Of a stretch of 64,000 nucleotides of DNA, positions 1-64,000 are shown in pieces. Source of the stretch: Bacteroidales bacterium. GTDB lineage: Bacteria > Bacteroidota > Bacteroidia > Bacteroidales > GCA-2748055. The position numbers and the translations under genes are program-made. Location of the stretch: contig JBBQAQ010000003.1 in NCBI GenBank assembly GCA_038316435.1, positions 94,134 to 158,133 of the forward strand. Direction: 5' to 3'. Within the stretch, counting starts at the first letter, position 1. Each line of letters starts with the position of its first letter. The notes below the pieces were generated by a model. It was not told the DNA's origin. It did no database searches and was given only the letters and a program-made list of their open reading frames with translations.

Positions 1-501
1 TCGTTGATTAGATTATACGAAGGTATCGGAAACCCGTGTTTTTCAATATCAGCAAAAAAAAACATTAATACAGAATTATTAATTTCATATTTGAGTGGTA
101 AGACTACGCTTCTTTCAGGTAATTCAGGTGTTGGAAAGTCAACAATTATAAATTCACTCCATCCAGCATTAAAACTTAGAACTGGTGAAATATCAGATTT
201 TCATAAAACAGGAAAGCACACCACCACTTTTGCAGAAATGCTAGAAATTGCTGAAAACACTTTTATCGTTGATACTCCTGGTATTAAAGGTTTTGGAGTA
301 GTAGATTTTGAAAGAGAAGAAATATTTCACTTCTTTCCTGAAATATTTAAGGTATCAGAGAATTGCCAGTTCAATAATTGCCTGCACATTCATGAACCAG
401 ATTGTGCCGTGAAAAAAGCTGTTGATAATCAGGATATTGCCGCCTCTAGATACCAAAGTTATTTAAGTATAATAGCCGTAGATAATAGCCGTTATCGCTA
501 A
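1..501 (+). CDS. rsgA: ribosome small-subunit-dependent GTPase A (RsgA/YjeQ), C-terminal part; 5' end lies outside the window
   Basis: Frame is open from base 1. P-loop GNSGVGKST, DTPG motif and C-terminal zinc knuckle CQFNNCLHIHEPDC. Confidence 0.9.
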   Translation, partial: SLIRLYEGIGNPCFSISAKKNINTELLISYLSGKTTLLSGNSGVGKSTIINSLHPALKLRTGEISDFHKTGKHTTTFAEMLEIAENTFIVDTPGIKGFGVVDFEREEIFHFFPEIFKVSENCQFNNCLHIHEPDCAVKKAVDNQDIAASRYQSYLSIIAVDNSRYR

Positions 502-557
502 ATAAGTAACATTTCTAATTTCCAGACGTATGAGGTTTTATTTGAAGTTTTGCTTAT

Positions 558-588
558 TTTGTTAATAAAGTACAATTTATTAGATTTG
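558..588 (+). promoter_or_regulatory. Bacteroidota-type promoter (-33 TTTG, -7 TAGATTTG) for the hybrid kinase gene
   Basis: TTTG at 558-561, a 19-nt spacer, and TAGATTTG at 581-588, with the ATG 29 nt downstream. Confidence 0.45.
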
Positions 589-616
589 AAATACTCTTTA
601 ATTGGCAGAGACATAG

Positions 617-3457
617 ATGAAAAAAATTTACCTTTTAATTATTCTCGCAGTTTTGATCGTAGTTGGAATTAATATTGTATTCTTTTATAAGTTTAAAAAA
701 AACAGTATTGATTATCAAAAATCTTTGGTTGCTGAGCAAATAGGACATTGTGGTTCACAGATTGAAAAGACAATATCATCATATGAAAACAATTTAACAA
801 AAATAATTTTTAGCAATTTTCAGCAAATCCCCGAAATTTTTAATAACCAAAAAGTATTCAGAGAAGTTTCGGGTAATCTACAGGGTCTATATTCCAAAAA
901 TCGTGAATTGATTAGTAATATTTCAGTTTTCGATAATAAGAATTCCTATTTGGGCATATACCTTAAAGACAATGATGAAATTGTTATTGATACCTTTCCA
1001 AGACAGGAAAATAATGAATTACAAACTAAAGACATTATAATCAAACAAAAAGGATATTATTTAAGCTATTTCCCCTTTTTTAAAAATAATGAACTTACAG
1101 GTAATGTAGTTGTTGAGATAAACTTAGAAAAATATATAAATTCGATTTTTTCACTGTTCCGCTTACAGGGGCTTCAATGGCAATGGATAGTTAATACTGA
1201 AGGGAAAGTTTTATTATGCAATTATCCGGACTCTATTTCCATAGGCAATTTTGAAAAAATCACAAAAGGACTTGAAACTGAGGAGGCATTTGTAATTGAA
1301 CACTTTTATACTAATGTTGCGGGTGATAAAAGAAAAATTATTTCTGCAGTTTATCCTTTAAATGTTTTAAACAATGATTTAGGTATTGTTTTTACAATTG
1401 AGGCCAGTCACAATACTGTTTTTTTAAGACAGAATTTTATTCTTATAATGATTTCTTTGCTAATTATGATTTCGTTAATCCTTATTTTGATTTACCAGAC
1501 AAATAGGGAAAAACTCAAACAAGACAAAAAATCTGCTGATCTCTTATCTTTAAAAATGATTGTTGAACATTTTCCCGTTGGAATTATGATAATTGACTCT
1601 TTAGGAACAATTAAAAATATAAACCGCACAGGGCAGAAAATGTTATTTTTGGAGAAAGAGGATAATATTAACGGAAGTAATATATCCAACTTATTTTTAG
1701 TCTCGAACAAATATCTTCTGAAGGATGGACTTTCAGCACCTTTTGATTCAAATCATTTCATACATTATGAAAAAGACGGAAATGAGATTGTGATTTACAG
1801 GAAAGATATAAAGGCTCAAATAGCAGGTGAAGAGTTGACTATCTCGGCTCTTATTGATGTCTCTCCCTTAGAAAAATCAAGAAAGCAGGAAGCAGCTGCA
1901 AATACTGCAAAATCTGACTTTCTCGCCACAATGAGTCACGAGATTCGAACACCGATGAATGGTATTATTGGCATGACTGAAAATCTACTGAGAGGCAAGT
2001 TATCAGATGAACAAAAAGAACAGGTAATAATAATAAAACGGTCCTCAGATTTACTCTTAAACCTAATTAATGATATTCTGGATTTTTCAAAAATTGAAGC
2101 TGGTAAGATGCTCCTAGAGGAAATACCGTTTAATTTAACTGAGGAAATTAGTTTTTCTGTGGAATTGTTTAAATCATTAGCGGAAGAAAAGGGGCTGGAA
2201 ATTTTAACTAGTATCAGACCTGATGTTCCTGATTTGTTGATTGGGGATCCGTTGCGTATTAGGCAAGTAATCTCCAATTTAATAAATAATGCAATAAAAT
2301 TTACTTCTGAAGGAAGAATTATTGTAGGTGTAAGTATAATGGAGCGGCAATCTTCATCTTTAAACTTACTATTCTACGTTGAAGACACAGGCGTTGGAAT
2401 TCCCGCTGAAAATCTCAAAAAAATCTTTGGGAGTTATGAGCAAGGAAAGAATACTGTGTCCAGAAAGTATGGTGGAACAGGTTTAGGCATGGCAATTTCA
2501 AAGCAACTTGTAGAGCTTATGAATGGTGAAATCTGGGTTGAAAGCCCTGTTGCAAAATCTGCAAATAATAAATTCCCCGGATCAAAATTTAGTTTTACCA
2601 TTGAAGTGCACTCTAATGAGAGATTGAAAAAGAAATTCGAATTTTCTAACATAAGTCAATATTTGCAAATTACTACTCTGATTCTTTCCAAAGTAAAGGA
2701 TGAAGATGATAATGTTCATCGTTTTTTAGATCAATTAGGAATTAATTTCGTTTATAAAACTTATGAAGATTCTTCAATTGACAGTATTATATACCATTTG
2801 GAGCAAAAAAGAAGTCTTTATCAGGTAGTTATTATCATGGATAAACCTGAACACGACGGCTTTTCCATAGCACAGCAATTGAAAGAAAGCAAACTTTCAG
2901 AATTATTACCTATAGTAATGATCAGTTCTAATGATCAGCTAGGTAATTATGTGCGATCGAAATCATTAGGTGTTGATTATTACCTTATTCAGCCCTTTGA
3001 ATCTAATGAAATTTACAAAGTGATTCGGGAAATTTTTCCTGGTTTAAATGATGCTGGAGGAGTTAATCGGCATATCAACAAAATAAAAACAAAAATTCAA
3101 ATACTGATCGCCGATGACAATATTATCAATCAAAGGGTGACTCAAAGTGTATTCAAGCACTTAGGTTTCGAAATTGATATTGCGCGAAATGGCAAAGAGG
3201 CTGTTGAATTAGTCTCCTTAAAAAGTTTTGACATTGTTTTTATGGACATTTTAATGCCAGAGATGGATGGTTTGACGGCAACCAGAAAAATACGTGAAAT
3301 GGGGTTGAAAATGCCTATAATTGCAATTACAGCTGCAGATGAAACTGTAGGAAAACGAGATGCATTATCAGCAGGGATGAATGATTTCATTTCTAAACCT
3401 ATACGGGTTGAGACCATTAAGCAATTGCTAATCAAATGGTTCTCTGTCAGCATATGA
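617..3457 (+). CDS. hybrid sensor histidine kinase / response regulator
   Basis: 946 aa. N-terminal TM, sensor region, second TM (LIMISLLIMISLILILIY) and a PAS-like segment. H-box SHEIRTPMNGIIGM and HATPase boxes (NNAIKFT, DTGVGI, GGTGLGM). A degenerate receiver-like module is followed by a canonical receiver (ILIADDN, FMDILMPEMDG, SKP). Confidence 0.9.
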   Translation: MKKIYLLIILAVLIVVGINIVFFYKFKKNSIDYQKSLVAEQIGHCGSQIEKTISSYENNLTKIIFSNFQQIPEIFNNQKVFREVSGNLQGLYSKNRELISNISVFDNKNSYLGIYLKDNDEIVIDTFPRQENNELQTKDIIIKQKGYYLSYFPFFKNNELTGNVVVEINLEKYINSIFSLFRLQGLQWQWIVNTEGKVLLCNYPDSISIGNFEKITKGLETEEAFVIEHFYTNVAGDKRKIISAVYPLNVLNNDLGIVFTIEASHNTVFLRQNFILIMISLLIMISLILILIYQTNREKLKQDKKSADLLSLKMIVEHFPVGIMIIDSLGTIKNINRTGQKMLFLEKEDNINGSNISNLFLVSNKYLLKDGLSAPFDSNHFIHYEKDGNEIVIYRKDIKAQIAGEELTISALIDVSPLEKSRKQEAAANTAKSDFLATMSHEIRTPMNGIIGMTENLLRGKLSDEQKEQVIIIKRSSDLLLNLINDILDFSKIEAGKMLLEEIPFNLTEEISFSVELFKSLAEEKGLEILTSIRPDVPDLLIGDPLRIRQVISNLINNAIKFTSEGRIIVGVSIMERQSSSLNLLFYVEDTGVGIPAENLKKIFGSYEQGKNTVSRKYGGTGLGMAISKQLVELMNGEIWVESPVAKSANNKFPGSKFSFTIEVHSNERLKKKFEFSNISQYLQITTLILSKVKDEDDNVHRFLDQLGINFVYKTYEDSSIDSIIYHLEQKRSLYQVVIIMDKPEHDGFSIAQQLKESKLSELLPIVMISSNDQLGNYVRSKSLGVDYYLIQPFESNEIYKVIREIFPGLNDAGGVNRHINKIKTKIQILIADDNIINQRVTQSVFKHLGFEIDIARNGKEAVELVSLKSFDIVFMDILMPEMDGLTATRKIREMGLKMPIIAITAADETVGKRDALSAGMNDFISKPIRVETIKQLLIKWFSVSI

Positions 3458-3476
3458 TTATTCATAAACAAAATTG

Positions 3477-4511
3477 ATGTCTACATCTCTGTGCATTAGT
3501 GATTTTCTTACTGTTTATAAAGACATTCCGGTTGTGGATGTCCGCTCCCCAAAAGAATTTGAACAAGGACATATACCAGGAGCTATAAATATTCCGCTTT
3601 TTATTAACGATGAAAGAGCCAAAGTTGGAACTCTCTATAAAAATAGAAGTCGCGATGCTGCTATACTAGCAGGACTAGAAATTGCTGGTACAAAATTGAC
3701 TCAACTAGCTGAAGCGGGCTTAAAAACTGCAAAAAATAATCGTCTTATTTTACATTGCTGGCGAGGAGGCATGAGAAGCTCATCCGTCTCCTGGTTATTT
3801 GGAACTTGTGGAATACAATGTCAGATCCTTGATGGAGGTTACAAATCCTATAGAAGATATGTTCTAGAATGCTTTTCATTACCTTTTAATCTAATAGTAA
3901 TAGGAGGCATGACCGGCACAGGAAAGTCGGCAATTCTTGATGTTCTTGCTAAGCATTCCTTACAAGTTTTGAAATTAGAAGAAATAGCACATCATAAAGG
4001 TTCTGCTTTTGGAGGTTTGGGAGAACAAGATCAACCTACAAATGAGCAATTTGAAAATGATTTATTTACAATTTTACAAGGTTTTGATCTAAAGAAACCT
4101 ATATTTGTTGAAGACGAAAGCAGGAACATTGGTTCTAATTATATTCCTGCTACATTTTTTGAAACTATGTCACGCAGCCAAATTGTTATTACTAAGATGG
4201 CTAGAGAGCTTCGTATTAATAGGCTTGTTCAGGTTTATGGACAGTTTTCTAAAAACGATTTAAAGAACGCCATCATGAAAATCTCAAAAAGACTTGGCGG
4301 GCTAAGTGTTCAAAATGCGATTTCTTCACTAGATAATGGACAGTTAGATATGGCTGCTTCTATATGTCTTTTATACTATGATAAGGCTTATCTTTTTGGC
4401 CTTATGAAAAAGACGAATATTGAAAAATTCGACATTGAGTTTTATACATCTGACGCCTCTGCAAATGCAGATATCTTCATTCAATTTTTGAAGGATAAAA
4501 GACTAATTTAA
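3477..4511 (+). CDS. selU: tRNA 2-selenouridine synthase (SelU/MnmH)
   Basis: Rhodanese-like N-terminus with loop HCWRGGMRSSS, followed by P-loop GGMTGTGKS. ATG at 3477 is preferred over the TTG at 3474 used by the ORF track. Confidence 0.85.
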   Translation: MSTSLCISDFLTVYKDIPVVDVRSPKEFEQGHIPGAINIPLFINDERAKVGTLYKNRSRDAAILAGLEIAGTKLTQLAEAGLKTAKNNRLILHCWRGGMRSSSVSWLFGTCGIQCQILDGGYKSYRRYVLECFSLPFNLIVIGGMTGTGKSAILDVLAKHSLQVLKLEEIAHHKGSAFGGLGEQDQPTNEQFENDLFTILQGFDLKKPIFVEDESRNIGSNYIPATFFETMSRSQIVITKMARELRINRLVQVYGQFSKNDLKNAIMKISKRLGGLSVQNAISSLDNGQLDMAASICLLYYDKAYLFGLMKKTNIEKFDIEFYTSDASANADIFIQFLKDKRLI

Positions 4512-4609
4512 ACAATAACTGAACCTAGTTGTATTATATAGTGTTTTAGCTTTATAAAATGGTCAGAAGTTAGGATCAAAACAATATTTGTAAACCTAAA
4601 TTTTAAGTT

Positions 4610-5314
4610 ATGAAAAATAGTAGAATAATCGAAACTTTAGGCGGTTTAGCCAAAGAAGAAAAATTAAAAACTTTGGTAGATCATATAATGCTAAATACTT
4701 TTGTTTTGGAAACAGAAGAGCCTTTTCCTGGTTATCATGGTGCAAATCTTCCTTCTGACTCAATTCCAATTTCAGCTTTTTTGATTACAAGAACAAAATA
4801 TTCGCCTGAGAAAATACTTCGAATAGCACACAACATTAAAAAGTATTTTCAACATTCATTTGATGCTGTTCCGGGAAAAATTTGTGTTCAAAATGAAATC
4901 CTTCCCTGTATTCGTATCAGAGGCTTTAACAATTATGAGTTAATTGAAGATCTTCAAAAGTGTTTCTTTTCTGAGGGAATTGAATTTGCAAAAAAAAGGA
5001 ACCTTTCTGCAGATGCCGTTATTCAACTAAAAAAACATTTTACAATTGAAGAAATTGACACTGGAATATTCAGAGATCTTGATGAGCATTCAACTTATTA
5101 TTTATGTATTCCAAAGCAAATGAGCTGGCAATTATTTCTAAAGCTTACCCAAATTGTCAGAAACAATACGGCAGCAAACTTTGATGGAGCACTTGCGGCA
5201 ATTTATAGTAAAGACATTCTAGATGTGGTAAGGATTTTTTCTCCAGGGATTACTATCGATACTTTAAATCAATTAAAGATTAAGTATTCGCAGGAGCTTG
5301 AGAAACTAGGATAA
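4610..5314 (+). CDS. hypothetical cytosolic protein (no recognisable motif)
   Basis: 234-aa ORF with an ATG start, no signal peptide or TM, and no competing ORF. Lies 99 nt downstream of selU on the same strand. Confidence 0.6.
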   Translation: MKNSRIIETLGGLAKEEKLKTLVDHIMLNTFVLETEEPFPGYHGANLPSDSIPISAFLITRTKYSPEKILRIAHNIKKYFQHSFDAVPGKICVQNEILPCIRIRGFNNYELIEDLQKCFFSEGIEFAKKRNLSADAVIQLKKHFTIEEIDTGIFRDLDEHSTYYLCIPKQMSWQLFLKLTQIVRNNTAANFDGALAAIYSKDILDVVRIFSPGITIDTLNQLKIKYSQELEKLG

Positions 5315-5326
5315 GCAAGATAGGTT

Positions 5327-6574
5327 TTAAACTGAGCTAACCATTCTGTATACTTTATCGGCACGTCTTGCCGTTGAGTTCAATAGAATGCTGCAACGAT
5401 CTCCTTTTCCAGCTGTTTCAACAATTTTGTCATCAATCCTTATTTCATTAACTTTAATTTCCAAAACCCCTGTTGTTGGCCCAATAATCATTAATTCATC
5501 ACCTAAAGATATTTCGCCTGTTTCAATTTGAAGCTCGGCTACATTAAGCTTTTCAAAAAAATTGGTAATCTTGGCGCAATATACTTTTCTTTTTGTTGCT
5601 TGAGAGCCGTATACTTCACTCCATTCTCCCAATTTTTGACCTAAATAATACCCTTCCCAAAAACCTCTGTTAAATACTGTGGCAAGGTCAGTTTTCCACT
5701 TTTCAATTTTTTGCTTATCAAAAGTTCCGTCAATTACAGAATAAATCGCTTGGTTATAACAAGAGGTAACTGTCTTAACATATTCCGGGGATCGGGCTCT
5801 ACCTTCAATTTTTAGCACTCTTACTCCGGAATCAATTATTTTATTCAAAAAATGAATTGTCATTAAATCCTTTGGTGACATTATATATTTATTATCTATT
5901 TCCATTTGAGCGCCACTTTCCATATCCGTTACAAGGTAAGACCTTCGACAAGCCTGAAGACAATCTCCTCGATTAGCTGAATGGTTGTATTCATGCAAAG
6001 AGAGGTAACATTTTCCAGAAATTGCCATGCATAAAGCCCCATGAATAAACATTTCTATTTTTACTGGGTTCCCCGATGGCCCGGTAACATTCTGTAGTTC
6101 AATCCCTCTGTATATGGCTTGTACTTGATCTAGATTTAATTCTCTTGCCAGAACTATTACATCGGCATATCTTGAATAAAATTTAACTGCCTCTATATTG
6201 CTAATATTAAGCTGAGTAGATAAGTGTACCTCAAGTCCGGATTTAAACGCATACTCCATCACGGCCTGATCTGAAGCAATTATAGCATCAACGCCTTCCT
6301 TTTTGGCAAGATCAACCAGATCTCTCATTAAAAATAATTCCTGATCATATATTACCGTGTTAATTGTGAGGTACGTTTTTAGGTTATTATCCTTAGAAAT
6401 AGAAATGATCTGAGAAAGGTCATGTCTTGTAAAATTAAATGATGATCGAGCCCTCATGTTCATTTGCTCAAGACCAAAATAAATAGCATTCGCACCACCC
6501 TGAATCGCTGCTTGCAGGGATTCCCAAGAGCCTACCGGGGCCAATAGCTCGATATCTTTTCTGTCTAATCTCAT
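5327..6574 (-). CDS. peptidase U32 family protein (PrtC/YegQ/TrhP-like)
   Basis: N-terminus ELLAPVGSWESLQAAIQGGANAIYFG and U32 signature EMFIHGALCMAISGKCYLS, plus CLQACRR. Confidence 0.85.
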   Translation of the reverse strand: MRLDRKDIELLAPVGSWESLQAAIQGGANAIYFGLEQMNMRARSSFNFTRHDLSQIISISKDNNLKTYLTINTVIYDQELFLMRDLVDLAKKEGVDAIIASDQAVMEYAFKSGLEVHLSTQLNISNIEAVKFYSRYADVIVLARELNLDQVQAIYRGIELQNVTGPSGNPVKIEMFIHGALCMAISGKCYLSLHEYNHSANRGDCLQACRRSYLVTDMESGAQMEIDNKYIMSPKDLMTIHFLNKIIDSGVRVLKIEGRARSPEYVKTVTSCYNQAIYSVIDGTFDKQKIEKWKTDLATVFNRGFWEGYYLGQKLGEWSEVYGSQATKRKVYCAKITNFFEKLNVAELQIETGEISLGDELMIIGPTTGVLEIKVNEIRIDDKIVETAGKGDRCSILLNSTARRADKVYRMVSSV

Positions 6575-6636
6575 TGCTAATCCGTTAGAAATTATAAAAA
6601 TCAGTCTTTCCGGTAATAATCAATTAAATATCCATA

Positions 6637-7797
6637 CTATTTTTTTAAAACAATACGAAAAGTAGTCCCTATATCCTGTTCAGATGAAAGCACAAAGATC
6701 TTACCTTCATGATAAGATTCTACAATCCTTTTTGAAAGGGAAAGGCCAAGCCCCCATCCCCTCTGCTTGGTTGTATATCCAGGTTTAAAAATGGTTTTAT
6801 GCCTTGATTTAGCGATTCCTTTTCCTGTGTCGCGTATATCAATATAAACAATTTGGGTATTATCTTGAACTTTAATCAAAATAGTGCCTTCACCTTCCAT
6901 AGCATCAATTGCATTTTTACATAAATTTTCAATAACCCACTCGAAAAGGGAATCATTAAGGGGAATTAGAATTTCGTGATCAGGAATTTCAATTTGAATA
7001 CTAATTTTGTGAGAACTTCTATCTTTCAGATAATTCACAGAGTTATTTAGCGTGTTTGCAAGGTTTGTTGATATCAAAACAGGTTTTGATCCAATTTTAG
7101 AGAACCTTTCAGTAATTTTTTCCAGTCTTTTCGCATCCTTTGCTAATTCATCAACCACACTTGCACGATTTACATCTTGTTTAAGCAATTCAATCCATGC
7201 ATTAAGCGAGGATGTGGGGGTTCCAAGCTGATGGGCCGTTTCTTTAGACAAACCTATCCAGACTTTGTTTTGTTCGGCTTTTCTGGAGTAACTAAAAGCA
7301 AAATAGGATACCACAACAAATAAGATAATTACAGCCAATTGAATATAAGGAAAATACGTAAGCATCTTAAGAACAGTAGAGTTGGAATAATAGATAAAAT
7401 TTTTATCCTCATCTCCAAGCTCTATAACCAAGCTGTCATTTTGTTCTCGCATCTGTTTCAGCTGATTTTCCAGATAGTTTTTTCTTTCAACCTTTGAAGT
7501 ATCAATGTTCCGATACGAGACAATTACCCCGGCGCTATCAGTAAGTATTACTGGAACCGTGTTATTATCTTCGATTACCGAAAAAATAAAGTTTAAATTA
7601 GCATCATCATTTGAGGAGCTGATTAGTTGCCTCGTTGCATCTGCCCATAGCTCTACCTTTTGTTTTTCCTGAACTGAGAGTTGCTTAACAAGCCAATTTG
7701 TGTAAGTAAGGGAGAAAACACCAATTAGAATCGCGGCAAGAAATAATAAGAATTTCCAGCGTGTTTTTTTTTCATAGATATTTAGGGAGGCGGCCAT
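6637..7797 (-). CDS. sensor histidine kinase (two-TM, periplasmic sensor)
   Basis: Two hydrophobic segments flank a ~130-aa region. H-box ETAHQLGTPTSSL and HATPase boxes NLCKNAIDA, DTGKGI, GWGLGLS. Confidence 0.85.
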   Translation of the reverse strand: MAASLNIYEKKTRWKFLLFLAAILIGVFSLTYTNWLVKQLSVQEKQKVELWADATRQLISSSNDDANLNFIFSVIEDNNTVPVILTDSAGVIVSYRNIDTSKVERKNYLENQLKQMREQNDSLVIELGDEDKNFIYYSNSTVLKMLTYFPYIQLAVIILFVVVSYFAFSYSRKAEQNKVWIGLSKETAHQLGTPTSSLNAWIELLKQDVNRASVVDELAKDAKRLEKITERFSKIGSKPVLISTNLANTLNNSVNYLKDRSSHKISIQIEIPDHEILIPLNDSLFEWVIENLCKNAIDAMEGEGTILIKVQDNTQIVYIDIRDTGKGIAKSRHKTIFKPGYTTKQRGWGLGLSLSKRIVESYHEGKIFVLSSEQDIGTTFRIVLKK

Positions 7798-7816
7798 AAT
7801 TTAATGTTTTAGCATA

Positions 7817-10462
7817 TTACATAGTTTTAGGATCTTCCTCATCCCATATAACTTTTAATGCTGGTTCGGTCTTTGAGGCTTTTTTAGTTTTTTGTTCAGG
7901 GTTCTGAGGTTCAGTGGTTTCATCACTCCAATCCAGAATTATTCGGCTATTATTTAACTGATTTAGAGACTTTTCGGAATTTAAAGTATCCTTTTTAAAT
8001 AGTCCTAACTCCTCTTTTAGAATTGTTTTAATTAGTTTCCTTTCCTCTTTGATATCCGTTTTAATTTTGTTGATCGCCTCCTTTTTATCATATTTGATTT
8101 TATAGTTCTCAGGTGTTCCAATAATTGATAGGTAAAGATTTGTATTTCCTACACCATCATTTTCAATAACACCAAACTCCTCGTTTTCCTTTTTGGCTTT
8201 TTTGGCTTTTCTAGCAAGTATCTCAGAAAGACTTAATCTCATCCTATACTCGAAGTAATTATCAAATTTATGTGTCCCTGAAATGGTTATGTTAAAGGCA
8301 GTGGAATTAATATCCATCTGAGGAATGAAAACTTTTTCGTCTTTAATTAAAATTGAATTCTTAAGCGTTGAAAATTTTATGTGTTGAAGTTCTGACAACT
8401 CAACAAATGAAGAAAGCTCTGTAATTGGCTTGAAATTAATTAGTTCGCCATCTTCTATAATAAAATCTGATTGTGCAAAAAGGTCTTTTGTTACCAGCTC
8501 CAATTTTGGACTAATATTCGTGGAAAAGTCAAGTGTCCCTGAAACATATCCTTTTAAATTATCACTAATAATAAAATCTTGTGCAAAATTATTAAAAGCA
8601 AAAAAGAGTTTGTTTATATCAATTTTCTTTAAATCCAATGAGGTTTTTAGAAGCATTTGATTTTTAATATCTTCAATAATAACAACATTTCCAGAAGCGA
8701 ATCCTTTCATAGCTTTCATTTTAAAAGTGGAAACGCTGAGGATTTTTGGTTTATATGTAAACCAGGTCTCAAGTTCTGATGCTAAAAACTTTCCATATTC
8801 AAAACTATCAATAACACAATGTAAATTCAGAATGACGCTATCTGGAAGGTGAAAGTCAATCTCTTCAGAAGAACTGGCGTCACTTAAAAAATCTTTAATT
8901 CTAAAATAACCGGCTTGGATTTCACCACTAATCACAGGTAAAGCATTTTTACTATTTATAGATTCCCAAAGATTATTAATAATTAGGTTACCAGAAAAGC
9001 TATTCTTTCCCATTTTTAGTTTAAATCTTGGCCCAAAAATGTCACCATCTATTTTTACGCTTCCTTCAAAAAGGTCAATTGGAACTTTTGAATAAGGAAT
9101 AATACCTGCGATATCCTTAAAAACAATTTTCCCATTTAGTCCTTTGGGGGAAATTGTATGAATATCAAAACTTTCAAATGAGGCCAGATTCATATTGATT
9201 GTCAGATCCGGATAAATAAGCCCCTTCTGAAGATCCCATCCCTCTATATTAAGTATATCCGATACTGCTTTGGCTGTGACTTTTCCAAATACAGTGCCAG
9301 AGATAAAAGGGTTAAGAAAATTGCTAAAGCTTATACTCCCATTAAGTTCGCTACTATCGTTGCTTAAAGAATATTCACTAATATTTAGCCTGCTAGTTAA
9401 AGCATTTCGTTTTGAACCATTAGAGTATGTTCCGCGAACGGATATATCCCTTATTGTTTTTTGACTTTCTAGAAATTTGATCGCTCCATTACTAACCCTA
9501 AAAGCTATCCTTATTGAAGGAACATTTGTACTGCTAATTTCACCTTTTATCTTTGCTAATAATTCTATACTCCCTTTTGGTGAGTATTTTGAAATGTTAT
9601 GAAGGTTAATCGGTAGGGTAGTAATTAAAGAGCCAATATTAAGTTTTTCTGCCTCAATCTGAAGATTGAGATTAATGTTTGATCTTATTGTAAAGGAGCC
9701 TGAGGTTTTAACCGCTAAATCATTAAGAATTAATTCCCCATTATTTATGGTATAGAGAGAATCCCGCACATCCAAGATAATGTGGGCTGCGGTTCTCATT
9801 TTTGAAGCATAGTCAATTCCTTCTCGATTAAAAGTTTCAATAAAAATTACGGACTTTGTATTAAGAGAGAAATTTTCCTGAGAAAATTTTCCTTTAAGAA
9901 CCAGGTCTTCAATAATTCCTTTTGCATGAATATCTTTAGCAAGATTAAGAAATTCCCATTTAAATCCACTTACTTTAACCCCATCCAAGCCGAGAGAAAA
10001 ACTGGTTTTTTCATTATTGGAACTTTCCTTAAAAATACGATAGTTTACACCACCTATTTTATCTACAAGAATAATAATTCTTCCGTTTTCTGCATAAACT
10101 CTTCTCAGCCGGTAATCTTTTTGAAGTATATCCAGAATATTAAACTGCAGGTAAATGCGCGATGCAGTAAAAAGAGAATCTGTTGAAATTCCGGAAAACT
10201 GAGTAGGATTAAAATCCTTTCCCGATAAGATGCTTACTTCAGAAAGAACAATACTCACAAAAGGGAACTTTCTAAAAAAGGAGAAGTCTGCTGCGCTAAC
10301 GTTAATTTTAACTTTAATTTCCTTATTAATTTCCGTGATGATATAGTTCCGAATTTCATCTTTGTAGATTTTTCCTGCAATTATTGCACAAATCATAATT
10401 GCTATGATTATTAGGAAGCCATAAATGAATATTTTGGACGTTTTTTTGAGAATTTTTTTCAC
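7817..10462 (-). CDS. AsmA/TamB-like large envelope protein
   Basis: 881 aa with a GTG start. Single N-terminal membrane anchor (IFIYGFLIIIAIMICAIIAG), a long beta-rich body and a Lys/Glu-rich tail. The family call rests on architecture only. Confidence 0.55.
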   Translation of the reverse strand: MKKILKKTSKIFIYGFLIIIAIMICAIIAGKIYKDEIRNYIITEINKEIKVKINVSAADFSFFRKFPFVSIVLSEVSILSGKDFNPTQFSGISTDSLFTASRIYLQFNILDILQKDYRLRRVYAENGRIIILVDKIGGVNYRIFKESSNNEKTSFSLGLDGVKVSGFKWEFLNLAKDIHAKGIIEDLVLKGKFSQENFSLNTKSVIFIETFNREGIDYASKMRTAAHIILDVRDSLYTINNGELILNDLAVKTSGSFTIRSNINLNLQIEAEKLNIGSLITTLPINLHNISKYSPKGSIELLAKIKGEISSTNVPSIRIAFRVSNGAIKFLESQKTIRDISVRGTYSNGSKRNALTSRLNISEYSLSNDSSELNGSISFSNFLNPFISGTVFGKVTAKAVSDILNIEGWDLQKGLIYPDLTINMNLASFESFDIHTISPKGLNGKIVFKDIAGIIPYSKVPIDLFEGSVKIDGDIFGPRFKLKMGKNSFSGNLIINNLWESINSKNALPVISGEIQAGYFRIKDFLSDASSSEEIDFHLPDSVILNLHCVIDSFEYGKFLASELETWFTYKPKILSVSTFKMKAMKGFASGNVVIIEDIKNQMLLKTSLDLKKIDINKLFFAFNNFAQDFIISDNLKGYVSGTLDFSTNISPKLELVTKDLFAQSDFIIEDGELINFKPITELSSFVELSELQHIKFSTLKNSILIKDEKVFIPQMDINSTAFNITISGTHKFDNYFEYRMRLSLSEILARKAKKAKKENEEFGVIENDGVGNTNLYLSIIGTPENYKIKYDKKEAINKIKTDIKEERKLIKTILKEELGLFKKDTLNSEKSLNQLNNSRIILDWSDETTEPQNPEQKTKKASKTEPALKVIWDEEDPKTM

Positions 10463-10521
10463 TTTTTACTTTTTAAACGACTTAGGTCAAACTAAAACAT
10501 AAAAAAATAGAATAAAGTATA

Positions 10522-11232
10522 TCACCTCTTTAAAAGGAAAGAAAAATCATCTTTTGGAGAAAGTTCTTTACTATTACTACCATAACGAAAAATCTTTGCG
10601 TTTCTTTTCCCAATGAGTTGAATTACATCTTTTTCTATTGACAACATGGTTCCTTCTCTAAGGCCAATTACATAAATGTTCTGATTAACCTGAATGAATT
10701 CTTTGATTCGGTCTTCCCTTGTTTCTCCTGCATGGCCTTCTGGATTTGCATCGAGGTAGTGAGGGTTAATTTGGAAAGGGATTAGATCAAGTGAATCAAA
10801 GCTTTGTGGCTGAACAACTGCCATATCATTTGTAGTTCTAATTGTTGGGCAGCAAAGGTTAGATCCTGCGCTCCATCCAATATAAGGGCATCCAGATAAA
10901 ACTTTTTCACGAATAGAACCTATGAGTTTATACTTTTGCAGAAGATGTAGGAGCTGCCATGTATTTCCACCTCCGATAATTATACAAGTGGCGTCATTTA
11001 TAGCTTTAATTGGATTTGAAACGGTATGTATAGAAACTATTTCAATCCCAATGTCCCTAAACCGACCAGAGACTTTTGCTGCATAGTCATCGTAGCTAAT
11101 AGTAATACCCGCATAAGGGATAAAAAGAATACTTCCTCTTTGCTTCCCAAGGAATTTTTTAATATTCTCCATTGGGTATTCGAGGTATTCTTCCCCTGCA
11201 TTTGTTGAATTAGAAATAAGTAATAAGCGCAT
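10522..11232 (-). CDS. pepE: dipeptidase E (peptidase S51)
   Basis: MRLLLISNS start, IIGGGNTWQLL, and nucleophile context GWSAGSN. The ATG at 11232 is preferred over the TTG-extended ORF ending at 11259. Confidence 0.8.
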   Translation of the reverse strand: MRLLLISNSTNAGEEYLEYPMENIKKFLGKQRGSILFIPYAGITISYDDYAAKVSGRFRDIGIEIVSIHTVSNPIKAINDATCIIIGGGNTWQLLHLLQKYKLIGSIREKVLSGCPYIGWSAGSNLCCPTIRTTNDMAVVQPQSFDSLDLIPFQINPHYLDANPEGHAGETREDRIKEFIQVNQNIYVIGLREGTMLSIEKDVIQLIGKRNAKIFRYGSNSKELSPKDDFSFLLKR

Positions 11233-11319
11233 GTTCCCGACAGATTGATTTCGGGTCAAAGTTAGTATTAAAAATTTTTACCTGATAAAAACTAATTCAC
11301 AACCGTTTAAGACGGAAGG

Positions 11320-12078
11320 CTAATAGGACTCATCTAATTTACTAATTCTAAAATTTTCTTCTTTTTTATCAAACAGAATGGTTTCAATTACATGACTCAA
11401 CATATTATAAATGATCATTTTGCCTAGTAGAGGCGTTCCTATTCCAGTAATTATTTTAATTACTTCTACAGCCTGTAAAGAACCTATTATTCCTGGAAGG
11501 ACACCAAACAATCCCAACAAAGTTGGAGCTAGTAATTTTGTTTTATGTTTATTTGGTATAGCACATCTTAAGGAAGGGCTATTCAGAAAATTGAAGGTGG
11601 AAACTTGTCCTTTAAAACTCTCCAAAGCCCCATATACCCAAGGTTTTCCTGCAATAATACACGCATCATTTATAAGGTAACTTGAAGACAGACTATCTGT
11701 GGCGTCAACAATAATGTCATATTTTGAAACAAAGTCAATTGCGTTTTCTGGTTTAAGTCTGATGTTAAAGATTTCATGGTTAACAAAGGGGTTAAGTGAA
11801 TTAAGTCTTTGTTTTGAGATAATTGTCTTAAGCTTTCCCAAATCATGACCCCCATAAAGTATTTGACGTTGAAGATTGTCTTCATTTACAACATCGTCGT
11901 CAAGAATTGCAATAGTTCCAACTCCTGCGGCTGTAAGATATTGCAAAACGGGAGCTCCCAGACCTCCTGCGCCAACAACAAGAACTCGTGTCGTCTTAAG
12001 TTTTTCTTGGCCAGCCTCTCCCATTTCAGGAAGAATTATGTGTCGTTTGTATCGTCTTTTTTCAGCCTCGTTTAACAT
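11320..12078 (-). CDS. ThiF/MoeB/HesA family adenylyltransferase
   Basis: RYKRHIILPEMGEAGQEKL, Rossmann motif VVGAGGLGAPVLQYLTAAGVG and NLQRQ. No C-terminal rhodanese domain. Confidence 0.85.
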   Translation of the reverse strand: MLNEAEKRRYKRHIILPEMGEAGQEKLKTTRVLVVGAGGLGAPVLQYLTAAGVGTIAILDDDVVNEDNLQRQILYGGHDLGKLKTIISKQRLNSLNPFVNHEIFNIRLKPENAIDFVSKYDIIVDATDSLSSSYLINDACIIAGKPWVYGALESFKGQVSTFNFLNSPSLRCAIPNKHKTKLLAPTLLGLFGVLPGIIGSLQAVEVIKIITGIGTPLLGKMIIYNMLSHVIETILFDKKEENFRISKLDESY

Positions 12079-12109
12079 AAAAGAATTTTTTCTTTGTGTT
12101 TAATTCTTA

Positions 12110-12117
12110 CAAATTTA
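12110..12117 (-). promoter_or_regulatory. -7 motif TAAATTTG upstream of the ThiF/MoeB gene
   Basis: The plus strand CAAATTTA gives TAAATTTG on the minus strand, 31 nt before the ATG at 12078. Confidence 0.35.
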
Positions 12118-12171
12118 GTTAAAGAATGGGAAAAAGAAAGTGGCTAGGTATTCTGTTTAAAAATTAGCGGC

Positions 12172-12224
12172 AAATAAAAAATCTGAGAATTAACAGATTA
12201 ATTCAGTCTGTTAAGTCTCAGATT
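12172..12224 (-). terminator. intrinsic terminator after the OMP gene
   Basis: 18-bp stem with one mismatch (AATCTGAGAATTAACAGA / TCTGTTAAGTCTCAGATT, 12180-12224), followed on the minus strand by UUUUUAUUU. Confidence 0.65.
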
Positions 12225-12253
12225 AACTTTGAATATATGGAGGAATTGGCGTT

Positions 12254-13210
12254 TTAAAAATCAGCTAGAGTAAGGCCTATTGAGAATGGGTAAAGTTCAG
12301 GTGCTTTATTTGCTTCAAATAGTGGGGTCATATAATAATTTGCGAATAGTTTAAGTCCACGATAACCTGCGCGAGCAGTAAAACCGTATCGTAAGGCTGA
12401 AAGATTGAAATCGTCTTTATCCTTAACTTTTTGTTTATCTCCGTTTTCTTTATAAACGATTTTTGTGTTAGAGAAGAGTTTAACTCCAGCTACTGGTCCG
12501 GCAGAAAAGTAAATTCTTTTTTTACCTGCAGGAATCTGGAATTCAAGCAGCAAAGGAGCTCTAAGGTAAGTTGTTTGTAATCTGTTTTTCTGAATATTTG
12601 GATACGTTAAATCCAGGTCACTAATTGATTCAATCAGACCATTCACTTTTTGAATTGAATTATTATTATCGAAATGATAATTATTCCATTCAAAACCAAG
12701 GCCTGTCACAATCCCAATTTTATCTGTTCCAAGACCAAATCCATATTGCAAAAAGTTTATATTTATGTTCCATGACCGGCTGGTATTCAGCTCCATAAAA
12801 TCCATTGTATTGTCAAGGCTCATAGATCCACTACTATTGACATAATTATTTAGACCTATTTCGAAGCCTGTCCAATTAGGTTTAAATTTACCAAAGTCGT
12901 TATTATCTGATTCTTCCTCTACATCGTTATCACAATTGTCTTCAATGTTTTCGTCAATATCCTCAATATTTACTTGAGTTCCTTTATCTCCCTCTATAAT
13001 AATAATACCTTTTTTACCAACCTTGATTCGGGTGGTATCACTTTTTTCATTAATTATCAGAGTTTCTTCAGCTCCTACATTAACTATTGTATGGTCTGGT
13101 TCTTCACTTACAGTAACAATTTCCTCAACATTTACATATTTTGAATCTTCCTGTGTAAAAGCCGGGGTCGCAAGGAGTCCGGCAAGTACAATTGTAAATA
13201 GACTTTTCAT
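12254..13210 (-). CDS. outer-membrane beta-barrel protein with acidic N-terminal linker
   Basis: Signal peptide (LAGLLATPAFTQ), acidic tract IEDIDENIEDNCDNDVEEESDNND, and C-terminal amphipathic strands ending in F (GLTLADF). Confidence 0.65.
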   Translation of the reverse strand: MKSLFTIVLAGLLATPAFTQEDSKYVNVEEIVTVSEEPDHTIVNVGAEETLIINEKSDTTRIKVGKKGIIIIEGDKGTQVNIEDIDENIEDNCDNDVEEESDNNDFGKFKPNWTGFEIGLNNYVNSSGSMSLDNTMDFMELNTSRSWNININFLQYGFGLGTDKIGIVTGLGFEWNNYHFDNNNSIQKVNGLIESISDLDLTYPNIQKNRLQTTYLRAPLLLEFQIPAGKKRIYFSAGPVAGVKLFSNTKIVYKENGDKQKVKDKDDFNLSALRYGFTARAGYRGLKLFANYYMTPLFEANKAPELYPFSIGLTLADF

Positions 13211-13263
13211 TTGGGGTAAATTTTATTGTTTGTTGTTTGTTTGTTTTCCGCTTCTAAACATGT

Positions 13264-13290
13264 GACGGGAAGCATACTTGAAAAGTTACA
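13264..13290 (-). promoter_or_regulatory. second ECF-type promoter upstream of the OMP gene (TGTAAC-N17-CGTC)
   Basis: The minus strand reads TGTAACTTTTCAAGTATGCTTCCCGTC. It shares the 12-mer TGTAACTTTTCA with the sigma-gene promoter. Confidence 0.55.
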
Positions 13291-13414
13291 GCCATGATAA
13301 AAAAGCAAGAGTTTTATGAAATATTTTTAGCGGGAAAAGAAAATGATTTTCTCAATCAAGCTAATGGGGCTAGCTTAATAAAAATACCTTCAAGTTTCAC
13401 AACTAAAAGTTCCC

Positions 13415-14521
13415 TTATTTGACGGATGTTGTTGAAAAGGAAAGCAATTTTGAGTTAAAGGAATAGGAAGTAATATTACCATCAACCCCAATTTTCTTTT
13501 CGAGCTTCATTTCTCCTCCGGTAATTTTATTAATACCAGAAATCCCGGCATCGGCAATTTGCCAGCCAGAAATATGACCAATTCTACGGTCTTTTTTCCC
13601 GAGTACTTTTTCGAAGAATTCCTTTCGAGCATATTCGGAAAGGCTTAAATATTCGGAGGAATTAATTGCTTCAGGTTTTACAGGGCTTGTGTAGATTATT
13701 TTCCCTTTTTCAATAGTGGGAACCAGAATCTGATTATCTGTTACAGAAGCCAGTTTTATTTGAAAGGAAGGGTTTAATCTTTGCTTCGGCAGAGCATTTT
13801 TATTTTCACTACCTTTCTTCAGTGGATTTTCTCCTTTTTTGATAGTGGATACATGTTTTTTTAATAAATTTTCAGACAGGGTCAAAAAGGAAGTTGTTTG
13901 AGTTTTCGATTCAGACTTTTCTATATTTATAGGCTGACTTTCTTTTGTCTTTTCAATTTCAGCCTTTGAGGATAACCTGGCGGGCAAATTTGCAGAGACA
14001 ATAGGAAGGTTATTAAATATTTCATCATTTTGAAAATAGATTACAACCATTAAGGCAATAGCTGCAGCAACTGATAAAACAGGAATAAATAATTGGCGAG
14101 GAAGCAAGGCCACCCTTTTTTTAAGTTTATTCTTTTGAAAAAAAATTATGTTTTTTTCTGGCAAAAGATGGAGTTTTGAAAAAAGCTTAACCGTGCCTAG
14201 ATGTTCCGGGTACAACCTTATAAAATCTGATAGTCCTTTTCGTTGTTCAGTTGATAAATCCAATTCATTTTCTGCCACACAAAAATCTTCAAAATTATTC
14301 ACATTAACCGGAAGGCTTAAGTCAGGCTTTTTAAGGAAGAATTTTCCTTTAAAAAGCATGTTTTCAGGTGTAAGCCTAATTTTTTCGGTACCTTCAAGCT
14401 CTTCTCTTAAATCGGGGTTAATCAGAAGAAAATCCTCGAGTATAAGAATATCGTGGTCGGTAAGGTTTCCGTCCAGATAGTCTATAAAAAACAACTCGTA
14501 ATTATTTCTGTTAATATTCAT
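13415..14521 (-). CDS. putative membrane anti-sigma factor
   Basis: ATG lies 7 nt after the sigma gene stop. N-terminal YELFFIDYLDGNL segment, one central TM (LFIPVLSVAAAIALMVVIYF) and an extracytoplasmic C-terminal half. Confidence 0.5.
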   Translation of the reverse strand: MNINRNNYELFFIDYLDGNLTDHDILILEDFLLINPDLREELEGTEKIRLTPENMLFKGKFFLKKPDLSLPVNVNNFEDFCVAENELDLSTEQRKGLSDFIRLYPEHLGTVKLFSKLHLLPEKNIIFFQKNKLKKRVALLPRQLFIPVLSVAAAIALMVVIYFQNDEIFNNLPIVSANLPARLSSKAEIEKTKESQPINIEKSESKTQTTSFLTLSENLLKKHVSTIKKGENPLKKGSENKNALPKQRLNPSFQIKLASVTDNQILVPTIEKGKIIYTSPVKPEAINSSEYLSLSEYARKEFFEKVLGKKDRRIGHISGWQIADAGISGINKITGGEMKLEKKIGVDGNITSYSFNSKLLSFSTTSVK

Positions 14522-14528
14522 AAAAATA

Positions 14529-15014
14529 TTATAAAACTTTCTCAGGGCTTCCAATGTAGTTTTTCAAAAAAATCCTACCCCTATATATATAAACTTTAAC
14601 TTGTGATTCAGACAGGCCAGTTATTTCAGCAATTTCATCATATGAGTAACCTTCATAGTCGCGTAAAAGAATTACTGACCTTTGAGTTTCAGGTAAGAGC
14701 TGGATTGCTTTATGAAGGATCTCGTTCAGGTCAGAATACTGATTATTATGTACAATACTTTCATGTCGTACTTCATCAAAACTAGTCATTCTGCTTTCTT
14801 TACGAATCATATCAATCATTGTATGATAAGCTGTTGAAAAGAGATAGGATTTCACTTTTACAGCATCTACTGTTTCGTGTTTTACCCAGCACTTTTCGAA
14901 AGTATCCTGAACGACATCTCTAGCTCTATCCTTATCTTTTAAATTTTTAAGAATAAACCTGTAAATCCCATTCGAATAGTCTTCTACAGCTTTGTTATAA
15001 TCTTTTACTGTCAT
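14529..15014 (-). CDS. RNA polymerase ECF-type sigma-70 factor
   Basis: Region 2 (DVVQDTFEKCW) and region 4 HTH (SYDEIAEITGLSESQVKVYIYRGR); 161 aa. Confidence 0.9.
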   Translation of the reverse strand: MTVKDYNKAVEDYSNGIYRFILKNLKDKDRARDVVQDTFEKCWVKHETVDAVKVKSYLFSTAYHTMIDMIRKESRMTSFDEVRHESIVHNNQYSDLNEILHKAIQLLPETQRSVILLRDYEGYSYDEIAEITGLSESQVKVYIYRGRIFLKNYIGSPEKVL

Positions 15015-15038
15015 TTATTGATCCGCTTTCGAGCATAA

Positions 15039-15064
15039 GACGATGAAATATATGAAAAGTTACA
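15039..15064 (-). promoter_or_regulatory. ECF-type promoter upstream of the sigma gene (TGTAAC-N16-CGTC)
   Basis: The minus strand reads TGTAACTTTTCATATATTTCATCGTC, with the -10 element 24 nt upstream of the ATG. It resembles the classic ECF GTAAC/CGTC architecture. Confidence 0.55.
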
Positions 15065-15284
15065 AAACATATTATAATTATTTAATGATATTTTATTCAC
15101 AGGAAGAAATGCCAATCTCAGCCGACAGATTATTATTTTTTAGACAAAAAAATCCTTTAAGCAGTGAAAATTAATTAATTATTTAAAGATTAAAGAATCC
15201 TATCTCAATTGATTCATTGATTTGGAGGTTTTGTTGAGAATATCAATTTTTTTCCTAAATTTACTACCCTTTTAAAAATCATCT

Positions 15285-15737
15285 ATGCGGGCTGTAATAC
15301 AGAGAGTATCAAAGGCTTCCGTCAAATGCTCCAGTGGTCACTATGATGAAATAGGGAGTGGGATACTTGTTTTTTTAGGTATAGAGGAGTCTGACGGGGA
15401 TGAAGATATTAAATGGTTAAGTGGGAAGATAAGTCGTTTAAGAATTTTCCCTGATGAAAAAGGAGTAATGAATCTTGGGCTTAGTGAGTTGGGCGGAGAA
15501 ATTTTGCTTATTTCTCAATTTACTCTGCATGCAAGTACACGTAAGGGAAATCGGCCATCCTTTACAAGAGCCGCTCCACAGCAAATCTCAGAACCATTGT
15601 ATTTTGAATTTATCCGGCAGTTGGAAAAGGATTGTGAGATCAAAGTAAATACAGGTGTTTTCGGGGACCACATGGATGTATCACTTATAAATGACGGTCC
15701 GGTTACAATACTTTTTGATACAAAAGTAAAAGAGTAA
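15285..15737 (+). CDS. dtd: D-aminoacyl-tRNA deacylase
   Basis: MRAVIQRV start, plus SQFTL and NDGPVT motifs; 150 aa. Confidence 0.93.
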   Translation: MRAVIQRVSKASVKCSSGHYDEIGSGILVFLGIEESDGDEDIKWLSGKISRLRIFPDEKGVMNLGLSELGGEILLISQFTLHASTRKGNRPSFTRAAPQQISEPLYFEFIRQLEKDCEIKVNTGVFGDHMDVSLINDGPVTILFDTKVKE

Positions 15738-15748
15738 TTCCGAATAAA

Positions 15749-16075
15749 ATGACATTAACTGAAACACAACGATTAGTAGACCTCTGGATTAAGGAATATG
15801 GTGTGAAATATTTCAGTGAGCTCACTAACATGGCTATTTTGACTGAGGAAGTTGGAGAAGTAGCAAGAATTATTGCCAGAAAATATGGTGATCAGTCGTT
15901 TAAGGAGGGTGAAAATCCTTCTGAACTTGCTGATGAATTAGCGGATGTACTATTTGTTTTAATTTGCCTAGCGAACCAAACGGGTGTAGATCTTTCAGAC
16001 GCCCTTACCAAAAATATTGAAAAAAAAACAAGCCGCGATTCACGGCGACATAAGAAGAATAAAAAACTATTATAA
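15749..16075 (+). CDS. MazG-like nucleotide pyrophosphohydrolase
   Basis: EEVGEVARII and ELADELADVLFVLICLAN (EExxE/ExxD helices); 108 aa. Confidence 0.85.
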   Translation: MTLTETQRLVDLWIKEYGVKYFSELTNMAILTEEVGEVARIIARKYGDQSFKEGENPSELADELADVLFVLICLANQTGVDLSDALTKNIEKKTSRDSRRHKKNKKLL

Positions 16076-16085
16076 AAACAGAAGT

Positions 16086-16931
16086 ATGATCCGAAATAAA
16101 TACAAAATATCAGTCAATCAAAATTTCATCAAAGAAAAAATTGAGCAAATTGAACAACGATCTTCCCAAATGCGAGATAAAGCTATTCTTACTCATATAT
16201 TCAGCCTAATAGATTTAACAAGTTTAAATAGTACTGATTCTATTTCAAAGATAACCGCATTGACAGAGAAGGTGAACTGTATTTCTGATAAGTTCCCTGA
16301 TTTGCCAAATGTTGCTGCCATATGCGTTTTCCCCAATTTTGTTCCTACAGTGAGAAAGACTTTGACAATAAAAAAAGTAAAGATTGCATCAGTTGCGGCC
16401 TCTTTCCCCGCATCACAGACTTTTATAGATATTAAAATTCAAGAAGTGCGAAAAGTAGTAGAAAGCGGCGCTGATGAAGTTGATATCGTTATATCCCTTG
16501 GTGAGTTTTTAGAAGGAAATTACGAACTTGTATCAGAGGAAATTAAAAAAATCAAGGCTGTCTGTGGCGATGCGCATTTAAAAGTAATTTTAGAAACTGG
16601 CAGTATTGAAGACTTAAGTTTAATAAAACTAGCATCCTTTCTAGCTATGGATTCCGGAGCAGATTTTATCAAAACCTCAACCGGAAAAATGGAAAAAGGA
16701 GCAAGTCCTGAGGCGATTTGGGTAATGTGTGAAGCAATTAAAGAGTATTACGACAAAAATGGTCGAGCTGTTGGAATAAAGCCTGCGGGTGGAATTTCGG
16801 ATATAAGCACCGCTGTTAATTACTATTTAATTGTAAATGAAATCCTAGGAAATGATTGGTTAAAGCCAGAGCGCTTTCGTTTTGGGGCCAGTAAACTAGC
16901 TAATTTACTATTAGGAGAAAAGTATTTTTAG
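16086..16931 (+). CDS. deoC: deoxyribose-phosphate aldolase
   Basis: DLTSLN, GADEVD, and FIKTSTGK with the Schiff-base lysine. ATG at 16086 avoids overlap with the upstream gene. Confidence 0.9.
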   Translation: MIRNKYKISVNQNFIKEKIEQIEQRSSQMRDKAILTHIFSLIDLTSLNSTDSISKITALTEKVNCISDKFPDLPNVAAICVFPNFVPTVRKTLTIKKVKIASVAASFPASQTFIDIKIQEVRKVVESGADEVDIVISLGEFLEGNYELVSEEIKKIKAVCGDAHLKVILETGSIEDLSLIKLASFLAMDSGADFIKTSTGKMEKGASPEAIWVMCEAIKEYYDKNGRAVGIKPAGGISDISTAVNYYLIVNEILGNDWLKPERFRFGASKLANLLLGEKYF

Positions 16932-17016
16932 TACTTTTGCATTGTATAAACTTACCGTCAGGAAAAAAACTTTAAACTTAAATTGTTGTTTTTTCGTTTA
17001 GGCGGAAATCCGAAAT

Positions 17017-17817
17017 ATGCAAAATCAGCAAAGAGATTCGACATTTTCTATTGTTGGAGAATCAAAAGATTCTATTTCGTCTTCTCCACAAGTTTTTGTG
17101 GAGACAATACCTAGCACCGCGCAAGTATTAAGGGGAAGGCTATATTCAAGCGGAGTATCAGGAAATGAATTTCCTGACTGGTATTTTTTAGCCGTTATCT
17201 TAGTATTAGCGGGCATTGCCTGGGCAAGAATTATTTACGGTAAGTTTCTAAATTTGGTCTGGATATCCGCTTACAGTTACCAAATTGCTGCCAAAACACA
17301 AAAAGAGCAAAGCGTTGTTCAAAAGCGTTTCGGCCTTAGTCTGGATTTATTATATCTTGTAAACTCTTCCCTTTTTTTATACTTACTAAATTACTTTTTT
17401 GCCTTAGGATTTTTACCCGAAGATGGATTTTGGTTCTTAATAGTCTCTTTTACTTTTCTTCTCTTCTTAATTATTTTCCGAATAATTATAATGAGGACTA
17501 TTGGCAATATTTTTGAAAGAAAAGAACTATTTAAGGGCTTTTTGTACCATTTCTTTATTTACAATAAGGTTATAGGTCTTATAATTATTCCTTTTTTAAT
17601 TGCCATTCCTTATACACATGGATTATTGCAGGAATGGCTTGTATATACTGGGGTTTCAATCATAATTATTATTTATGTTTTTCGCCTATTTAGGGCCGCT
17701 GTTTATGTATTTAAAAATGTTGTTTTGTTTTTCTATTTGATTTTGTACCTTTGTTCCCTTGAAATATTACCCCTCTTAGTGGTAATAAAAGTATTACTTT
17801 CTTTGGCACAGGTTTAA
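17017..17817 (+). CDS. multi-pass membrane protein (DUF4271-like)
   Basis: At least 6 hydrophobic helices. It sits directly upstream of the hemD-like gene, an arrangement I recall as typical for Bacteroidota DUF4271. Confidence 0.6.
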   Translation: MQNQQRDSTFSIVGESKDSISSSPQVFVETIPSTAQVLRGRLYSSGVSGNEFPDWYFLAVILVLAGIAWARIIYGKFLNLVWISAYSYQIAAKTQKEQSVVQKRFGLSLDLLYLVNSSLFLYLLNYFFALGFLPEDGFWFLIVSFTFLLFLIIFRIIIMRTIGNIFERKELFKGFLYHFFIYNKVIGLIIIPFLIAIPYTHGLLQEWLVYTGVSIIIIIYVFRLFRAAVYVFKNVVLFFYLILYLCSLEILPLLVVIKVLLSLAQV

Positions 17818-17844
17818 ATTAAACCATTTAAGTAGTAGAGCTTT

Positions 17845-18606
17845 ATGACTAGAATCAAGAGAATTTTGGTTTCCCAACCAAAGCCGGAGTCTGAAAAACA
17901 CCCCTATTCCGATCTTGCCGAAAAAAACAATCTTAAAATTGACTTCAGACCTTTTATACAGGTAGAAGGAGTTAGTGTTAAGGATTTCAGGAAAGCAAGA
18001 GTAGAAATTTTAGCCCATGGGGCTGTGATTTTCACAAGTAAAACTGCAATAAACCATTTTTTTAGAATTGCTGAGGAATTAAAAATCAGCATTCCCGACG
18101 AAATGAAGTATTTCTGCAGTTCCGAATCAATAGCCTTCTATCTGCAAAAGTACATTGTTTACAGAAAGAGAAAGATATTTTACAGCTCGAGTGGGAATAT
18201 AGTTGATATTATGGATATTCTTTTGAAACACAAAGAAGAAAACTTCCTTGTTCCCATGTCAAATGCTAACAAAGATGAAGTTACAGTTTTGCTCGAAAAG
18301 GCTAAAATCAAATATACATCTGCAGTTTTGTATAATACAGTTTGTAGTGATCTTTCCGACCTTTCAGAAATCAATTATGATGTATTAGTCTTTTTTAGCC
18401 CGACTGGAATTAAGTCACTTTTACAGAACTTTCCTGGTTTTAAGCAGAACGATATAAAAATTGCAACTTTTGGGTCCACAACAGCTAAGGCTGCAACGGA
18501 GGCCGGATTGCGGCTAGATATTAGTGCCCCTCAGCCCAATGCTCCTTCTATGACAATGGCACTTGATCAATATATCCGTGAATATAATAAAAGTTTTAAA
18601 AAATAG
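17845..18606 (+). CDS. hemD: uroporphyrinogen-III synthase (HemD-like)
   Basis: ILVSQPK, AVIFTSKTAINHFF, LVFFSPTGIKSL and ATFGSTTAKA suggest the two-lobe HemD pattern. Confidence 0.7.
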   Translation: MTRIKRILVSQPKPESEKHPYSDLAEKNNLKIDFRPFIQVEGVSVKDFRKARVEILAHGAVIFTSKTAINHFFRIAEELKISIPDEMKYFCSSESIAFYLQKYIVYRKRKIFYSSSGNIVDIMDILLKHKEENFLVPMSNANKDEVTVLLEKAKIKYTSAVLYNTVCSDLSDLSEINYDVLVFFSPTGIKSLLQNFPGFKQNDIKIATFGSTTAKAATEAGLRLDISAPQPNAPSMTMALDQYIREYNKSFKK

Positions 18607-18651
18607 ATTTTCTTTATAATACTGGTGGCCCCCGGTTGTTGTTTTTCAAAT

Positions 18652-18659
18652 TACCTTTG
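18652..18659 (+). promoter_or_regulatory. -7 motif TACCTTTG upstream of rnpA
   Basis: TAnnTTTG match 42 nt before the ATG at 18701. It lies in the loop of the 18626-18690 long-range stem. Confidence 0.35.
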
Positions 18660-18700
18660 TTTAGGTATGGAATAAACCAATCGGGGGTCATTATTTATTT

Positions 18701-19105
18701 ATGAATTTAAACACTCTACATCGCTCAGAAAGACTTAAAAGCGCGAAGTCAATCAGCCAACTATTTGAAACTGGTAAAAGTCTTTTTGTTCACCCGATCA
18801 GACTGCTCTATCATATTAATCCCTCTAGTGAATGCGTTTTGATTAAAGTGGGATTTGCAGCACCAAAGAAGAGCTTCAGAAGGGCAATTGATAGGAATAT
18901 ACTCAAACGAAGGATGCGTGAAGCATACAGGATCAATAAATCAAAATTTCTAATTTTAGATAAAAGTCCTTTTCCCGGGCTAGAAATCATGTTCATATAC
19001 CAAGGCAAAGAAATTGAGGATTTTACTAAAATCAGCGTTTGTACTATAGAGTTGTTGAAAAAGCTTTCAATAAAACTATCAAAAATGAATTATGTACGAA
19101 TTTAA
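18701..19105 (+). CDS. rnpA: ribonuclease P protein component
   Basis: LHRSERLKSAKSISQLF and a basic RNR-type region KKSFRRAIDRNILKRRMREAYR. Confidence 0.8.
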   Translation: MNLNTLHRSERLKSAKSISQLFETGKSLFVHPIRLLYHINPSSECVLIKVGFAAPKKSFRRAIDRNILKRRMREAYRINKSKFLILDKSPFPGLEIMFIYQGKEIEDFTKISVCTIELLKKLSIKLSKMNYVRI

Positions 19106-19300
19106 GCTCCCCAGTAATCAAACTTTATTTGACCTAAATGAATCCGTTGAATAAGATTTTGATATAGGTTTTAAGTATAAAGTATTTGTTTGAAGGTGAA
19201 AAAGAGCTGAGAAAACACTCGAACTCAACAGAAATTCATTACTCATTTGATTTATTACATCTTTTAAAGTGTTTGAGGTAGTATTCTCTGGCAATTTTCA

Positions 19301-19308
19301 TAAATTTG
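19301..19308 (+). promoter_or_regulatory. -7 motif TAAATTTG upstream of the alpha-2-macroglobulin gene
   Basis: TAnnTTTG match 24 nt before the ATG at 19332. Confidence 0.4.
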
Positions 19309-19331
19309 ATTAATATCAAATAATTACTTTT

Positions 19332-22300
19332 ATGTCAAAAGCAAAATCTAATTTCATAGTTGGTAGCATTCTGATGGTAGCAATATTAATATTGCTTTCC
19401 GGATGTTCTAAAAAGAAAGAAAAAGTTCAATTCATCACTCCGGCTTATAATCCTGAAATTGCTGCATTCACTTCGGGAATAATCCCATCAGAATCAGTGA
19501 TTCGGGTTAAACTCACTTCAGATTATGCTAAAGAATTCAATCCTGAGCAAGCTATTAATTTAAGTCTCTTTGATTTTAAACCTAGTATACAAGGAAGCAC
19601 CTACATTACCGATGCAAGAACAATTGAATTTCGCCCGGAAAATAAGATGCCGTCTGGCCAAACGTATAAAGCCGTTTTCAAGACATCAAAACTTTTGCCT
19701 GACAAAAAAGGAGTAAAAAGCTTTGAATTTCAATTCAGTATTATTCAACTAGATATCGCTTTGGATTTTTCAGGACTAAGATCTCAAAGCAGTAAAGATC
19801 TTATCTGGAATGAAATAAAAGGATCACTAATAACCACAGATAAAGTTTTAAGTGCCGATATAGAAAAAATTGTTTTGGCAGTACAAAATAGCCAAAATTT
19901 ACCTTTCATCTGGAAACATGATCCAAACGGACTAATTCATGAATTCACAATTGATAGTGTCCGTCGCACCGAAAAAAGAGAGACTGTTGACATAAGCTGG
20001 GATGCAGGTTCTCTTAAATCAAAGGCCAAAGGATCAAGAAAATATGAGATTCCTGCATTGAATGAGTTTACCCTTTTAGAAACTAAAATTATTCAGCAGC
20101 CTGAGCAATACATTCAAATATTATTTTCAGACCCAATTAAAACAGACCAATATTTAAATGGCCTAATTAGTCTGAGTAATAATGTAGGTTTAAGGTTTGC
20201 TGTTGATAATAATATGGTCAGGGCATATCCTGAAATCCGGCAAAGCGGAACCCTGGATTTGAATATACTATCTGGAATAAAGAATATTTTAGGCTTTAGT
20301 TATCTGGGATCCCAGGTAATTTCAGTAAATTTTGAAGAATTGAAACCTTCTATCCGTTTAATTGGACAAGGAGTAATTATGCCTCAATCAGAAGGATTAA
20401 TATTTCCTTTTGAGGCTGTTAATTTAAAAGCAGTGGATGTAAAAATAATTCGCATATATGAGAATAATGTAACTCAATTCCTGCAAATCAATGATCTGGA
20501 TGGTAATGATGAAATGAAACGAGCCGGTCGGCTTGTTGCAAAGAAAACTATTTCACTGAATTCGGATCGATCAATAAATTTCGGTGAGTGGAATGCTTTT
20601 GCTATCGACCTTTCAGACCTTATAAAATCAGAGCCCGGAGCAATTTACCGCGTAGAACTTGGATTTCGCAAAAAACACTCCCTTTACAAATGCAGTGATA
20701 GTGAAGACATGAGTTATGAAACATTGACTGATCCTAATAACAATGAGAATATAATTACAGGAAACGATTTATCATACTGGGATGCACAAAACGGGTATTA
20801 CAGTTATGAGAATTACGATGGTGAGTATGATTATGAATACAATTGGGATGAGAGAGATAATCCTTGTTCAGATTCATATTTCAACCAAAGTAGAAGTGTT
20901 TCCAGAAATATTCTCGCCTCAAATCTTGGAATAATTGCGAAGAAAGGATCCGATAACTCATTTTTATTTGCTGTAACAGACCTAGTTAGCTCTGAGCCAA
21001 TAAGTGGAGTAAATTTGGAATTATTCAATTTTCAACAACAAACGATTTCTTCATGCGAAACAGATAAGGAAGGTTTTGCCAGTGTTAAAACAGACCAACA
21101 AGCTTTTTTACTTGTAGCTAAGAAGGATAGTCAGAGAGGGTATCTCAAACTTTTTAATGGCGCTTCTTTGTCATATAGTCAATTTGATGTTTCAGGTAGT
21201 CCAGTTGATAAAGGTATTAAAGCATTTTTTTATGGCGAAAGAGGTGTTTGGCGCCCAGGGGATACATTATTTCTAAATTTAATTCTTGAGGATAATGATA
21301 AGGTTTTACCAGAAGGTCATCCTGTTATTTTTGAATTATTCGATGCTCGTGGGAAAATATATAAAAAGATAACATTGACAGAAGGATTAAATGGATTCTA
21401 TTCCTATAAAGTAGCAACTAGTTCAGACGCCCCTACTGGAAATTGGAGGTTAGATGCTATTGTTGGAGGGTTGACTTTCAGCCATGGGATTAAAATAGAG
21501 ACTGTGAAGCCAAATCGCCTGAAAATTAAACTTGAGTTTCCTGATAATGAGCTTCATGCGGATAATGCTTCAAATAAAGCCCGAATGATTGTTTCATGGT
21601 TGCATGGTTCTCCTGCTTCTTTTTTGGAAGCAAAAGTCGCCGTTAATTTTTCAGTAATGGACACCAGATTTAATGGTTTTGATGACTATGTGTTTACAGA
21701 TCCCTCAAAAATATTTTACCCGAGTGAACGTGAGATTTTCGAAGGAACCCTTAATGAAAATGGTGAGACAAGCTTTACCCCGGAGTTTTTTGTAAAAGGC
21801 ACAAGTCCCGGCAAACTTCGGGCAACATTCACTAGCAGGAGTTTTGAAAAAGGGGGTGACTTCAGCATTGATCAATTTTCAATTGCTTACTCCCCCTATA
21901 ATAATTATCTAGGATTAAAAATTCCCAAAGGTGATAACTATGGAATGCTTTCAACGGACACCTTGCAAGTTTTTGATATCGTAAGTTTAGATGACCATGG
22001 ACAAACAGTTGATATTGAAGGCCTTGAAGTGAGTGTGTTTAAACTTGATTGGCGCTGGTGGTGGCACTCTTCAGGAGAGAATTTAGCTTCATATACTGGA
22101 AGCTCTTATCGCGAACCAGTTTTCCAAAAAATTGTAAATACAAAATCTGGAAAAGCAAAATTTTCATTCAAGATAGGTACCCCGGATTGGGGGCGCTTTC
22201 TAATTAGAGTAAATGATCCTTTAGGACTTCATTCTACTGGTAAGATAGTGTATTTTGACAGTCCGGAATGGATGAGCAGAAGTTCACAAAACAATCCAGA

Positions 22301-24935
22301 GGCGGCCAGTATTATTATTCTTAGTTCAGATAAGGCTAAATATAATGTAGGTGAAACGGTTACTATAAATATTCCATCTGGAAAGTCTGGTAGAATATTA
22401 ATAAGCATTGAAAATGGAAGCAGAGTAATTGAACATTACTGGTTGCCTTCGAAAGGACAGCTTTCCACTTTTAGTTTCACTTTAACTCCGGAGATGACTC
22501 CAAATATTTATGTAAATGTTAGTTTGATTCAACAACATGCCCAAACCCAAAATGATCTTCCCATAAGGATGTATGGAGTAATCCCCATATTTGTTGAGAA
22601 CAAGGAGAGCCACCTTGAACCAGAGATTAGTATGCCGGATATTTTACGACCAGAAACTGAGGTAATTGTTCGGGTAAGCGAAAAAAACAAAAAAAGCATG
22701 ACATATACCCTTGCAATTGTTGATGAAGGATTGCTAGACCTGACTCGATTTAAAACACCTGATGCGTGGCAATTTTTTTATGCCAGAGAAGCCCTTGGTG
22801 TAAAAACTTTTGATATTTATGATTGGGTAATCGGAGCATACGGAGGCAGAATTGACGGAGTATTCAGTATTGGTGGAGGCGAAGACAGTGATGGGGCAAA
22901 GTCACAGACCAAAGCTAATCGATTTCCTCCAATGGTAAAATTTATTGGCCCTTTCGAACTCTCTGCCGGAGCAGTAAATTCTCATAAAATTACAATTCCC
23001 AATTACATTGGTTCAGTAAAAACTATGGTTGTAGCCGGGCAATCTGGGGCATACGGAAAAGCTGAAAAAATCTGCCCTGTAAGAAAACCACTGATGGTAC
23101 TGACTACTTTACCAAGAGTATTAGGGCCTGGTGAAACGGTCAGTATTCCGGTGACTGTTTTTGCAATGGAAGAACAGATTAAAAAAGTTAAAATTAAACT
23201 TGAGCTGAATGGTATATTTGAAACTGATGAAACTGAAAAAATAGTTGAATTCACAAGCCTAGGGGATAAAACAATCGACTTTAAAGTTAGAGTTAAATCA
23301 CAAACTGGTATAGGGAAAGTGAACATTATTGCAAGCTCAGGAAAAGAAGAGTCCAGAAGCGAAACAGAACTTGAGGTACGATCACCAAATCCTGAAATTA
23401 CTGAACAATATTATGGGGTTATAAATCCAGGTGAGGCATGGGAAAAACAGTTTGTTTCACCTGGTATTTCGGGAAGCAACAAGGCCGAACTGGAAGTATC
23501 TTCTCTACCCCCGGTAGATTTTGGAAGAAGGCTCAAATACCTTCTAAACTATCCTTATGGTTGTATGGAACAAGTAACTTCGGCTGTTTTCCCTCAATTA
23601 TTCCTTTCTGATGTAATGGACGTCGATCAGTATACAAAGGAATTTACTGACAAAAACGTTAAAGCAGGTATTCAGAAGATTCAGAGTTTTCAGTTATCAA
23701 GCGGGGGACTTGGTTTATGGCCGAATTCAACTTCTGAAAATGACTGGGGAACGAGTTATGCAGGACATTTCATGCTTGAGGCTCAGAAAAAAGGATATAC
23801 CGTATCCAAAGACTGGTTAAAGAAATGGATCACGTACCAAAAACGGATTGCACGATCATGGAGTGGAAGTCGTTATGAAACCAAATGGGAACAAAAATCC
23901 ATGGAACTTTGTCAGACCTACCGACTATATACCCTTGCTTTGGCAGGAGAACCTGAGTTAGGTGCAATGAATCGATTAAGGGAACAAGCGAATTTAGATG
24001 TTTCAGCCAGTTGGCAACTTGCTACAGCTTATGCTCTGGCCGGGCAACAAAAGACTGCTGATGAACTTGTAAAAACACTTACGACTAACATACCAGTGTA
24101 TAATGATACTTATTACACTTACGGATCTGAGTTGAGAGACAAAGGGTTCATTTTACAAACACTTACTTTATTAAACAGAAAAGAAGAGGCTATTCCTTTG
24201 ATGCAATACATTTCAGAAAAGCTAAGTAGTGAAGGTTGGTATAGTACACAAACAACGGCTGTTTGTCTAATGGCCGTTTCCCAGTATGCCGGACCAGAAA
24301 TGGTTTCGAAAAGCCTAAGCTATGACTTTAGCATCAATGGAAGCGAAATGAAACATGCTGCTTCAAATAGCTCCTACTCACAAATTCCAATTAAATTGGC
24401 AAAGTCAGAAGGAGGTAAAGTTGGCGTTAAAAATTCCGGGAATGGAATTTTATTTATCAGGCTTTCAGTGCATGGCGTTCCATTAGCTGGAAAAGAAAAG
24501 AGTGTTTCACAAAACCTAAGTATGCAAATAGTATATAAAAGTATGAACGGGAATTTAATAGATGTCAGCAGTCTGGAACAGGGAACCGACTTTCTTGCTG
24601 AAGTAAGAATCTATAATCCGGGAACTTTTGGTACTTACCAAAATCTTGCATTAACTCAGATATTTCCATCTGGATGGGAGATTCAGAACCAGCGACTTTT
24701 TGAAACCAATTTAGGAATAAACAGTGTTCCTGATTATCAGGATATTAGGGATGATAGGATTTATACCTTTTTTAGTCTTTCTAGTAATAGTTATAATAAC
24801 TATACTGTTAAACTCACCGCTGCGTATAAAGGTCGGTTTTATCTTCCCGGGATTTTGTGTGAAGAGATGTACCGGGGTGATGTCAGGGTTGTAGAAACAG
24901 GAAAATGGGTTGAAGTGAAAGGAAACGAGAAATAG
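19332..24935 (+). CDS. alpha-2-macroglobulin family lipoprotein (thioester-containing)
   Basis: 1867 aa. Lipobox ILLSGC. Thioester motif YPYGCMEQ (Cys codon at 23562-23564). Followed by pbpC after a 30-nt gap. Confidence 0.9.
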   Translation: MSKAKSNFIVGSILMVAILILLSGCSKKKEKVQFITPAYNPEIAAFTSGIIPSESVIRVKLTSDYAKEFNPEQAINLSLFDFKPSIQGSTYITDARTIEFRPENKMPSGQTYKAVFKTSKLLPDKKGVKSFEFQFSIIQLDIALDFSGLRSQSSKDLIWNEIKGSLITTDKVLSADIEKIVLAVQNSQNLPFIWKHDPNGLIHEFTIDSVRRTEKRETVDISWDAGSLKSKAKGSRKYEIPALNEFTLLETKIIQQPEQYIQILFSDPIKTDQYLNGLISLSNNVGLRFAVDNNMVRAYPEIRQSGTLDLNILSGIKNILGFSYLGSQVISVNFEELKPSIRLIGQGVIMPQSEGLIFPFEAVNLKAVDVKIIRIYENNVTQFLQINDLDGNDEMKRAGRLVAKKTISLNSDRSINFGEWNAFAIDLSDLIKSEPGAIYRVELGFRKKHSLYKCSDSEDMSYETLTDPNNNENIITGNDLSYWDAQNGYYSYENYDGEYDYEYNWDERDNPCSDSYFNQSRSVSRNILASNLGIIAKKGSDNSFLFAVTDLVSSEPISGVNLELFNFQQQTISSCETDKEGFASVKTDQQAFLLVAKKDSQRGYLKLFNGASLSYSQFDVSGSPVDKGIKAFFYGERGVWRPGDTLFLNLILEDNDKVLPEGHPVIFELFDARGKIYKKITLTEGLNGFYSYKVATSSDAPTGNWRLDAIVGGLTFSHGIKIETVKPNRLKIKLEFPDNELHADNASNKARMIVSWLHGSPASFLEAKVAVNFSVMDTRFNGFDDYVFTDPSKIFYPSEREIFEGTLNENGETSFTPEFFVKGTSPGKLRATFTSRSFEKGGDFSIDQFSIAYSPYNNYLGLKIPKGDNYGMLSTDTLQVFDIVSLDDHGQTVDIEGLEVSVFKLDWRWWWHSSGENLASYTGSSYREPVFQKIVNTKSGKAKFSFKIGTPDWGRFLIRVNDPLGLHSTGKIVYFDSPEWMSRSSQNNPEAASIIILSSDKAKYNVGETVTINIPSGKSGRILISIENGSRVIEHYWLPSKGQLSTFSFTLTPEMTPNIYVNVSLIQQHAQTQNDLPIRMYGVIPIFVENKESHLEPEISMPDILRPETEVIVRVSEKNKKSMTYTLAIVDEGLLDLTRFKTPDAWQFFYAREALGVKTFDIYDWVIGAYGGRIDGVFSIGGGEDSDGAKSQTKANRFPPMVKFIGPFELSAGAVNSHKITIPNYIGSVKTMVVAGQSGAYGKAEKICPVRKPLMVLTTLPRVLGPGETVSIPVTVFAMEEQIKKVKIKLELNGIFETDETEKIVEFTSLGDKTIDFKVRVKSQTGIGKVNIIASSGKEESRSETELEVRSPNPEITEQYYGVINPGEAWEKQFVSPGISGSNKAELEVSSLPPVDFGRRLKYLLNYPYGCMEQVTSAVFPQLFLSDVMDVDQYTKEFTDKNVKAGIQKIQSFQLSSGGLGLWPNSTSENDWGTSYAGHFMLEAQKKGYTVSKDWLKKWITYQKRIARSWSGSRYETKWEQKSMELCQTYRLYTLALAGEPELGAMNRLREQANLDVSASWQLATAYALAGQQKTADELVKTLTTNIPVYNDTYYTYGSELRDKGFILQTLTLLNRKEEAIPLMQYISEKLSSEGWYSTQTTAVCLMAVSQYAGPEMVSKSLSYDFSINGSEMKHAASNSSYSQIPIKLAKSEGGKVGVKNSGNGILFIRLSVHGVPLAGKEKSVSQNLSMQIVYKSMNGNLIDVSSLEQGTDFLAEVRIYNPGTFGTYQNLALTQIFPSGWEIQNQRLFETNLGINSVPDYQDIRDDRIYTFFSLSSNSYNNYTVKLTAAYKGRFYLPGILCEEMYRGDVRVVETGKWVEVKGNEK

Positions 24936-24965
24936 AAATTAATTTTATTTGATGGGTTCGAGTTT

Positions 24966-27323
24966 ATGAATAAATACTGGTTTTTGTTTGCATCATTTCT
25001 GGTTATGGTATTTGGTCTGGGATTTTGGTTTTGTTTACCCAGACCCTTGTTTTCAGATCCTTTTTGCACTGTAATCACTGATAGTAAGTTTGAAATGCTG
25101 GGAGCCAGGATAGCTGATGACGGACAATGGCGGTTTCCTGCAGGAGATAGCATTCCATTAAAGTACAAAAAATCACTTATACTTTTTGAAGACAAATATT
25201 TCTACAAACATCCAGGTATAAATCCCGTTTCTATTTTTAAGGCAATAGAGAGAAATATCAAAGCCGGTAAAATAATCAGTGGTGGCAGTACGATTTCTAT
25301 GCAAGTAATTCGTTTGTCAAGAAAGGGTAAGCCAAGAAATATTTATCAGAAGTTAGTAGAAATCATTTTGGCAGTAAGATTGGAATTGTCATTTACAAAG
25401 GAGGAAATTCTACTATTATATTCGTCGCATGCTCCCTTTGGTGGAAATGTTGTAGGCTTGGAGGCAGCATCTTGGCGGTATTTTGGAAGAAATCCAAATA
25501 CGCTTTCCTGGTCTGAGGCAGCTGTAATCGCTGTTTTACCGAATTCACCTTCGCTTGTTCATCCAGGTAAAAACAGGGAGAGATTAAAAATAAAAAGGAA
25601 CCGCCTTCTTACGAAACTTTATATGTCTGGGGAAATTGATAGCCTTAGTTTTCATCTTGCTTTGGCAGAATCCTTACCGGAAAAACCGTTTCCTCTACCC
25701 CGTTTAGCTCCGCATTTGCTTGACAGGTTTTATATAGAAAACAAAGGAAACAGAGTCAGAACAAGTATCAACAAAAATTTGCAGGAGAAAGTTGAACGGC
25801 TCATGTCGGTTCAGAAAGAGCGCCTTTACAGTAATGATATCCATAATGCAGCGTGCCTGATCATAGATATAAAAAATGAATCTGTTCTCACCTATTATGG
25901 AAACATACAAAATATTGAGCATCCTGAATATGGAGGAGAGGTTGATGTTATTCATTCACCCCGTAGTTCAGGAAGCATTTTAAAGCCCTTTTTGTTTGCT
26001 GAAATGATTCAGCGGGGAGTTATTCTTCCAGCGATGCTTATTGCTGATATACCTACTTTTTACGGGAATTTTAGCCCAAAAAATAATACGAGAGAATATG
26101 ATGGAGTTGTGCCAGCAAGAATGGCATTAAGCCGTTCATTAAATATTCCTGCAGTAAGGATGTTGCGATTATATGGAGTCGAAAGGTTTAGTGATGATCT
26201 TAAAGCATTAGGTATTAACACCTTATCACATTCTTCGGGACGTTACGGTTTAAGCCTTATTTTAGGTGGTGCTGAAACAAGTTTATGGGATCTTGCCGGG
26301 GTATTTTCAGGGTTTGCCCGAATCCTGAATGATTATAATGAAAACAATGGTTGTTATTTCGAGGGAGCATTGAATAAACCAGCCTTAATTTTTTCAGATA
26401 ATACCAGCCAAGCAAGCAGAAATAAACAAGAACAGGGAATTATAGGAGCAGGTGCTGTTTACCTCACATTTAAAGCTCTAATAGATGTAAACCGCCCTGA
26501 TCAGGAGAGTGGATGGGAAAGTTTTGCATCAACCCGTAAAATAGCATGGAAAACAGGTACTAGTTTCGGATTCCGCGATAGTTGGGCGATTGGCGTAACA
26601 CCAGAATATGCTGTTGCAGTATGGTCTGGTAATGCAACCGGAGAAGGCAGTCCCGGGTTAACTGGAATAAACGCATCTGCCCCAATTCTTTTTGAACTAT
26701 TCAACCTGCTTCCCGCAACAAGCTGGTTTAAGGTACCTTATGACGATTTATTACAAGTTAAAATTTGTTTAAAAAGCGGGCATTTGGCTGGCCAGGCATG
26801 TGTTGAAACAGATTCAGCATGGGTTCCTGAGGCGGGCTTACAAACCACTGTATGTCCGTATCATAAATTGATTCATCTGGATCATGAGAAAAAACAGAGA
26901 GTAAGCAGCGATTGTTATCCTGTTGAAAACATGGTGCATGAATCCTGGTTTGTTTTACCCCCTGTTCAAGAATGGTACTTCCGTCAGAAAAATCCATGGT
27001 ACAAAGAACTTCCTCCCTATAAAACTGGCTGTGAGGAGAGAAATGAGATTTCACAGATGCAAATGATTTATCCTGAAATAGGAACCATTGTATATGTACC
27101 TTATGAACTGGATGGATCAAGAGGGAGACTTGTCTGTGAAGCTGTGCATAGAAATCCCGGAAGTGAAATTTTCTGGCATATTGATGATCAATACCTTGGA
27201 AAAACAAAAGGACGGCATCAAATGGCCATTATTCCGGAAAAGGGAAAACATGTTATAAGGTTGATTGATTCAGATGGTGTCAGAATAAGTGTGGAGTTTG
27301 AGGCAATAGACCGAGGAAAATGA
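24966..27323 (+). CDS. pbpC: penicillin-binding protein 1C
   Basis: Glycosyltransferase motifs EDKYFYKHPGINP and GGSTISMQ, transpeptidase SxxK (SILK), and a C-terminal PBP1C-type extension; 785 aa. Confidence 0.9.
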   Translation: MNKYWFLFASFLVMVFGLGFWFCLPRPLFSDPFCTVITDSKFEMLGARIADDGQWRFPAGDSIPLKYKKSLILFEDKYFYKHPGINPVSIFKAIERNIKAGKIISGGSTISMQVIRLSRKGKPRNIYQKLVEIILAVRLELSFTKEEILLLYSSHAPFGGNVVGLEAASWRYFGRNPNTLSWSEAAVIAVLPNSPSLVHPGKNRERLKIKRNRLLTKLYMSGEIDSLSFHLALAESLPEKPFPLPRLAPHLLDRFYIENKGNRVRTSINKNLQEKVERLMSVQKERLYSNDIHNAACLIIDIKNESVLTYYGNIQNIEHPEYGGEVDVIHSPRSSGSILKPFLFAEMIQRGVILPAMLIADIPTFYGNFSPKNNTREYDGVVPARMALSRSLNIPAVRMLRLYGVERFSDDLKALGINTLSHSSGRYGLSLILGGAETSLWDLAGVFSGFARILNDYNENNGCYFEGALNKPALIFSDNTSQASRNKQEQGIIGAGAVYLTFKALIDVNRPDQESGWESFASTRKIAWKTGTSFGFRDSWAIGVTPEYAVAVWSGNATGEGSPGLTGINASAPILFELFNLLPATSWFKVPYDDLLQVKICLKSGHLAGQACVETDSAWVPEAGLQTTVCPYHKLIHLDHEKKQRVSSDCYPVENMVHESWFVLPPVQEWYFRQKNPWYKELPPYKTGCEERNEISQMQMIYPEIGTIVYVPYELDGSRGRLVCEAVHRNPGSEIFWHIDDQYLGKTKGRHQMAIIPEKGKHVIRLIDSDGVRISVEFEAIDRGK

Positions 27324-27399
27324 ACCAATAATTACCAGGATAATTAAATTCCCAAAAGTTAAATATGTTTAATTTCCAATGTGGGGATTGATTTTGGTA

Positions 27400-27407
27400 T
27401 ATCTTTG
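27400..27407 (+). promoter_or_regulatory. -7 motif TATCTTTG upstream of the S41 peptidase gene
   Basis: TAnnTTTG match 25 nt before the ATG at 27432. Confidence 0.4.
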
Positions 27408-27431
27408 AAACAGTTATAAAATGAATTCATT

Positions 27432-29114
27432 ATGAATAAGAAACTCAACAAAGTCCGTGTTTTTTTCGCCATAGCAGTAATTGGGATTGCAAGCCTTGGA
27501 TTTACTGTCAAAAATAGTGATTTTGAACTGGTTAAAAGTCTGGATATTTTTTATACTCTTTTCCGGGAACTGAATTTGTATTATGTTGATGAGACACAGC
27601 CTGAGAAACTGATTGAAACTGGCATTAATTCCATGTTAAGTTCACTTGACCCTTATACCAGTTATATTCCAGAATCGGAAATGGATGATTTCAACTTTAT
27701 GACTACTGGCGCATATGGCGGAATAGGATCCTTAATAAGAGCGGGTAAAAGTTATGCGATAGTAGCAGAGCCTTATGAAGGTTCTCCGTCAGCAAAGGCA
27801 GGAATGATGGCAGGAGACGAAATAATTTCCGTTGATGGTTTCAACACAAAAGGGAAGGCTCTTTCTGAAGTAAGTGAAAAACTTAAAGGTGTTCCCGGAA
27901 CCGACCTGACTATTGAAATAAAAAGGCAAGGGGAACCAGAGAGTCGAAAATTAAAGATTGTTCGTGAACAGATTCATATTGGAAATGTTTCATATTATGG
28001 GGTTGTTGGAATAAAGACAGGATATATTCGCTTATCAAGTTTTACTGTTGATGCTGGCAAAGAAGTTAAGGACGCACTTCTTGATCTGAAAAATAATTAT
28101 GGCGTTGAAAAATTAATTCTTGATCTAAGAGGTAACCCAGGAGGATTGTTAATTGAAGCGGTTCGAGTATGTAATATTTTCGTGGATAAGGGACAATTAA
28201 TTGTTAGTACGAAGGGAAAAGTGAAGCAATGGGATCAGGAGTATTTCACTACAGCTGATGCTATTGACAGCAAGATCCCAATGGTTGTTTTGGTAAACAG
28301 AGGTTCTGCATCAGCAGCAGAAATTGTTGCCGGGGCTCTTCAGGATGTTGATCGTGCTATAATTCTAGGCGAAAGAACATATGGAAAAGGTTTAGTACAG
28401 ACTACTAGAAAACTTAAATATAATACGCAACTTAAAGTAACAACAGCTAAGTATTATATTCCAAGCGGAAGGTGCATACAAGCACTTGATTATACACACC
28501 GAAATGAGGATGGCAGTGTTGGATACATCCCGGATTCATTGATCACAAAGTTTAAAACCAAAGGTGGGCGTGCTGTTTATGATGGTGGAGGGGTTAAACC
28601 AGATATTTTGGATTCTTTAGATTCTTTCAATCAATTAAGTATGTATTTATATGCAAAAAATTTGATTTTTGATTTTGCAACTGACTACACAGTAAGGCAT
28701 AAAGATCGACCTAAAGTAGTTGGTTTTAAGATTGGTGATGATGAATATTTGAAATTTAAAGAATTTGTTAAAAGCCGCGGATTTGAATATGAGACACAAA
28801 GTGAGAATGAGTTGAAAAAGCTTATATCAATTGCAAAAGCCGAGAAGTATTTTGACGCTGCATCTGAAGAGTTTTCTATTCTTGAAAAAAAGCTTGAACA
28901 TGATGATGACCGGGATCTTAATAACTTTAGAAAGGAGATAGAGGAGCTTATTAATGAGGAAGTTATAAGTAGGTATTACTATCAGAAAGGGAGGATTGGT
29001 TTATCAGTGGAGTCTGATACACAAGTAGAAAAAGCTACAAAGTTCTTAAATGAGTCAGGAGCGATTGATAAAATTTTAGTCAGAACGGAAGAGGATAATA
29101 TTGAAAAGGGATAA
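27432..29114 (+). CDS. S41 family C-terminal processing peptidase
   Basis: N-terminal anchor or signal, PDZ (GDEIISVDG), and catalytic core NRGSASAAEIVAGAL and TYGKGLVQ. Confidence 0.9.
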   Translation: MNKKLNKVRVFFAIAVIGIASLGFTVKNSDFELVKSLDIFYTLFRELNLYYVDETQPEKLIETGINSMLSSLDPYTSYIPESEMDDFNFMTTGAYGGIGSLIRAGKSYAIVAEPYEGSPSAKAGMMAGDEIISVDGFNTKGKALSEVSEKLKGVPGTDLTIEIKRQGEPESRKLKIVREQIHIGNVSYYGVVGIKTGYIRLSSFTVDAGKEVKDALLDLKNNYGVEKLILDLRGNPGGLLIEAVRVCNIFVDKGQLIVSTKGKVKQWDQEYFTTADAIDSKIPMVVLVNRGSASAAEIVAGALQDVDRAIILGERTYGKGLVQTTRKLKYNTQLKVTTAKYYIPSGRCIQALDYTHRNEDGSVGYIPDSLITKFKTKGGRAVYDGGGVKPDILDSLDSFNQLSMYLYAKNLIFDFATDYTVRHKDRPKVVGFKIGDDEYLKFKEFVKSRGFEYETQSENELKKLISIAKAEKYFDAASEEFSILEKKLEHDDDRDLNNFRKEIEELINEEVISRYYYQKGRIGLSVESDTQVEKATKFLNESGAIDKILVRTEEDNIEKG

Positions 29115-29247
29115 GCTGTAATTATTCATACATCGGCTTGCCCCAATAAAATTGGGCTATCATAGTGCAAAATATTTGGATATGTCTTTTAGCAATTTGA
29201 TGATTTGAATTTGGAATTTAGGATTTATGAAGAGAATTCCTAAAATA

Positions 29248-32019
29248 TCAATGAGCTTCAAGCCAGTTAAATCCAGTACCCATTTCAACAAGCAAAGGAA
29301 CGGAGAGTTTGATCGCTCCTTCCATCTCTGAACGAACAAGGTTCATCAGTTTACTTTCCTCTGCTTTTTTCATATCAAAAACAAGTTCATCATGAACCTG
29401 CAAAATCATTTTTGAGTTCATTTGAGCCTCTTTCATCTTGTTGTGGATATTGATCATGGCTATCTTAATAATATCAGCAGCAGAACCCTGAATAGGTGCG
29501 TTAATAGCGTTTCTTTCTGCCATACCTCTTATTCCCTGATTTCGGGAATTTATATCAGGTAATTGTCTTTTTCTTCCAAGCATTGTTGTTACGTACCCTG
29601 TTTCTCGAGCCAGACGTATGCTTTGATTCATATATTCTTTTACCCCTGGGAAAGTATTGAAGTAATTATCAATGAGATCTTTAGCGTCTGATCTGCTAAT
29701 ATTAAGTCGTTGGGAAAGACCAAAAGCAGAGATGCCATATATTATTCCAAAATTCGCAGTTTTTGCTCGGCTACGCATTTCACGTGAAACATCTGCCAAT
29801 TCAATTTTATAGATTTTAGCTGCAGTTGCGGTATGAATATCTTCACCAAGCATAAATGCGCTGATCATATTTTCATCTTTGCTTAGGTGGGCCATCAGTC
29901 TCAATTCTATCTGAGAATAGTCGGCAGAAAGAAACAGGTTTTCGGAACTTTCAGGAACAAAAGATTTTCTAATCTCTCTTCCCCTTTCTTCACGAATAGG
30001 AATATTCTGCAAATTCGGATTATTAGAACTTAGCCTCCCTGTCGCGGCTACAGTCTGGTTAAAGGAGGTATGAATTTTACCGGATTTATTATCTACAAGT
30101 TTTGGAAGTGTGTCTACATAGGTGGAAAGAAGTTTTTTAAGTCCGCGATATGTAAGAACCTCTTCCACAATAGGATGTTTTCCTGTAAGTCGAGCAAGAA
30201 CCTCCTCCCCGGTTGAATATTGCTTGGTTTTAGTCATTTTTGCGTCGTTGTCAATTTTAAGACGGTCAAAAAGCACTTCACCTAACTGTCGGGGAGACTG
30301 AATATTGAATTCATGTCCAGCCAGCTTATATATTTTTTCTTCGGTTAGCAGAATATCTTTGACCAGTTCTGTACGGAAATCTACAAGAGTTTCTTTGTCA
30401 AGTTTAATTCCATTCTGCTCCATTTCAGCCAGGACTTTGATTAATGGCATTTCTATCTTTTCAGCAAGTTCAAACAATCCCTCGGTTTTTAGCTGATCAA
30501 TGAATTTCTCATATAATAAAAACGCCAGATCAGCATCTTCGGCAGCATAATCTTTGATTTTCTCTATTGGGACATCCTTCATATTGCCTTGATTTTTCCC
30601 TTTTTCTCCAATAAGTTCTTCAATTTTTACAGGCGAATATTGAAGGTAATTTTCCGATAAAACATTTAGGTTATGACGTTGATCTGGTTGCAATAGATAA
30701 TGAGCGATCATGGTATCGAAATATGATCCTCCCACTTCAATCCCGTACTTTTTAAGCATGCGGGTGTCAAATTTCAGATTTTGTCCTATTTTAAGGATAT
30801 TTTGGTTTTCTAATGCAGATTTGAAGGGACTCAACATTTTTACTGCATCATCAAATAATTGGGGTAGAGGAATATAAAAAGCTTCGTTAGGTTTAATAGA
30901 AAAGGAAATTCCCACTAAATCAGCTGAAAAAATGTCAAGATCTGTTGTTTCTGTATCGAAAGAAAAAGCATCGGAATTATTCAAGTCATCAGCTAACTTT
31001 TTTAAAGAAATTTCCTCATTAACCAGGACATAATTTTTTTGAACAGTATTAATAGTATTATAATTTGAAACGATTGGTTCAACAGAAGAAAAACCGGAAA
31101 AGAGGTTTCCTTGCTGAGAATTTGTTTGAATTGGTTTTGTTTCTGGCTTTATTTGTCTAGTTAGCAGTGTTTTAAACTCAAGTTCCTGAAATATTTCTTT
31201 AATCTTTTCTGAATTCACCACTTCTTTTATATATAAATCAGCATCGAAGTTTACTGGAACGTCAAGGCGGATAGTAACGAGTTCGCGGGAAAGGTAAGCT
31301 TGCTCTTTAAATTTCTCAAGATTTTCGCGAAGTTTCCCTTTAAACTTATCGAGGTTAAGATATATATTATCAAGGCTATGAAATTCAGAGATCATTTTTA
31401 TTGCTGTCTTCTCTCCCACTCCAGGAACACCGGGAACATTATCAGATGAATCTCCCCAGAGGGCAAGAATATCGATAAACTGAGCCGGATCCGTAATACC
31501 GAATTTTAAACAAATTTCATTTTTCCCAATTATTTCAGAGACGCTTCCTGCTTTTCGAGGTTTGAATAAAACAATATTATCAGAAACGAGCTGATTATAA
31601 TCCTTATCAGGAGTCATCATAAATACCTTAAAGCCCTCTTTTTCAGCTTGTTTAGCTAAGGTTCCAATGACATCATCGGCTTCAAATCCCGCGCATTGAA
31701 TTACCGGAATATTATATGCTTCAATAATTTTTTTAATCTGAGGTACAGCCTTTCTAATATCTTCAGGTGTTTCCTGCCGATTGGCTTTATAGGCTGGAAA
31801 AAGTTCATTTCTGAAGGTTGGGCCTGCGGGATCGAAGGCAACAGCAATATGGGAAGGGTTTTGATTTTTCAGAACGTCATCAAGAGTAATTGTAAAACCA
31901 AAAGCAGTTGACGTATTCTGCCCTTTGGAGTTTTTCATGGGATTAGAAATAAAAGCATAATAAGATCTGAAAATCAGGGCGTATGCATCAAGCAGAAATA
32001 GTCTTTTATCGGTATCCAT
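29248..32019 (-). CDS. polA: DNA polymerase I
   Basis: 5' nuclease domain, exonuclease-like domain, and polymerase motifs DYSQIELR, RSRAKTANFGIIYG, QVHDELV; 923 aa. Confidence 0.97.
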   Translation of the reverse strand: MDTDKRLFLLDAYALIFRSYYAFISNPMKNSKGQNTSTAFGFTITLDDVLKNQNPSHIAVAFDPAGPTFRNELFPAYKANRQETPEDIRKAVPQIKKIIEAYNIPVIQCAGFEADDVIGTLAKQAEKEGFKVFMMTPDKDYNQLVSDNIVLFKPRKAGSVSEIIGKNEICLKFGITDPAQFIDILALWGDSSDNVPGVPGVGEKTAIKMISEFHSLDNIYLNLDKFKGKLRENLEKFKEQAYLSRELVTIRLDVPVNFDADLYIKEVVNSEKIKEIFQELEFKTLLTRQIKPETKPIQTNSQQGNLFSGFSSVEPIVSNYNTINTVQKNYVLVNEEISLKKLADDLNNSDAFSFDTETTDLDIFSADLVGISFSIKPNEAFYIPLPQLFDDAVKMLSPFKSALENQNILKIGQNLKFDTRMLKKYGIEVGGSYFDTMIAHYLLQPDQRHNLNVLSENYLQYSPVKIEELIGEKGKNQGNMKDVPIEKIKDYAAEDADLAFLLYEKFIDQLKTEGLFELAEKIEMPLIKVLAEMEQNGIKLDKETLVDFRTELVKDILLTEEKIYKLAGHEFNIQSPRQLGEVLFDRLKIDNDAKMTKTKQYSTGEEVLARLTGKHPIVEEVLTYRGLKKLLSTYVDTLPKLVDNKSGKIHTSFNQTVAATGRLSSNNPNLQNIPIREERGREIRKSFVPESSENLFLSADYSQIELRLMAHLSKDENMISAFMLGEDIHTATAAKIYKIELADVSREMRSRAKTANFGIIYGISAFGLSQRLNISRSDAKDLIDNYFNTFPGVKEYMNQSIRLARETGYVTTMLGRKRQLPDINSRNQGIRGMAERNAINAPIQGSAADIIKIAMINIHNKMKEAQMNSKMILQVHDELVFDMKKAEESKLMNLVRSEMEGAIKLSVPLLVEMGTGFNWLEAH
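29776..29791. other. parS-like site inside polA (CATTTCACGTGAAACA, 14/16)
   Basis: The core TTTCACGTGAAA palindrome is intact, and the two mismatches are at the outer 5' positions. It lies within a conserved polA coding segment, so it could be coincidental. Confidence 0.3.
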
Positions 32020-32177
32020 TTTTAAAAGATTGGCAGTTTATAACTTGCTAAAGGTATATCAAATCAAGTGAAAAACGGAAATGTTAGCTTTTGAAGAGGA
32101 AAAAGAATTTTCGTCTGCTTTTGCTTAAATTCTCGTATACACAGCAGAGGAATAATAATTGTTCTGCAAAATATATG

Positions 32178-32627
32178 CTAGAGATTATCAGAGGCATACC
32201 ATTCAGCATATGATGTTGCTGTTTCACAAAGCTTTACCGAGAAAAGTGTTAAGGTTACTGGCAGCAGAGGTTTAATTTTCTTCACTATATCAATCAGGAG
32301 GTTTTCACATGTTGGTTGAAAATCAACAATTCTAAGTGTATCGAACATTTGAGAAACATGTGCAAGGCTTTGACTATCAGCGTCTTTAGAGATAACAAGG
32401 GCATGATCAAGGTAATCAAGAATCGGTTTTTTTACCCACTTTTTAATATCTGAAAAGTCTGCAACCATTCCATTTTTCGGATCAATATTATTGTTTAAAG
32501 GGACGCCAAGGAGGGTAATAAAAAGTTTATATGAGTGACCATGAATGCTTTTACAAGAACCGTCGTAGTTCCAAAGAGCATGAGCCATTTCGAAGTGAAA
32601 TTCTTTTGTAAGTCTAATGTTTCCCAT
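32178..32627 (-). CDS. queD: 6-carboxytetrahydropterin synthase (QueD / PTPS family)
   Basis: FHFEMAHAL and CKSIHGHSY zinc/catalytic motifs; 149 aa. Confidence 0.85.
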   Translation of the reverse strand: MGNIRLTKEFHFEMAHALWNYDGSCKSIHGHSYKLFITLLGVPLNNNIDPKNGMVADFSDIKKWVKKPILDYLDHALVISKDADSQSLAHVSQMFDTLRIVDFQPTCENLLIDIVKKIKPLLPVTLTLFSVKLCETATSYAEWYASDNL

Positions 32628-32651
32628 TTAATTGTAAGTCAGCTATTTACC

Positions 32652-32664
32652 GCAAATTATTTGC
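32652..32664. repeat. 13-bp perfect palindrome GCAAAT-T-ATTTGC between arsR and queD (candidate operator)
   Basis: Read directly from the sequence. It lies 25 nt upstream of the queD ATG. The 1-nt centre is too short to form an RNA hairpin loop. Confidence 0.25.
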
Positions 32665-32703
32665 ATAAATCGATATTACCAAGAGAAATAATTTAGCATT
32701 TTA

Positions 32704-33003
32704 CTATGTACATGCGCATTTACTAACACAATCAACAATATTTACAAGATTGTCATGTTTCAAGTAGTAATAGGTATTTTTACCCTCTCTCTGTGAAGCG
32801 AGGACCCCTTTATCTTTAAGAATTCCCAAGTGGTGAGATGTTGTTGACTGTTCGACATTAAGCAACTCATGGATTTCTGTTACAGTAAGTTTTTTTCCGT
32901 TTTCAAGATGATTTAGGATTGCTATTCTTAAAGGGTGAGCAATGGCCTTTAGCATACTTGATGCTTTTTCAAGTTGTTCAGGCGTAAGGTCTATGATTTT
33001 CAT
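32704..33003 (-). CDS. ArsR/SmtB family transcriptional regulator with C-terminal Cys triad
   Basis: LKAIAHPLRIAILNHL and wHTH TVTEIHELLNVEQSTTSHHLGILK. The tail is DCVSKCACT. Confidence 0.9.
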   Translation of the reverse strand: MKIIDLTPEQLEKASSMLKAIAHPLRIAILNHLENGKKLTVTEIHELLNVEQSTTSHHLGILKDKGVLASQREGKNTYYYLKHDNLVNIVDCVSKCACT

Positions 33004-33118
33004 TCTATAAATTATTATTTTTTGAGATATTCCCTGGTTCTTCTTAAAACCATATGTGAATTTCTAATTAACTACATTTCATAAAAAGCTTAAAATTTAC
33101 CAGCTATTAACAAATGCA

Positions 33119-33131
33119 AATATATATATAT
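33119..33131. repeat. alternating AT tract ATATATATATATA ((TA)6) in the arsR upstream region
   Basis: Read directly from the sequence. It overlaps a minus-strand TATATTTG (-7-like) motif at 33116-33123. Confidence 0.5.
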
Positions 33132-33330
33132 AATTTATCTTAAATAGAACTTCTAATTGTTTTCAAAGAATGAAAAATCAAAATTCGAAATAATACCATA
33201 TTCAACAGAAATGAAACTTACTCTTTTCTATGAATGAGTAGATGTTTCTAAAAATTAATTTCACTAAACACAACCATCAATTGGTTTTTCAATCTTGAAA
33301 AAGACTTTAGTATTTTACCATAAGGAATGG

Positions 33331-33338
33331 TACCTTTG
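33331..33338 (+). promoter_or_regulatory. -7 motif TACCTTTG upstream of the polyprenyl synthase gene
   Basis: TAnnTTTG match 18 nt before the ATG at 33356. Confidence 0.4.
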
Positions 33339-33355
33339 TAACAAATTGATATTTG

Positions 33356-34330
33356 ATGAGTGAATTAAATCAAATCAGAGAGCCAATAAGGCTTGAGCTT
33401 AAGGAGTTTGAAAAGCATTTCAGACAATCATTAAAAAGCAATGTACCCTTACTAAATATAATTACAAATTATATCTTACGTAAAAAGGGGAAGCAGATGC
33501 GACCAGCATTTGTTTTATTAAGTGCACGGATGTTTGGCGAAATTGGGTCTTCAAGTTATACTGCCGCATCTCTAATTGAATTACTGCACACAGCCTCCCT
33601 GATACATGATGATGTAGTTGATGAATCGTATGAAAGGCGAGGGTTCTTCTCGATAAACGCTTTATGGAAAACGAAAGTTGCTGTTTTAGTTGGAGATTAT
33701 CTTCTAGCTAAAGGTCTTTTGTTATCAGTTGAGCATAAAGAATATGAATTACTTGAGATAGTATCCGAAGCCGTGAAAGAAATGAGTGAGGGCGAGCTAT
33801 TACAAATTCAGAAATCAAGGAAGCTAAATATCAGCATGGATAATTACTTTGAAATAATTAGAAAAAAAACTGCTGCACTTATTGCTGCATGTACCGCTTG
33901 CGGGGCAAAGTCTGCAGGAGCAACTGCAGAGCAAATTATGTTAATGAAAGAATTTGGTGAACTGACAGGTATAGCCTTTCAAATTAAGGACGATTTATTT
34001 GATTACGATCGAAGCGGTAAAATAGGAAAACCAACTGCGAATGATATTAAAGAAAAGAAAATGACTTTACCCTTGATATATGCCTTAGAAATTTGCCCAA
34101 GCTCTGAGCGAGGAAAAATAATTTCAATTATTAAGCATCATAATAGAAATGCAGATAAGGTAGATGAGGTAATAAGTTTTGTTAAAAATTACGGAGGGTT
34201 AGATTTTGCTGAGATGAAAATGCAAGAATATAAATTATTAGCTTTAGAAAAAATAAGCTCATTTCCAGAAACAGATTCAAAAAGATCACTGATTTCACTT
34301 TTAGAGTTTACAATCAGTCGTAAAGAGTAG
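33356..34330 (+). CDS. polyprenyl diphosphate synthase (IspB-like)
   Basis: Asp-rich motifs LIHDDVVDES and FQIKDDLFDY. ATG at 33356 lies one codon after the TTG. Confidence 0.9.
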   Translation: MSELNQIREPIRLELKEFEKHFRQSLKSNVPLLNIITNYILRKKGKQMRPAFVLLSARMFGEIGSSSYTAASLIELLHTASLIHDDVVDESYERRGFFSINALWKTKVAVLVGDYLLAKGLLLSVEHKEYELLEIVSEAVKEMSEGELLQIQKSRKLNISMDNYFEIIRKKTAALIAACTACGAKSAGATAEQIMLMKEFGELTGIAFQIKDDLFDYDRSGKIGKPTANDIKEKKMTLPLIYALEICPSSERGKIISIIKHHNRNADKVDEVISFVKNYGGLDFAEMKMQEYKLLALEKISSFPETDSKRSLISLLEFTISRKE

Positions 34331-34460
34331 TTTTCCGCAACTTATTCCCCTATAAATCTACGAATCAATTTGGATAACTCATTCTCCTTTGATTAAAGCT
34401 TCACTAAAAGAACTATAAATCACTAATATTTAAGTGTTTAGTGCCTATTCAAATAAATTT

Positions 34461-36269
34461 TTACTTTAGCCCATTCAGGTAAGTTTTCATCAGTTTTGCT
34501 TTTTTTTCTCCTAAAAGACTTTTCAATTTTTCCTCTGACAAATTTTTCAATTCTTCCATGTTGCTTACTTGCTCCCACAGTTTTCTGATAGCGCTTTCTC
34601 CAATTCCAGGAATACTTGTTAAGTCGGATTTTAGCATTCCAGCAGATCTTTTTAGCCGATGAAAAGTAATACCAAATCTATGTGCTTCATTTCTCATTTG
34701 TTGAATGAGCTTAAGAGATTCGGAATTTTTATCAATGTACAGAGGCACTGGATCATCCGGAAAATATATTTCTTCGAGACGTTTTGCAATTCCAATGACG
34801 GCAATTTTTCCCCTTAGGTTCAGTTCGTTTAAACTCTCAACTGCAGCGCTGAGCTGACCTTTTCCACCATCAATAATAATTAATTGCGGTAAATCAAGAT
34901 TTTCATTTATAATCCGAGAGTAACGGCGCGTAACTATTTCCTTCATAGATGCAAAATCATCTGGCCCGATTACTGTTTTAATATTGAAATGCCTATACTC
35001 CTTTTTTGCTGGTTTAGCATTTTTAAATACGACACAAGCAGCAACTGGGTTAGAACCCTGAATATTGCTATTATCAAAGCATTCAATATGTATGGGGACA
35101 GAATCTAGTCTTAAGTCCTTTTTAAGTGTCGAAAGAATTCTGAAACTTGCTTTTTCAGGAGTCACTGAATTTTTTTGCCGATTTCGTTCTAGCATAAAGT
35201 ACTTAGCATTCCGTTCAGAGAGTTCCAACAGCTTTTTTTTATCTCCAATTTTGGGTACTGTCAGGCTTACATTTTCCGGTATTGTTTCAATAAGAAATGG
35301 CAATATAATTTCTTTAGCGTCACTAAAAAGTCTTTCTCTTATTTCAAAAATTGCAAATTCAAGTAGTTCTTCTTTTGACTCATCCAATTTATTTTTTATT
35401 TCAACTGTATGAGCCTGAATTATTCCTCCGTTTACTACCTTTATAAAATTAACAAATGCTGCATCCTTATCCTGAACGATTGAAAACACATCAACATTAT
35501 GAATGGCCGGGTTAACAATTGTAGATTTTGTTTGGAATTTTTCCAGCATTTCAATTTTTTGCTTTATCGATTCTGCGGCCTCGAACTCATATTTTAAAGA
35601 ATGTTTCAACATTAGGCTATTAAGATGAAGGATCAAATCTTTAAGATTTCCCTTTAAAAGTTGGTGGATCTGGTCAATCGCGGTATTATAATCCTCTAAG
35701 GATTGAAGTCCTTCACAGGGTCCGATACAATTACCAATATGATATTCAAGACATTTTTTTATTTTGCCTTTTCTAATATTTTCTTCAGAAAGAATAAAAG
35801 AACAAGTTCGCAGTTTATAAAGTTGGTGAACTAGAACCAATAGAGTTTTTACTGTAAAGGCTGATGTATAAGGCCCATAATATTTAGACCCATCGGAAAC
35901 AATATTTCTTGTTGAAAAAACTCTGGGAAAGCGTTCATTTTTTATACAAATCCACGGAAAGGTTTTATCGTCTTTAAGGCTGACATTATATTTTGGCTGA
36001 TACTGCTTAATCAGATTATTTTCGAGCAAGAGAGCGTCAGATTCAGTATCAACAACAATATGTTTAACCTCGGCAACCTTTTTAACAAGAACTCTAAGTT
36101 TATTATTTTCGTGAATAGTTTTTGAAAAATATGAATTAACTCTTTTTTTTAGATTTTTTGCCTTCCCAATATAAAGTAAGTTAGCCGAGGAATCATAAAA
36201 TTGGTAAACACCAGGCTTATCAGGAAGATTACTTATAATACTTTTAAAAATATTCTTTTCTTCTTTCAT
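34461..36269 (-). CDS. uvrC: excinuclease ABC subunit C
   Basis: GIY-YIG (GVYQFY, YIGKAKNLKKR), UvrB-interaction region, and C-terminal HhH (IPGIGESAIRKL). Confidence 0.95.
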   Translation of the reverse strand: MKEEKNIFKSIISNLPDKPGVYQFYDSSANLLYIGKAKNLKKRVNSYFSKTIHENNKLRVLVKKVAEVKHIVVDTESDALLLENNLIKQYQPKYNVSLKDDKTFPWICIKNERFPRVFSTRNIVSDGSKYYGPYTSAFTVKTLLVLVHQLYKLRTCSFILSEENIRKGKIKKCLEYHIGNCIGPCEGLQSLEDYNTAIDQIHQLLKGNLKDLILHLNSLMLKHSLKYEFEAAESIKQKIEMLEKFQTKSTIVNPAIHNVDVFSIVQDKDAAFVNFIKVVNGGIIQAHTVEIKNKLDESKEELLEFAIFEIRERLFSDAKEIILPFLIETIPENVSLTVPKIGDKKKLLELSERNAKYFMLERNRQKNSVTPEKASFRILSTLKKDLRLDSVPIHIECFDNSNIQGSNPVAACVVFKNAKPAKKEYRHFNIKTVIGPDDFASMKEIVTRRYSRIINENLDLPQLIIIDGGKGQLSAAVESLNELNLRGKIAVIGIAKRLEEIYFPDDPVPLYIDKNSESLKLIQQMRNEAHRFGITFHRLKRSAGMLKSDLTSIPGIGESAIRKLWEQVSNMEELKNLSEEKLKSLLGEKKAKLMKTYLNGLK

Positions 36270-36285
36270 TTCTCAAGAAGTAAAA

Positions 36286-37914
36286 TCAGTTTTCGAAAAG
36301 ATCTGTAAATTCAAATCTTACACCATCAAATAGTCCCTTATTGCTAAGTTTTAATTCTGGAATTACCAACAAGGACATAAAGCTTAATGTCATAAAAGGA
36401 GCCTTTAGCTTAGATCCTAAATCTGCCGCCGCATTATTTAGCCGCAAATACTGTTCTGCAACCCATTCACCTTTTTGGTCAGACATTATACCTGCAATTG
36501 GCAAAGGAATACCAGAAACAGAAATTCCGTTATGAACTGCTACTCCCCCTTTATTTTTCACGATCCAGTTTATACATTCTGCAATTTGATCATTATTAAC
36601 TCCAACAGCAATAATATTATGAGAATCGTGTGCAATTGAACTTGCAATTGCCCCTTTCTTTAATCCAAAATTATGAATATATGCAATTACAGGTTTCTCC
36701 TTCTCATATCGGTTTAAAACAACTAGTTTTAAGATATCTTTAGTTATATCAGAAGCAAGGTCGATCCCATTAGATTTGAGAGTTGTTTTAAAAGATTTAG
36801 TAACAAGTTCGCCATCAGTAACTGAAATAACTTTTATTGAACAATTATTCTTCGGTCTGACAATAATTGAATCGGGGGAAATTTGCTTAGCGTTAAATCT
36901 ATTTACAAGTTTTTGCTTTCTTATCTCCCTTAGTCCCTTTGAGCGATCGAAAACCTTTTGTCCTTTAATATAAGATTCGCTAACATCAAACTTCACAATA
37001 TTATCGACTCTTATAAAATCGCCCCCATCACCCACCCTGAGCATTCCCATATTTAGTCCATAATGTGAATTTGGATTAAGGGTAACTGTTTTGATTAGGT
37101 TGAAAAGGTTTATTCCACGCTTTACTCCTTTAGCTAAAAGCATATTTATATGACCTTCCAAAAGATCATCAGGGTGAAGGTCATCAGAACATAGGAAAAC
37201 ACTATTTGGATATTTATCAATGAGTGGCCATAAAGCATCAAAATTTTTAGCGGCACTCCCCTCTCTAATTTGGATCTTCATTCCCAAATTTATCTTTTCT
37301 GTTGCCTCGTCTATCGTGGAGCATTCATGGTCAGTTTCAATTCCAGCGCCAACATACTTTTTTAGCTCCTGTCCTGTCAGACCAGGAGCGTGTCCATCAA
37401 TTCTCTTATTATATCGTTTGGCAATATCTATTTTCTTATGCACTTCTTTCTCGTCGAAAATCACTCCTGGGTAATTCATTACTTCGGAAAGAAATAAAAG
37501 TTTTTGATTTTCAAATAAGGACTCTATTTGGTTTGAACTAATTTTCCCACCAGAAGTTTCAAAATCTGTAGCCGGAACGCAACTCGGCACCCCGAAGAAA
37601 AATCTAAGATCGGCCTTACTTGCATTTTCAATCATATATTTAACCCCGTCCACGCCTAAGACATTTGCAATCTCGTGTGGATCTGAAACTACTGCAAGGG
37701 TACCATGTGAAATTGCTATTCTACCAAAATTCTGCGGAGTAAGCATAGAGCTTTCAATATGAATGTGGGAATCTATTAGACCTGGTAGCAAATATGAATC
37801 CAACAAGGAATTAAGACGGTCAATGGAAACAATTAATCCGTCTTCGATCGATATCTCTGCCCCGTAGATTTCTTCTTTGAAGATATCTACCAAATTTCCT
37901 CTGATTATTTCCAA
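36286..37914 (-). CDS. ade: adenine deaminase
   Basis: Amidohydrolase metal motif DSHIHIESS. The 542 aa length is colinear with Ade. TTG start; there is no ATG/GTG upstream in frame. Confidence 0.88.
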   Translation of the reverse strand: MEIIRGNLVDIFKEEIYGAEISIEDGLIVSIDRLNSLLDSYLLPGLIDSHIHIESSMLTPQNFGRIAISHGTLAVVSDPHEIANVLGVDGVKYMIENASKADLRFFFGVPSCVPATDFETSGGKISSNQIESLFENQKLLFLSEVMNYPGVIFDEKEVHKKIDIAKRYNKRIDGHAPGLTGQELKKYVGAGIETDHECSTIDEATEKINLGMKIQIREGSAAKNFDALWPLIDKYPNSVFLCSDDLHPDDLLEGHINMLLAKGVKRGINLFNLIKTVTLNPNSHYGLNMGMLRVGDGGDFIRVDNIVKFDVSESYIKGQKVFDRSKGLREIRKQKLVNRFNAKQISPDSIIVRPKNNCSIKVISVTDGELVTKSFKTTLKSNGIDLASDITKDILKLVVLNRYEKEKPVIAYIHNFGLKKGAIASSIAHDSHNIIAVGVNNDQIAECINWIVKNKGGVAVHNGISVSGIPLPIAGIMSDQKGEWVAEQYLRLNNAAADLGSKLKAPFMTLSFMSLLVIPELKLSNKGLFDGVRFEFTDLFEN

Positions 37915-37934
37915 TTTAATTTCAGTTTTAAGAC

Positions 37935-37950
37935 TGTTCCACGTGGAACA
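37935..37950. other. parS centromere-like site 1 (TGTTCCACGTGGAACA, perfect 16-bp palindrome)
   Basis: Matches the ParB-binding consensus tGTTNCACGTGAAACa at 15/16 positions and is self-complementary. Lies in the mnmG-ade spacer. Confidence 0.8.
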
Positions 37951-37966
37951 TGTTCCACGTGAAACA
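37951..37966. other. parS centromere-like site 2 (TGTTCCACGTGAAACA)
   Basis: 16/16 match to the Bacillus-type parS consensus. It directly abuts site 1 and the mnmG stop codon (37967-37969). Confidence 0.85.
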
Positions 37967-39841
37967 CTATTTTGAAATATACATTAAGAGAACTGAAATA
38001 TCAGCCGGAGAAACTCCGCTAATTCTTGAAGCTTCGCCAATTGTTTCTGGTCTGATTTTAGTTAACTTTTGTCTAGCCTCAATTGATAAAGAGATAATAG
38101 TATAAAAATCTAAATCATCTTTAATTTTAATACCTTCTAATCTCTTAATTTTTTCAGCCATTAACTTTTCACGTTCTATATAACCTTCATATTTAATATC
38201 AATTTCTGCTGATTCGCAAATCTCATTAGCTCTGTTGCCGAATACAATTAAAAGTTCGTTAAATCCTGGAATGAAATCTATTAGGTTTGAAAGTGAAATC
38301 TGAGGGCGCCTCAGAATATCTATTAATTTAATTTTCTGAGTAATTGTATTTGTATCCTTTTCAGAAAGCAAGCTGTTAATCTGTTTAGGGCTCACACTCG
38401 TTTTTTCAAATAAGCTTCTTATTTCTTTCTTCCATTCTCTCTTTTGTAATAGTAAGTTTAACCTTTGTTCGTTAGCAAGGCCAAGGGTGAAAGCCAGTTC
38501 TGTTAATCTCTCATCTGCATCATCCTGCCTTAAAAGTATTCTATATTCAGCTCTGGAAGTAAACATTCTATAAGGTTCATCAACTCCTTTTGTAATTAGG
38601 TCATCGATTAATACTCCAATATAAGCTTGATCGCGGCCAAGAACGAATTCATCTTTTTTCCTGATTTTCAAAGAGGCATTAATCCCAGCCATAAGTCCTT
38701 GAGCAGCGGCTTCCTCATAGCCTGTAGTTCCATTAATCTGTCCCGCAAAATATAAACCTTTGACTTTTTTTGTTTCTAAGGTTCTTGATAATTGTGTTGG
38801 TTGATAAAAATCGTATTCAATAGCGTATCCAGGGCGGAATATCTTCAGGTTCTCAAAACCACTAATTTTTTTTAAAGCTTCGTATTGAATTTGCCAAGGT
38901 AGAGATGAACTAAAACCGTTAAGATAATATTCAATTGTATTTGGTCCCTCCGGTTCTAAAAAAAGCTGATGTTGATCTTTTCCGGCAAATGTGTGAATTT
39001 TATCTTCAATGCTTGGGCAATATCTAGGTCCAATGCTTTTTATAGTTCCGTTATACATTGGAGAATCTGCAAGTCCTTCTCTAATTATTTCATGAACATT
39101 AGAATTTGTATATGCAATATAGCAGCATTGATGTTTTGAATAATTTACCTCATAATCCAAATAAGAAAATTTTCTGTTTTCAAAATCACCATCCTGTTTT
39201 TCAAGAACTGAAAAATCAATGCTTCTTCCATCCAATCGAGCCGGCGTACCAGTTTTCATTCGACCTACTTCAAAACCATAATCTTTAAGTTGATCGGAAA
39301 TGCCAATTGAAGCAGGTTCAGAAGCACGACCTCCATCAATTTGAGTTCTCCCAATATGCATAAGTCCATTCTGGAATGTTCCGCTTGTAAGAATAACTGC
39401 AGATGCTTTAATACTAATTCCCATAAGAGTTCGCACCCCAGTAATCTTTCCCTTCTCTATAATTAAAGATATCGCCATATCTTGCCAAAAATCCAAATTT
39501 AGAGTTTGTTCCAGCATTTCTCTCCAAACAACACTAAATCTTGTTCTGTCACATTGAGCTCTAGGGCTCCACATTGCTGGACCCTTAGACCTGTTGAGAA
39601 GACGATATTGAATCATTGTGTCATCTGTAACTATGCCAGAATAACCACCGAGAGCATCAACTTCTCTTATAATTTGCCCTTTAGCCACACCCCCCATTGC
39701 CGGGTTACAACTCATTTGCCCAAACTTTGTCATATCCATCGTTATTAACAAAGTTTTACTCCCCAAATTAGCTGAAGCTGCTGCGGCTTCACAACCTGCA
39801 TGACCAGCTCCAACAACAATTACATCATATTTCGGAAACAT
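37967..39841 (-). CDS. mnmG: tRNA uridine 5-carboxymethylaminomethyl modification enzyme MnmG (GidA)
   Basis: FAD motif YDVIVVGAGHAGCEAA; 624 aa. Confidence 0.97.
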   Translation of the reverse strand: MFPKYDVIVVGAGHAGCEAAAASANLGSKTLLITMDMTKFGQMSCNPAMGGVAKGQIIREVDALGGYSGIVTDDTMIQYRLLNRSKGPAMWSPRAQCDRTRFSVVWREMLEQTLNLDFWQDMAISLIIEKGKITGVRTLMGISIKASAVILTSGTFQNGLMHIGRTQIDGGRASEPASIGISDQLKDYGFEVGRMKTGTPARLDGRSIDFSVLEKQDGDFENRKFSYLDYEVNYSKHQCCYIAYTNSNVHEIIREGLADSPMYNGTIKSIGPRYCPSIEDKIHTFAGKDQHQLFLEPEGPNTIEYYLNGFSSSLPWQIQYEALKKISGFENLKIFRPGYAIEYDFYQPTQLSRTLETKKVKGLYFAGQINGTTGYEEAAAQGLMAGINASLKIRKKDEFVLGRDQAYIGVLIDDLITKGVDEPYRMFTSRAEYRILLRQDDADERLTELAFTLGLANEQRLNLLLQKREWKKEIRSLFEKTSVSPKQINSLLSEKDTNTITQKIKLIDILRRPQISLSNLIDFIPGFNELLIVFGNRANEICESAEIDIKYEGYIEREKLMAEKIKRLEGIKIKDDLDFYTIISLSIEARQKLTKIRPETIGEASRISGVSPADISVLLMYISK

Positions 39842-39855
39842 AAAATATTTTTGCT

Positions 39856-39863
39856 CAAAGATA
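39856..39863 (-). promoter_or_regulatory. -7 motif TATCTTTG upstream of mnmG
   Basis: The plus strand CAAAGATA gives TATCTTTG on the minus strand, 14 nt before the mnmG ATG. Confidence 0.35.
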
Positions 39864-39897
39864 ATTATTTAAAAACAATTTAAATAAAGCGAACTGC

Positions 39898-40317
39898 CTA
39901 TTGGGGAAATCTCTCTAGTGAAGAGTTTTCAAGAAGATGAATTATTTCTTTTGCTTCTTTTGTATCATCATTATATCCTAGCAAATGAAGAATGCCATGA
40001 ATTATCACTCTGTGCAATTCCTTTTCAAATTCAACACTAAAGCTTTTAGAATTTTCAAATATGCGTTCTATACTAAGGTAAAGATCTCCAGAAATATGAG
40101 TTCCTTCATTATAATTAAAGGTAACTATATCAGTAAAGAAATCATGCTTCAAATACTTTTTGTTTATTTCCAAAAGATAATCATCAGTACAGAATATAAT
40201 ATTTATCTCCCCTACAGTAAAAGTGTGAGATACTATTTCGTTAAAAATCCACTTCTTAACTTTCAATTTTCCTTTTATAATAAAGGTTGGATGAGTAGAA
40301 TGAAATAAGATCGACAA
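39898..40317 (-). CDS. ybeY: rRNA maturation RNase YbeY
   Basis: Zinc motif HGILHLLGYND and TDIVTF; TTG start. Confidence 0.88.
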   Translation of the reverse strand: MSILFHSTHPTFIIKGKLKVKKWIFNEIVSHTFTVGEINIIFCTDDYLLEINKKYLKHDFFTDIVTFNYNEGTHISGDLYLSIERIFENSKSFSVEFEKELHRVIIHGILHLLGYNDDTKEAKEIIHLLENSSLERFPQ

Positions 40318-40319
40318 GA

Positions 40320-40718
40320 CTATTTTAAAGTAAAGGTTAGTTTAACCAAACTTCCATTTTCAGAAAATTCAATATTATCGGAAAGCTTTTGCATTAGAAA
40401 TACACCACGACCATTAATCTTCTCAATATTTTCAGGAGACGTTGGGTCAGGAATATTCTTATAATCAAAACCAGATCCATAATCTCTAACGCTAAGAACT
40501 ATACAGCTTTTTTCCTTCATCAACCAAATATCAACGACTTTACTTTCTTCGTTTTTATTACCATGAACTATGGCATTATTTGCAGCTTCAAGGGTTGCTA
40601 TAAGAAGATTTCCATACACCTCATCATTCAGTGAAAGTTCAGAAGAAACCTCATCAACGAATTTTTCAACTTTTCGAAGTTCATCAGCTTTTGAAAATAT
40701 TTTAAGTTCCTTTCTCAT
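40320..40718 (-). CDS. RsbW/SpoIIAB-like anti-sigma serine kinase (HATPase_c_2)
   Basis: N-box EAANNAIVHGN, G1 DYGSGF, G2 GRGVFLM; 132 aa. Confidence 0.75.
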   Translation of the reverse strand: MRKELKIFSKADELRKVEKFVDEVSSELSLNDEVYGNLLIATLEAANNAIVHGNKNEESKVVDIWLMKEKSCIVLSVRDYGSGFDYKNIPDPTSPENIEKINGRGVFLMQKLSDNIEFSENGSLVKLTFTLK

Positions 40719-40846
40719 ATGTCCAAATGAATGTCACAAAACCTCCCCTTATACTGATAATCACAATAAAAGTTTCAAATCGTTTAAAATAATTCTAATA
40801 AAAATACAACTTAAGAATCGAAAACACTAAATAAAATAATGAATAA

Positions 40847-42043
40847 TTATTTTGCAAGCCAGCTTTCCGGATTTTGAGTTTCTTTGTCCTTCCATATTTC
40901 AAAATGAAACTTGGAGACATTTTGCTGATCCGTAAACACAGTCCCAATAATTGTCTTCGTTTTAACTTTATCACCCGCTTTAACTCTTACATCAACCAGA
41001 TTCTGATAAACAGTTCTAAAATCTCCATGTTTAATAATGACCGTATAGTTTGCTCCTAAAATGGCAATAACCTTTGTAACTTCTCCATCGAAAATGCTAC
41101 GAATTCTTGCACCCTCAATTGTATTGATATCAATACCATTACTATTAATTTTTATACCTTTCAGAACGGGGTGGTTTTGTTCGCCATATTTTCCGGTCAG
41201 AACTCCAGTTTCAGAAGGCCACGGCAACCGGCCCTTATTTTTTGTAAAATCAGAGGATATTAAAAGTTCCTCAGCAGTAAAAATGGAAGATTTTCTTGAA
41301 GCTTTTGCTTTAATTGCCTCTTCCTCAATCATACGTCTGATTTCTCTCTCTATTTCAGCCTGAACTCTTTCTCTTTTCTGAATTTCCTTTTTTAATTCAG
41401 ATTCCTTCGATTGCAATCTTTTAACTAAGGATAAACTCTTCAATTTATCTTGATCAAGATATCTCAATTCGCTTCTTCTTTCAACCAGAAGTCTTTCATT
41501 CAAAACTCGACTATCGGCTAAAGCATTTTTTTTATCACTCAAAATTTTCACGTCTTGTAAAAGCTGCGCTACTAAATCCTCCCGATATTTAGTTAAAAAT
41601 TTTAAGTATCTAATTCTTTGGTACGCCTGATTTAGATCCCCAGAGGAAAACAGGTACATCATCGCATAATCATTATCAAGATTTCTTGAAGCCGAAACAA
41701 TAAGACTTGCGTAATCTTCTTTTAATTTTTTTATTTTCTCTTCAAGGCGATAAATTTCCATTTTATTCACTTCGATATCTGACTTTAAAAAAATTAATTC
41801 CTGGCTAATATTCTCAACAATATATGAACCTAAAAAAATATTTTGTTGGATTAAAGTTAATTGATTTAAAGTAGAAATTTTAGATTTTTCTGTTTTCTCA
41901 AGTAGAGCCCGAGAATAATTTAATTGAGAAATATTCTCTTGCTTTTTCTTATCAAGTTCCTTACTATTTTGACCAAATAAAGAAACAGTTGATAAAACAG
42001 GAGCTATAAGAAAAAATAATATAAGTTTAATACTCAATTTCAC
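40847..42043 (-). CDS. EnvC-like murein hydrolase activator (coiled coil + degenerate M23/LytM domain)
   Basis: Signal peptide and a long coiled coil. The C-terminal LytM-like domain has SNGIDI in place of HxGxD and KFHFE in place of HxHFE. GTG start. Confidence 0.8.
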   Translation of the reverse strand: MKLSIKLILFFLIAPVLSTVSLFGQNSKELDKKKQENISQLNYSRALLEKTEKSKISTLNQLTLIQQNIFLGSYIVENISQELIFLKSDIEVNKMEIYRLEEKIKKLKEDYASLIVSASRNLDNDYAMMYLFSSGDLNQAYQRIRYLKFLTKYREDLVAQLLQDVKILSDKKNALADSRVLNERLLVERRSELRYLDQDKLKSLSLVKRLQSKESELKKEIQKRERVQAEIEREIRRMIEEEAIKAKASRKSSIFTAEELLISSDFTKNKGRLPWPSETGVLTGKYGEQNHPVLKGIKINSNGIDINTIEGARIRSIFDGEVTKVIAILGANYTVIIKHGDFRTVYQNLVDVRVKAGDKVKTKTIIGTVFTDQQNVSKFHFEIWKDKETQNPESWLAK

Positions 42044-42842
42044 GATACTTACTATTTACTACAAATGGTTTCACATCATGTTTAGTCAAAACAATTTTTC
42101 CGATTTTAGCGGTAACATCAGCCTTATATTTGTCTTTTGTAAAACTTATTTGGACAATTTTTGGATATTCGTTTAAACTAAAATTTCCAGATAATTCGGC
42201 TTTCAAAAAAAATTTATTTAAATTATCAGTTATATCAATCTCGTTTAATTGCCAACTATCCTTATTATATCGCGAAGTAATAAACAGATTAGTATTTACG
42301 GTCGATGAAAAAACAAAACAACTATCTTTTAAAATAAGTGTTTCTTTCATATTTTTCAAACTAAATTCTTTATCCAGAAGTACTCCCTTAAGAAGCAATG
42401 TTTCAATCTGCTTGTATGAAAAATTTACCCCATAAATTGAAGTTAAATTCTCAAGACGGCCAAAATAGAAACTTTTATCCAGCCTATTAATAACCTTCAA
42501 ACTATCAGGAGTCAATTGAAGACGACCAAGTTCAAAACCCAAAAAATTTGCATTCGCATAAATAAAATTTCCCTGACTAATACTTACATTTAAGTTAAGT
42601 TTTTTTATTTCCCCGTCATCAAAGGTTATATCAATATTCTCACAAGAGTAGTATTTTGAAGAATATTTATTCAAATTTTTATAAAAAGTATTTTTAAAAT
42701 CAGTATTTCTATTATCTGAAGCTAATGGATAAGATCTACAAGAAAATAAAAAAAATGAGCAAAAAAATAAAAAGCCTGCTAATCTATTCAGTTTCAGAAA
42801 ACTGTAATAGTTTTTTATCAATAGTTTCCTTAGAAAATCCAT
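42027..42842 (-). CDS. DUF4292-like (LolB-like) lipoprotein
   Basis: Lipobox-like FLFFCSFFLFSC. The start is uncertain. The ATG at 42842 overlaps the upstream TPR gene by 59 nt, and a TTG a few codons downstream is also possible. Confidence 0.6.
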   Translation of the reverse strand: MDFLRKLLIKNYYSFLKLNRLAGFLFFCSFFLFSCRSYPLASDNRNTDFKNTFYKNLNKYSSKYYSCENIDITFDDGEIKKLNLNVSISQGNFIYANANFLGFELGRLQLTPDSLKVINRLDKSFYFGRLENLTSIYGVNFSYKQIETLLLKGVLLDKEFSLKNMKETLILKDSCFVFSSTVNTNLFITSRYNKDSWQLNEIDITDNLNKFFLKAELSGNFSLNEYPKIVQISFTKDKYKADVTAKIGKIVLTKHDVKPFVVNSKYREIEY

Positions 42843-44490
42843 GGTCACTGGCGAGTTTATAATATTTTTCAGCAAGTTCAAACTCTTTAACAGCATAAAG
42901 AATTTCTGCATAATGAAAGATAATATCAGCATCAGTTTCGGCATTAATTACCATTGCTTTTTCGGCATAATGTTTAGCATTAACGAAATCTAGCAATTTA
43001 AATAGTATCCAAGCATAAGTATCAACAAAGGTAGCATTTTCGGGCGAATTAATTAATGTGCTATAACTCAATTGTTTAGCTTTCAAAAGATCAGTACTAT
43101 CTAAAGCTAAATAATAACTATAATTATTCTTTGTTAGATCATTATCTGGTTCCTCAATAATTAACTGATCGAAATAAGCATAGGCTTCCTTTTTGCGATT
43201 TGTTTTATATGAAATTTCTGAAAGAAATAATAAAAATTGAATTTTAATTCTATCACCAGCCTTTATAAAGGGATAGCCGATAGACAAAACCTTATATGCT
43301 TCTTCAAATTTTTCCTTTTCGAAATACGCCATTCCCACAAAAAGGTACAATTCACTTTTATTTGGAAAAAACTTTAAAGCTTCTTCGCCAATAGTAATAA
43401 GTTCTTCATAGTTTTCAAGCATTGAAGCGTTATAAAGAGCTTGTTGCCAGATAATAAAATCACTTTTTTTACTCAATAGAATCTCTGTAATAATTCCTAA
43501 AGCAATTGCATGTTCTTCTAACCCATTATAAAAATCGTAAGCTACTGATTTAACATCAATATTTTCAGGGTATTCTAACGATAATCCAGTTATCATTTTC
43601 TCAATATAACTTCTTTTTCTTTTAATTAAATCCCGATCCTTGTTTAGAAGCATCATGGTTTGAATTTTACTTTCAATAGGAATATTTTTGTTAAGAAAAG
43701 CCTGATTTAAGTAAAAGTAAGATTTCTCTTCTTCACCTCTGGAAGAATAAATATCAGCCAAATTAGAAATCGCATAAACGTTTGTGGAATCCATAATAAA
43801 TGCCCTTTCATAGGCTTTAAGGGCTGAAATAGTATCCTCTATCTCAGAAAAAAATTCTGCTAAAATAATTTGATATTCAATAACTTCAGGCGCTTCTTTA
43901 ATTAGGCTTCCTATAACTTCCTCAGCATTTTTGTACTCTTTCTTAATCTTATAAATCTCAATTTTCTTAAAACTAATCATCTCAGAAACACCATTTTTAC
44001 TTTCCATATCTTCAAGTATAGAAAGAGCCTTCTTAAACTTTCTTTGCTCAGTGTAAATTTCGGACATTTTGAAGTCAATTGTAAGGCTATTTATCTTATT
44101 AAGCTTTCTCGTTTTCTTTAGAATTTTTAATGATTTATCCTTTTTATTATTTTGAGCCAGCAATTCGGAATAAGCGATACCGTACCAATAATTTTTAGGT
44201 TGTAGATTATATGCAATCGCTAAATTCTCTTCAGCTCTAGCATTCTCTCCAATAGCAGAATAAACAGTACCTAATTCATAATGAGCGACATCGCAATCTT
44301 TTTTAGCATTAATACATGATTGGTACAAATTTATTGCTTCATTAATATTACCGATCATTTTTTGCCTAGATGCCTCAATAAGTGCATATTGAAAAGAATA
44401 TTCTGAACTAGAACTCATAGAATAATTCTTCTCTTGAGAAAATGATAATTCACAAATTAAGGATATAGCAATAACGAATATATACTTCAT
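42784..44490 (-). CDS. tetratricopeptide repeat protein
   Basis: Signal peptide plus many 34-aa A/Y/L-patterned repeats (e.g. AINLYQSCI, AEENLAIAYNLQP). Confidence 0.8.
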   Translation of the reverse strand: MKYIFVIAISLICELSFSQEKNYSMSSSSEYSFQYALIEASRQKMIGNINEAINLYQSCINAKKDCDVAHYELGTVYSAIGENARAEENLAIAYNLQPKNYWYGIAYSELLAQNNKKDKSLKILKKTRKLNKINSLTIDFKMSEIYTEQRKFKKALSILEDMESKNGVSEMISFKKIEIYKIKKEYKNAEEVIGSLIKEAPEVIEYQIILAEFFSEIEDTISALKAYERAFIMDSTNVYAISNLADIYSSRGEEEKSYFYLNQAFLNKNIPIESKIQTMMLLNKDRDLIKRKRSYIEKMITGLSLEYPENIDVKSVAYDFYNGLEEHAIALGIITEILLSKKSDFIIWQQALYNASMLENYEELITIGEEALKFFPNKSELYLFVGMAYFEKEKFEEAYKVLSIGYPFIKAGDRIKIQFLLFLSEISYKTNRKKEAYAYFDQLIIEEPDNDLTKNNYSYYLALDSTDLLKAKQLSYSTLINSPENATFVDTYAWILFKLLDFVNAKHYAEKAMVINAETDADIIFHYAEILYAVKEFELAEKYYKLASDHGFSKETIDKKLLQFSETE

Positions 44491-44492
44491 TT

Positions 44493-44927
44493 TTAATGTT
44501 TTCCAGTATGTCCAAAACCACCATCACCCCTTTCGGAAATATTCAAATTCCCAACAAAATCCCATGAAATAGTTTCGTGCCTAGAAATAATCATTTGACA
44601 AATTCTATCACCATGATTGATACTAAAATCTTCAGAAGAAAGATTAATAAGGATTACACCCACTTCACCACGATAATCACTGTCAATAGTTCCAGGAGAA
44701 TTTAAGACAGTGATACCAAATTTTAAAGCCATACCGCTTCTTGGGCGAATCTGAGCTTCAGATCCTGAAGGTAATTCAAGAAATAAACCTGTAGGAACTA
44801 AAATCCTTTCAAGAGGCCTAAGTATAATAGTTTCAAGAAGATTAGCACGAATATCCATACCAGCGCTAAAAGCCGTAGCGTATTCGGGCAGTGGATTATT
44901 GGATCTATTAATTACTTTAATTTCCAT
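44493..44927 (-). CDS. dut: dUTP diphosphatase
   Basis: [26 protein letters not shown] and [11 protein letters not shown]. The ATG at 44927 (MEIKV) is preferred over the longer ORF. Confidence 0.93.
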
Positions 44928-46386
44928 TTGATTTCTCTTTAAATACTTTTTCGGTAAAGTAAAAAAATACAAAGTAACTACTCAATAAAATGATTTTAAA
45001 CAAATATCGCAATAATAAATTATCAATTACTAGAAGAGTAGAAACAAGGTACAATAATAAGGCCAAACCAACGATTATAAACAATTCCTTAAGTTTGTAA
45101 TTTATATTATAAAACTTTTTGCCTACAATATAACTTAGAACAATCATCAAAAAATAACTAATAAAACGACCCCACGAAGAGGCGAAATAACCAAATTTAG
45201 GGATGAATAAGAAATTAATTATAACGGTAACAGCAGCGCCAAAAAAGACAAGATATGCTCCCCAAAGAGTTTTATTAGAAAGTTTGTACCAAATGGACAA
45301 ATTATAGAATATCCCCATAAATAAATTAGCTAGTAAAACGACAGGAATAATGGCAGCTCCCTCTCTAAAATCAGGTCCAATAAAAAGGATAAAAACGTCC
45401 ATAAACAGCATAACAAAAAGAAATATAGCCATTCCAGAAAATATGAAATACTTCATTATCTGCGAATACATCTCTTTAGCATTTATTTCATCTTTTTTCG
45501 AAAAAAAGAAAGGTTCTGCTGCATAACGGAACATCTGAATAAAAAGCGTCATCAGCACCGCCAATTTAATACTTGCACCATAAACACCAAGTTGTTCCAT
45601 AGGATTTACTGAACCTGGCAATAAGTATTTTAGTAACACTCTATCGATAACTTCATTAATTGTTCCAGCAAAACCAGCAATAAGTAAAGGAAAACTATAA
45701 ATCATCATTTTCTTTAGGAGAGGAAACACAAATTGACCTTTTGAAAAGAAAATTTCCTTACTCAAAAAAAATACTTTAACGACTACAGAAAGGAGGTTGC
45801 TAATAAAGACATAGCCAACACCAATGGTCGGATCGTAAAGAAGAGAAGCTAAATAACTACTTTCATGCTGAGGGCAGTACCAAAGAAAAAACCATATTGC
45901 GATAATATTTACGGAAACTTCAACTACTCTAACGATTGCATATTTAAGAGCTCTGTTTTCCAATCTCAATTTAGCAAATGGAATTGAGGCAAATGAATCC
46001 AAAGCGACAATGGCACCAACCCACCAAATGTATTCAGGATGAAGCTGATAATTAAGAAAATTAGCAATATTAGGAGAGAAAAAATAAGTTAGCAAAATAA
46101 ACAATCCTGAGCTGATACCTATGGCAATTAAAGCAGACTTGTATACATCCTTTTGATTATGGTCCTTATCAGCAAACCGGAAAAAGCCCGTTTCCATACC
46201 ATAAGTAAGAATAACCATTAAAATAACGATATAGGCGTAAAATTCTGTTATAATTCCATATTCAGCTTTATCAAATATTCGAGTATAAAAAGGTGTTAAT
46301 AAAAGGTAGTTTAACACTCGGGGAACTACAATTCCCAGACCATATACAGCAGTTTGGCCAGCGAGTTGTTTAATCGGATTTGCCAC
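44917..46386 (-). CDS. polysaccharide biosynthesis / MOP-superfamily flippase-like membrane protein
   Basis: 489 aa and about 12-14 hydrophobic helices. The N-terminus is [25 protein letters not shown] start. Confidence 0.75.
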
Positions 46387-46409
46387 AAATTTTTTTCTAA
46401 AGGTATAAG

Positions 46410-47267
46410 TTATTTCTCCAGAATCTTAAGGGAGTCGTACAGATTTTCTGCTTCGAAGGTGAACCCTGCACTAATTAAACGATTAGGGATAACTCTTTGT
46501 CCTTCCAGCACAATGGAACTTCCTTCACATAGTAAAAGTCTTAGTACAAAAGACGGAACGGAAAAAAATGCTGGCCTTCTGAGTACGAAGGCTAGCAATT
46601 TAGTAAACTCAAGATTAGTAGATGGAGTAGGGCAGACACCATTAACAATCCCGTAAACATTATTTTCAATTGTAAAACTGAATACTTTAACTAAATCATT
46701 TAACAAAATAAAAGAGAAACCCTGAGCACCATTTCCAAGTTTGCCACCAAAACCAATTTTGAAAATTTTTCGAATCATACTATACATGCCACCCTTTCTG
46801 GACAAAACGACACCAATTCTAATCAAGGTAAGATTGGTACCGAACTTTACAACTTCATTTGCTTCTTTTTCCCAGCTTAATACAACCTCAGAAAGAAAAT
46901 TTTCCGCATAATCTATCGAATTTTCGTCATAAATAGTTTTATCAGCATAAACTCCTATGGCAGAAGCGTTAATCAGTTGAATAGGTTTTTTATCAAGAAG
47001 TGCGATAGCATCAACTAAATTTTTGGTGGTTGAAACTCTAGAAACATAAATCTTCCTTTTCTTACTTTTTGTCCATCTTCCACTAACCGGGTGACCTGCA
47101 AGATTAATAATAATATTTAAATTTTTTAAATACACTGAAAGTTCGTAGGGATCCAAATATAAAAGAGAACTTTTTAGGGGTGTTACATCAAAAGAAAGTT
47201 TAAGGTACTTAACAACCTCTGTTCCAATGAATCCGCCAGCTCCAAAAACTCCAATTTTCAGTCTCAT
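46410..47267 (-). CDS. TIGR01777-type NAD-dependent epimerase/dehydratase family protein (DUF1731 C-terminus)
   Basis: Rossmann motif IGVFGAGGFIG and C-terminal RVIPNRLISAGFTF. The ATG at 47267 is preferred. Confidence 0.75.
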   Translation of the reverse strand: MRLKIGVFGAGGFIGTEVVKYLKLSFDVTPLKSSLLYLDPYELSVYLKNLNIIINLAGHPVSGRWTKSKKRKIYVSRVSTTKNLVDAIALLDKKPIQLINASAIGVYADKTIYDENSIDYAENFLSEVVLSWEKEANEVVKFGTNLTLIRIGVVLSRKGGMYSMIRKIFKIGFGGKLGNGAQGFSFILLNDLVKVFSFTIENNVYGIVNGVCPTPSTNLEFTKLLAFVLRRPAFFSVPSFVLRLLLCEGSSIVLEGQRVIPNRLISAGFTFEAENLYDSLKILEK

Positions 47268-47343
47268 AAAATTAAAGTATAACAATTGTAATTAATATAA
47301 ATCGAAGGTATTCAATTTTCTATTTAAAATATTTTATAATTTA

Positions 47344-47351
47344 TACTTTTG
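47344..47351 (+). promoter_or_regulatory. -7 motif TACTTTTG upstream of the cyclophilin gene
   Basis: TAnnTTTG match 21 nt before the ATG at 47372. Confidence 0.4.
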
Positions 47352-47371
47352 CTAACTAGAAATAGCAGCAT

Positions 47372-48040
47372 ATGAAAAAAACATTTTTAATTACTTTTGC
47401 ACTTTTAATAGCAATAATAACTTACAGTTGTGCTCAGACAAATAACAATAATTCGCTTACAGAAGTAACTATACAAACGGACTTCGGGAATATTGTAATT
47501 GAGCTATATAATGACACACCATTGCATAAAGATAACTTTTTAAAACTATCCAAGGAAGGTTTCTATGAAGGATTGCTGTTTCACCGATTGATAAAAGATT
47601 TTATGATACAAGGCGGGGATCCAAATTCAAGAAATGGCAGTAAAGGTGAATTACTAGGTCAGGGAGGTCCGGGTTATACAATTCCATCAGAAATTTCCTC
47701 GCAGCATTTTCATAAAAAAGGAGCACTAGCAGCAGCAAGAAAGGGAGATAGTTCAAATCCCACTAAAGCCTCTTCTGGCTCTCAGTTCTATATTGTTCAG
47801 GGGAGAGTATTTACAGTTGCGGAATTGGATGAATTTGTCAATCAGGGCAAGCACGCACCCTTAACACCAGAAGAAATCTCCATATACACCACTATTGGAG
47901 GTACGCCACATTTAGATGGAGGATATACAGTATTTGGAGAGGTTATATCTGGGTTGGACGTTTTAGAAAAGCTGATGAATCTTCCGGTTGATACATATGA
48001 CAGGCCAATTAACGATATAAAGTTTAGGATAAAGTTATAA
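47372..48040 (+). CDS. cyclophilin-type peptidyl-prolyl cis-trans isomerase (secreted/lipoprotein)
   Basis: Signal with IITYSC, plus FHRLIKDFMIQGGDP and GSQFYIV. Confidence 0.92.
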   Translation: MKKTFLITFALLIAIITYSCAQTNNNNSLTEVTIQTDFGNIVIELYNDTPLHKDNFLKLSKEGFYEGLLFHRLIKDFMIQGGDPNSRNGSKGELLGQGGPGYTIPSEISSQHFHKKGALAAARKGDSSNPTKASSGSQFYIVQGRVFTVAELDEFVNQGKHAPLTPEEISIYTTIGGTPHLDGGYTVFGEVISGLDVLEKLMNLPVDTYDRPINDIKFRIKL

Positions 48041-48092
48041 TTTTGGCTCAGCCAAAAGATTAAAATAATACAATATTAATAGAAAGGAAATC

Positions 48093-49112
48093 ATGTTAAA
48101 CAGGATAAAATCTTTAATTGAAGATGCAGAAAATTTTAGTGCTAACAGTCTTCAGGAATTAGAAGAATTCAGGATAAAACATTTGAGTAAAAAAGGAAGT
48201 CTTGCACAATTATTTGCAGATTTCAAAGATGTATCAAATGACAAGAAAAAAGAAGTTGGTCTGGCATTAAATGAGTTGAAGCAGGCAATACAATTGAAGA
48301 TAGATGCTTATAAGGAAGAGCTTTCAGGAGGTGAAACAAGTTCCACAAATGTAGACCTCACTATGCCTGGAGAAAGTATAACTATTGGTTCAAGGCATCC
48401 TATATCCATAGTACGTGGAGAAATTCTGGAGATATTTTCCCGCTTAGGATTTACAGTTTCCGAAGGTCCGGAAATAGAGGATGACTGGCATGTATTCACG
48501 TCATTAAATTTCCCACCAGAACATCCTGCACGTGATATGCAGGACACATTTTTTATTGAAAAGAACCCCGATATTTTGTTACGCACACACACCTCATCGA
48601 TACAGGTCAGAGTAATGGAACACACAAAACCACCAATCCGGACAGTTTCACCAGGAAGGGTTTTTCGTAATGAAGCGATATCGGCCAGAGCCCATTGCAT
48701 TTTTCATCAAGTTGAAGGTTTGTACATTGACGAAAACGTATCTTTTGCAGATCTTAAACAGACTCTTCTATATTTTGCAAAAGAGATGTTTGGCGAAGCA
48801 ACACAGATTCGATTAAGGCCTTCATATTTTCCATTTACAGAACCATCAGCAGAAATGGATGTAAGTTGCGCTTTATGCGGCGGAAAGGGATGCAACGTAT
48901 GCAAATATACCGGATGGCTTGAAGTATTAGGTTGCGGAATGGTCGATCCCGCAGTATTGGAGAACAACAATATTGACAGCAAGAAATATACCGGTTTTGC
49001 CTTTGGCATGGGTATAGAACGGCTAGCAATGCTGAAATTTCAGATCAGGGATTTACGTTTATACTTTGAAAATGATGTTCGGTTTCTAAAACAGTTTTCT
49101 GGCTCTCTATAA
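48093..49112 (+). CDS. pheS: phenylalanine--tRNA ligase alpha subunit
   Basis: Class II motif 2 FRNEAISARAHCIFHQVEG and motif 3 GFAFGMGIERLAML. Confidence 0.96.
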   Translation: MLNRIKSLIEDAENFSANSLQELEEFRIKHLSKKGSLAQLFADFKDVSNDKKKEVGLALNELKQAIQLKIDAYKEELSGGETSSTNVDLTMPGESITIGSRHPISIVRGEILEIFSRLGFTVSEGPEIEDDWHVFTSLNFPPEHPARDMQDTFFIEKNPDILLRTHTSSIQVRVMEHTKPPIRTVSPGRVFRNEAISARAHCIFHQVEGLYIDENVSFADLKQTLLYFAKEMFGEATQIRLRPSYFPFTEPSAEMDVSCALCGGKGCNVCKYTGWLEVLGCGMVDPAVLENNNIDSKKYTGFAFGMGIERLAMLKFQIRDLRLYFENDVRFLKQFSGSL

Positions 49113-49136
49113 CTATTTACCTAGACTATTATAGCT

Positions 49137-49556
49137 TTAAGAGTTACTTAAGTTAATTACGTGATCGATTTCAATAGAATCTTTATAACTAGCATAAACA
49201 CCGCAATATCTTTCCCGTGAAAGATCCACAGCCTTTTGAATTTTTTCCAGAGGCAGATCCTTTCCGGTAAAGTTGTAATTTACCTTCATCTTAAGGAATT
49301 TTTTTGGGTGTTCATCAGCGGTATCGCCTTCCACTACAATTTCAAACTTCTCAAATTCTACTCTCATTTTTTTCAAAATTGATACAACATCCATACCAGT
49401 ACAGCCTCCGAGAGCAACGAGCATTAAGGCTTTAGGTCTTGGACCCAAGTTTTCACCACCATTATCTTCAGATGCATCGATAATTAATTTGTGACCGTTC
49501 AAACTGGTTTCAAAAGCCATATTCTTCAGGTAATTAATAGAGATAGACTGTTTCAT
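49137..49556 (-). CDS. OsmC family peroxiredoxin-like protein
   Basis: GPRPKALMLVALGGCTGMDV and ERYCGV (the two conserved Cys); 139 aa. Confidence 0.85.
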   Translation of the reverse strand: MKQSISINYLKNMAFETSLNGHKLIIDASEDNGGENLGPRPKALMLVALGGCTGMDVVSILKKMRVEFEKFEIVVEGDTADEHPKKFLKMKVNYNFTGKDLPLEKIQKAVDLSRERYCGVYASYKDSIEIDHVINLSNS

Positions 49557-49828
49557 AAATAATTGAGTATAAAAAATAGTATTTTGTTAAATAAATAGTG
49601 ATTCATGTATTAAACAAATCTTTCCCAAAAAAGTTAAAGATAAAGCCAAGAAAATATTGCCACAATATTTTTAATTCATCTATAGAATTGAACATTCTTA
49701 TCAATTCCGTAATCTTTATTGATAGGAATTTTTTAGTTGCTGAGACGATAGTTAATTACTATTTTTACAGTATCTGAAACGTGACAATTTTTAGCAAATG
49801 TATTGGATTTGATGACTATAAGCAAATA

Positions 49829-50533
49829 ATGAAATATACAAATTTATCAGGTAAAGAAGATAGTCTGGTAAGAAACCATATATTATTTCGTCATTTAACT
49901 GAATCTGAGTTTGGCAAAGTTAATGATGAGAAAGTTACAGAACACCATAAACGAGGTTCAGTATTATACCATGAAGGGAACAGAATAAACGGATTTTATT
50001 TTATTTCTGAAGGCATTATCAAGGTTTACAAAACTGGTTTTGACGGAAAGGAGCAAATACTACGATTTGCTAAGAGTGGTGACATTATTGGGTTTCGCTC
50101 TATTTTAAGCAATGAACAAGCTTGTACAACGGCTGAAGTAATCGATGAGGCTGTGACTTCCTATATTCCCGGTGATATTTTGATTAATTTAGTGAAAACC
50201 AACGGGAATTTTTCGATTGAATTAATGCAGATTACATGCCGTGAATTAGGGCAAGCGAATGCCTATATTACGGATATTGCTCAAAAGACAGTTAGAGAGC
50301 GGCTTGCTGAGATTCTTGTACAGTTAATTAATGATTTCGGATTAGATGATAACAAGGTTCTACTAATCTCATTAACACGCGAAGAGTTAGCGAATATAGT
50401 AGGTACTGCAACAGAATCAGTTATCCGACTACTTTCAGAATTCAAACAAGACAAGTTAATAGAATTAAACGGCAGAAAAATAACTGTCCTGAATATGCCT
50501 GGTTTAGTAAAAGTTGGTAATGTTTACAACTGA
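49829..50533 (+). CDS. Crp/Fnr family transcriptional regulator
   Basis: cNMP-binding beta-roll (GDIIGFRSIL) and C-terminal HTH (TREELANIVGTATESVIRLLSEF). The start is uncertain (GTG 49781 or ATG 49829). Confidence 0.85.
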   Translation: MKYTNLSGKEDSLVRNHILFRHLTESEFGKVNDEKVTEHHKRGSVLYHEGNRINGFYFISEGIIKVYKTGFDGKEQILRFAKSGDIIGFRSILSNEQACTTAEVIDEAVTSYIPGDILINLVKTNGNFSIELMQITCRELGQANAYITDIAQKTVRERLAEILVQLINDFGLDDNKVLLISLTREELANIVGTATESVIRLLSEFKQDKLIELNGRKITVLNMPGLVKVGNVYN

Positions 50534-50535
50534 TT

Positions 50536-51555
50536 TTAAAACAAACGGTTTTGCTCATTCTTAAGCTTTCCCAGATGCGTATATGCAATTGCTGTTGCCT
50601 CCCTACCTCTTGGGGTACGTTTTAAGTATCCCTCTTTAATTAAAAAAGGCTCATATACTTCTTCAATTGTGCCCGGGTCTTCGCCAACTGCGGTAGCAAT
50701 AGTTGTAATTCCTACTGGTCCACCGGCAAATTTATCAATAATTGTATTAAGTATTTTATTGTCCATTTCATCCAGTCCGGATTTATCAATATTTAAGGCT
50801 TCCAAAGCATAACGGGTTATTTCAATGTCAATAATACCGTTGCCTTTAACCTGGGCAAAATCGCGAACACGTCTAAGTAAAGCATTAGCTATTCGGGGAG
50901 TTCCTCTACTTCTTGAGGCAATTTCCACAGATGCCTGATTATGAATTTCGACTTTAAGTATACCCGCGGATCTTTGCACAATTCCAGTAAGGATATCGTG
51001 GTCATAATATTCAAGTAAGGAAGTAATTCCGAAACGAGCTCTAAGGGGGCTTGTCAGAAGGCCTGAACGAGTGGTTGCCCCGATAAGGGTAAACGGGTTA
51101 AGTTTAAGTTGAACAGATCGGGCGCTAGGGCCCTTATCGAGCATAATATCTATGGTATAGTCCTCCATTGCAGAATAGAGGTATTCCTCTACAACAGGTG
51201 AAAGTCTATGTATTTCGTCGATAAAAAGAACATCACCGGCTTCCAAAGAAGTAAGCAAACCCGCAAGATCACCGGGCTTATCTAATACCGGGCCAGAGGT
51301 TATTTTAAGATTAACACTTAATTCGTTTGCAATAATATTTGCAAGAGTAGTTTTACCCAAGCCAGGAGGTCCGTGAAGAAGCACATGATCTAAAGCTTCT
51401 TCTCTTTGTTTTGCAGCAGTTACAAATACTTTCAGGTTATCAACAACTTTAAACTGTCCTGCAAAATCGTAAAATCTCAGAGGTCTCAGTTTATTATCAA
51501 GTTCCTTATCTGGGTCTATAAAACCATCGTTCTCAATTTGAAAATCTACATTCAT
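50536..51555 (-). CDS. ruvB: Holliday junction branch migration helicase RuvB
   Basis: Walker [10 protein letters not shown], Walker B LFIDEIH, and sensor [13 protein letters not shown]. Confidence 0.97.
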
Positions 51556-51562
51556 TTATAAA

Positions 51563-53125
51563 TTATTTTATAGTCTGGACAGATCCTTTTGGTAAGTTTA
51601 TTTTCTCTCCATTGATACGGTATTCCAGGTCGTTTTTGTAAGTTATTGTTAATTCAAGTTTGCCTAGCTCATCATATTTTTTCCAGTTTTTTTCACGAAT
51701 TCCTCTGTTATACCAGCGTTCTTCTTTAAGTTCACCGTTCGGATAAAAGTATTTATGCTTTCCTTCGGCCAGATCCTGGTTGAATTCGCCAATAAACTGC
51801 ATCGTGCCCTCTTCGTAGAAGTACTTCCATAATCCATCTTTTAAACCAGTTTTATAGCTTCCTATTTCGCTATGATCATTTACCTGATAAAACCACTCGC
51901 CTTCTTTCTCTCCATTAATAAATTCTCCTCGGGTAAGTACAGTTCCAGAATCGGAGTACTCAACCATTTGCCCGTCTTCGCGACCGTTAAAGTAATTTTC
52001 ATCCCTCCAGACGTTCCCTGTTATATAATACCATAACCATTGTTCTTCATAAAGACCTTTAAGATAGTTTCCTTCCTGTTCCTTGTTTCCATTTTTATAA
52101 AGGTAAATCCAACTTCCAGACTGAAGATTATTCATGTATTTCCCATAAGCCTTCACTTCACCTGAGTAATAAAAGTCTTTCCAAGGGCCCTCTTTGCTTC
52201 CCGTCTCGTTAACAATTCCCTCAGAAACCTGATTGCCAGAATCATTGTAAATTTTAGCATTAATTACTTTTCCAGAACCATCATAAAATCTATGAACACC
52301 AACCGGTTTATTATCCTTATACCCGCCTGAAGAAATGAGTTTTCCGTTGTCATCGAATTGTCTTCTAAAGTCAACTTCTTCTTTAATCGACAAATCATTT
52401 TGCGTTTCAGTTATTTTGCCATCAAGGTATTTCAAACTTAGGATAAGGTTTCCATTTTCGTTAAATTCCTTGTAATATCCATCATACTTATCATTAACGA
52501 ATTTCATTTCCTTTTGGACTTTTCCATCAGGGTAGAAAGTTTTCCAGATTGATTGTTTCATTCCCTGTGCATCGAAGCGATTTATTTTTTCTCTTAAAAT
52601 AAGGTAATTATTATTGTATTCGAACAAGGTTATAACAGTTCCATCCTGATCAAATTCCTTTCCCGGTCCCTGCTTTTTCCCTTCAAAATAGCTTAGTTCT
52701 TCCTTAATATTTCCATTTGGATAATAGTAAAATGCTTTGCCTTCCTTCCTGTCATTTACATATAATTCTTTACTAACGACAATTGGCAAAGCATTTTTCT
52801 CATAACTAAAAGAGTAACTATACCCATTTTTCTTCCCATACTTATAGTCGATTTTCTCGAATAATTCGCCTGCTTCATTATAGAATGTCCAAGTACTATC
52901 CAATAAAAAATCTCTTCGAAGACCTTCCGATTTAAGAATACCAGAAACGTTATAGGTTTTCCATAATCCATCTGGTTTTCCATTGCGCATTATTCCCTCA
53001 CTTGAAATCTGGTTGTTAGGATAAAAGAATTTTGTAGGACCGTCTTTAGTATCTTGTGTAAAAACAAGGTTATAATTGACGCTATTTAAAAGAATGAAAA
53101 CTAATATTTTACTTATATTATGCAT
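51563..53125 (-). CDS. MORN-repeat (YwqK-like) protein, secreted
   Basis: Signal peptide, then about 15-20 tandem ~23-aa units of the form G.W..YY.NG.l..eg.y..Gk.dG. Confidence 0.8.
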   Translation of the reverse strand: MHNISKILVFILLNSVNYNLVFTQDTKDGPTKFFYPNNQISSEGIMRNGKPDGLWKTYNVSGILKSEGLRRDFLLDSTWTFYNEAGELFEKIDYKYGKKNGYSYSFSYEKNALPIVVSKELYVNDRKEGKAFYYYPNGNIKEELSYFEGKKQGPGKEFDQDGTVITLFEYNNNYLILREKINRFDAQGMKQSIWKTFYPDGKVQKEMKFVNDKYDGYYKEFNENGNLILSLKYLDGKITETQNDLSIKEEVDFRRQFDDNGKLISSGGYKDNKPVGVHRFYDGSGKVINAKIYNDSGNQVSEGIVNETGSKEGPWKDFYYSGEVKAYGKYMNNLQSGSWIYLYKNGNKEQEGNYLKGLYEEQWLWYYITGNVWRDENYFNGREDGQMVEYSDSGTVLTRGEFINGEKEGEWFYQVNDHSEIGSYKTGLKDGLWKYFYEEGTMQFIGEFNQDLAEGKHKYFYPNGELKEERWYNRGIREKNWKKYDELGKLELTITYKNDLEYRINGEKINLPKGSVQTIK

Positions 53126-53126
53126 A

Positions 53127-54131
53127 TTATAGACCTAATTTTGCAGATATTTCAAGCATTCTCCTGATCGGCTTTTCTGCTTTTATCCGAATATCTTCAT
53201 TCAAAGTTACTTCAGGTAATTCGTATTTTAAGCAATTATACATTTTATTTAAAGTAATCATTTTCATAAAGCGGCAATCATTACATGCACAAGTAGAATC
53301 ATCAGGAGGTGCAGGGATGAATACCTTATCAGGATTTTGTTTTTGCATTTGATAAAGTATTCCTGATTCTGTGGCAACAATGAAAGTTTTTGAAGAATTA
53401 GATACGGAATAATTTAAAAGTGCAGAGGTAGAACCAATAAAATCTGAAATTATGAGAATGGTTTGATCACATTCAGGATGAGCAATTATCTTAGCATCTG
53501 GATACTTGCTTTTAAGTTCTAAAATTCGTTTTAGTGAAAATCTTTCGTGAACATGACAAGCGCCATCCCAGATGATCATATTTTCTCTTCCTGTTTTACT
53601 TTTTATATAATTACCAAGGTTTTTATCAGGAGCAAAGATTATTTTTTCATTTTTTGGAAGACTATTAACAATTTCAAGAGCATTTGATGAAGTGCAGGCA
53701 ATATCAGATAGAGCTTTTATTTCTGCGGTAGTATTTACATAGGTGATTACAGTGTAACCAGGGTATTTATCCTTGAAAGCGGCAAATTCAATTGGCGGAC
53801 ATGAATCGGCCAAAGAGCAACCTGCGTTTGTGTCGGGAATGAGAACTTTTTTAGAAGGAGAAAGAATTTTTGCAGTTTCGGCCATAAAATGGACTCCAGC
53901 GAAGAGAATAATATCAGCTGAAGTGTCTGCTGCTTTCTGGGAAAGCGCAAGACTATCTCCGACAAAATCTGCAATATCCTGAATTTCTGGTTCCTGATAG
54001 AAGTGTGCTAGGATAATTGCGTTTTTTTCCTGTTTCATTCTTTTAATTTCAGAATGAAGATTAAGAGATGTGTCTATTTGCAGATCAACAAATCCATTTT
54101 TAATAATATCTACCTTATTAACATTAATCAT
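53127..54131 (-). CDS. nadA: quinolinate synthase
   Basis: ILAHFYQ, GVHFMAETAKIL, and Cys ligands in the CSLADSC and GACHVHE contexts; 334 aa. Confidence 0.95.
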   Translation of the reverse strand: MINVNKVDIIKNGFVDLQIDTSLNLHSEIKRMKQEKNAIILAHFYQEPEIQDIADFVGDSLALSQKAADTSADIILFAGVHFMAETAKILSPSKKVLIPDTNAGCSLADSCPPIEFAAFKDKYPGYTVITYVNTTAEIKALSDIACTSSNALEIVNSLPKNEKIIFAPDKNLGNYIKSKTGRENMIIWDGACHVHERFSLKRILELKSKYPDAKIIAHPECDQTILIISDFIGSTSALLNYSVSNSSKTFIVATESGILYQMQKQNPDKVFIPAPPDDSTCACNDCRFMKMITLNKMYNCLKYELPEVTLNEDIRIKAEKPIRRMLEISAKLGL

Positions 54132-54310
54132 TCCTTATATTCTTTATAATAATTAATTTTAAAATATTTTATGATGATGATGTTATCCCGTTAATATTGT
54201 TACAAAAAAAGATACGATTCGCTTGACAAGTTTACTTATAAAATATTCAAAACAGGTTATTAACATAAAAATTCTAAAATGGCTATTGTAAATCAGCAAA
54301 TTCCAAAGTA

Positions 54311-54327
54311 ATTAACAAGCTGTTAAT
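54311..54327. repeat. 17-bp palindrome ATTAACA-AGC-TGTTAAT in the nadA/rpiB divergent region (candidate operator)
   Basis: 7-bp perfect arms read directly from the sequence. The background is AT-rich, so chance occurrence is possible. Confidence 0.25.
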
Positions 54328-54582
54328 ACAGTAAAACGGTGATAAAATTAGCACTTTTTTATCCAAAAAACTGTTCAGAATATGTTTGTTTTTGGGAGCT
54401 ATTTTATAAAAAAAAGAGTTTGTTTATCGGATAAAAATTATATGTGTTTACGCCTTTTCATTTTGCAAATTTAATTACCAGAAATAACGTCGCTTTATTA
54501 AACAAATTATCAACATAATAGTTAATAAGTATGAAGAGAAAAGGGCTCGATTAAAATATTTTCAGGTATTAAAATATTTAAG

Positions 54583-54590
54583 TAGTTTTG
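54583..54590 (+). promoter_or_regulatory. -7 motif TAGTTTTG upstream of rpiB
   Basis: TAnnTTTG match 18 nt before the ATG at 54608. Confidence 0.4.
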
Positions 54591-54607
54591 AACATAATTG
54601 AATTATC

Positions 54608-55054
54608 ATGGAAAATATTAAAATTGCCATTGCTGCAGATCATGCTGGGTTTGAATTAAAGGGGCAGATCATTCCTTATTTGCAAAGTAAAGGTATAAAG
54701 GTAAAAGATTTCGGAACATTTAGTAAAGAATCGTCAGATTATACTGATTTTGCACATCCACTTGCAGAAGCAGTAGAGAGTGGAGAATTTACTACGGGAA
54801 TTTCAATTTGTGGAAGTGGAAACGGAATAAATATGACAGTAAATAAACATCAGGGTATTCGATCTGCCATTTGCTGGAATGAGGAAATTTCTAGACTTGC
54901 TCGGTTACATAATGATGCAAATATTTGCGCATTGCCGGCAAGATTCATTTCAAAAGAAGAAGCGTTTAGAATTATAGACGTTTTTTTATCTACCAAATTT
55001 GAAGGCGGGCGTCATATTCAAAGGATCGAAAAAATTCCTCTAAAACAAAAATAA
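54608..55054 (+). CDS. rpiB: ribose 5-phosphate isomerase B
   Basis: IAIAADHAGFELK, CGSGNGI, and a RpiB-type C-terminus. Confidence 0.93.
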   Translation: MENIKIAIAADHAGFELKGQIIPYLQSKGIKVKDFGTFSKESSDYTDFAHPLAEAVESGEFTTGISICGSGNGINMTVNKHQGIRSAICWNEEISRLARLHNDANICALPARFISKEEAFRIIDVFLSTKFEGGRHIQRIEKIPLKQK

Positions 55055-55489
55055 ATGTTATCAAATACATGTAAATACGCGATTAGGGCCGTTCTATATC
55101 TGGCGGTAAACTCTGAATCGGGACAAAAAATTGGTATAAAGCAGATTTCTAAAGAACTTGATATTCCTACGCCATTTTTGGGAAAAATATTACAATCTCT
55201 TGCAAAGCATAAATTGCTTTCTTCAACAAAGGGACCAAACGGAGGATTTGGAATAGGGAAAAAGCCGGAAGAATTACTATTAATGGACATTGTGCAGATA
55301 ATTGATGGTATGGATGGGTTTCACAAATGTATAATTGGAGTAAGATATTGCTCAGAGCTGGAAAATCCCTGTGCATTGCATACACGATATGCTGAATTAA
55401 GAGAAGAGATCAGAAAAATATTTGAGGTTGAAACAATTGAAATTCTGGCCAATAATATAAGAGACGGGAAACAGGTATTTGTTATTTAA
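55055..55489 (+). CDS. Rrf2 family transcriptional regulator (three-Cys, possible Fe-S type)
   Basis: N-terminal wHTH (CKYAIRAVLYLA, ISKELDIPTPFLGKILQSL) and C-x6-C-x6-C (CIIGVRYCSELENPC). The start codon abuts the rpiB stop codon (TAA then ATG). Confidence 0.9.
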   Translation: MLSNTCKYAIRAVLYLAVNSESGQKIGIKQISKELDIPTPFLGKILQSLAKHKLLSSTKGPNGGFGIGKKPEELLLMDIVQIIDGMDGFHKCIIGVRYCSELENPCALHTRYAELREEIRKIFEVETIEILANNIRDGKQVFVI

Positions 55490-55868
55490 AAATTTTGATA
55501 AGGATTATTAAGGTTACAGCGAGAGTTATTCCTAATGTGTTAAAAACGGCATCGAAACCGTCAGCTGAACGGGAAGCGGTAAAAACGCCTTGAAAAATCT
55601 CGATAAACACTCCATATAAAAGAGCAAAAAGGGCTGAAAAAAGTAAAACTTTGCTTCTTGTATAAACAGTACCGGCTCTAATAGTGTCAAAAATAAGTAT
55701 GAATGTCAGAAAAAAATACATACCTAAGTGTACTATTTTATCAATGTGTTTAAATGAAATCCAGCTTGGTTTTGGAACATCGCTTGAAGGCATTGTACTC
55801 AAGATAAATATTAACACTAATACAATCAGTGATTTGTAATATGAAAGAAGAAATTTGGAAAACTTCAT
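55482..55868 (-). CDS. VanZ-like small membrane protein
   Basis: 128 aa and four hydrophobic helices. The HLGMYFFLTF pattern is typical of VanZ-like proteins. Confidence 0.65.
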   Translation of the reverse strand: MKFSKFLLSYYKSLIVLVLIFILSTMPSSDVPKPSWISFKHIDKIVHLGMYFFLTFILIFDTIRAGTVYTRSKVLLFSALFALLYGVFIEIFQGVFTASRSADGFDAVFNTLGITLAVTLIILIKIFK

Positions 55869-55896
55869 GATCCGGTCTGTTTTTTAATCAGAATCA

Positions 55897-55904
55897 CAAA
55901 GATA
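55897..55904 (-). promoter_or_regulatory. -7 motif TATCTTTG upstream of the VanZ-like gene
   Basis: The plus strand CAAAGATA gives TATCTTTG on the minus strand, 28 nt before the ATG at 55868. Confidence 0.35.
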
Positions 55905-55980
55905 CTTTTAGTAAGCAAAACCCTTTATTCTTTTTTAATTTTTGGAAATCTAATTCATTTAAACAGTTAACAAAATAATT

Positions 55981-57105
55981 ATGGCTGGCATTTACATTCA
56001 CATACCCTATTGCAGGCAGGCTTGCAGGTATTGTGATTTTCATTTTGTAGTTTCTGTCTGGCAAAAAAAGGAATTATTACCCATAATTTTGAAGGAAATT
56101 GAACTCAGGAAGAATTATTTGGATGAGGAATTAGTAAGCAGTATATATTTTGGGGGAGGAACGCCCTCTATTCTTGAAAAGGGAGAGATCGAAAGCATTC
56201 TTGAGACAATCAGAAGATTTTATAGGGTTTCGGGGGATGTTGAAATCAGTTTTGAAGCCAATCCTGAAGATTTAAAAATGGAATATCTTTTAAATCTTAG
56301 GAAAACTGGCATTAACCGCCTCAGTATTGGAATCCAGTCTTTTCAAAACTCAGATCTTGAACTTATGCACAGGATTCATAGTTCAGAGCAGGCAATTATA
56401 GCAGTAAAAGATGCCCAGAAAGCGGGATTTGATAATATCAGTATTGATTTGATTTACGGAATACCCCGACAAGATGCCGGAGTTTGGGAGAAGAATCTTG
56501 ATACAGCTCTCTCATTAGGAATTCAACATTTTTCCGCCTACCATCTTACCTATGAAACAGGGACTATTTTTGATCATTGGGTAAAAAAAGGAAGAATTAA
56601 GCCGGTGCAGGAAGAGGAAAGCATACTTCAGTTTAAGACATTGATAGAGCGGGCCAGAAATAAGGGATATATTCATTATGAAATTTCAAATTTATCTTTG
56701 CCGGGATTTGTATCGAGACATAACAGCAGTTACTGGCATCAACAAAAATATTTAGGTGTTGGTCCGTCTGCGCATTCTTACAACACGAAAAGTCGAAGCT
56801 GGAATTTCAAAAGCAATAAAAAGTACGAGGAAAATTTTCTTAGTGAAACAGATTACTTTGAAACAGAAAAATTAACAGAAAATGATCATTACAACGAATT
56901 CGTAATGATGCGTTTACGGCTAATTGCTGGACTTAGTCTAATGGAAATAAAAGATAGGTTTGGAAAAGAATATCAAAATTATTTTAGCACCCAGATAAAT
57001 AAATATGTGAGAAGTGGCCACATGGAAGTTACAGGGGATAATTGCCGGCTTTCAGAGGATGGTATTTTCATTGCAGACCATATCATTTCTGAAGTTTTCA
57101 AATAA
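55981..57105 (+). CDS. hemW: radical SAM heme chaperone HemW (HemN-like, oxygen-independent coproporphyrinogen oxidase family)
   Basis: YIHIPYCRQACRYCDF (CxxxCxxC), GGGTPS, and a HemN_C-like tail. Confidence 0.9.
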   Translation: MAGIYIHIPYCRQACRYCDFHFVVSVWQKKELLPIILKEIELRKNYLDEELVSSIYFGGGTPSILEKGEIESILETIRRFYRVSGDVEISFEANPEDLKMEYLLNLRKTGINRLSIGIQSFQNSDLELMHRIHSSEQAIIAVKDAQKAGFDNISIDLIYGIPRQDAGVWEKNLDTALSLGIQHFSAYHLTYETGTIFDHWVKKGRIKPVQEEESILQFKTLIERARNKGYIHYEISNLSLPGFVSRHNSSYWHQQKYLGVGPSAHSYNTKSRSWNFKSNKKYEENFLSETDYFETEKLTENDHYNEFVMMRLRLIAGLSLMEIKDRFGKEYQNYFSTQINKYVRSGHMEVTGDNCRLSEDGIFIADHIISEVFK

Positions 57106-57145
57106 AAAAAAGACGAAAGCAGAAAGAAAATCTGCTATCCGTCTT
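57104..57145 (-). terminator. intrinsic terminator after the coiled-coil protein gene (shared convergent spacer with hemW)
   Basis: Bipartite stem AAGACG..AGCAGA / TCTGCT..CGTCTT (57110-57145), followed on the minus strand by a U-run. That run is the A-run 57104-57110, which overlaps the hemW stop. Confidence 0.6.
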
Positions 57146-57163
57146 AAATTTATACTGTAGGAT

Positions 57164-58051
57164 TTACCTTAAAGCGAATTCAGATTTTCCAATAAGTTTT
57201 CCATCGCAATAAAGCTCGCAGGTGCTATTTCCTTTAAGCAGGTCGCCATTATTATCCCAGAAGATGGAAACTGGAAGATCGTTTTTCTCATAGATAACTT
57301 CACGGCTTGCGCTATAAGGGAGCTGATTACTTTCAAAATCAAATACGCCGGCTTCTTTTGAGCCCAAAGCAACGCCATCGGGTCTTACAAGGCGGAGATA
57401 AATAATTTTTGTTCCCGCATCAGCAACAGTATTCTTACGAAGAGTAAAATCAACCCTTATTTTGGTTACTTTATCAACTTTATCCTGTTCTTTACTTCTT
57501 TTATTTAGGGCAACCGTTGTAATACTAGCAGCAATCAGGGTTTTTGCCTCCAGCTTTATTGAAGTAAGCTCTACTTTTTCCTGTTCCAGCATTTTATTTT
57601 TTGTTTCAAGTTTTGCCCCTACGTTTTTCAGGTCTTTGTTTTCACCAAGCAGGATCTGATTTTTTGTGTTAAGGCTATCGATTTGAACAATGTAACTTTT
57701 CAGAACATCACGAATGGTGAGTAATTCCTTCTCATAACGTTTAATTTTTTCAGAGTCGCTGATTCGCATAGAAAGAAGTCTTTTGATTTTTTCCTGCTGC
57801 ATTGTCAGCTGTGTATTCAAAGTATCATTATCTGATTTAAGGGCATCGTATTGAGCGATAATTCCATTCAATTCAGTCTCAAGAGAATCCTTTTTTACCT
57901 CCACCATTCCTGAATATTGCTGCAATTGTGCAATAACAGCGCGACTTTCCTTTCTTTGAGCGAAATAAAGGAATAAAACTACAATTAAAGCGAGCGACAT
58001 AACTGCAAATCCCACAATAAGGAGTGAAGGTGAATTTTTCTTGTTTTCCAT
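57164..58051 (-). CDS. membrane-anchored coiled-coil protein with beta-rich C-terminal domain (function unknown)
   Basis: N-terminal TM (LLIVGFAVMSLALIVVLFLYF), about 150 aa of heptad-like sequence, then a ~110-aa non-helical domain. Followed by an intrinsic terminator. Confidence 0.6.
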   Translation of the reverse strand: MENKKNSPSLLIVGFAVMSLALIVVLFLYFAQRKESRAVIAQLQQYSGMVEVKKDSLETELNGIIAQYDALKSDNDTLNTQLTMQQEKIKRLLSMRISDSEKIKRYEKELLTIRDVLKSYIVQIDSLNTKNQILLGENKDLKNVGAKLETKNKMLEQEKVELTSIKLEAKTLIAASITTVALNKRSKEQDKVDKVTKIRVDFTLRKNTVADAGTKIIYLRLVRPDGVALGSKEAGVFDFESNQLPYSASREVIYEKNDLPVSIFWDNNGDLLKGNSTCELYCDGKLIGKSEFALR

Positions 58052-58191
58052 AGTTTGATTAATTTTGGTGCTAATTTACAAATTCTTATCAGACATAAAA
58101 AAGCCTGAACAAATGATTCTTTATTATTTAGGTTTGTATGAGAAGAAACGCAGAAGGTAGGTATTTATTTTGCAGGCTGAAGAACAGACTG

Positions 58192-58797
58192 TTACTTATG
58201 GTCTAAATCTTCAATACTTATCAGGTTATTGAGAATAGCATAAACGGTAAGTCCGGAGATAGTTTTAATTCCAAGTTTGTTCGTGATATTTTTTCTATGT
58301 GTAATCACGGTATGACTTGAAAGAAACAGTTTGTCGGCCATTTCCTTATTTGTCAGGCCTTTAGCAACCAGTTTAAGAATGGTTTTTTCTCTCTCACTTA
58401 GTCCGGTTTGTTGAATAGACGATAAATGTTTGTTGAATTTAGTCTGTATCAGGAGGTTTAGTTTTTCGAAGATATCGTCACGTTCATCTTGTGTGCTTAT
58501 TATTTCAAGTAATTCCCCTGAATACTCAGTTGGCATGTAAATTCCCGAGTCAATACCAATACAAAATTCTTTAAGATTTACATTAATTTCCTGATTCCTA
58601 TATTTCCCCAGCTCATTCAGCAAGCTAATATTAACGACAAGAAAGTCTGGTTGATATTTTTGAAAAATGGAGTTTATTGAATCGAGGGAATCAGTCTCCT
58701 TTACAACTGTTGCGTGTTCAATCCTGTTAATAATTGAGGCAATACCTTTACGAATAAGGTAGGACTTCTCGACAATTACAAATTTTACTCTTTCCAT
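58192..58797 (-). CDS. LuxR-family regulator with pseudo-receiver domain
   Basis: C-terminal HTH LSEREKTILKLVAKGLTNKEMADKLFLSSHTVITHRKNI. The N-terminal receiver-like fold has the acidic pair replaced (IVEKS) and the acceptor position as Asn (FLVVNISL). Confidence 0.8.
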   Translation of the reverse strand: MERVKFVIVEKSYLIRKGIASIINRIEHATVVKETDSLDSINSIFQKYQPDFLVVNISLLNELGKYRNQEINVNLKEFCIGIDSGIYMPTEYSGELLEIISTQDERDDIFEKLNLLIQTKFNKHLSSIQQTGLSEREKTILKLVAKGLTNKEMADKLFLSSHTVITHRKNITNKLGIKTISGLTVYAILNNLISIEDLDHK

Positions 58798-59534
58798 TAT
58801 TTTGAGTTATAAAGGGAAAGAAGTTTTTCCTCCATAACGGCCACCTTTGGAATTAGAACCTTATCTTCCAAAGATGCATGAATATTGAGATCTTTTTCGA
58901 GCCGGAAGAGTTCTGTTAATATTGTGTTGCAAAGGCTAACCGATTTTGCAGGAGGAAGGTATTTGATAATAATATTTATCAGATCAAATAATTTTTCCTC
59001 AATATTATCATGTTCGGATGCGTAATTGTTTATGGAATATGATTTGATTTTTGAATAGATATCCTTATTTATTTTATTACTGTAAAATGCAGATTCTATT
59101 TCGAGGACATAAGGGTGAATGGCTACTTCTTCCCTTGAAATATGGTTTGTTATTTCCTTGATATAATCGTTAAAAAATTTCTCTACAAGACTGAATTTTT
59201 CATTGTCAACGGTTTCTTCCTCTAGCATTAAGTGAATGTTATGTTCAATTTCTGGAATTTTTTCATTAAGGTAGTATTGGTGTGTTTTTTTAAGGTATTG
59301 AACAATCAGAGAAATTGGAAATGAGTTGAGTTCTTTTTGTTGCACATAGTCTTCATCTACGAATGAATTCGTAATTTCCAGGAAGAAATCAATATTTACT
59401 TCAGCCTCAAGACAAACCTCTTTTACCGTTTTATCTCCAAAACCGAGTTTAATGTTGAATCGTGAGATTACCGGAAGCAAAGTGAAATTGTGAATTAGCA
59501 CATCGGCCATCTTCATTTCAGGGGTGATGTTCAT
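58797..59534 (-). CDS. hemerythrin-like (HHE cation-binding) protein with ScdA/RIC-like N-terminus
   Basis: Spaced His/Glu helices (THQYYLNE, NHISREEVAIHPYV, SEHDNIEEKLFDL, IHASLEDKVLIP). The N-terminal MADVLIHNFTLLPVISRFNIKLGFGDKTVKEVC resembles the ScdA_N type. The stop overlaps the luxR ATG (TAATG). Confidence 0.6.
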   Translation of the reverse strand: MNITPEMKMADVLIHNFTLLPVISRFNIKLGFGDKTVKEVCLEAEVNIDFFLEITNSFVDEDYVQQKELNSFPISLIVQYLKKTHQYYLNEKIPEIEHNIHLMLEEETVDNEKFSLVEKFFNDYIKEITNHISREEVAIHPYVLEIESAFYSNKINKDIYSKIKSYSINNYASEHDNIEEKLFDLINIIIKYLPPAKSVSLCNTILTELFRLEKDLNIHASLEDKVLIPKVAVMEEKLLSLYNSK

Positions 59535-59573
59535 GATGGGTTTATGTATTTTAAAAATTTGACGAAGTAAAAT

Positions 59574-59586
59574 TAAGAATTTCTTA
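59574..59586. repeat. 13-bp perfect palindrome TAAGAA-T-TTCTTA in the divergent hemerythrin / metal-cluster promoter region (candidate operator)
   Basis: Read directly from the sequence. It lies 40 nt upstream of the hemerythrin-like gene start. No function has been demonstrated. Confidence 0.3.
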
Positions 59587-59635
59587 GAATCAACAATTTT
59601 AACAATCCTTTAACTGAAAGAATGTTTAAAGCATT

Positions 59636-59643
59636 TACTTTTG
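59636..59643 (+). promoter_or_regulatory. -7 motif TACTTTTG upstream of the HYC..CC..PP gene
   Basis: TAnnTTTG match 35 nt before the GTG at 59678. Confidence 0.4.
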
Positions 59644-59677
59644 TGAACACATTTCATAATGAAGTGTTTAAATACTG

Positions 59678-60097
59678 GTGAAAAAGATTTTATCCATATC
59701 ATTAATATTTCTGATTCTCCTGACCGGGACGCATCTTACTATCGCAAAGCATTATTGCGGCGGAAGTTTCGCTGCGTCAAAAGTTTCTTTTACAGGGGAG
59801 CTTGCCTCATGCGGTATGGAGAATTCGGAAGAATCTTGCCCACAATCAGCAAACAACTTAAAATCGCATTGCTGCGATGACGAGGTCACTGTTTGTACTT
59901 TCAATAATACATATACGCTTACCTATTCTGACTTTTCGGGAATTTCGCAAGTCTTAACTCATGATTTTGCATTGCCTGTAGCTGTAAAAATTTACCAGAG
60001 TCTGTCTTTAAACCTAATAATTGCAAGTATCAGTCCGCCTCACAACATTCAGCCCACAGCGGTCAACTTGGCAGAGGTATGCGTTTTCCGCAATTGA
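59678..60097 (+). CDS. secreted Cys-rich protein with HYC / CC / PP motifs (HYC_CC_PP-like family)
   Basis: Signal peptide, then KHYCGG, SHCCDDE and ISPPH in that order, with 8 Cys in total. GTG start. I recall a Bacteroidota family named for these motifs. Confidence 0.6.
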   Translation: MKKILSISLIFLILLTGTHLTIAKHYCGGSFAASKVSFTGELASCGMENSEESCPQSANNLKSHCCDDEVTVCTFNNTYTLTYSDFSGISQVLTHDFALPVAVKIYQSLSLNLIIASISPPHNIQPTAVNLAEVCVFRN

Positions 60098-60198
60098 AAT
60101 TTCCGATTCCAATTTTACTTTTCAAATAGCCGGTGAGGTTTATTTGTTAAGGTTTCGTGTATTTATATAAATAATTTTCACACTTTAAATTTAAAACA

Positions 60199-60555
60199 AT
60201 GAAAACAATCAGATTGATTTTTGCTGCTGTAACAATGGTAGCAATTAGTACCAGTGCTTTTGGACAGACTGTAAATACAAAAGCCGTAGCAACTGGAAAA
60301 ACAGAGACCCTGACGGTTAAGGGCAATTGTGATATGTGCAAAGCCCGTATTGAGAAGGCAGCAAAGCTCGATGGAGTTACTAAAGCCGAATGGGATAAAA
60401 CCACTAAACTTCTGACCGTTAGCTATGATCCCTCTAAAACAAATATGGATGCTGTAAGCAATAAGGTTGTTGCTGTAGGTCATGATACAGACAAGGGAAA
60501 AGCTGATGATAAAGTTTATAGTGCTTTGCCCGGCTGTTGCAAGTACGACAGGTAA
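60199..60555 (+). CDS. heavy-metal-associated (HMA) domain protein, secreted
   Basis: Signal peptide, a ferredoxin-like HMA fold with GNCDMCKARIEKA (CxxC), and a C-terminal PGCCKYDR. Confidence 0.8.
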   Translation: MKTIRLIFAAVTMVAISTSAFGQTVNTKAVATGKTETLTVKGNCDMCKARIEKAAKLDGVTKAEWDKTTKLLTVSYDPSKTNMDAVSNKVVAVGHDTDKGKADDKVYSALPGCCKYDR

Positions 60556-60576
60556 TAGAAAAGACAGGGCTTTAAG

Positions 60577-60621
60577 CTAATGTGTTAATTTTCTCATGAA
60601 GCAATTAGCACATTAGTTTTT
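60577..60621 (+). terminator. hairpin + T5 between the HMA gene and cusA (terminator/attenuator)
   Basis: 14-bp stem with one mismatch (CTAATGTGTTAATT / AATTAGCACATTAG), a 12-nt loop, then TTTTT. It ends 22 nt before the cusA ATG. Confidence 0.55.
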
Positions 60622-60643
60622 AAATAATTATATCTCTAAAAAC

Positions 60644-63600
60644 ATGTTTAATCGACTCGTCAAATACTTCCTCGAAAACCGACTGATCACGTTCATTTTC
60701 CTATTCACTTTTGTGATACTGGGGCTAGTATATACTCCATTTAACTGGCGTACAGGATTTATCCCTAGGGATCCGATCCCTGTAGATGCAATTCCTGATA
60801 TTGGCGACAACCAGCAAATTGTTGCTACAGAATGGATGGGTCGGTCACCAAAAGATATTCAGGACCAGGTGACATATCCGCTAACTACTGCATTACTCGG
60901 AGTTCCAGGAGTGAGTACCGTGCGAAGCACGTCTATGTTTGGGATGTCATTTATTTATATAATTTTTAAAGATAATGTTGAATTTTACTGGAGCCGATCA
61001 CGAATTCTTGAAAAGCTAAATTCTCTTCCATCGGGGACGTTGCCGGAAGGTGTTAGTCCGACACTTGGTCCTGATGCGACCTCACTTGGACAGATTTTCT
61101 GGTACACACTTGAGGGCAGAGATCCTAAAACTGGCCAACCAAACGGAGGATGGAATCCGCAGGAACTTCGTGCGATTCAGGACTTTTACGTCAAATACGG
61201 ACTTACAACAGCAGAAGGGGTTTCGGAAGTTGCATCTGTAGGGGGATTTATTAAGGAATACCAGGTAGACATTATTCCGGAAGCGATGAAAGCCTTTCAG
61301 GTTACGGTTATGGACGTGATGAAAGCTGTGAGGAACAGTAATCTTGATATTGGTGCCGAAACAATTGAACTAAATAATGTAGAATATATAATTCGTGGTC
61401 TTGGCTATGTTAAGAACCTAAGCGATCTGGAACTTTCAGTTGTTGCTGTCAGAAATAACGTTCCTGTACGAATTAAGGATATTGCCCGCACCTCCTTTGG
61501 TCCCGCAACCAGGCGTGGCGGGCTTGACAAAGAAGGATCAGAGGCTGTCGGGGGAGTTGTGGTAGCTCGTTACGGTTCAAACCCAATGATGGTCATTGGA
61601 AACATAAAAGATAAAATTAAAGAAATTGACGCAGGACTTCCTCAAAAAACACTGGCTGACGGAAGCATATCAAAAGTAAGAATTATCCCATTTTACGATC
61701 GCACCAGCCTGATAAAAGAAACGATCGGCACTCTGGAGTCGGCACTTTCCCACGAAATACTGATAAGCATTATCGTAATTATTATTCTGGTTCTTAATCT
61801 CAGGGCATCAATTATTGTCGCCGGACTGCTGCCAATAGGCGTGTTGATGACTTTTATACTGATGCGTATCTTTGGCGTTGATGCCAACATTGTTGCATTG
61901 TCGGGTATTGCCATTGCAATTGGTGTAATGGTTGATATCGGGATTGTAGACGTGGAAAATATTCTTCGGCACCTTGAAATGCCTGAAAACAAAGGCGTGA
62001 GGGGCAAGAAACTCATGTCGGTAATTTATTTGGCGACCACAGAAGTACGAGCGGCCGTGGTTACTTCGATCGCTACCACAATCGTTAGTTTCCTTCCAGT
62101 GTTTGCAATGCAGGCATCTGAAGGTAAATTATTTCATCCTCTGGCTTTTACAAAGACCTTTGCACTACTATCTGCCTTTATCTTAGGTATAGTGGTTTTG
62201 CCAACATTGGTACATATTTTCTTTGATATTCGTTTCGACGGCAAAAAAATCCGAAAAATATGGAACGGTATTTTAATTCTTGCAGGAATTGTTTTTGTGG
62301 TTCTCTGGCAAACTTGGCCGGCATTAGCTCTTACAGCTATCGGAGTTAACAATCTTTTTGAAAGCCGCTGGCCGTCTGCCCGAAAGGAATTTCCAAATTA
62401 CATAAACATAGCCATTGCTGTGTTGGTAGCGTTATATTATTTATCGATAGAATGGAGACCCCTTGGTGCACACAACAGCATTCTGGTTAATTATTTATTT
62501 GTAGGGGGAATTGTTACTGTCATCTTATCCGCACTAATGAGTCTGGTTCATTTTTATGAGCCAATATTACGCTGGGCGCTGCGAAACAAGTGGAAATTTC
62601 TATCGCTTCCATTATTTACTGTGGTTTTCGGATTATTAGTATGGCAGGGGAGCAATAAATTATTTGGTTTTATTCCGAAGGGATTTGAAATCGCAGGATG
62701 GACAAGCTTTCGCCAAACATCAGTATGGCAGGGAGCCATTAAGGCTTTTCCCGGAACGGGCAAAGAATTTATGCCATCACTGAATGAGGGGTCATTTCTA
62801 CTTATGCCAACGAGCATGCCACATTCAAGTATAGAGAAAAATCTGGAATACATTGAGATTCTTGATAAGCGTTTAGCGGCAATTCCGGAAGTTGAGTTAG
62901 CTGTTGGGAAATGGGGACGGGTGAACTCGGCATTAGATCCTGCACCGGTACAAATGTTCGAAAACACGATAAATTATCGCTCTGAATTTATTTTGGATGA
63001 CGATGGTCACCGTATGCAATTTAAGACCGACAAGGAAGGAAATTACCTTTTTAAAAGTGGAGCAAAATATAATCCAGAAACCGATGGGTTCCGGATCATT
63101 CCAAGGGATAGCCTTATACCGGATAAGAATGGAGAATATTTTCGTCAATGGCGGCCAGAGATTAAAAAACCAGTTGATATCTGGAATGAGATAGTAAAAG
63201 TTACCAATATTCCTGGTCTGACATCCGCTCCCAAGTTGCAACCCATCGAAACAAGGCTTGTGATGCTTTCTACAGGGATGAGGGCGCCAATGGGACTTAA
63301 AGTTTTTGGTCCGGATATGGAATCGATTGAGATTTCAGGAAAAGAATTTGAAAAAGCGCTGAAGGAAGTCCCGTTAGTAAAGGCATCCACAGTTTTTTAT
63401 GACCGCTCAGTAGGTGCGCCGTATATTGAGATTAAGCTCAACCGGGAGGCAATGGCGAGATATGGAATGAGCGTAAATGAGGTTCAGGAGGTTTTACAAG
63501 TGGCGATAGGAGGAATGGTTCTCAGCAATTCTGTAGAAGGACTTGAACGTTTTCCCATGAGAGTGAGATATGCCCGGGAATTACGGGATAATCCCGAAGA

Positions 63601-64000
63601 CATGAAACACATTCTTATCCCGGCTATGGGGGGAGGTCAAATCCCGTTAGGTGAAATTGCCGATATAGGCTATACCCGAGGAGCACAAATGATACGAAGT
63701 GAAAACACCTTTCTTGTTGGATATGTGATATTCGACAAAGCTGAAGGAAAAGCCGAGGTTGATGTGGTTGAAGAAGCGGCTGTAATTCTCAAGAATAAAA
63801 TTGAAACAGGTCAGATTAAGCTCCCCGCAGGCGTTTCTTATAAATTTGCAGGTAACTATGAGCATCAGGTTCGGGCTACTAAAAGGCTTTCCATTGTGAT
63901 TCCAATGAGCCTGTTGTTGATACTACTTCTTTTATATTTTCAGTTTAAAACAATTACCGCATCATTCATACATTTTTCCGGGGTATTCGTTGCTTTTGCC
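60644..64000 (+). CDS. CusA/CzcA family heavy-metal efflux RND transporter, N-terminal 1119 codons; 3' end outside window (not in supplied ORF track)
   Basis: My own translation from the ATG at 60644 stays open to base 64000 (exactly 1119 codons). It reads MFNRLVKYFLENRLITFIF, AIPDIGDNQQIV, GPDATSLGQIFWY, VDIGIVDVENI, SFLPVFAMQASEGKLFHPLAFTKT and EGSFLLMP. These are typical of HME-RND pumps. Confidence 0.92.
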   Translation, partial: MFNRLVKYFLENRLITFIFLFTFVILGLVYTPFNWRTGFIPRDPIPVDAIPDIGDNQQIVATEWMGRSPKDIQDQVTYPLTTALLGVPGVSTVRSTSMFGMSFIYIIFKDNVEFYWSRSRILEKLNSLPSGTLPEGVSPTLGPDATSLGQIFWYTLEGRDPKTGQPNGGWNPQELRAIQDFYVKYGLTTAEGVSEVASVGGFIKEYQVDIIPEAMKAFQVTVMDVMKAVRNSNLDIGAETIELNNVEYIIRGLGYVKNLSDLELSVVAVRNNVPVRIKDIARTSFGPATRRGGLDKEGSEAVGGVVVARYGSNPMMVIGNIKDKIKEIDAGLPQKTLADGSISKVRIIPFYDRTSLIKETIGTLESALSHEILISIIVIIILVLNLRASIIVAGLLPIGVLMTFILMRIFGVDANIVALSGIAIAIGVMVDIGIVDVENILRHLEMPENKGVRGKKLMSVIYLATTEVRAAVVTSIATTIVSFLPVFAMQASEGKLFHPLAFTKTFALLSAFILGIVVLPTLVHIFFDIRFDGKKIRKIWNGILILAGIVFVVLWQTWPALALTAIGVNNLFESRWPSARKEFPNYINIAIAVLVALYYLSIEWRPLGAHNSILVNYLFVGGIVTVILSALMSLVHFYEPILRWALRNKWKFLSLPLFTVVFGLLVWQGSNKLFGFIPKGFEIAGWTSFRQTSVWQGAIKAFPGTGKEFMPSLNEGSFLLMPTSMPHSSIEKNLEYIEILDKRLAAIPEVELAVGKWGRVNSALDPAPVQMFENTINYRSEFILDDDGHRMQFKTDKEGNYLFKSGAKYNPETDGFRIIPRDSLIPDKNGEYFRQWRPEIKKPVDIWNEIVKVTNIPGLTSAPKLQPIETRLVMLSTGMRAPMGLKVFGPDMESIEISGKEFEKALKEVPLVKASTVFYDRSVGAPYIEIKLNREAMARYGMSVNEVQEVLQVAIGGMVLSNSVEGLERFPMRVRYARELRDNPEDMKHILIPAMGGGQIPLGEIADIGYTRGAQMIRSENTFLVGYVIFDKAEGKAEVDVVEEAAVILKNKIETGQIKLPAGVSYKFAGNYEHQVRATKRLSIVIPMSLLLILLLLYFQFKTITASFIHFSGVFVAFA

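What the first reader, a model, noticed from the sequence alone, without database searches (positions are those of the whole stretch)
37935..37966. Two head-to-tail consensus parS sites fill the mnmG-ade spacer
The 32 nt TGTTCCACGTGGAACA|TGTTCCACGTGAAACA are two directly abutting ParB-binding (parS) sites. The first is a perfect 16-bp palindrome and the second matches the Bacillus-type consensus tGTTNCACGTGAAACa exactly. The pair starts one base after the mnmG stop codon and ends 20 nt before the ade TTG start, so it occupies most of the 52-nt spacer. In genomes I know, parS sites are usually dispersed singly around oriC. An abutting pair would place two ParB dimers side by side and could be a particularly strong nucleation or loading site. 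mnmG (gidA) and rnpA, classic origin-region genes, lie in the same window. Because each copy is self-complementary and the copies complement each other, the transcribed pair could also form a long RNA hairpin at the mnmG 3' end.
Basis: partly seen in the sequence, partly recalled or inferred. Interest (0 to 1): 0.62.

Follow-up and report, generated by a model that had tools for sequence, protein, structure and literature searches.

The report
Two abutting parS centromere sites after mnmG
The 32 bases after the mnmG gene are two back-to-back copies of the bacterial chromosome "centromere" sequence parS; relatives keep two such sites next to mnmG, so the element is real and conserved but is an ordinary parS locus in an unusually tight arrangement.

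Summary
Window 37935-37950 (TGTTCCACGTGGAACA) and 37951-37966 (TGTTCCACGTGAAACA) are two abutting consensus parS sites. They lie between the mnmG stop codon and the ade TTG start, on the minus strand of a Bacteroidota genome.

Comparative evidence shows they are genuine and under selection. Of 76 metagenomic relatives (MnmG 59-81% identical), 59 have a parS within 30 nt of the mnmG stop. Of 74 with both flanks available, 53 carry exactly two parS sites next to mnmG: one on each side (36), both downstream (13) or both upstream (4). Only the 16-mer is conserved; the flanks are randomised. Only 2 other sites occur in 658 kb.

Gaps between neighbouring downstream sites run from 0 to 352 nt. Abutment is therefore one end of a continuum, not a fixed geometry.

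Exact abutting pairs are rare: 20 loci among 185,579 species genomes. Every one whose context I resolved lies at mnmG or, in the Clostridium perfringens group, directly after parB.

The window holds no parA, parB, dnaA, DnaA-box cluster or skew inversion, so origin proximity and a cognate ParB remain untested. The RNA hairpin is predicted but has no U-tract and is not the conserved feature.

Verdict: a new member of a known kind, of modest interest.

The parts
37951..37966 (.). parS site proximal to mnmG. It reads TGTTCCACGTGAAACA on the + strand and TGTTTCACGTGGAACA in mnmG sense, and directly abuts the mnmG TAG stop.
   Evidence: Searches give an exact match to the consensus. A parS at -30..+30 nt from the mnmG stop is present in 59 of 76 relatives.
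37935..37950 (.). parS site distal to mnmG: TGTTCCACGTGGAACA, a perfect palindrome, with zero gap to the first site and 20 nt before the ade TTG start.
   Evidence: The same abutting second copy is kept in syntenic relatives L002, L006, L010, L011, L016, L018, L022 and L023, whose flanks are otherwise unalignable.
37967..39841 (-). mnmG (gidA), the tRNA U34 carboxymethylaminomethyl-modification enzyme. This is the gene the parS sites track across relatives.
   Evidence: TIGR00136, 816 bits. parS stays with mnmG whatever gene lies downstream: ade follows in only 12 of 67 relatives.
36286..37914 (-). ade (adenine deaminase), the downstream neighbour. Its start lies 20 nt from the pair, so its expression could be affected secondarily.
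   Evidence: TIGR01178, 604 bits. Synteny mnmG-pair-ade-uvrC is shared with L002, L006, L010, L011 and L018.

Best explanation
The 32-mer is two functional chromosomal parS sites, the 16-bp palindromes where ParB dimers bind, close into CTP-dependent clamps and slide away to build the partition complex that ParA segregates. They belong to a conserved mnmG-linked centromere of Bacteroidota. This lineage keeps two parS copies pressed against the ends of the mnmG reading frame, probably a relic of the widespread mnmG-(rsmG)-parA-parB arrangement from which parAB has since moved away. In this genome and its closest relatives both copies lie downstream with zero spacing, most simply through a 16-bp tandem duplication. 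Each copy most likely acts as an independent ParB loading site, so two copies raise loading capacity or give redundancy, and the abutment itself has no separate mechanism. What is shown: sequence identity to parS, positional conservation, purifying selection on both copies, and variable spacing. What is inferred: ParB binding, clamp loading, the dosage role and the evolutionary route.
For: - Both sites match the consensus exactly.
- Among metagenomic relatives with MnmG 59-81% identical, 59 of 76 have a parS within 30 nt of the mnmG stop. Of 74 with both flanks, 53 have exactly two sites at mnmG, distributed (upstream, downstream) as (1,1) 36, (0,2) 13 and (2,0) 4. Only 2 other sites occur in 658,285 bp of flanks.
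- The flank alignment and per-position information show 2.0 bits at all 12 inner specified positions and roughly 0.1-0.9 bits outside the site.
- The abutting pair persists in syntenic genomes down to about 62-69% MnmG identity, with diverged flanks. Both copies are therefore under selection.
- Gaps between neighbouring downstream sites are 0, 0, 8, 9, 15, 19, 29, 34, 36, 42, 42, 81, 86, 102, 223 and 352 nt, so there is no fixed phasing.
- Outside Bacteroidota the abutting pair sits inside mnmG-(rsmG)-parA-parB clusters: Clostridium L003, Bryobacteraceae L007 and a betaproteobacterium L015.
- A Bacteroidota species, Bacteroides caecimuris, has ParABS homologues, and its parS cluster lies at the Hi-C secondary-diagonal crossing taken as the origin (PMC10197239).
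- In vitro, ParB-driven condensation scales with parS copy number (PMC8299390).
Against: - No parA or parB lies in the 64-kb window or within 6 kb of mnmG in Bacteroidota-type relatives, so a cognate ParB for this genome is assumed, not shown.
- Origin proximity is untested. There is no DnaA-box cluster (25 matches against 20 expected), and the strand-independent GC skew shows no sign change across the window.
- The abutting arrangement is retained across a fairly deep subclade and recurs in the C. perfringens group, Chlorobium, an acidobacterium and a betaproteobacterium. That leaves room for a benefit of abutment itself.
- Whether two ParB dimers can occupy sites 16 bp apart centre to centre at the same time is not known to me and was not tested.
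Confidence: 0.8

Rival explanations
1. The abutting geometry is itself functional. Four evenly spaced half-sites would recruit two ParB dimers as a cooperative unit, or one bound dimer would act as a roadblock that biases the direction in which the other's clamps slide. This would give a stronger or directional loading site than two separated sites.
For: Exact zero-gap pairs recur independently in several phyla and are kept across a Bacteroidota subclade. They are far above chance: 20 loci against roughly 1e-5 expected in 596 Gb by my arithmetic. Protein roadblocks are known to stop sliding ParB (PMC8299390).
Against: Relatives with the same two-site count show gaps from 0 to 352 nt, or sites 1.9 kb apart on either side of mnmG. 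There is no preferred helical phasing, which is not what a geometry-dependent mechanism predicts. Zero-gap pairs are rare overall: 20 of 185,579 species genomes and 2 of 67 metagenomic relatives. A 16-bp tandem duplication explains their origin without invoking function.
Confidence: 0.12
2. The primary role is at the RNA level. The transcribed 32-nt near-palindrome would form a long hairpin at the mnmG 3' end that terminates or attenuates transcription, protects the mRNA 3' end, or controls ade translation. The resemblance to parS would then be incidental.
For: The predicted 14-bp hairpin gives -23.5 kcal/mol for the 91-nt context, z = -4.2 against shuffles. It lies 20 nt upstream of the ade start.
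Against: No U-tract follows the stem, and the terminator scan does not call it. What relatives conserve is the exact parS sequence, with no compensatory variation in the CACGTG core and arms. Most relatives have a single 16-mer at this spot, which could form only a roughly 6-bp stem. The same motif also occurs upstream of the mnmG start and next to parAB in other phyla.
Confidence: 0.04
3. The sites are bound by a different CACGTG-recognising regulator of mnmG or ade, or are a chance or assembly artefact.
For: No ParB gene is seen in the window. Draft assemblies do break at this palindrome: contigs L021, L012 and L013 end in it.
Against: All 14 specified positions match the ParB consensus, not merely the CACGTG core. 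The downstream gene varies while the site stays with mnmG. Independent assemblies and at least 10 relatives carry the same pair. Chance expectation is negligible.
Confidence: 0.03

Closest known systems
Chromosomal parS sites of the Bacillus subtilis / Spo0J type (consensus tGTTNCACGTGAAACa; Lin and Grossman 1998 and Livny et al. 2007, both cited from my own knowledge because Livny et al. is not in the held library)
   Same: The 16-bp palindromic sequence is identical. The association with the mnmG/gidA-parAB neighbourhood is seen in other phyla. The expected role is ParB nucleation and CTP-clamp loading.
   Different: Here two sites touch with no spacer, and they are uncoupled from parAB, which is absent from the 64-kb window. 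B. subtilis sites lie kilobases apart (PMC5815017).
Clustered parS centromeres, such as the Caulobacter crescentus parS1-7 cluster (five strongest sites within 5 kb, PMC5815017) and the ten Corynebacterium glutamicum parS sites (PMC7083940)
   Same: Several parS copies are concentrated in one short region and act as one centromere. New sites are tolerated best next to existing ones (PMC5815017).
   Different: The cluster here is minimal, with exactly two copies, and maximally compact at 32 bp. ParB binding has not been measured in this lineage.
Abutting parS pairs in other genomes found here: the Clostridium perfringens group (directly after the parB stop), Chlorobium sp. N1, a Bryobacteraceae MAG, a betaproteobacterial MAG and several Bacteroidota MAGs
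   Same: The same zero-gap two-copy architecture, usually touching or overlapping the end of a reading frame. L002, L006, L010, L011, L016 and L018 show the same mnmG-pair-(ade)-uvrC synteny as the window.
   Different: In the non-Bacteroidota cases the pair lies within or beside the parAB operon. In three cases (L009, L014, L015) it lies upstream of mnmG rather than downstream.
Plasmid centromeres built of tandem repeats, such as F sopC with twelve 43-bp repeats (my own knowledge)
   Same: Repeated ParB-family binding sites arranged head to tail.
   Different: The repeat unit is larger, with spacer DNA between the binding palindromes, and there are many copies. The sequence and ParB subtype differ, and the element is on a plasmid. 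The 32-mer has no match in PLSDB plasmids.

Membership tests
Chromosomal parS (ParB-binding centromere site) | 16-bp inverted repeat matching TGTTNCACGTGAAACA | tested here: met
   Site 37951-37966 has 0 mismatches. Site 37935-37950 has 1 mismatch to the strict form and 0 to TGTTNCACGTGNAACA, and is a perfect palindrome.
Chromosomal parS (ParB-binding centromere site) | Sequence-level conservation at the orthologous position in diverged relatives, as expected of a protein-binding site under selection | tested here: met
   59 of 76 relatives have a parS at the mnmG stop. The inner 12 specified positions are invariant in 57 distinct sequences while the flanks carry roughly 0.1-0.9 bits. Caveat: sites were picked with at most 1 mismatch, so the high information inside the site is partly by construction.
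Chromosomal parS (ParB-binding centromere site) | Few copies per genome, not scattered at random | tested here: met
   Apart from the pair, the 64-kb window has only one weak site, with 2 mismatches, inside polA. Relatives have 2 other sites in 658 kb outside the mnmG borders. The whole genome could not be scanned.
Chromosomal parS (ParB-binding centromere site) | Cognate parB (and parA) encoded in the same genome | not testable with these tools
   Neither gene is in the window (NCBIfam and Pfam scans; tblastn). The source genome is not among the held genome contigs, and only short Logan contigs carry the identical MnmG. The literature reports ParABS homologues in Bacteroidota species (PMC10197239).
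Chromosomal parS (ParB-binding centromere site) | Location in the origin-proximal part of the chromosome | tested here: inconclusive
   There is no dnaA or dnaN, no DnaA-box cluster (25 matches against 20 expected), and no sign change in strand-independent GC skew. The origin is therefore not inside the window, and its distance is unknown.
Chromosomal parS (ParB-binding centromere site) | ParB binding and spreading or sliding from the site | not testable with these tools
   This needs ChIP-seq, EMSA or CTP clamp-loading assays.
Intrinsic (Rho-independent) terminator | G+C-rich stem-loop followed directly by a U-tract | tested here: not met
   The stem is present (14 bp), but the following sequence is GUCUUAAAACUG, and the scan reports no terminator at 37935-37966.
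Intrinsic (Rho-independent) terminator | Structure conserved rather than sequence (compensatory changes among relatives) | tested here: not met
   Relatives keep the exact parS sequence. Most have a single copy that can form only a short hairpin.
Known RNA families (Rfam) | Match to a curated covariance model | tested here: not met
   The whole window gives no Rfam hit at gathering score and no tRNA or tmRNA.

The most novel reading that the evidence does not exclude
The zero-gap pair is a distinct double-loading centromere module. Two ParB dimers would sit on four evenly spaced half-sites, about half a helical turn out of phase, and would load clamps cooperatively or directionally. This module would have arisen repeatedly (Bacteroidota, C. 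perfringens group, Chlorobium, an acidobacterium, a betaproteobacterium). In a phylum where two studied gut species lack recognisable condensins (PMC10197239), the two mnmG-hugging sites would be the whole chromosomal centromere.
Probability: 0.1. Interest if true: 0.55.

Novelty: new member of a known kind. Interest (0 to 1): 0.3.

Why it matters
parS sites are textbook elements, so identifying one adds little on its own. The comparative result is more useful. In this Bacteroidota clade the centromere appears to be just two parS copies held against the ends of mnmG, even though parAB lies elsewhere, and the copy number is conserved while the arrangement drifts.

This has three practical uses:
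- It gives a simple marker for the segregation centre, and probably the origin region, in Bacteroidota MAGs, where dnaA is an unreliable guide (PMC10197239).
- It provides a natural spacing series, from 0 to 352 nt and 1.9 kb, for testing whether neighbouring ParB loading sites help or hinder each other.
- It warns that the 32-bp palindrome breaks short-read assemblies, so such sites are under-counted in draft genomes.

Tried and rejected
- I looked for parA, parB, dnaA and dnaN in the window with NCBIfam and Pfam scans of the ORFs of at least 100 aa and with tblastn using ParA and ParB taken from L003, L007 and L015. None was found.
- I looked for an origin. The DnaA-box scan was not enriched or clustered. 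Raw GC skew follows gene orientation. After separating the coding-strand effect, the residual skew is weakly positive in all four quarters, so no origin or terminus lies inside the window. This test has low power.
- I tried to identify the source genome. The 32-mer pattern scan of 185,579 species genomes did not return it. The exact MnmG is found only on short Logan contigs.
- I tested the terminator or RNA-element idea: a fold is predicted, but there is no terminator call and no Rfam family.
- I searched PLSDB plasmids for the 32-mer and found no match.
- In the literature, Livny et al. 2007 could not be read. Searches for Bacteroidota parS/mnmG work returned nothing specific. The ParB review PMC7022226 mentions neither Bacteroidota nor gidA.
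- Correction: an interim note of mine said the pairs in L009 and L014 follow mnmG. One search shows they lie upstream of the mnmG start.

Full report
**Observation**

The sequence is as described. Window 37935-37950 reads TGTTCCACGTGGAACA, a perfect palindrome, and 37951-37966 reads TGTTCCACGTGAAACA, with no base between them. Both genes are on the minus strand. mnmG runs 39841->37967 (TIGR00136, 816 bits) and its TAG stop touches the pair. ade runs 37914->36286 (TIGR01178, 604 bits) and begins at a TTG 20 nt past the pair. uvrC follows. The pair fills 32 of the 52 spacer bases.

With up to 2 mismatches to TGTTNCACGTGNAACA the window has 3 matches against 0.16 expected, and 0 of 100 shuffles reach 3. 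The third match is a weak site inside polA. A Logan metagenome contig that encodes the identical MnmG carries the first 27 nt of the pair and then ends. This supports the sequence independently, and it also shows that assemblies break at this point.

**Context in the window**

G+C is about 34%. The neighbouring genes are ybeY, an anti-sigma-kinase-like gene, an M23 peptidase, a LolB1_Flavo-type lipoprotein insertase, a TPR protein, dut, polA and rnpA. All close matches in the genome collection are titled as Bacteroidota MAGs. The organism is therefore a Bacteroidota.

The window has no parA, parB, dnaA or dnaN. It has no enrichment or clustering of DnaA boxes, with 25 matches against 20 expected. 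It has no Rfam family or tRNA. Raw GC skew follows gene orientation. After I regressed out the coding strand, the residual skew is weakly positive in all four quarters of the window. No origin or terminus lies inside the window, and the distance to the origin is unknown.

**How common are abutting pairs**

An exact scan of one genome for each of 185,579 species with TGTTNCACGTGNAACATGTTNCACGTGNAACA found 20 loci. By my arithmetic, chance would give about 1e-5.

- Nine loci belong to the Clostridium perfringens group. In L003 the gene order is mnmE-mnmG-rsmG-parA-parB and the pair directly abuts the parB stop. In the seven other loci of the group that hold parB, the ParB match likewise ends a few bases from the pair. 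The ninth, L012, holds only the far side of an assembly break at the pair.
- Of the other eleven, six Bacteroidota MAGs (L002, L006, L010, L011, L016, L018) have the pair at offset 0 from the mnmG stop. They share the window's ybeY-mnmG-pair-(ade)-uvrC order, with MnmG 62-76% identical.
- Chlorobium L019 has the pair 10 nt after the stop.
- Bryobacteraceae L007 has it overlapping the mnmG 3' end, directly before parA-parB.
- L009, L014 and the betaproteobacterial L015 have it just upstream of the mnmG start.

Two C. perfringens contigs begin exactly with the pair. Draft assemblies therefore break there, and 20 is a lower bound.

**What relatives do**

A metagenome scan with the window's MnmG returned 80 loci at 59-81% identity. 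I mapped parS sites (at most 1 mismatch) relative to the mnmG frame.

- 59 of 76 loci have a site within 30 nt of the stop, mostly at -2 to +8.
- 45 of 76 have a site within 100 nt upstream of the start.
- Of 74 loci with both flanks available, 53 have exactly two sites, 15 have one and 6 have none.
- The two-site loci split as one upstream plus one downstream (36), two downstream (13) and two upstream (4).
- Only 2 further sites occur in the remaining DNA, out of 658,285 bp scanned.
- The downstream gene is ade in only 12 of 67 loci, whereas ybeY is upstream in 67 of 76. The sites therefore track mnmG, not ade.

Aligning the region after the stop shows that only the 16-mer is recognisable; everything around it has diverged. 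In 57 distinct sequences the 12 inner specified positions are invariant, and all tolerated mismatches fall on the two outermost bases. This result is partly by construction, because sites were selected with at most 1 mismatch.

Gaps between neighbouring downstream sites are 0, 0, 8, 9, 15, 19, 29, 34, 36, 42, 42, 81, 86, 102, 223 and 352 nt.

No parA or parB lies within 6 kb of mnmG in any of these loci.

**Interpretation**

The evidence is what one expects of sequence-specific protein-binding sites under purifying selection, and the sequence is that of parS. The most economical reading is that these are the chromosomal ParB loading sites of this lineage.

Their attachment to mnmG mirrors the mnmG-(rsmG)-parA-parB neighbourhood of other phyla (PMC13438810 for Pseudomonas). 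This suggests the sites stayed with mnmG when parAB moved away. That step is inferred.

The conserved quantity is the number two, not the geometry. I therefore take the zero-gap arrangement to be a 16-bp tandem duplication that works as two independent loading sites.

Literature support is indirect. Bacteroides caecimuris has ParABS homologues and a parS cluster at the Hi-C secondary-diagonal crossing that marks the origin, while dnaA is not a reliable origin marker in that data set (PMC10197239). In vitro, condensation by ParB scales with parS copy number, and sliding clamps are stopped by protein roadblocks (PMC8299390). Intergenic parS sites can repress adjacent promoters in Pseudomonas (PMC7022226), so a side effect on ade is possible but untested.

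**Rivals**

- A geometry-dependent double site is not excluded, because zero-gap pairs recur in several phyla and persist within a subclade. The spacing continuum argues against it.
- An RNA role is unlikely to be primary. The transcript can form a 14-bp hairpin (-23.5 kcal/mol for the 91-nt context, z = -4.2; as single-stranded DNA -10.7 kcal/mol). However, no U-tract follows it, there is no terminator call, and single-site relatives lack the long stem.
- Chance, an assembly artefact or a different regulator are contradicted by the statistics, the independent assemblies and the full 14-position match.

**Limits**

I could not show a parB in this genome, the distance to oriC, or ParB binding. 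Livny et al. 2007, the main comparative survey, was not readable, so I cannot say whether it lists mnmG-adjacent sites in Bacteroidetes. The ParB review I could read mentions neither Bacteroidota nor gidA.

**Verdict**

The abutting arrangement is rare, but it is best seen as one end of a spacing continuum within a conserved two-site, mnmG-linked centromere. It is a new member of a known kind, of modest interest.

Noticed in passing
L022-L101 (metagenome relatives), relative to mnmG; window 39842-39897 for comparison: In about half of the relatives mnmG is bracketed by parS: one site 15-45 nt upstream of the start (between ybeY and mnmG) and one at the stop codon. Four loci have both sites upstream. 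The window's own ybeY-mnmG spacer has no parS remnant. The total of two sites is conserved while their placement changes.
   Followed up: yes
L021 (contig end, 27 nt after the mnmG stop); L012 and L013 (positions 1-32): Short-read contigs end exactly in the 32-bp palindromic pair. This is seen in the Logan contig carrying the window's MnmG and in two contigs of one C. perfringens assembly that share the pair at their ends. Abutting parS pairs are therefore probably under-counted in draft genomes.
   Followed up: partly
window 29776-29791: A weaker parS-like site, CATTTCACGTGAAACA, has 2 mismatches at one outer end and a perfect inner 12-bp palindrome. It lies inside polA, 8.1 kb from the pair. 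In polA sense it encodes V-S-R-E-M, just before what I take (from memory of E. coli Pol I) to be polymerase motif B, so it may be a by-product of coding. Its conservation in relatives was not checked.
   Followed up: no
L001, L003-L005, L008, L013, L017, L020 (C. perfringens group): These clostridia carry TGTTTCACGTGAAACA twice with zero gap. In L003 the pair directly abuts the parB (spo0J) stop codon at the end of mnmE-mnmG-rsmG-parA-parB, and in the other loci the ParB match ends a few bases from the pair. Most of these loci also contain a second ParB-like (Noc-type) match upstream.
   Followed up: partly
window 19332-27323: A 1867-aa bacterial alpha-2-macroglobulin is followed by a PBP1C-type penicillin-binding protein (Transgly, BiPBP_C). 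To my knowledge this is a known gene pairing.
   Followed up: no
window 3474-4511, 5327-6574, 37967-39841: Three genes for wobble-uridine (U34) tRNA modification lie in one 64-kb window: mnmH (selenouridine synthase), a TrhP/U32-peptidase-family gene and mnmG.
   Followed up: no
window 60617-64000: The higher G+C at the right end (0.41-0.42) coincides with one reading frame of more than 1128 aa that runs off the window and so is missing from the ORF list. Its N-terminus looks like a membrane transporter. It was not annotated.
   Followed up: partly
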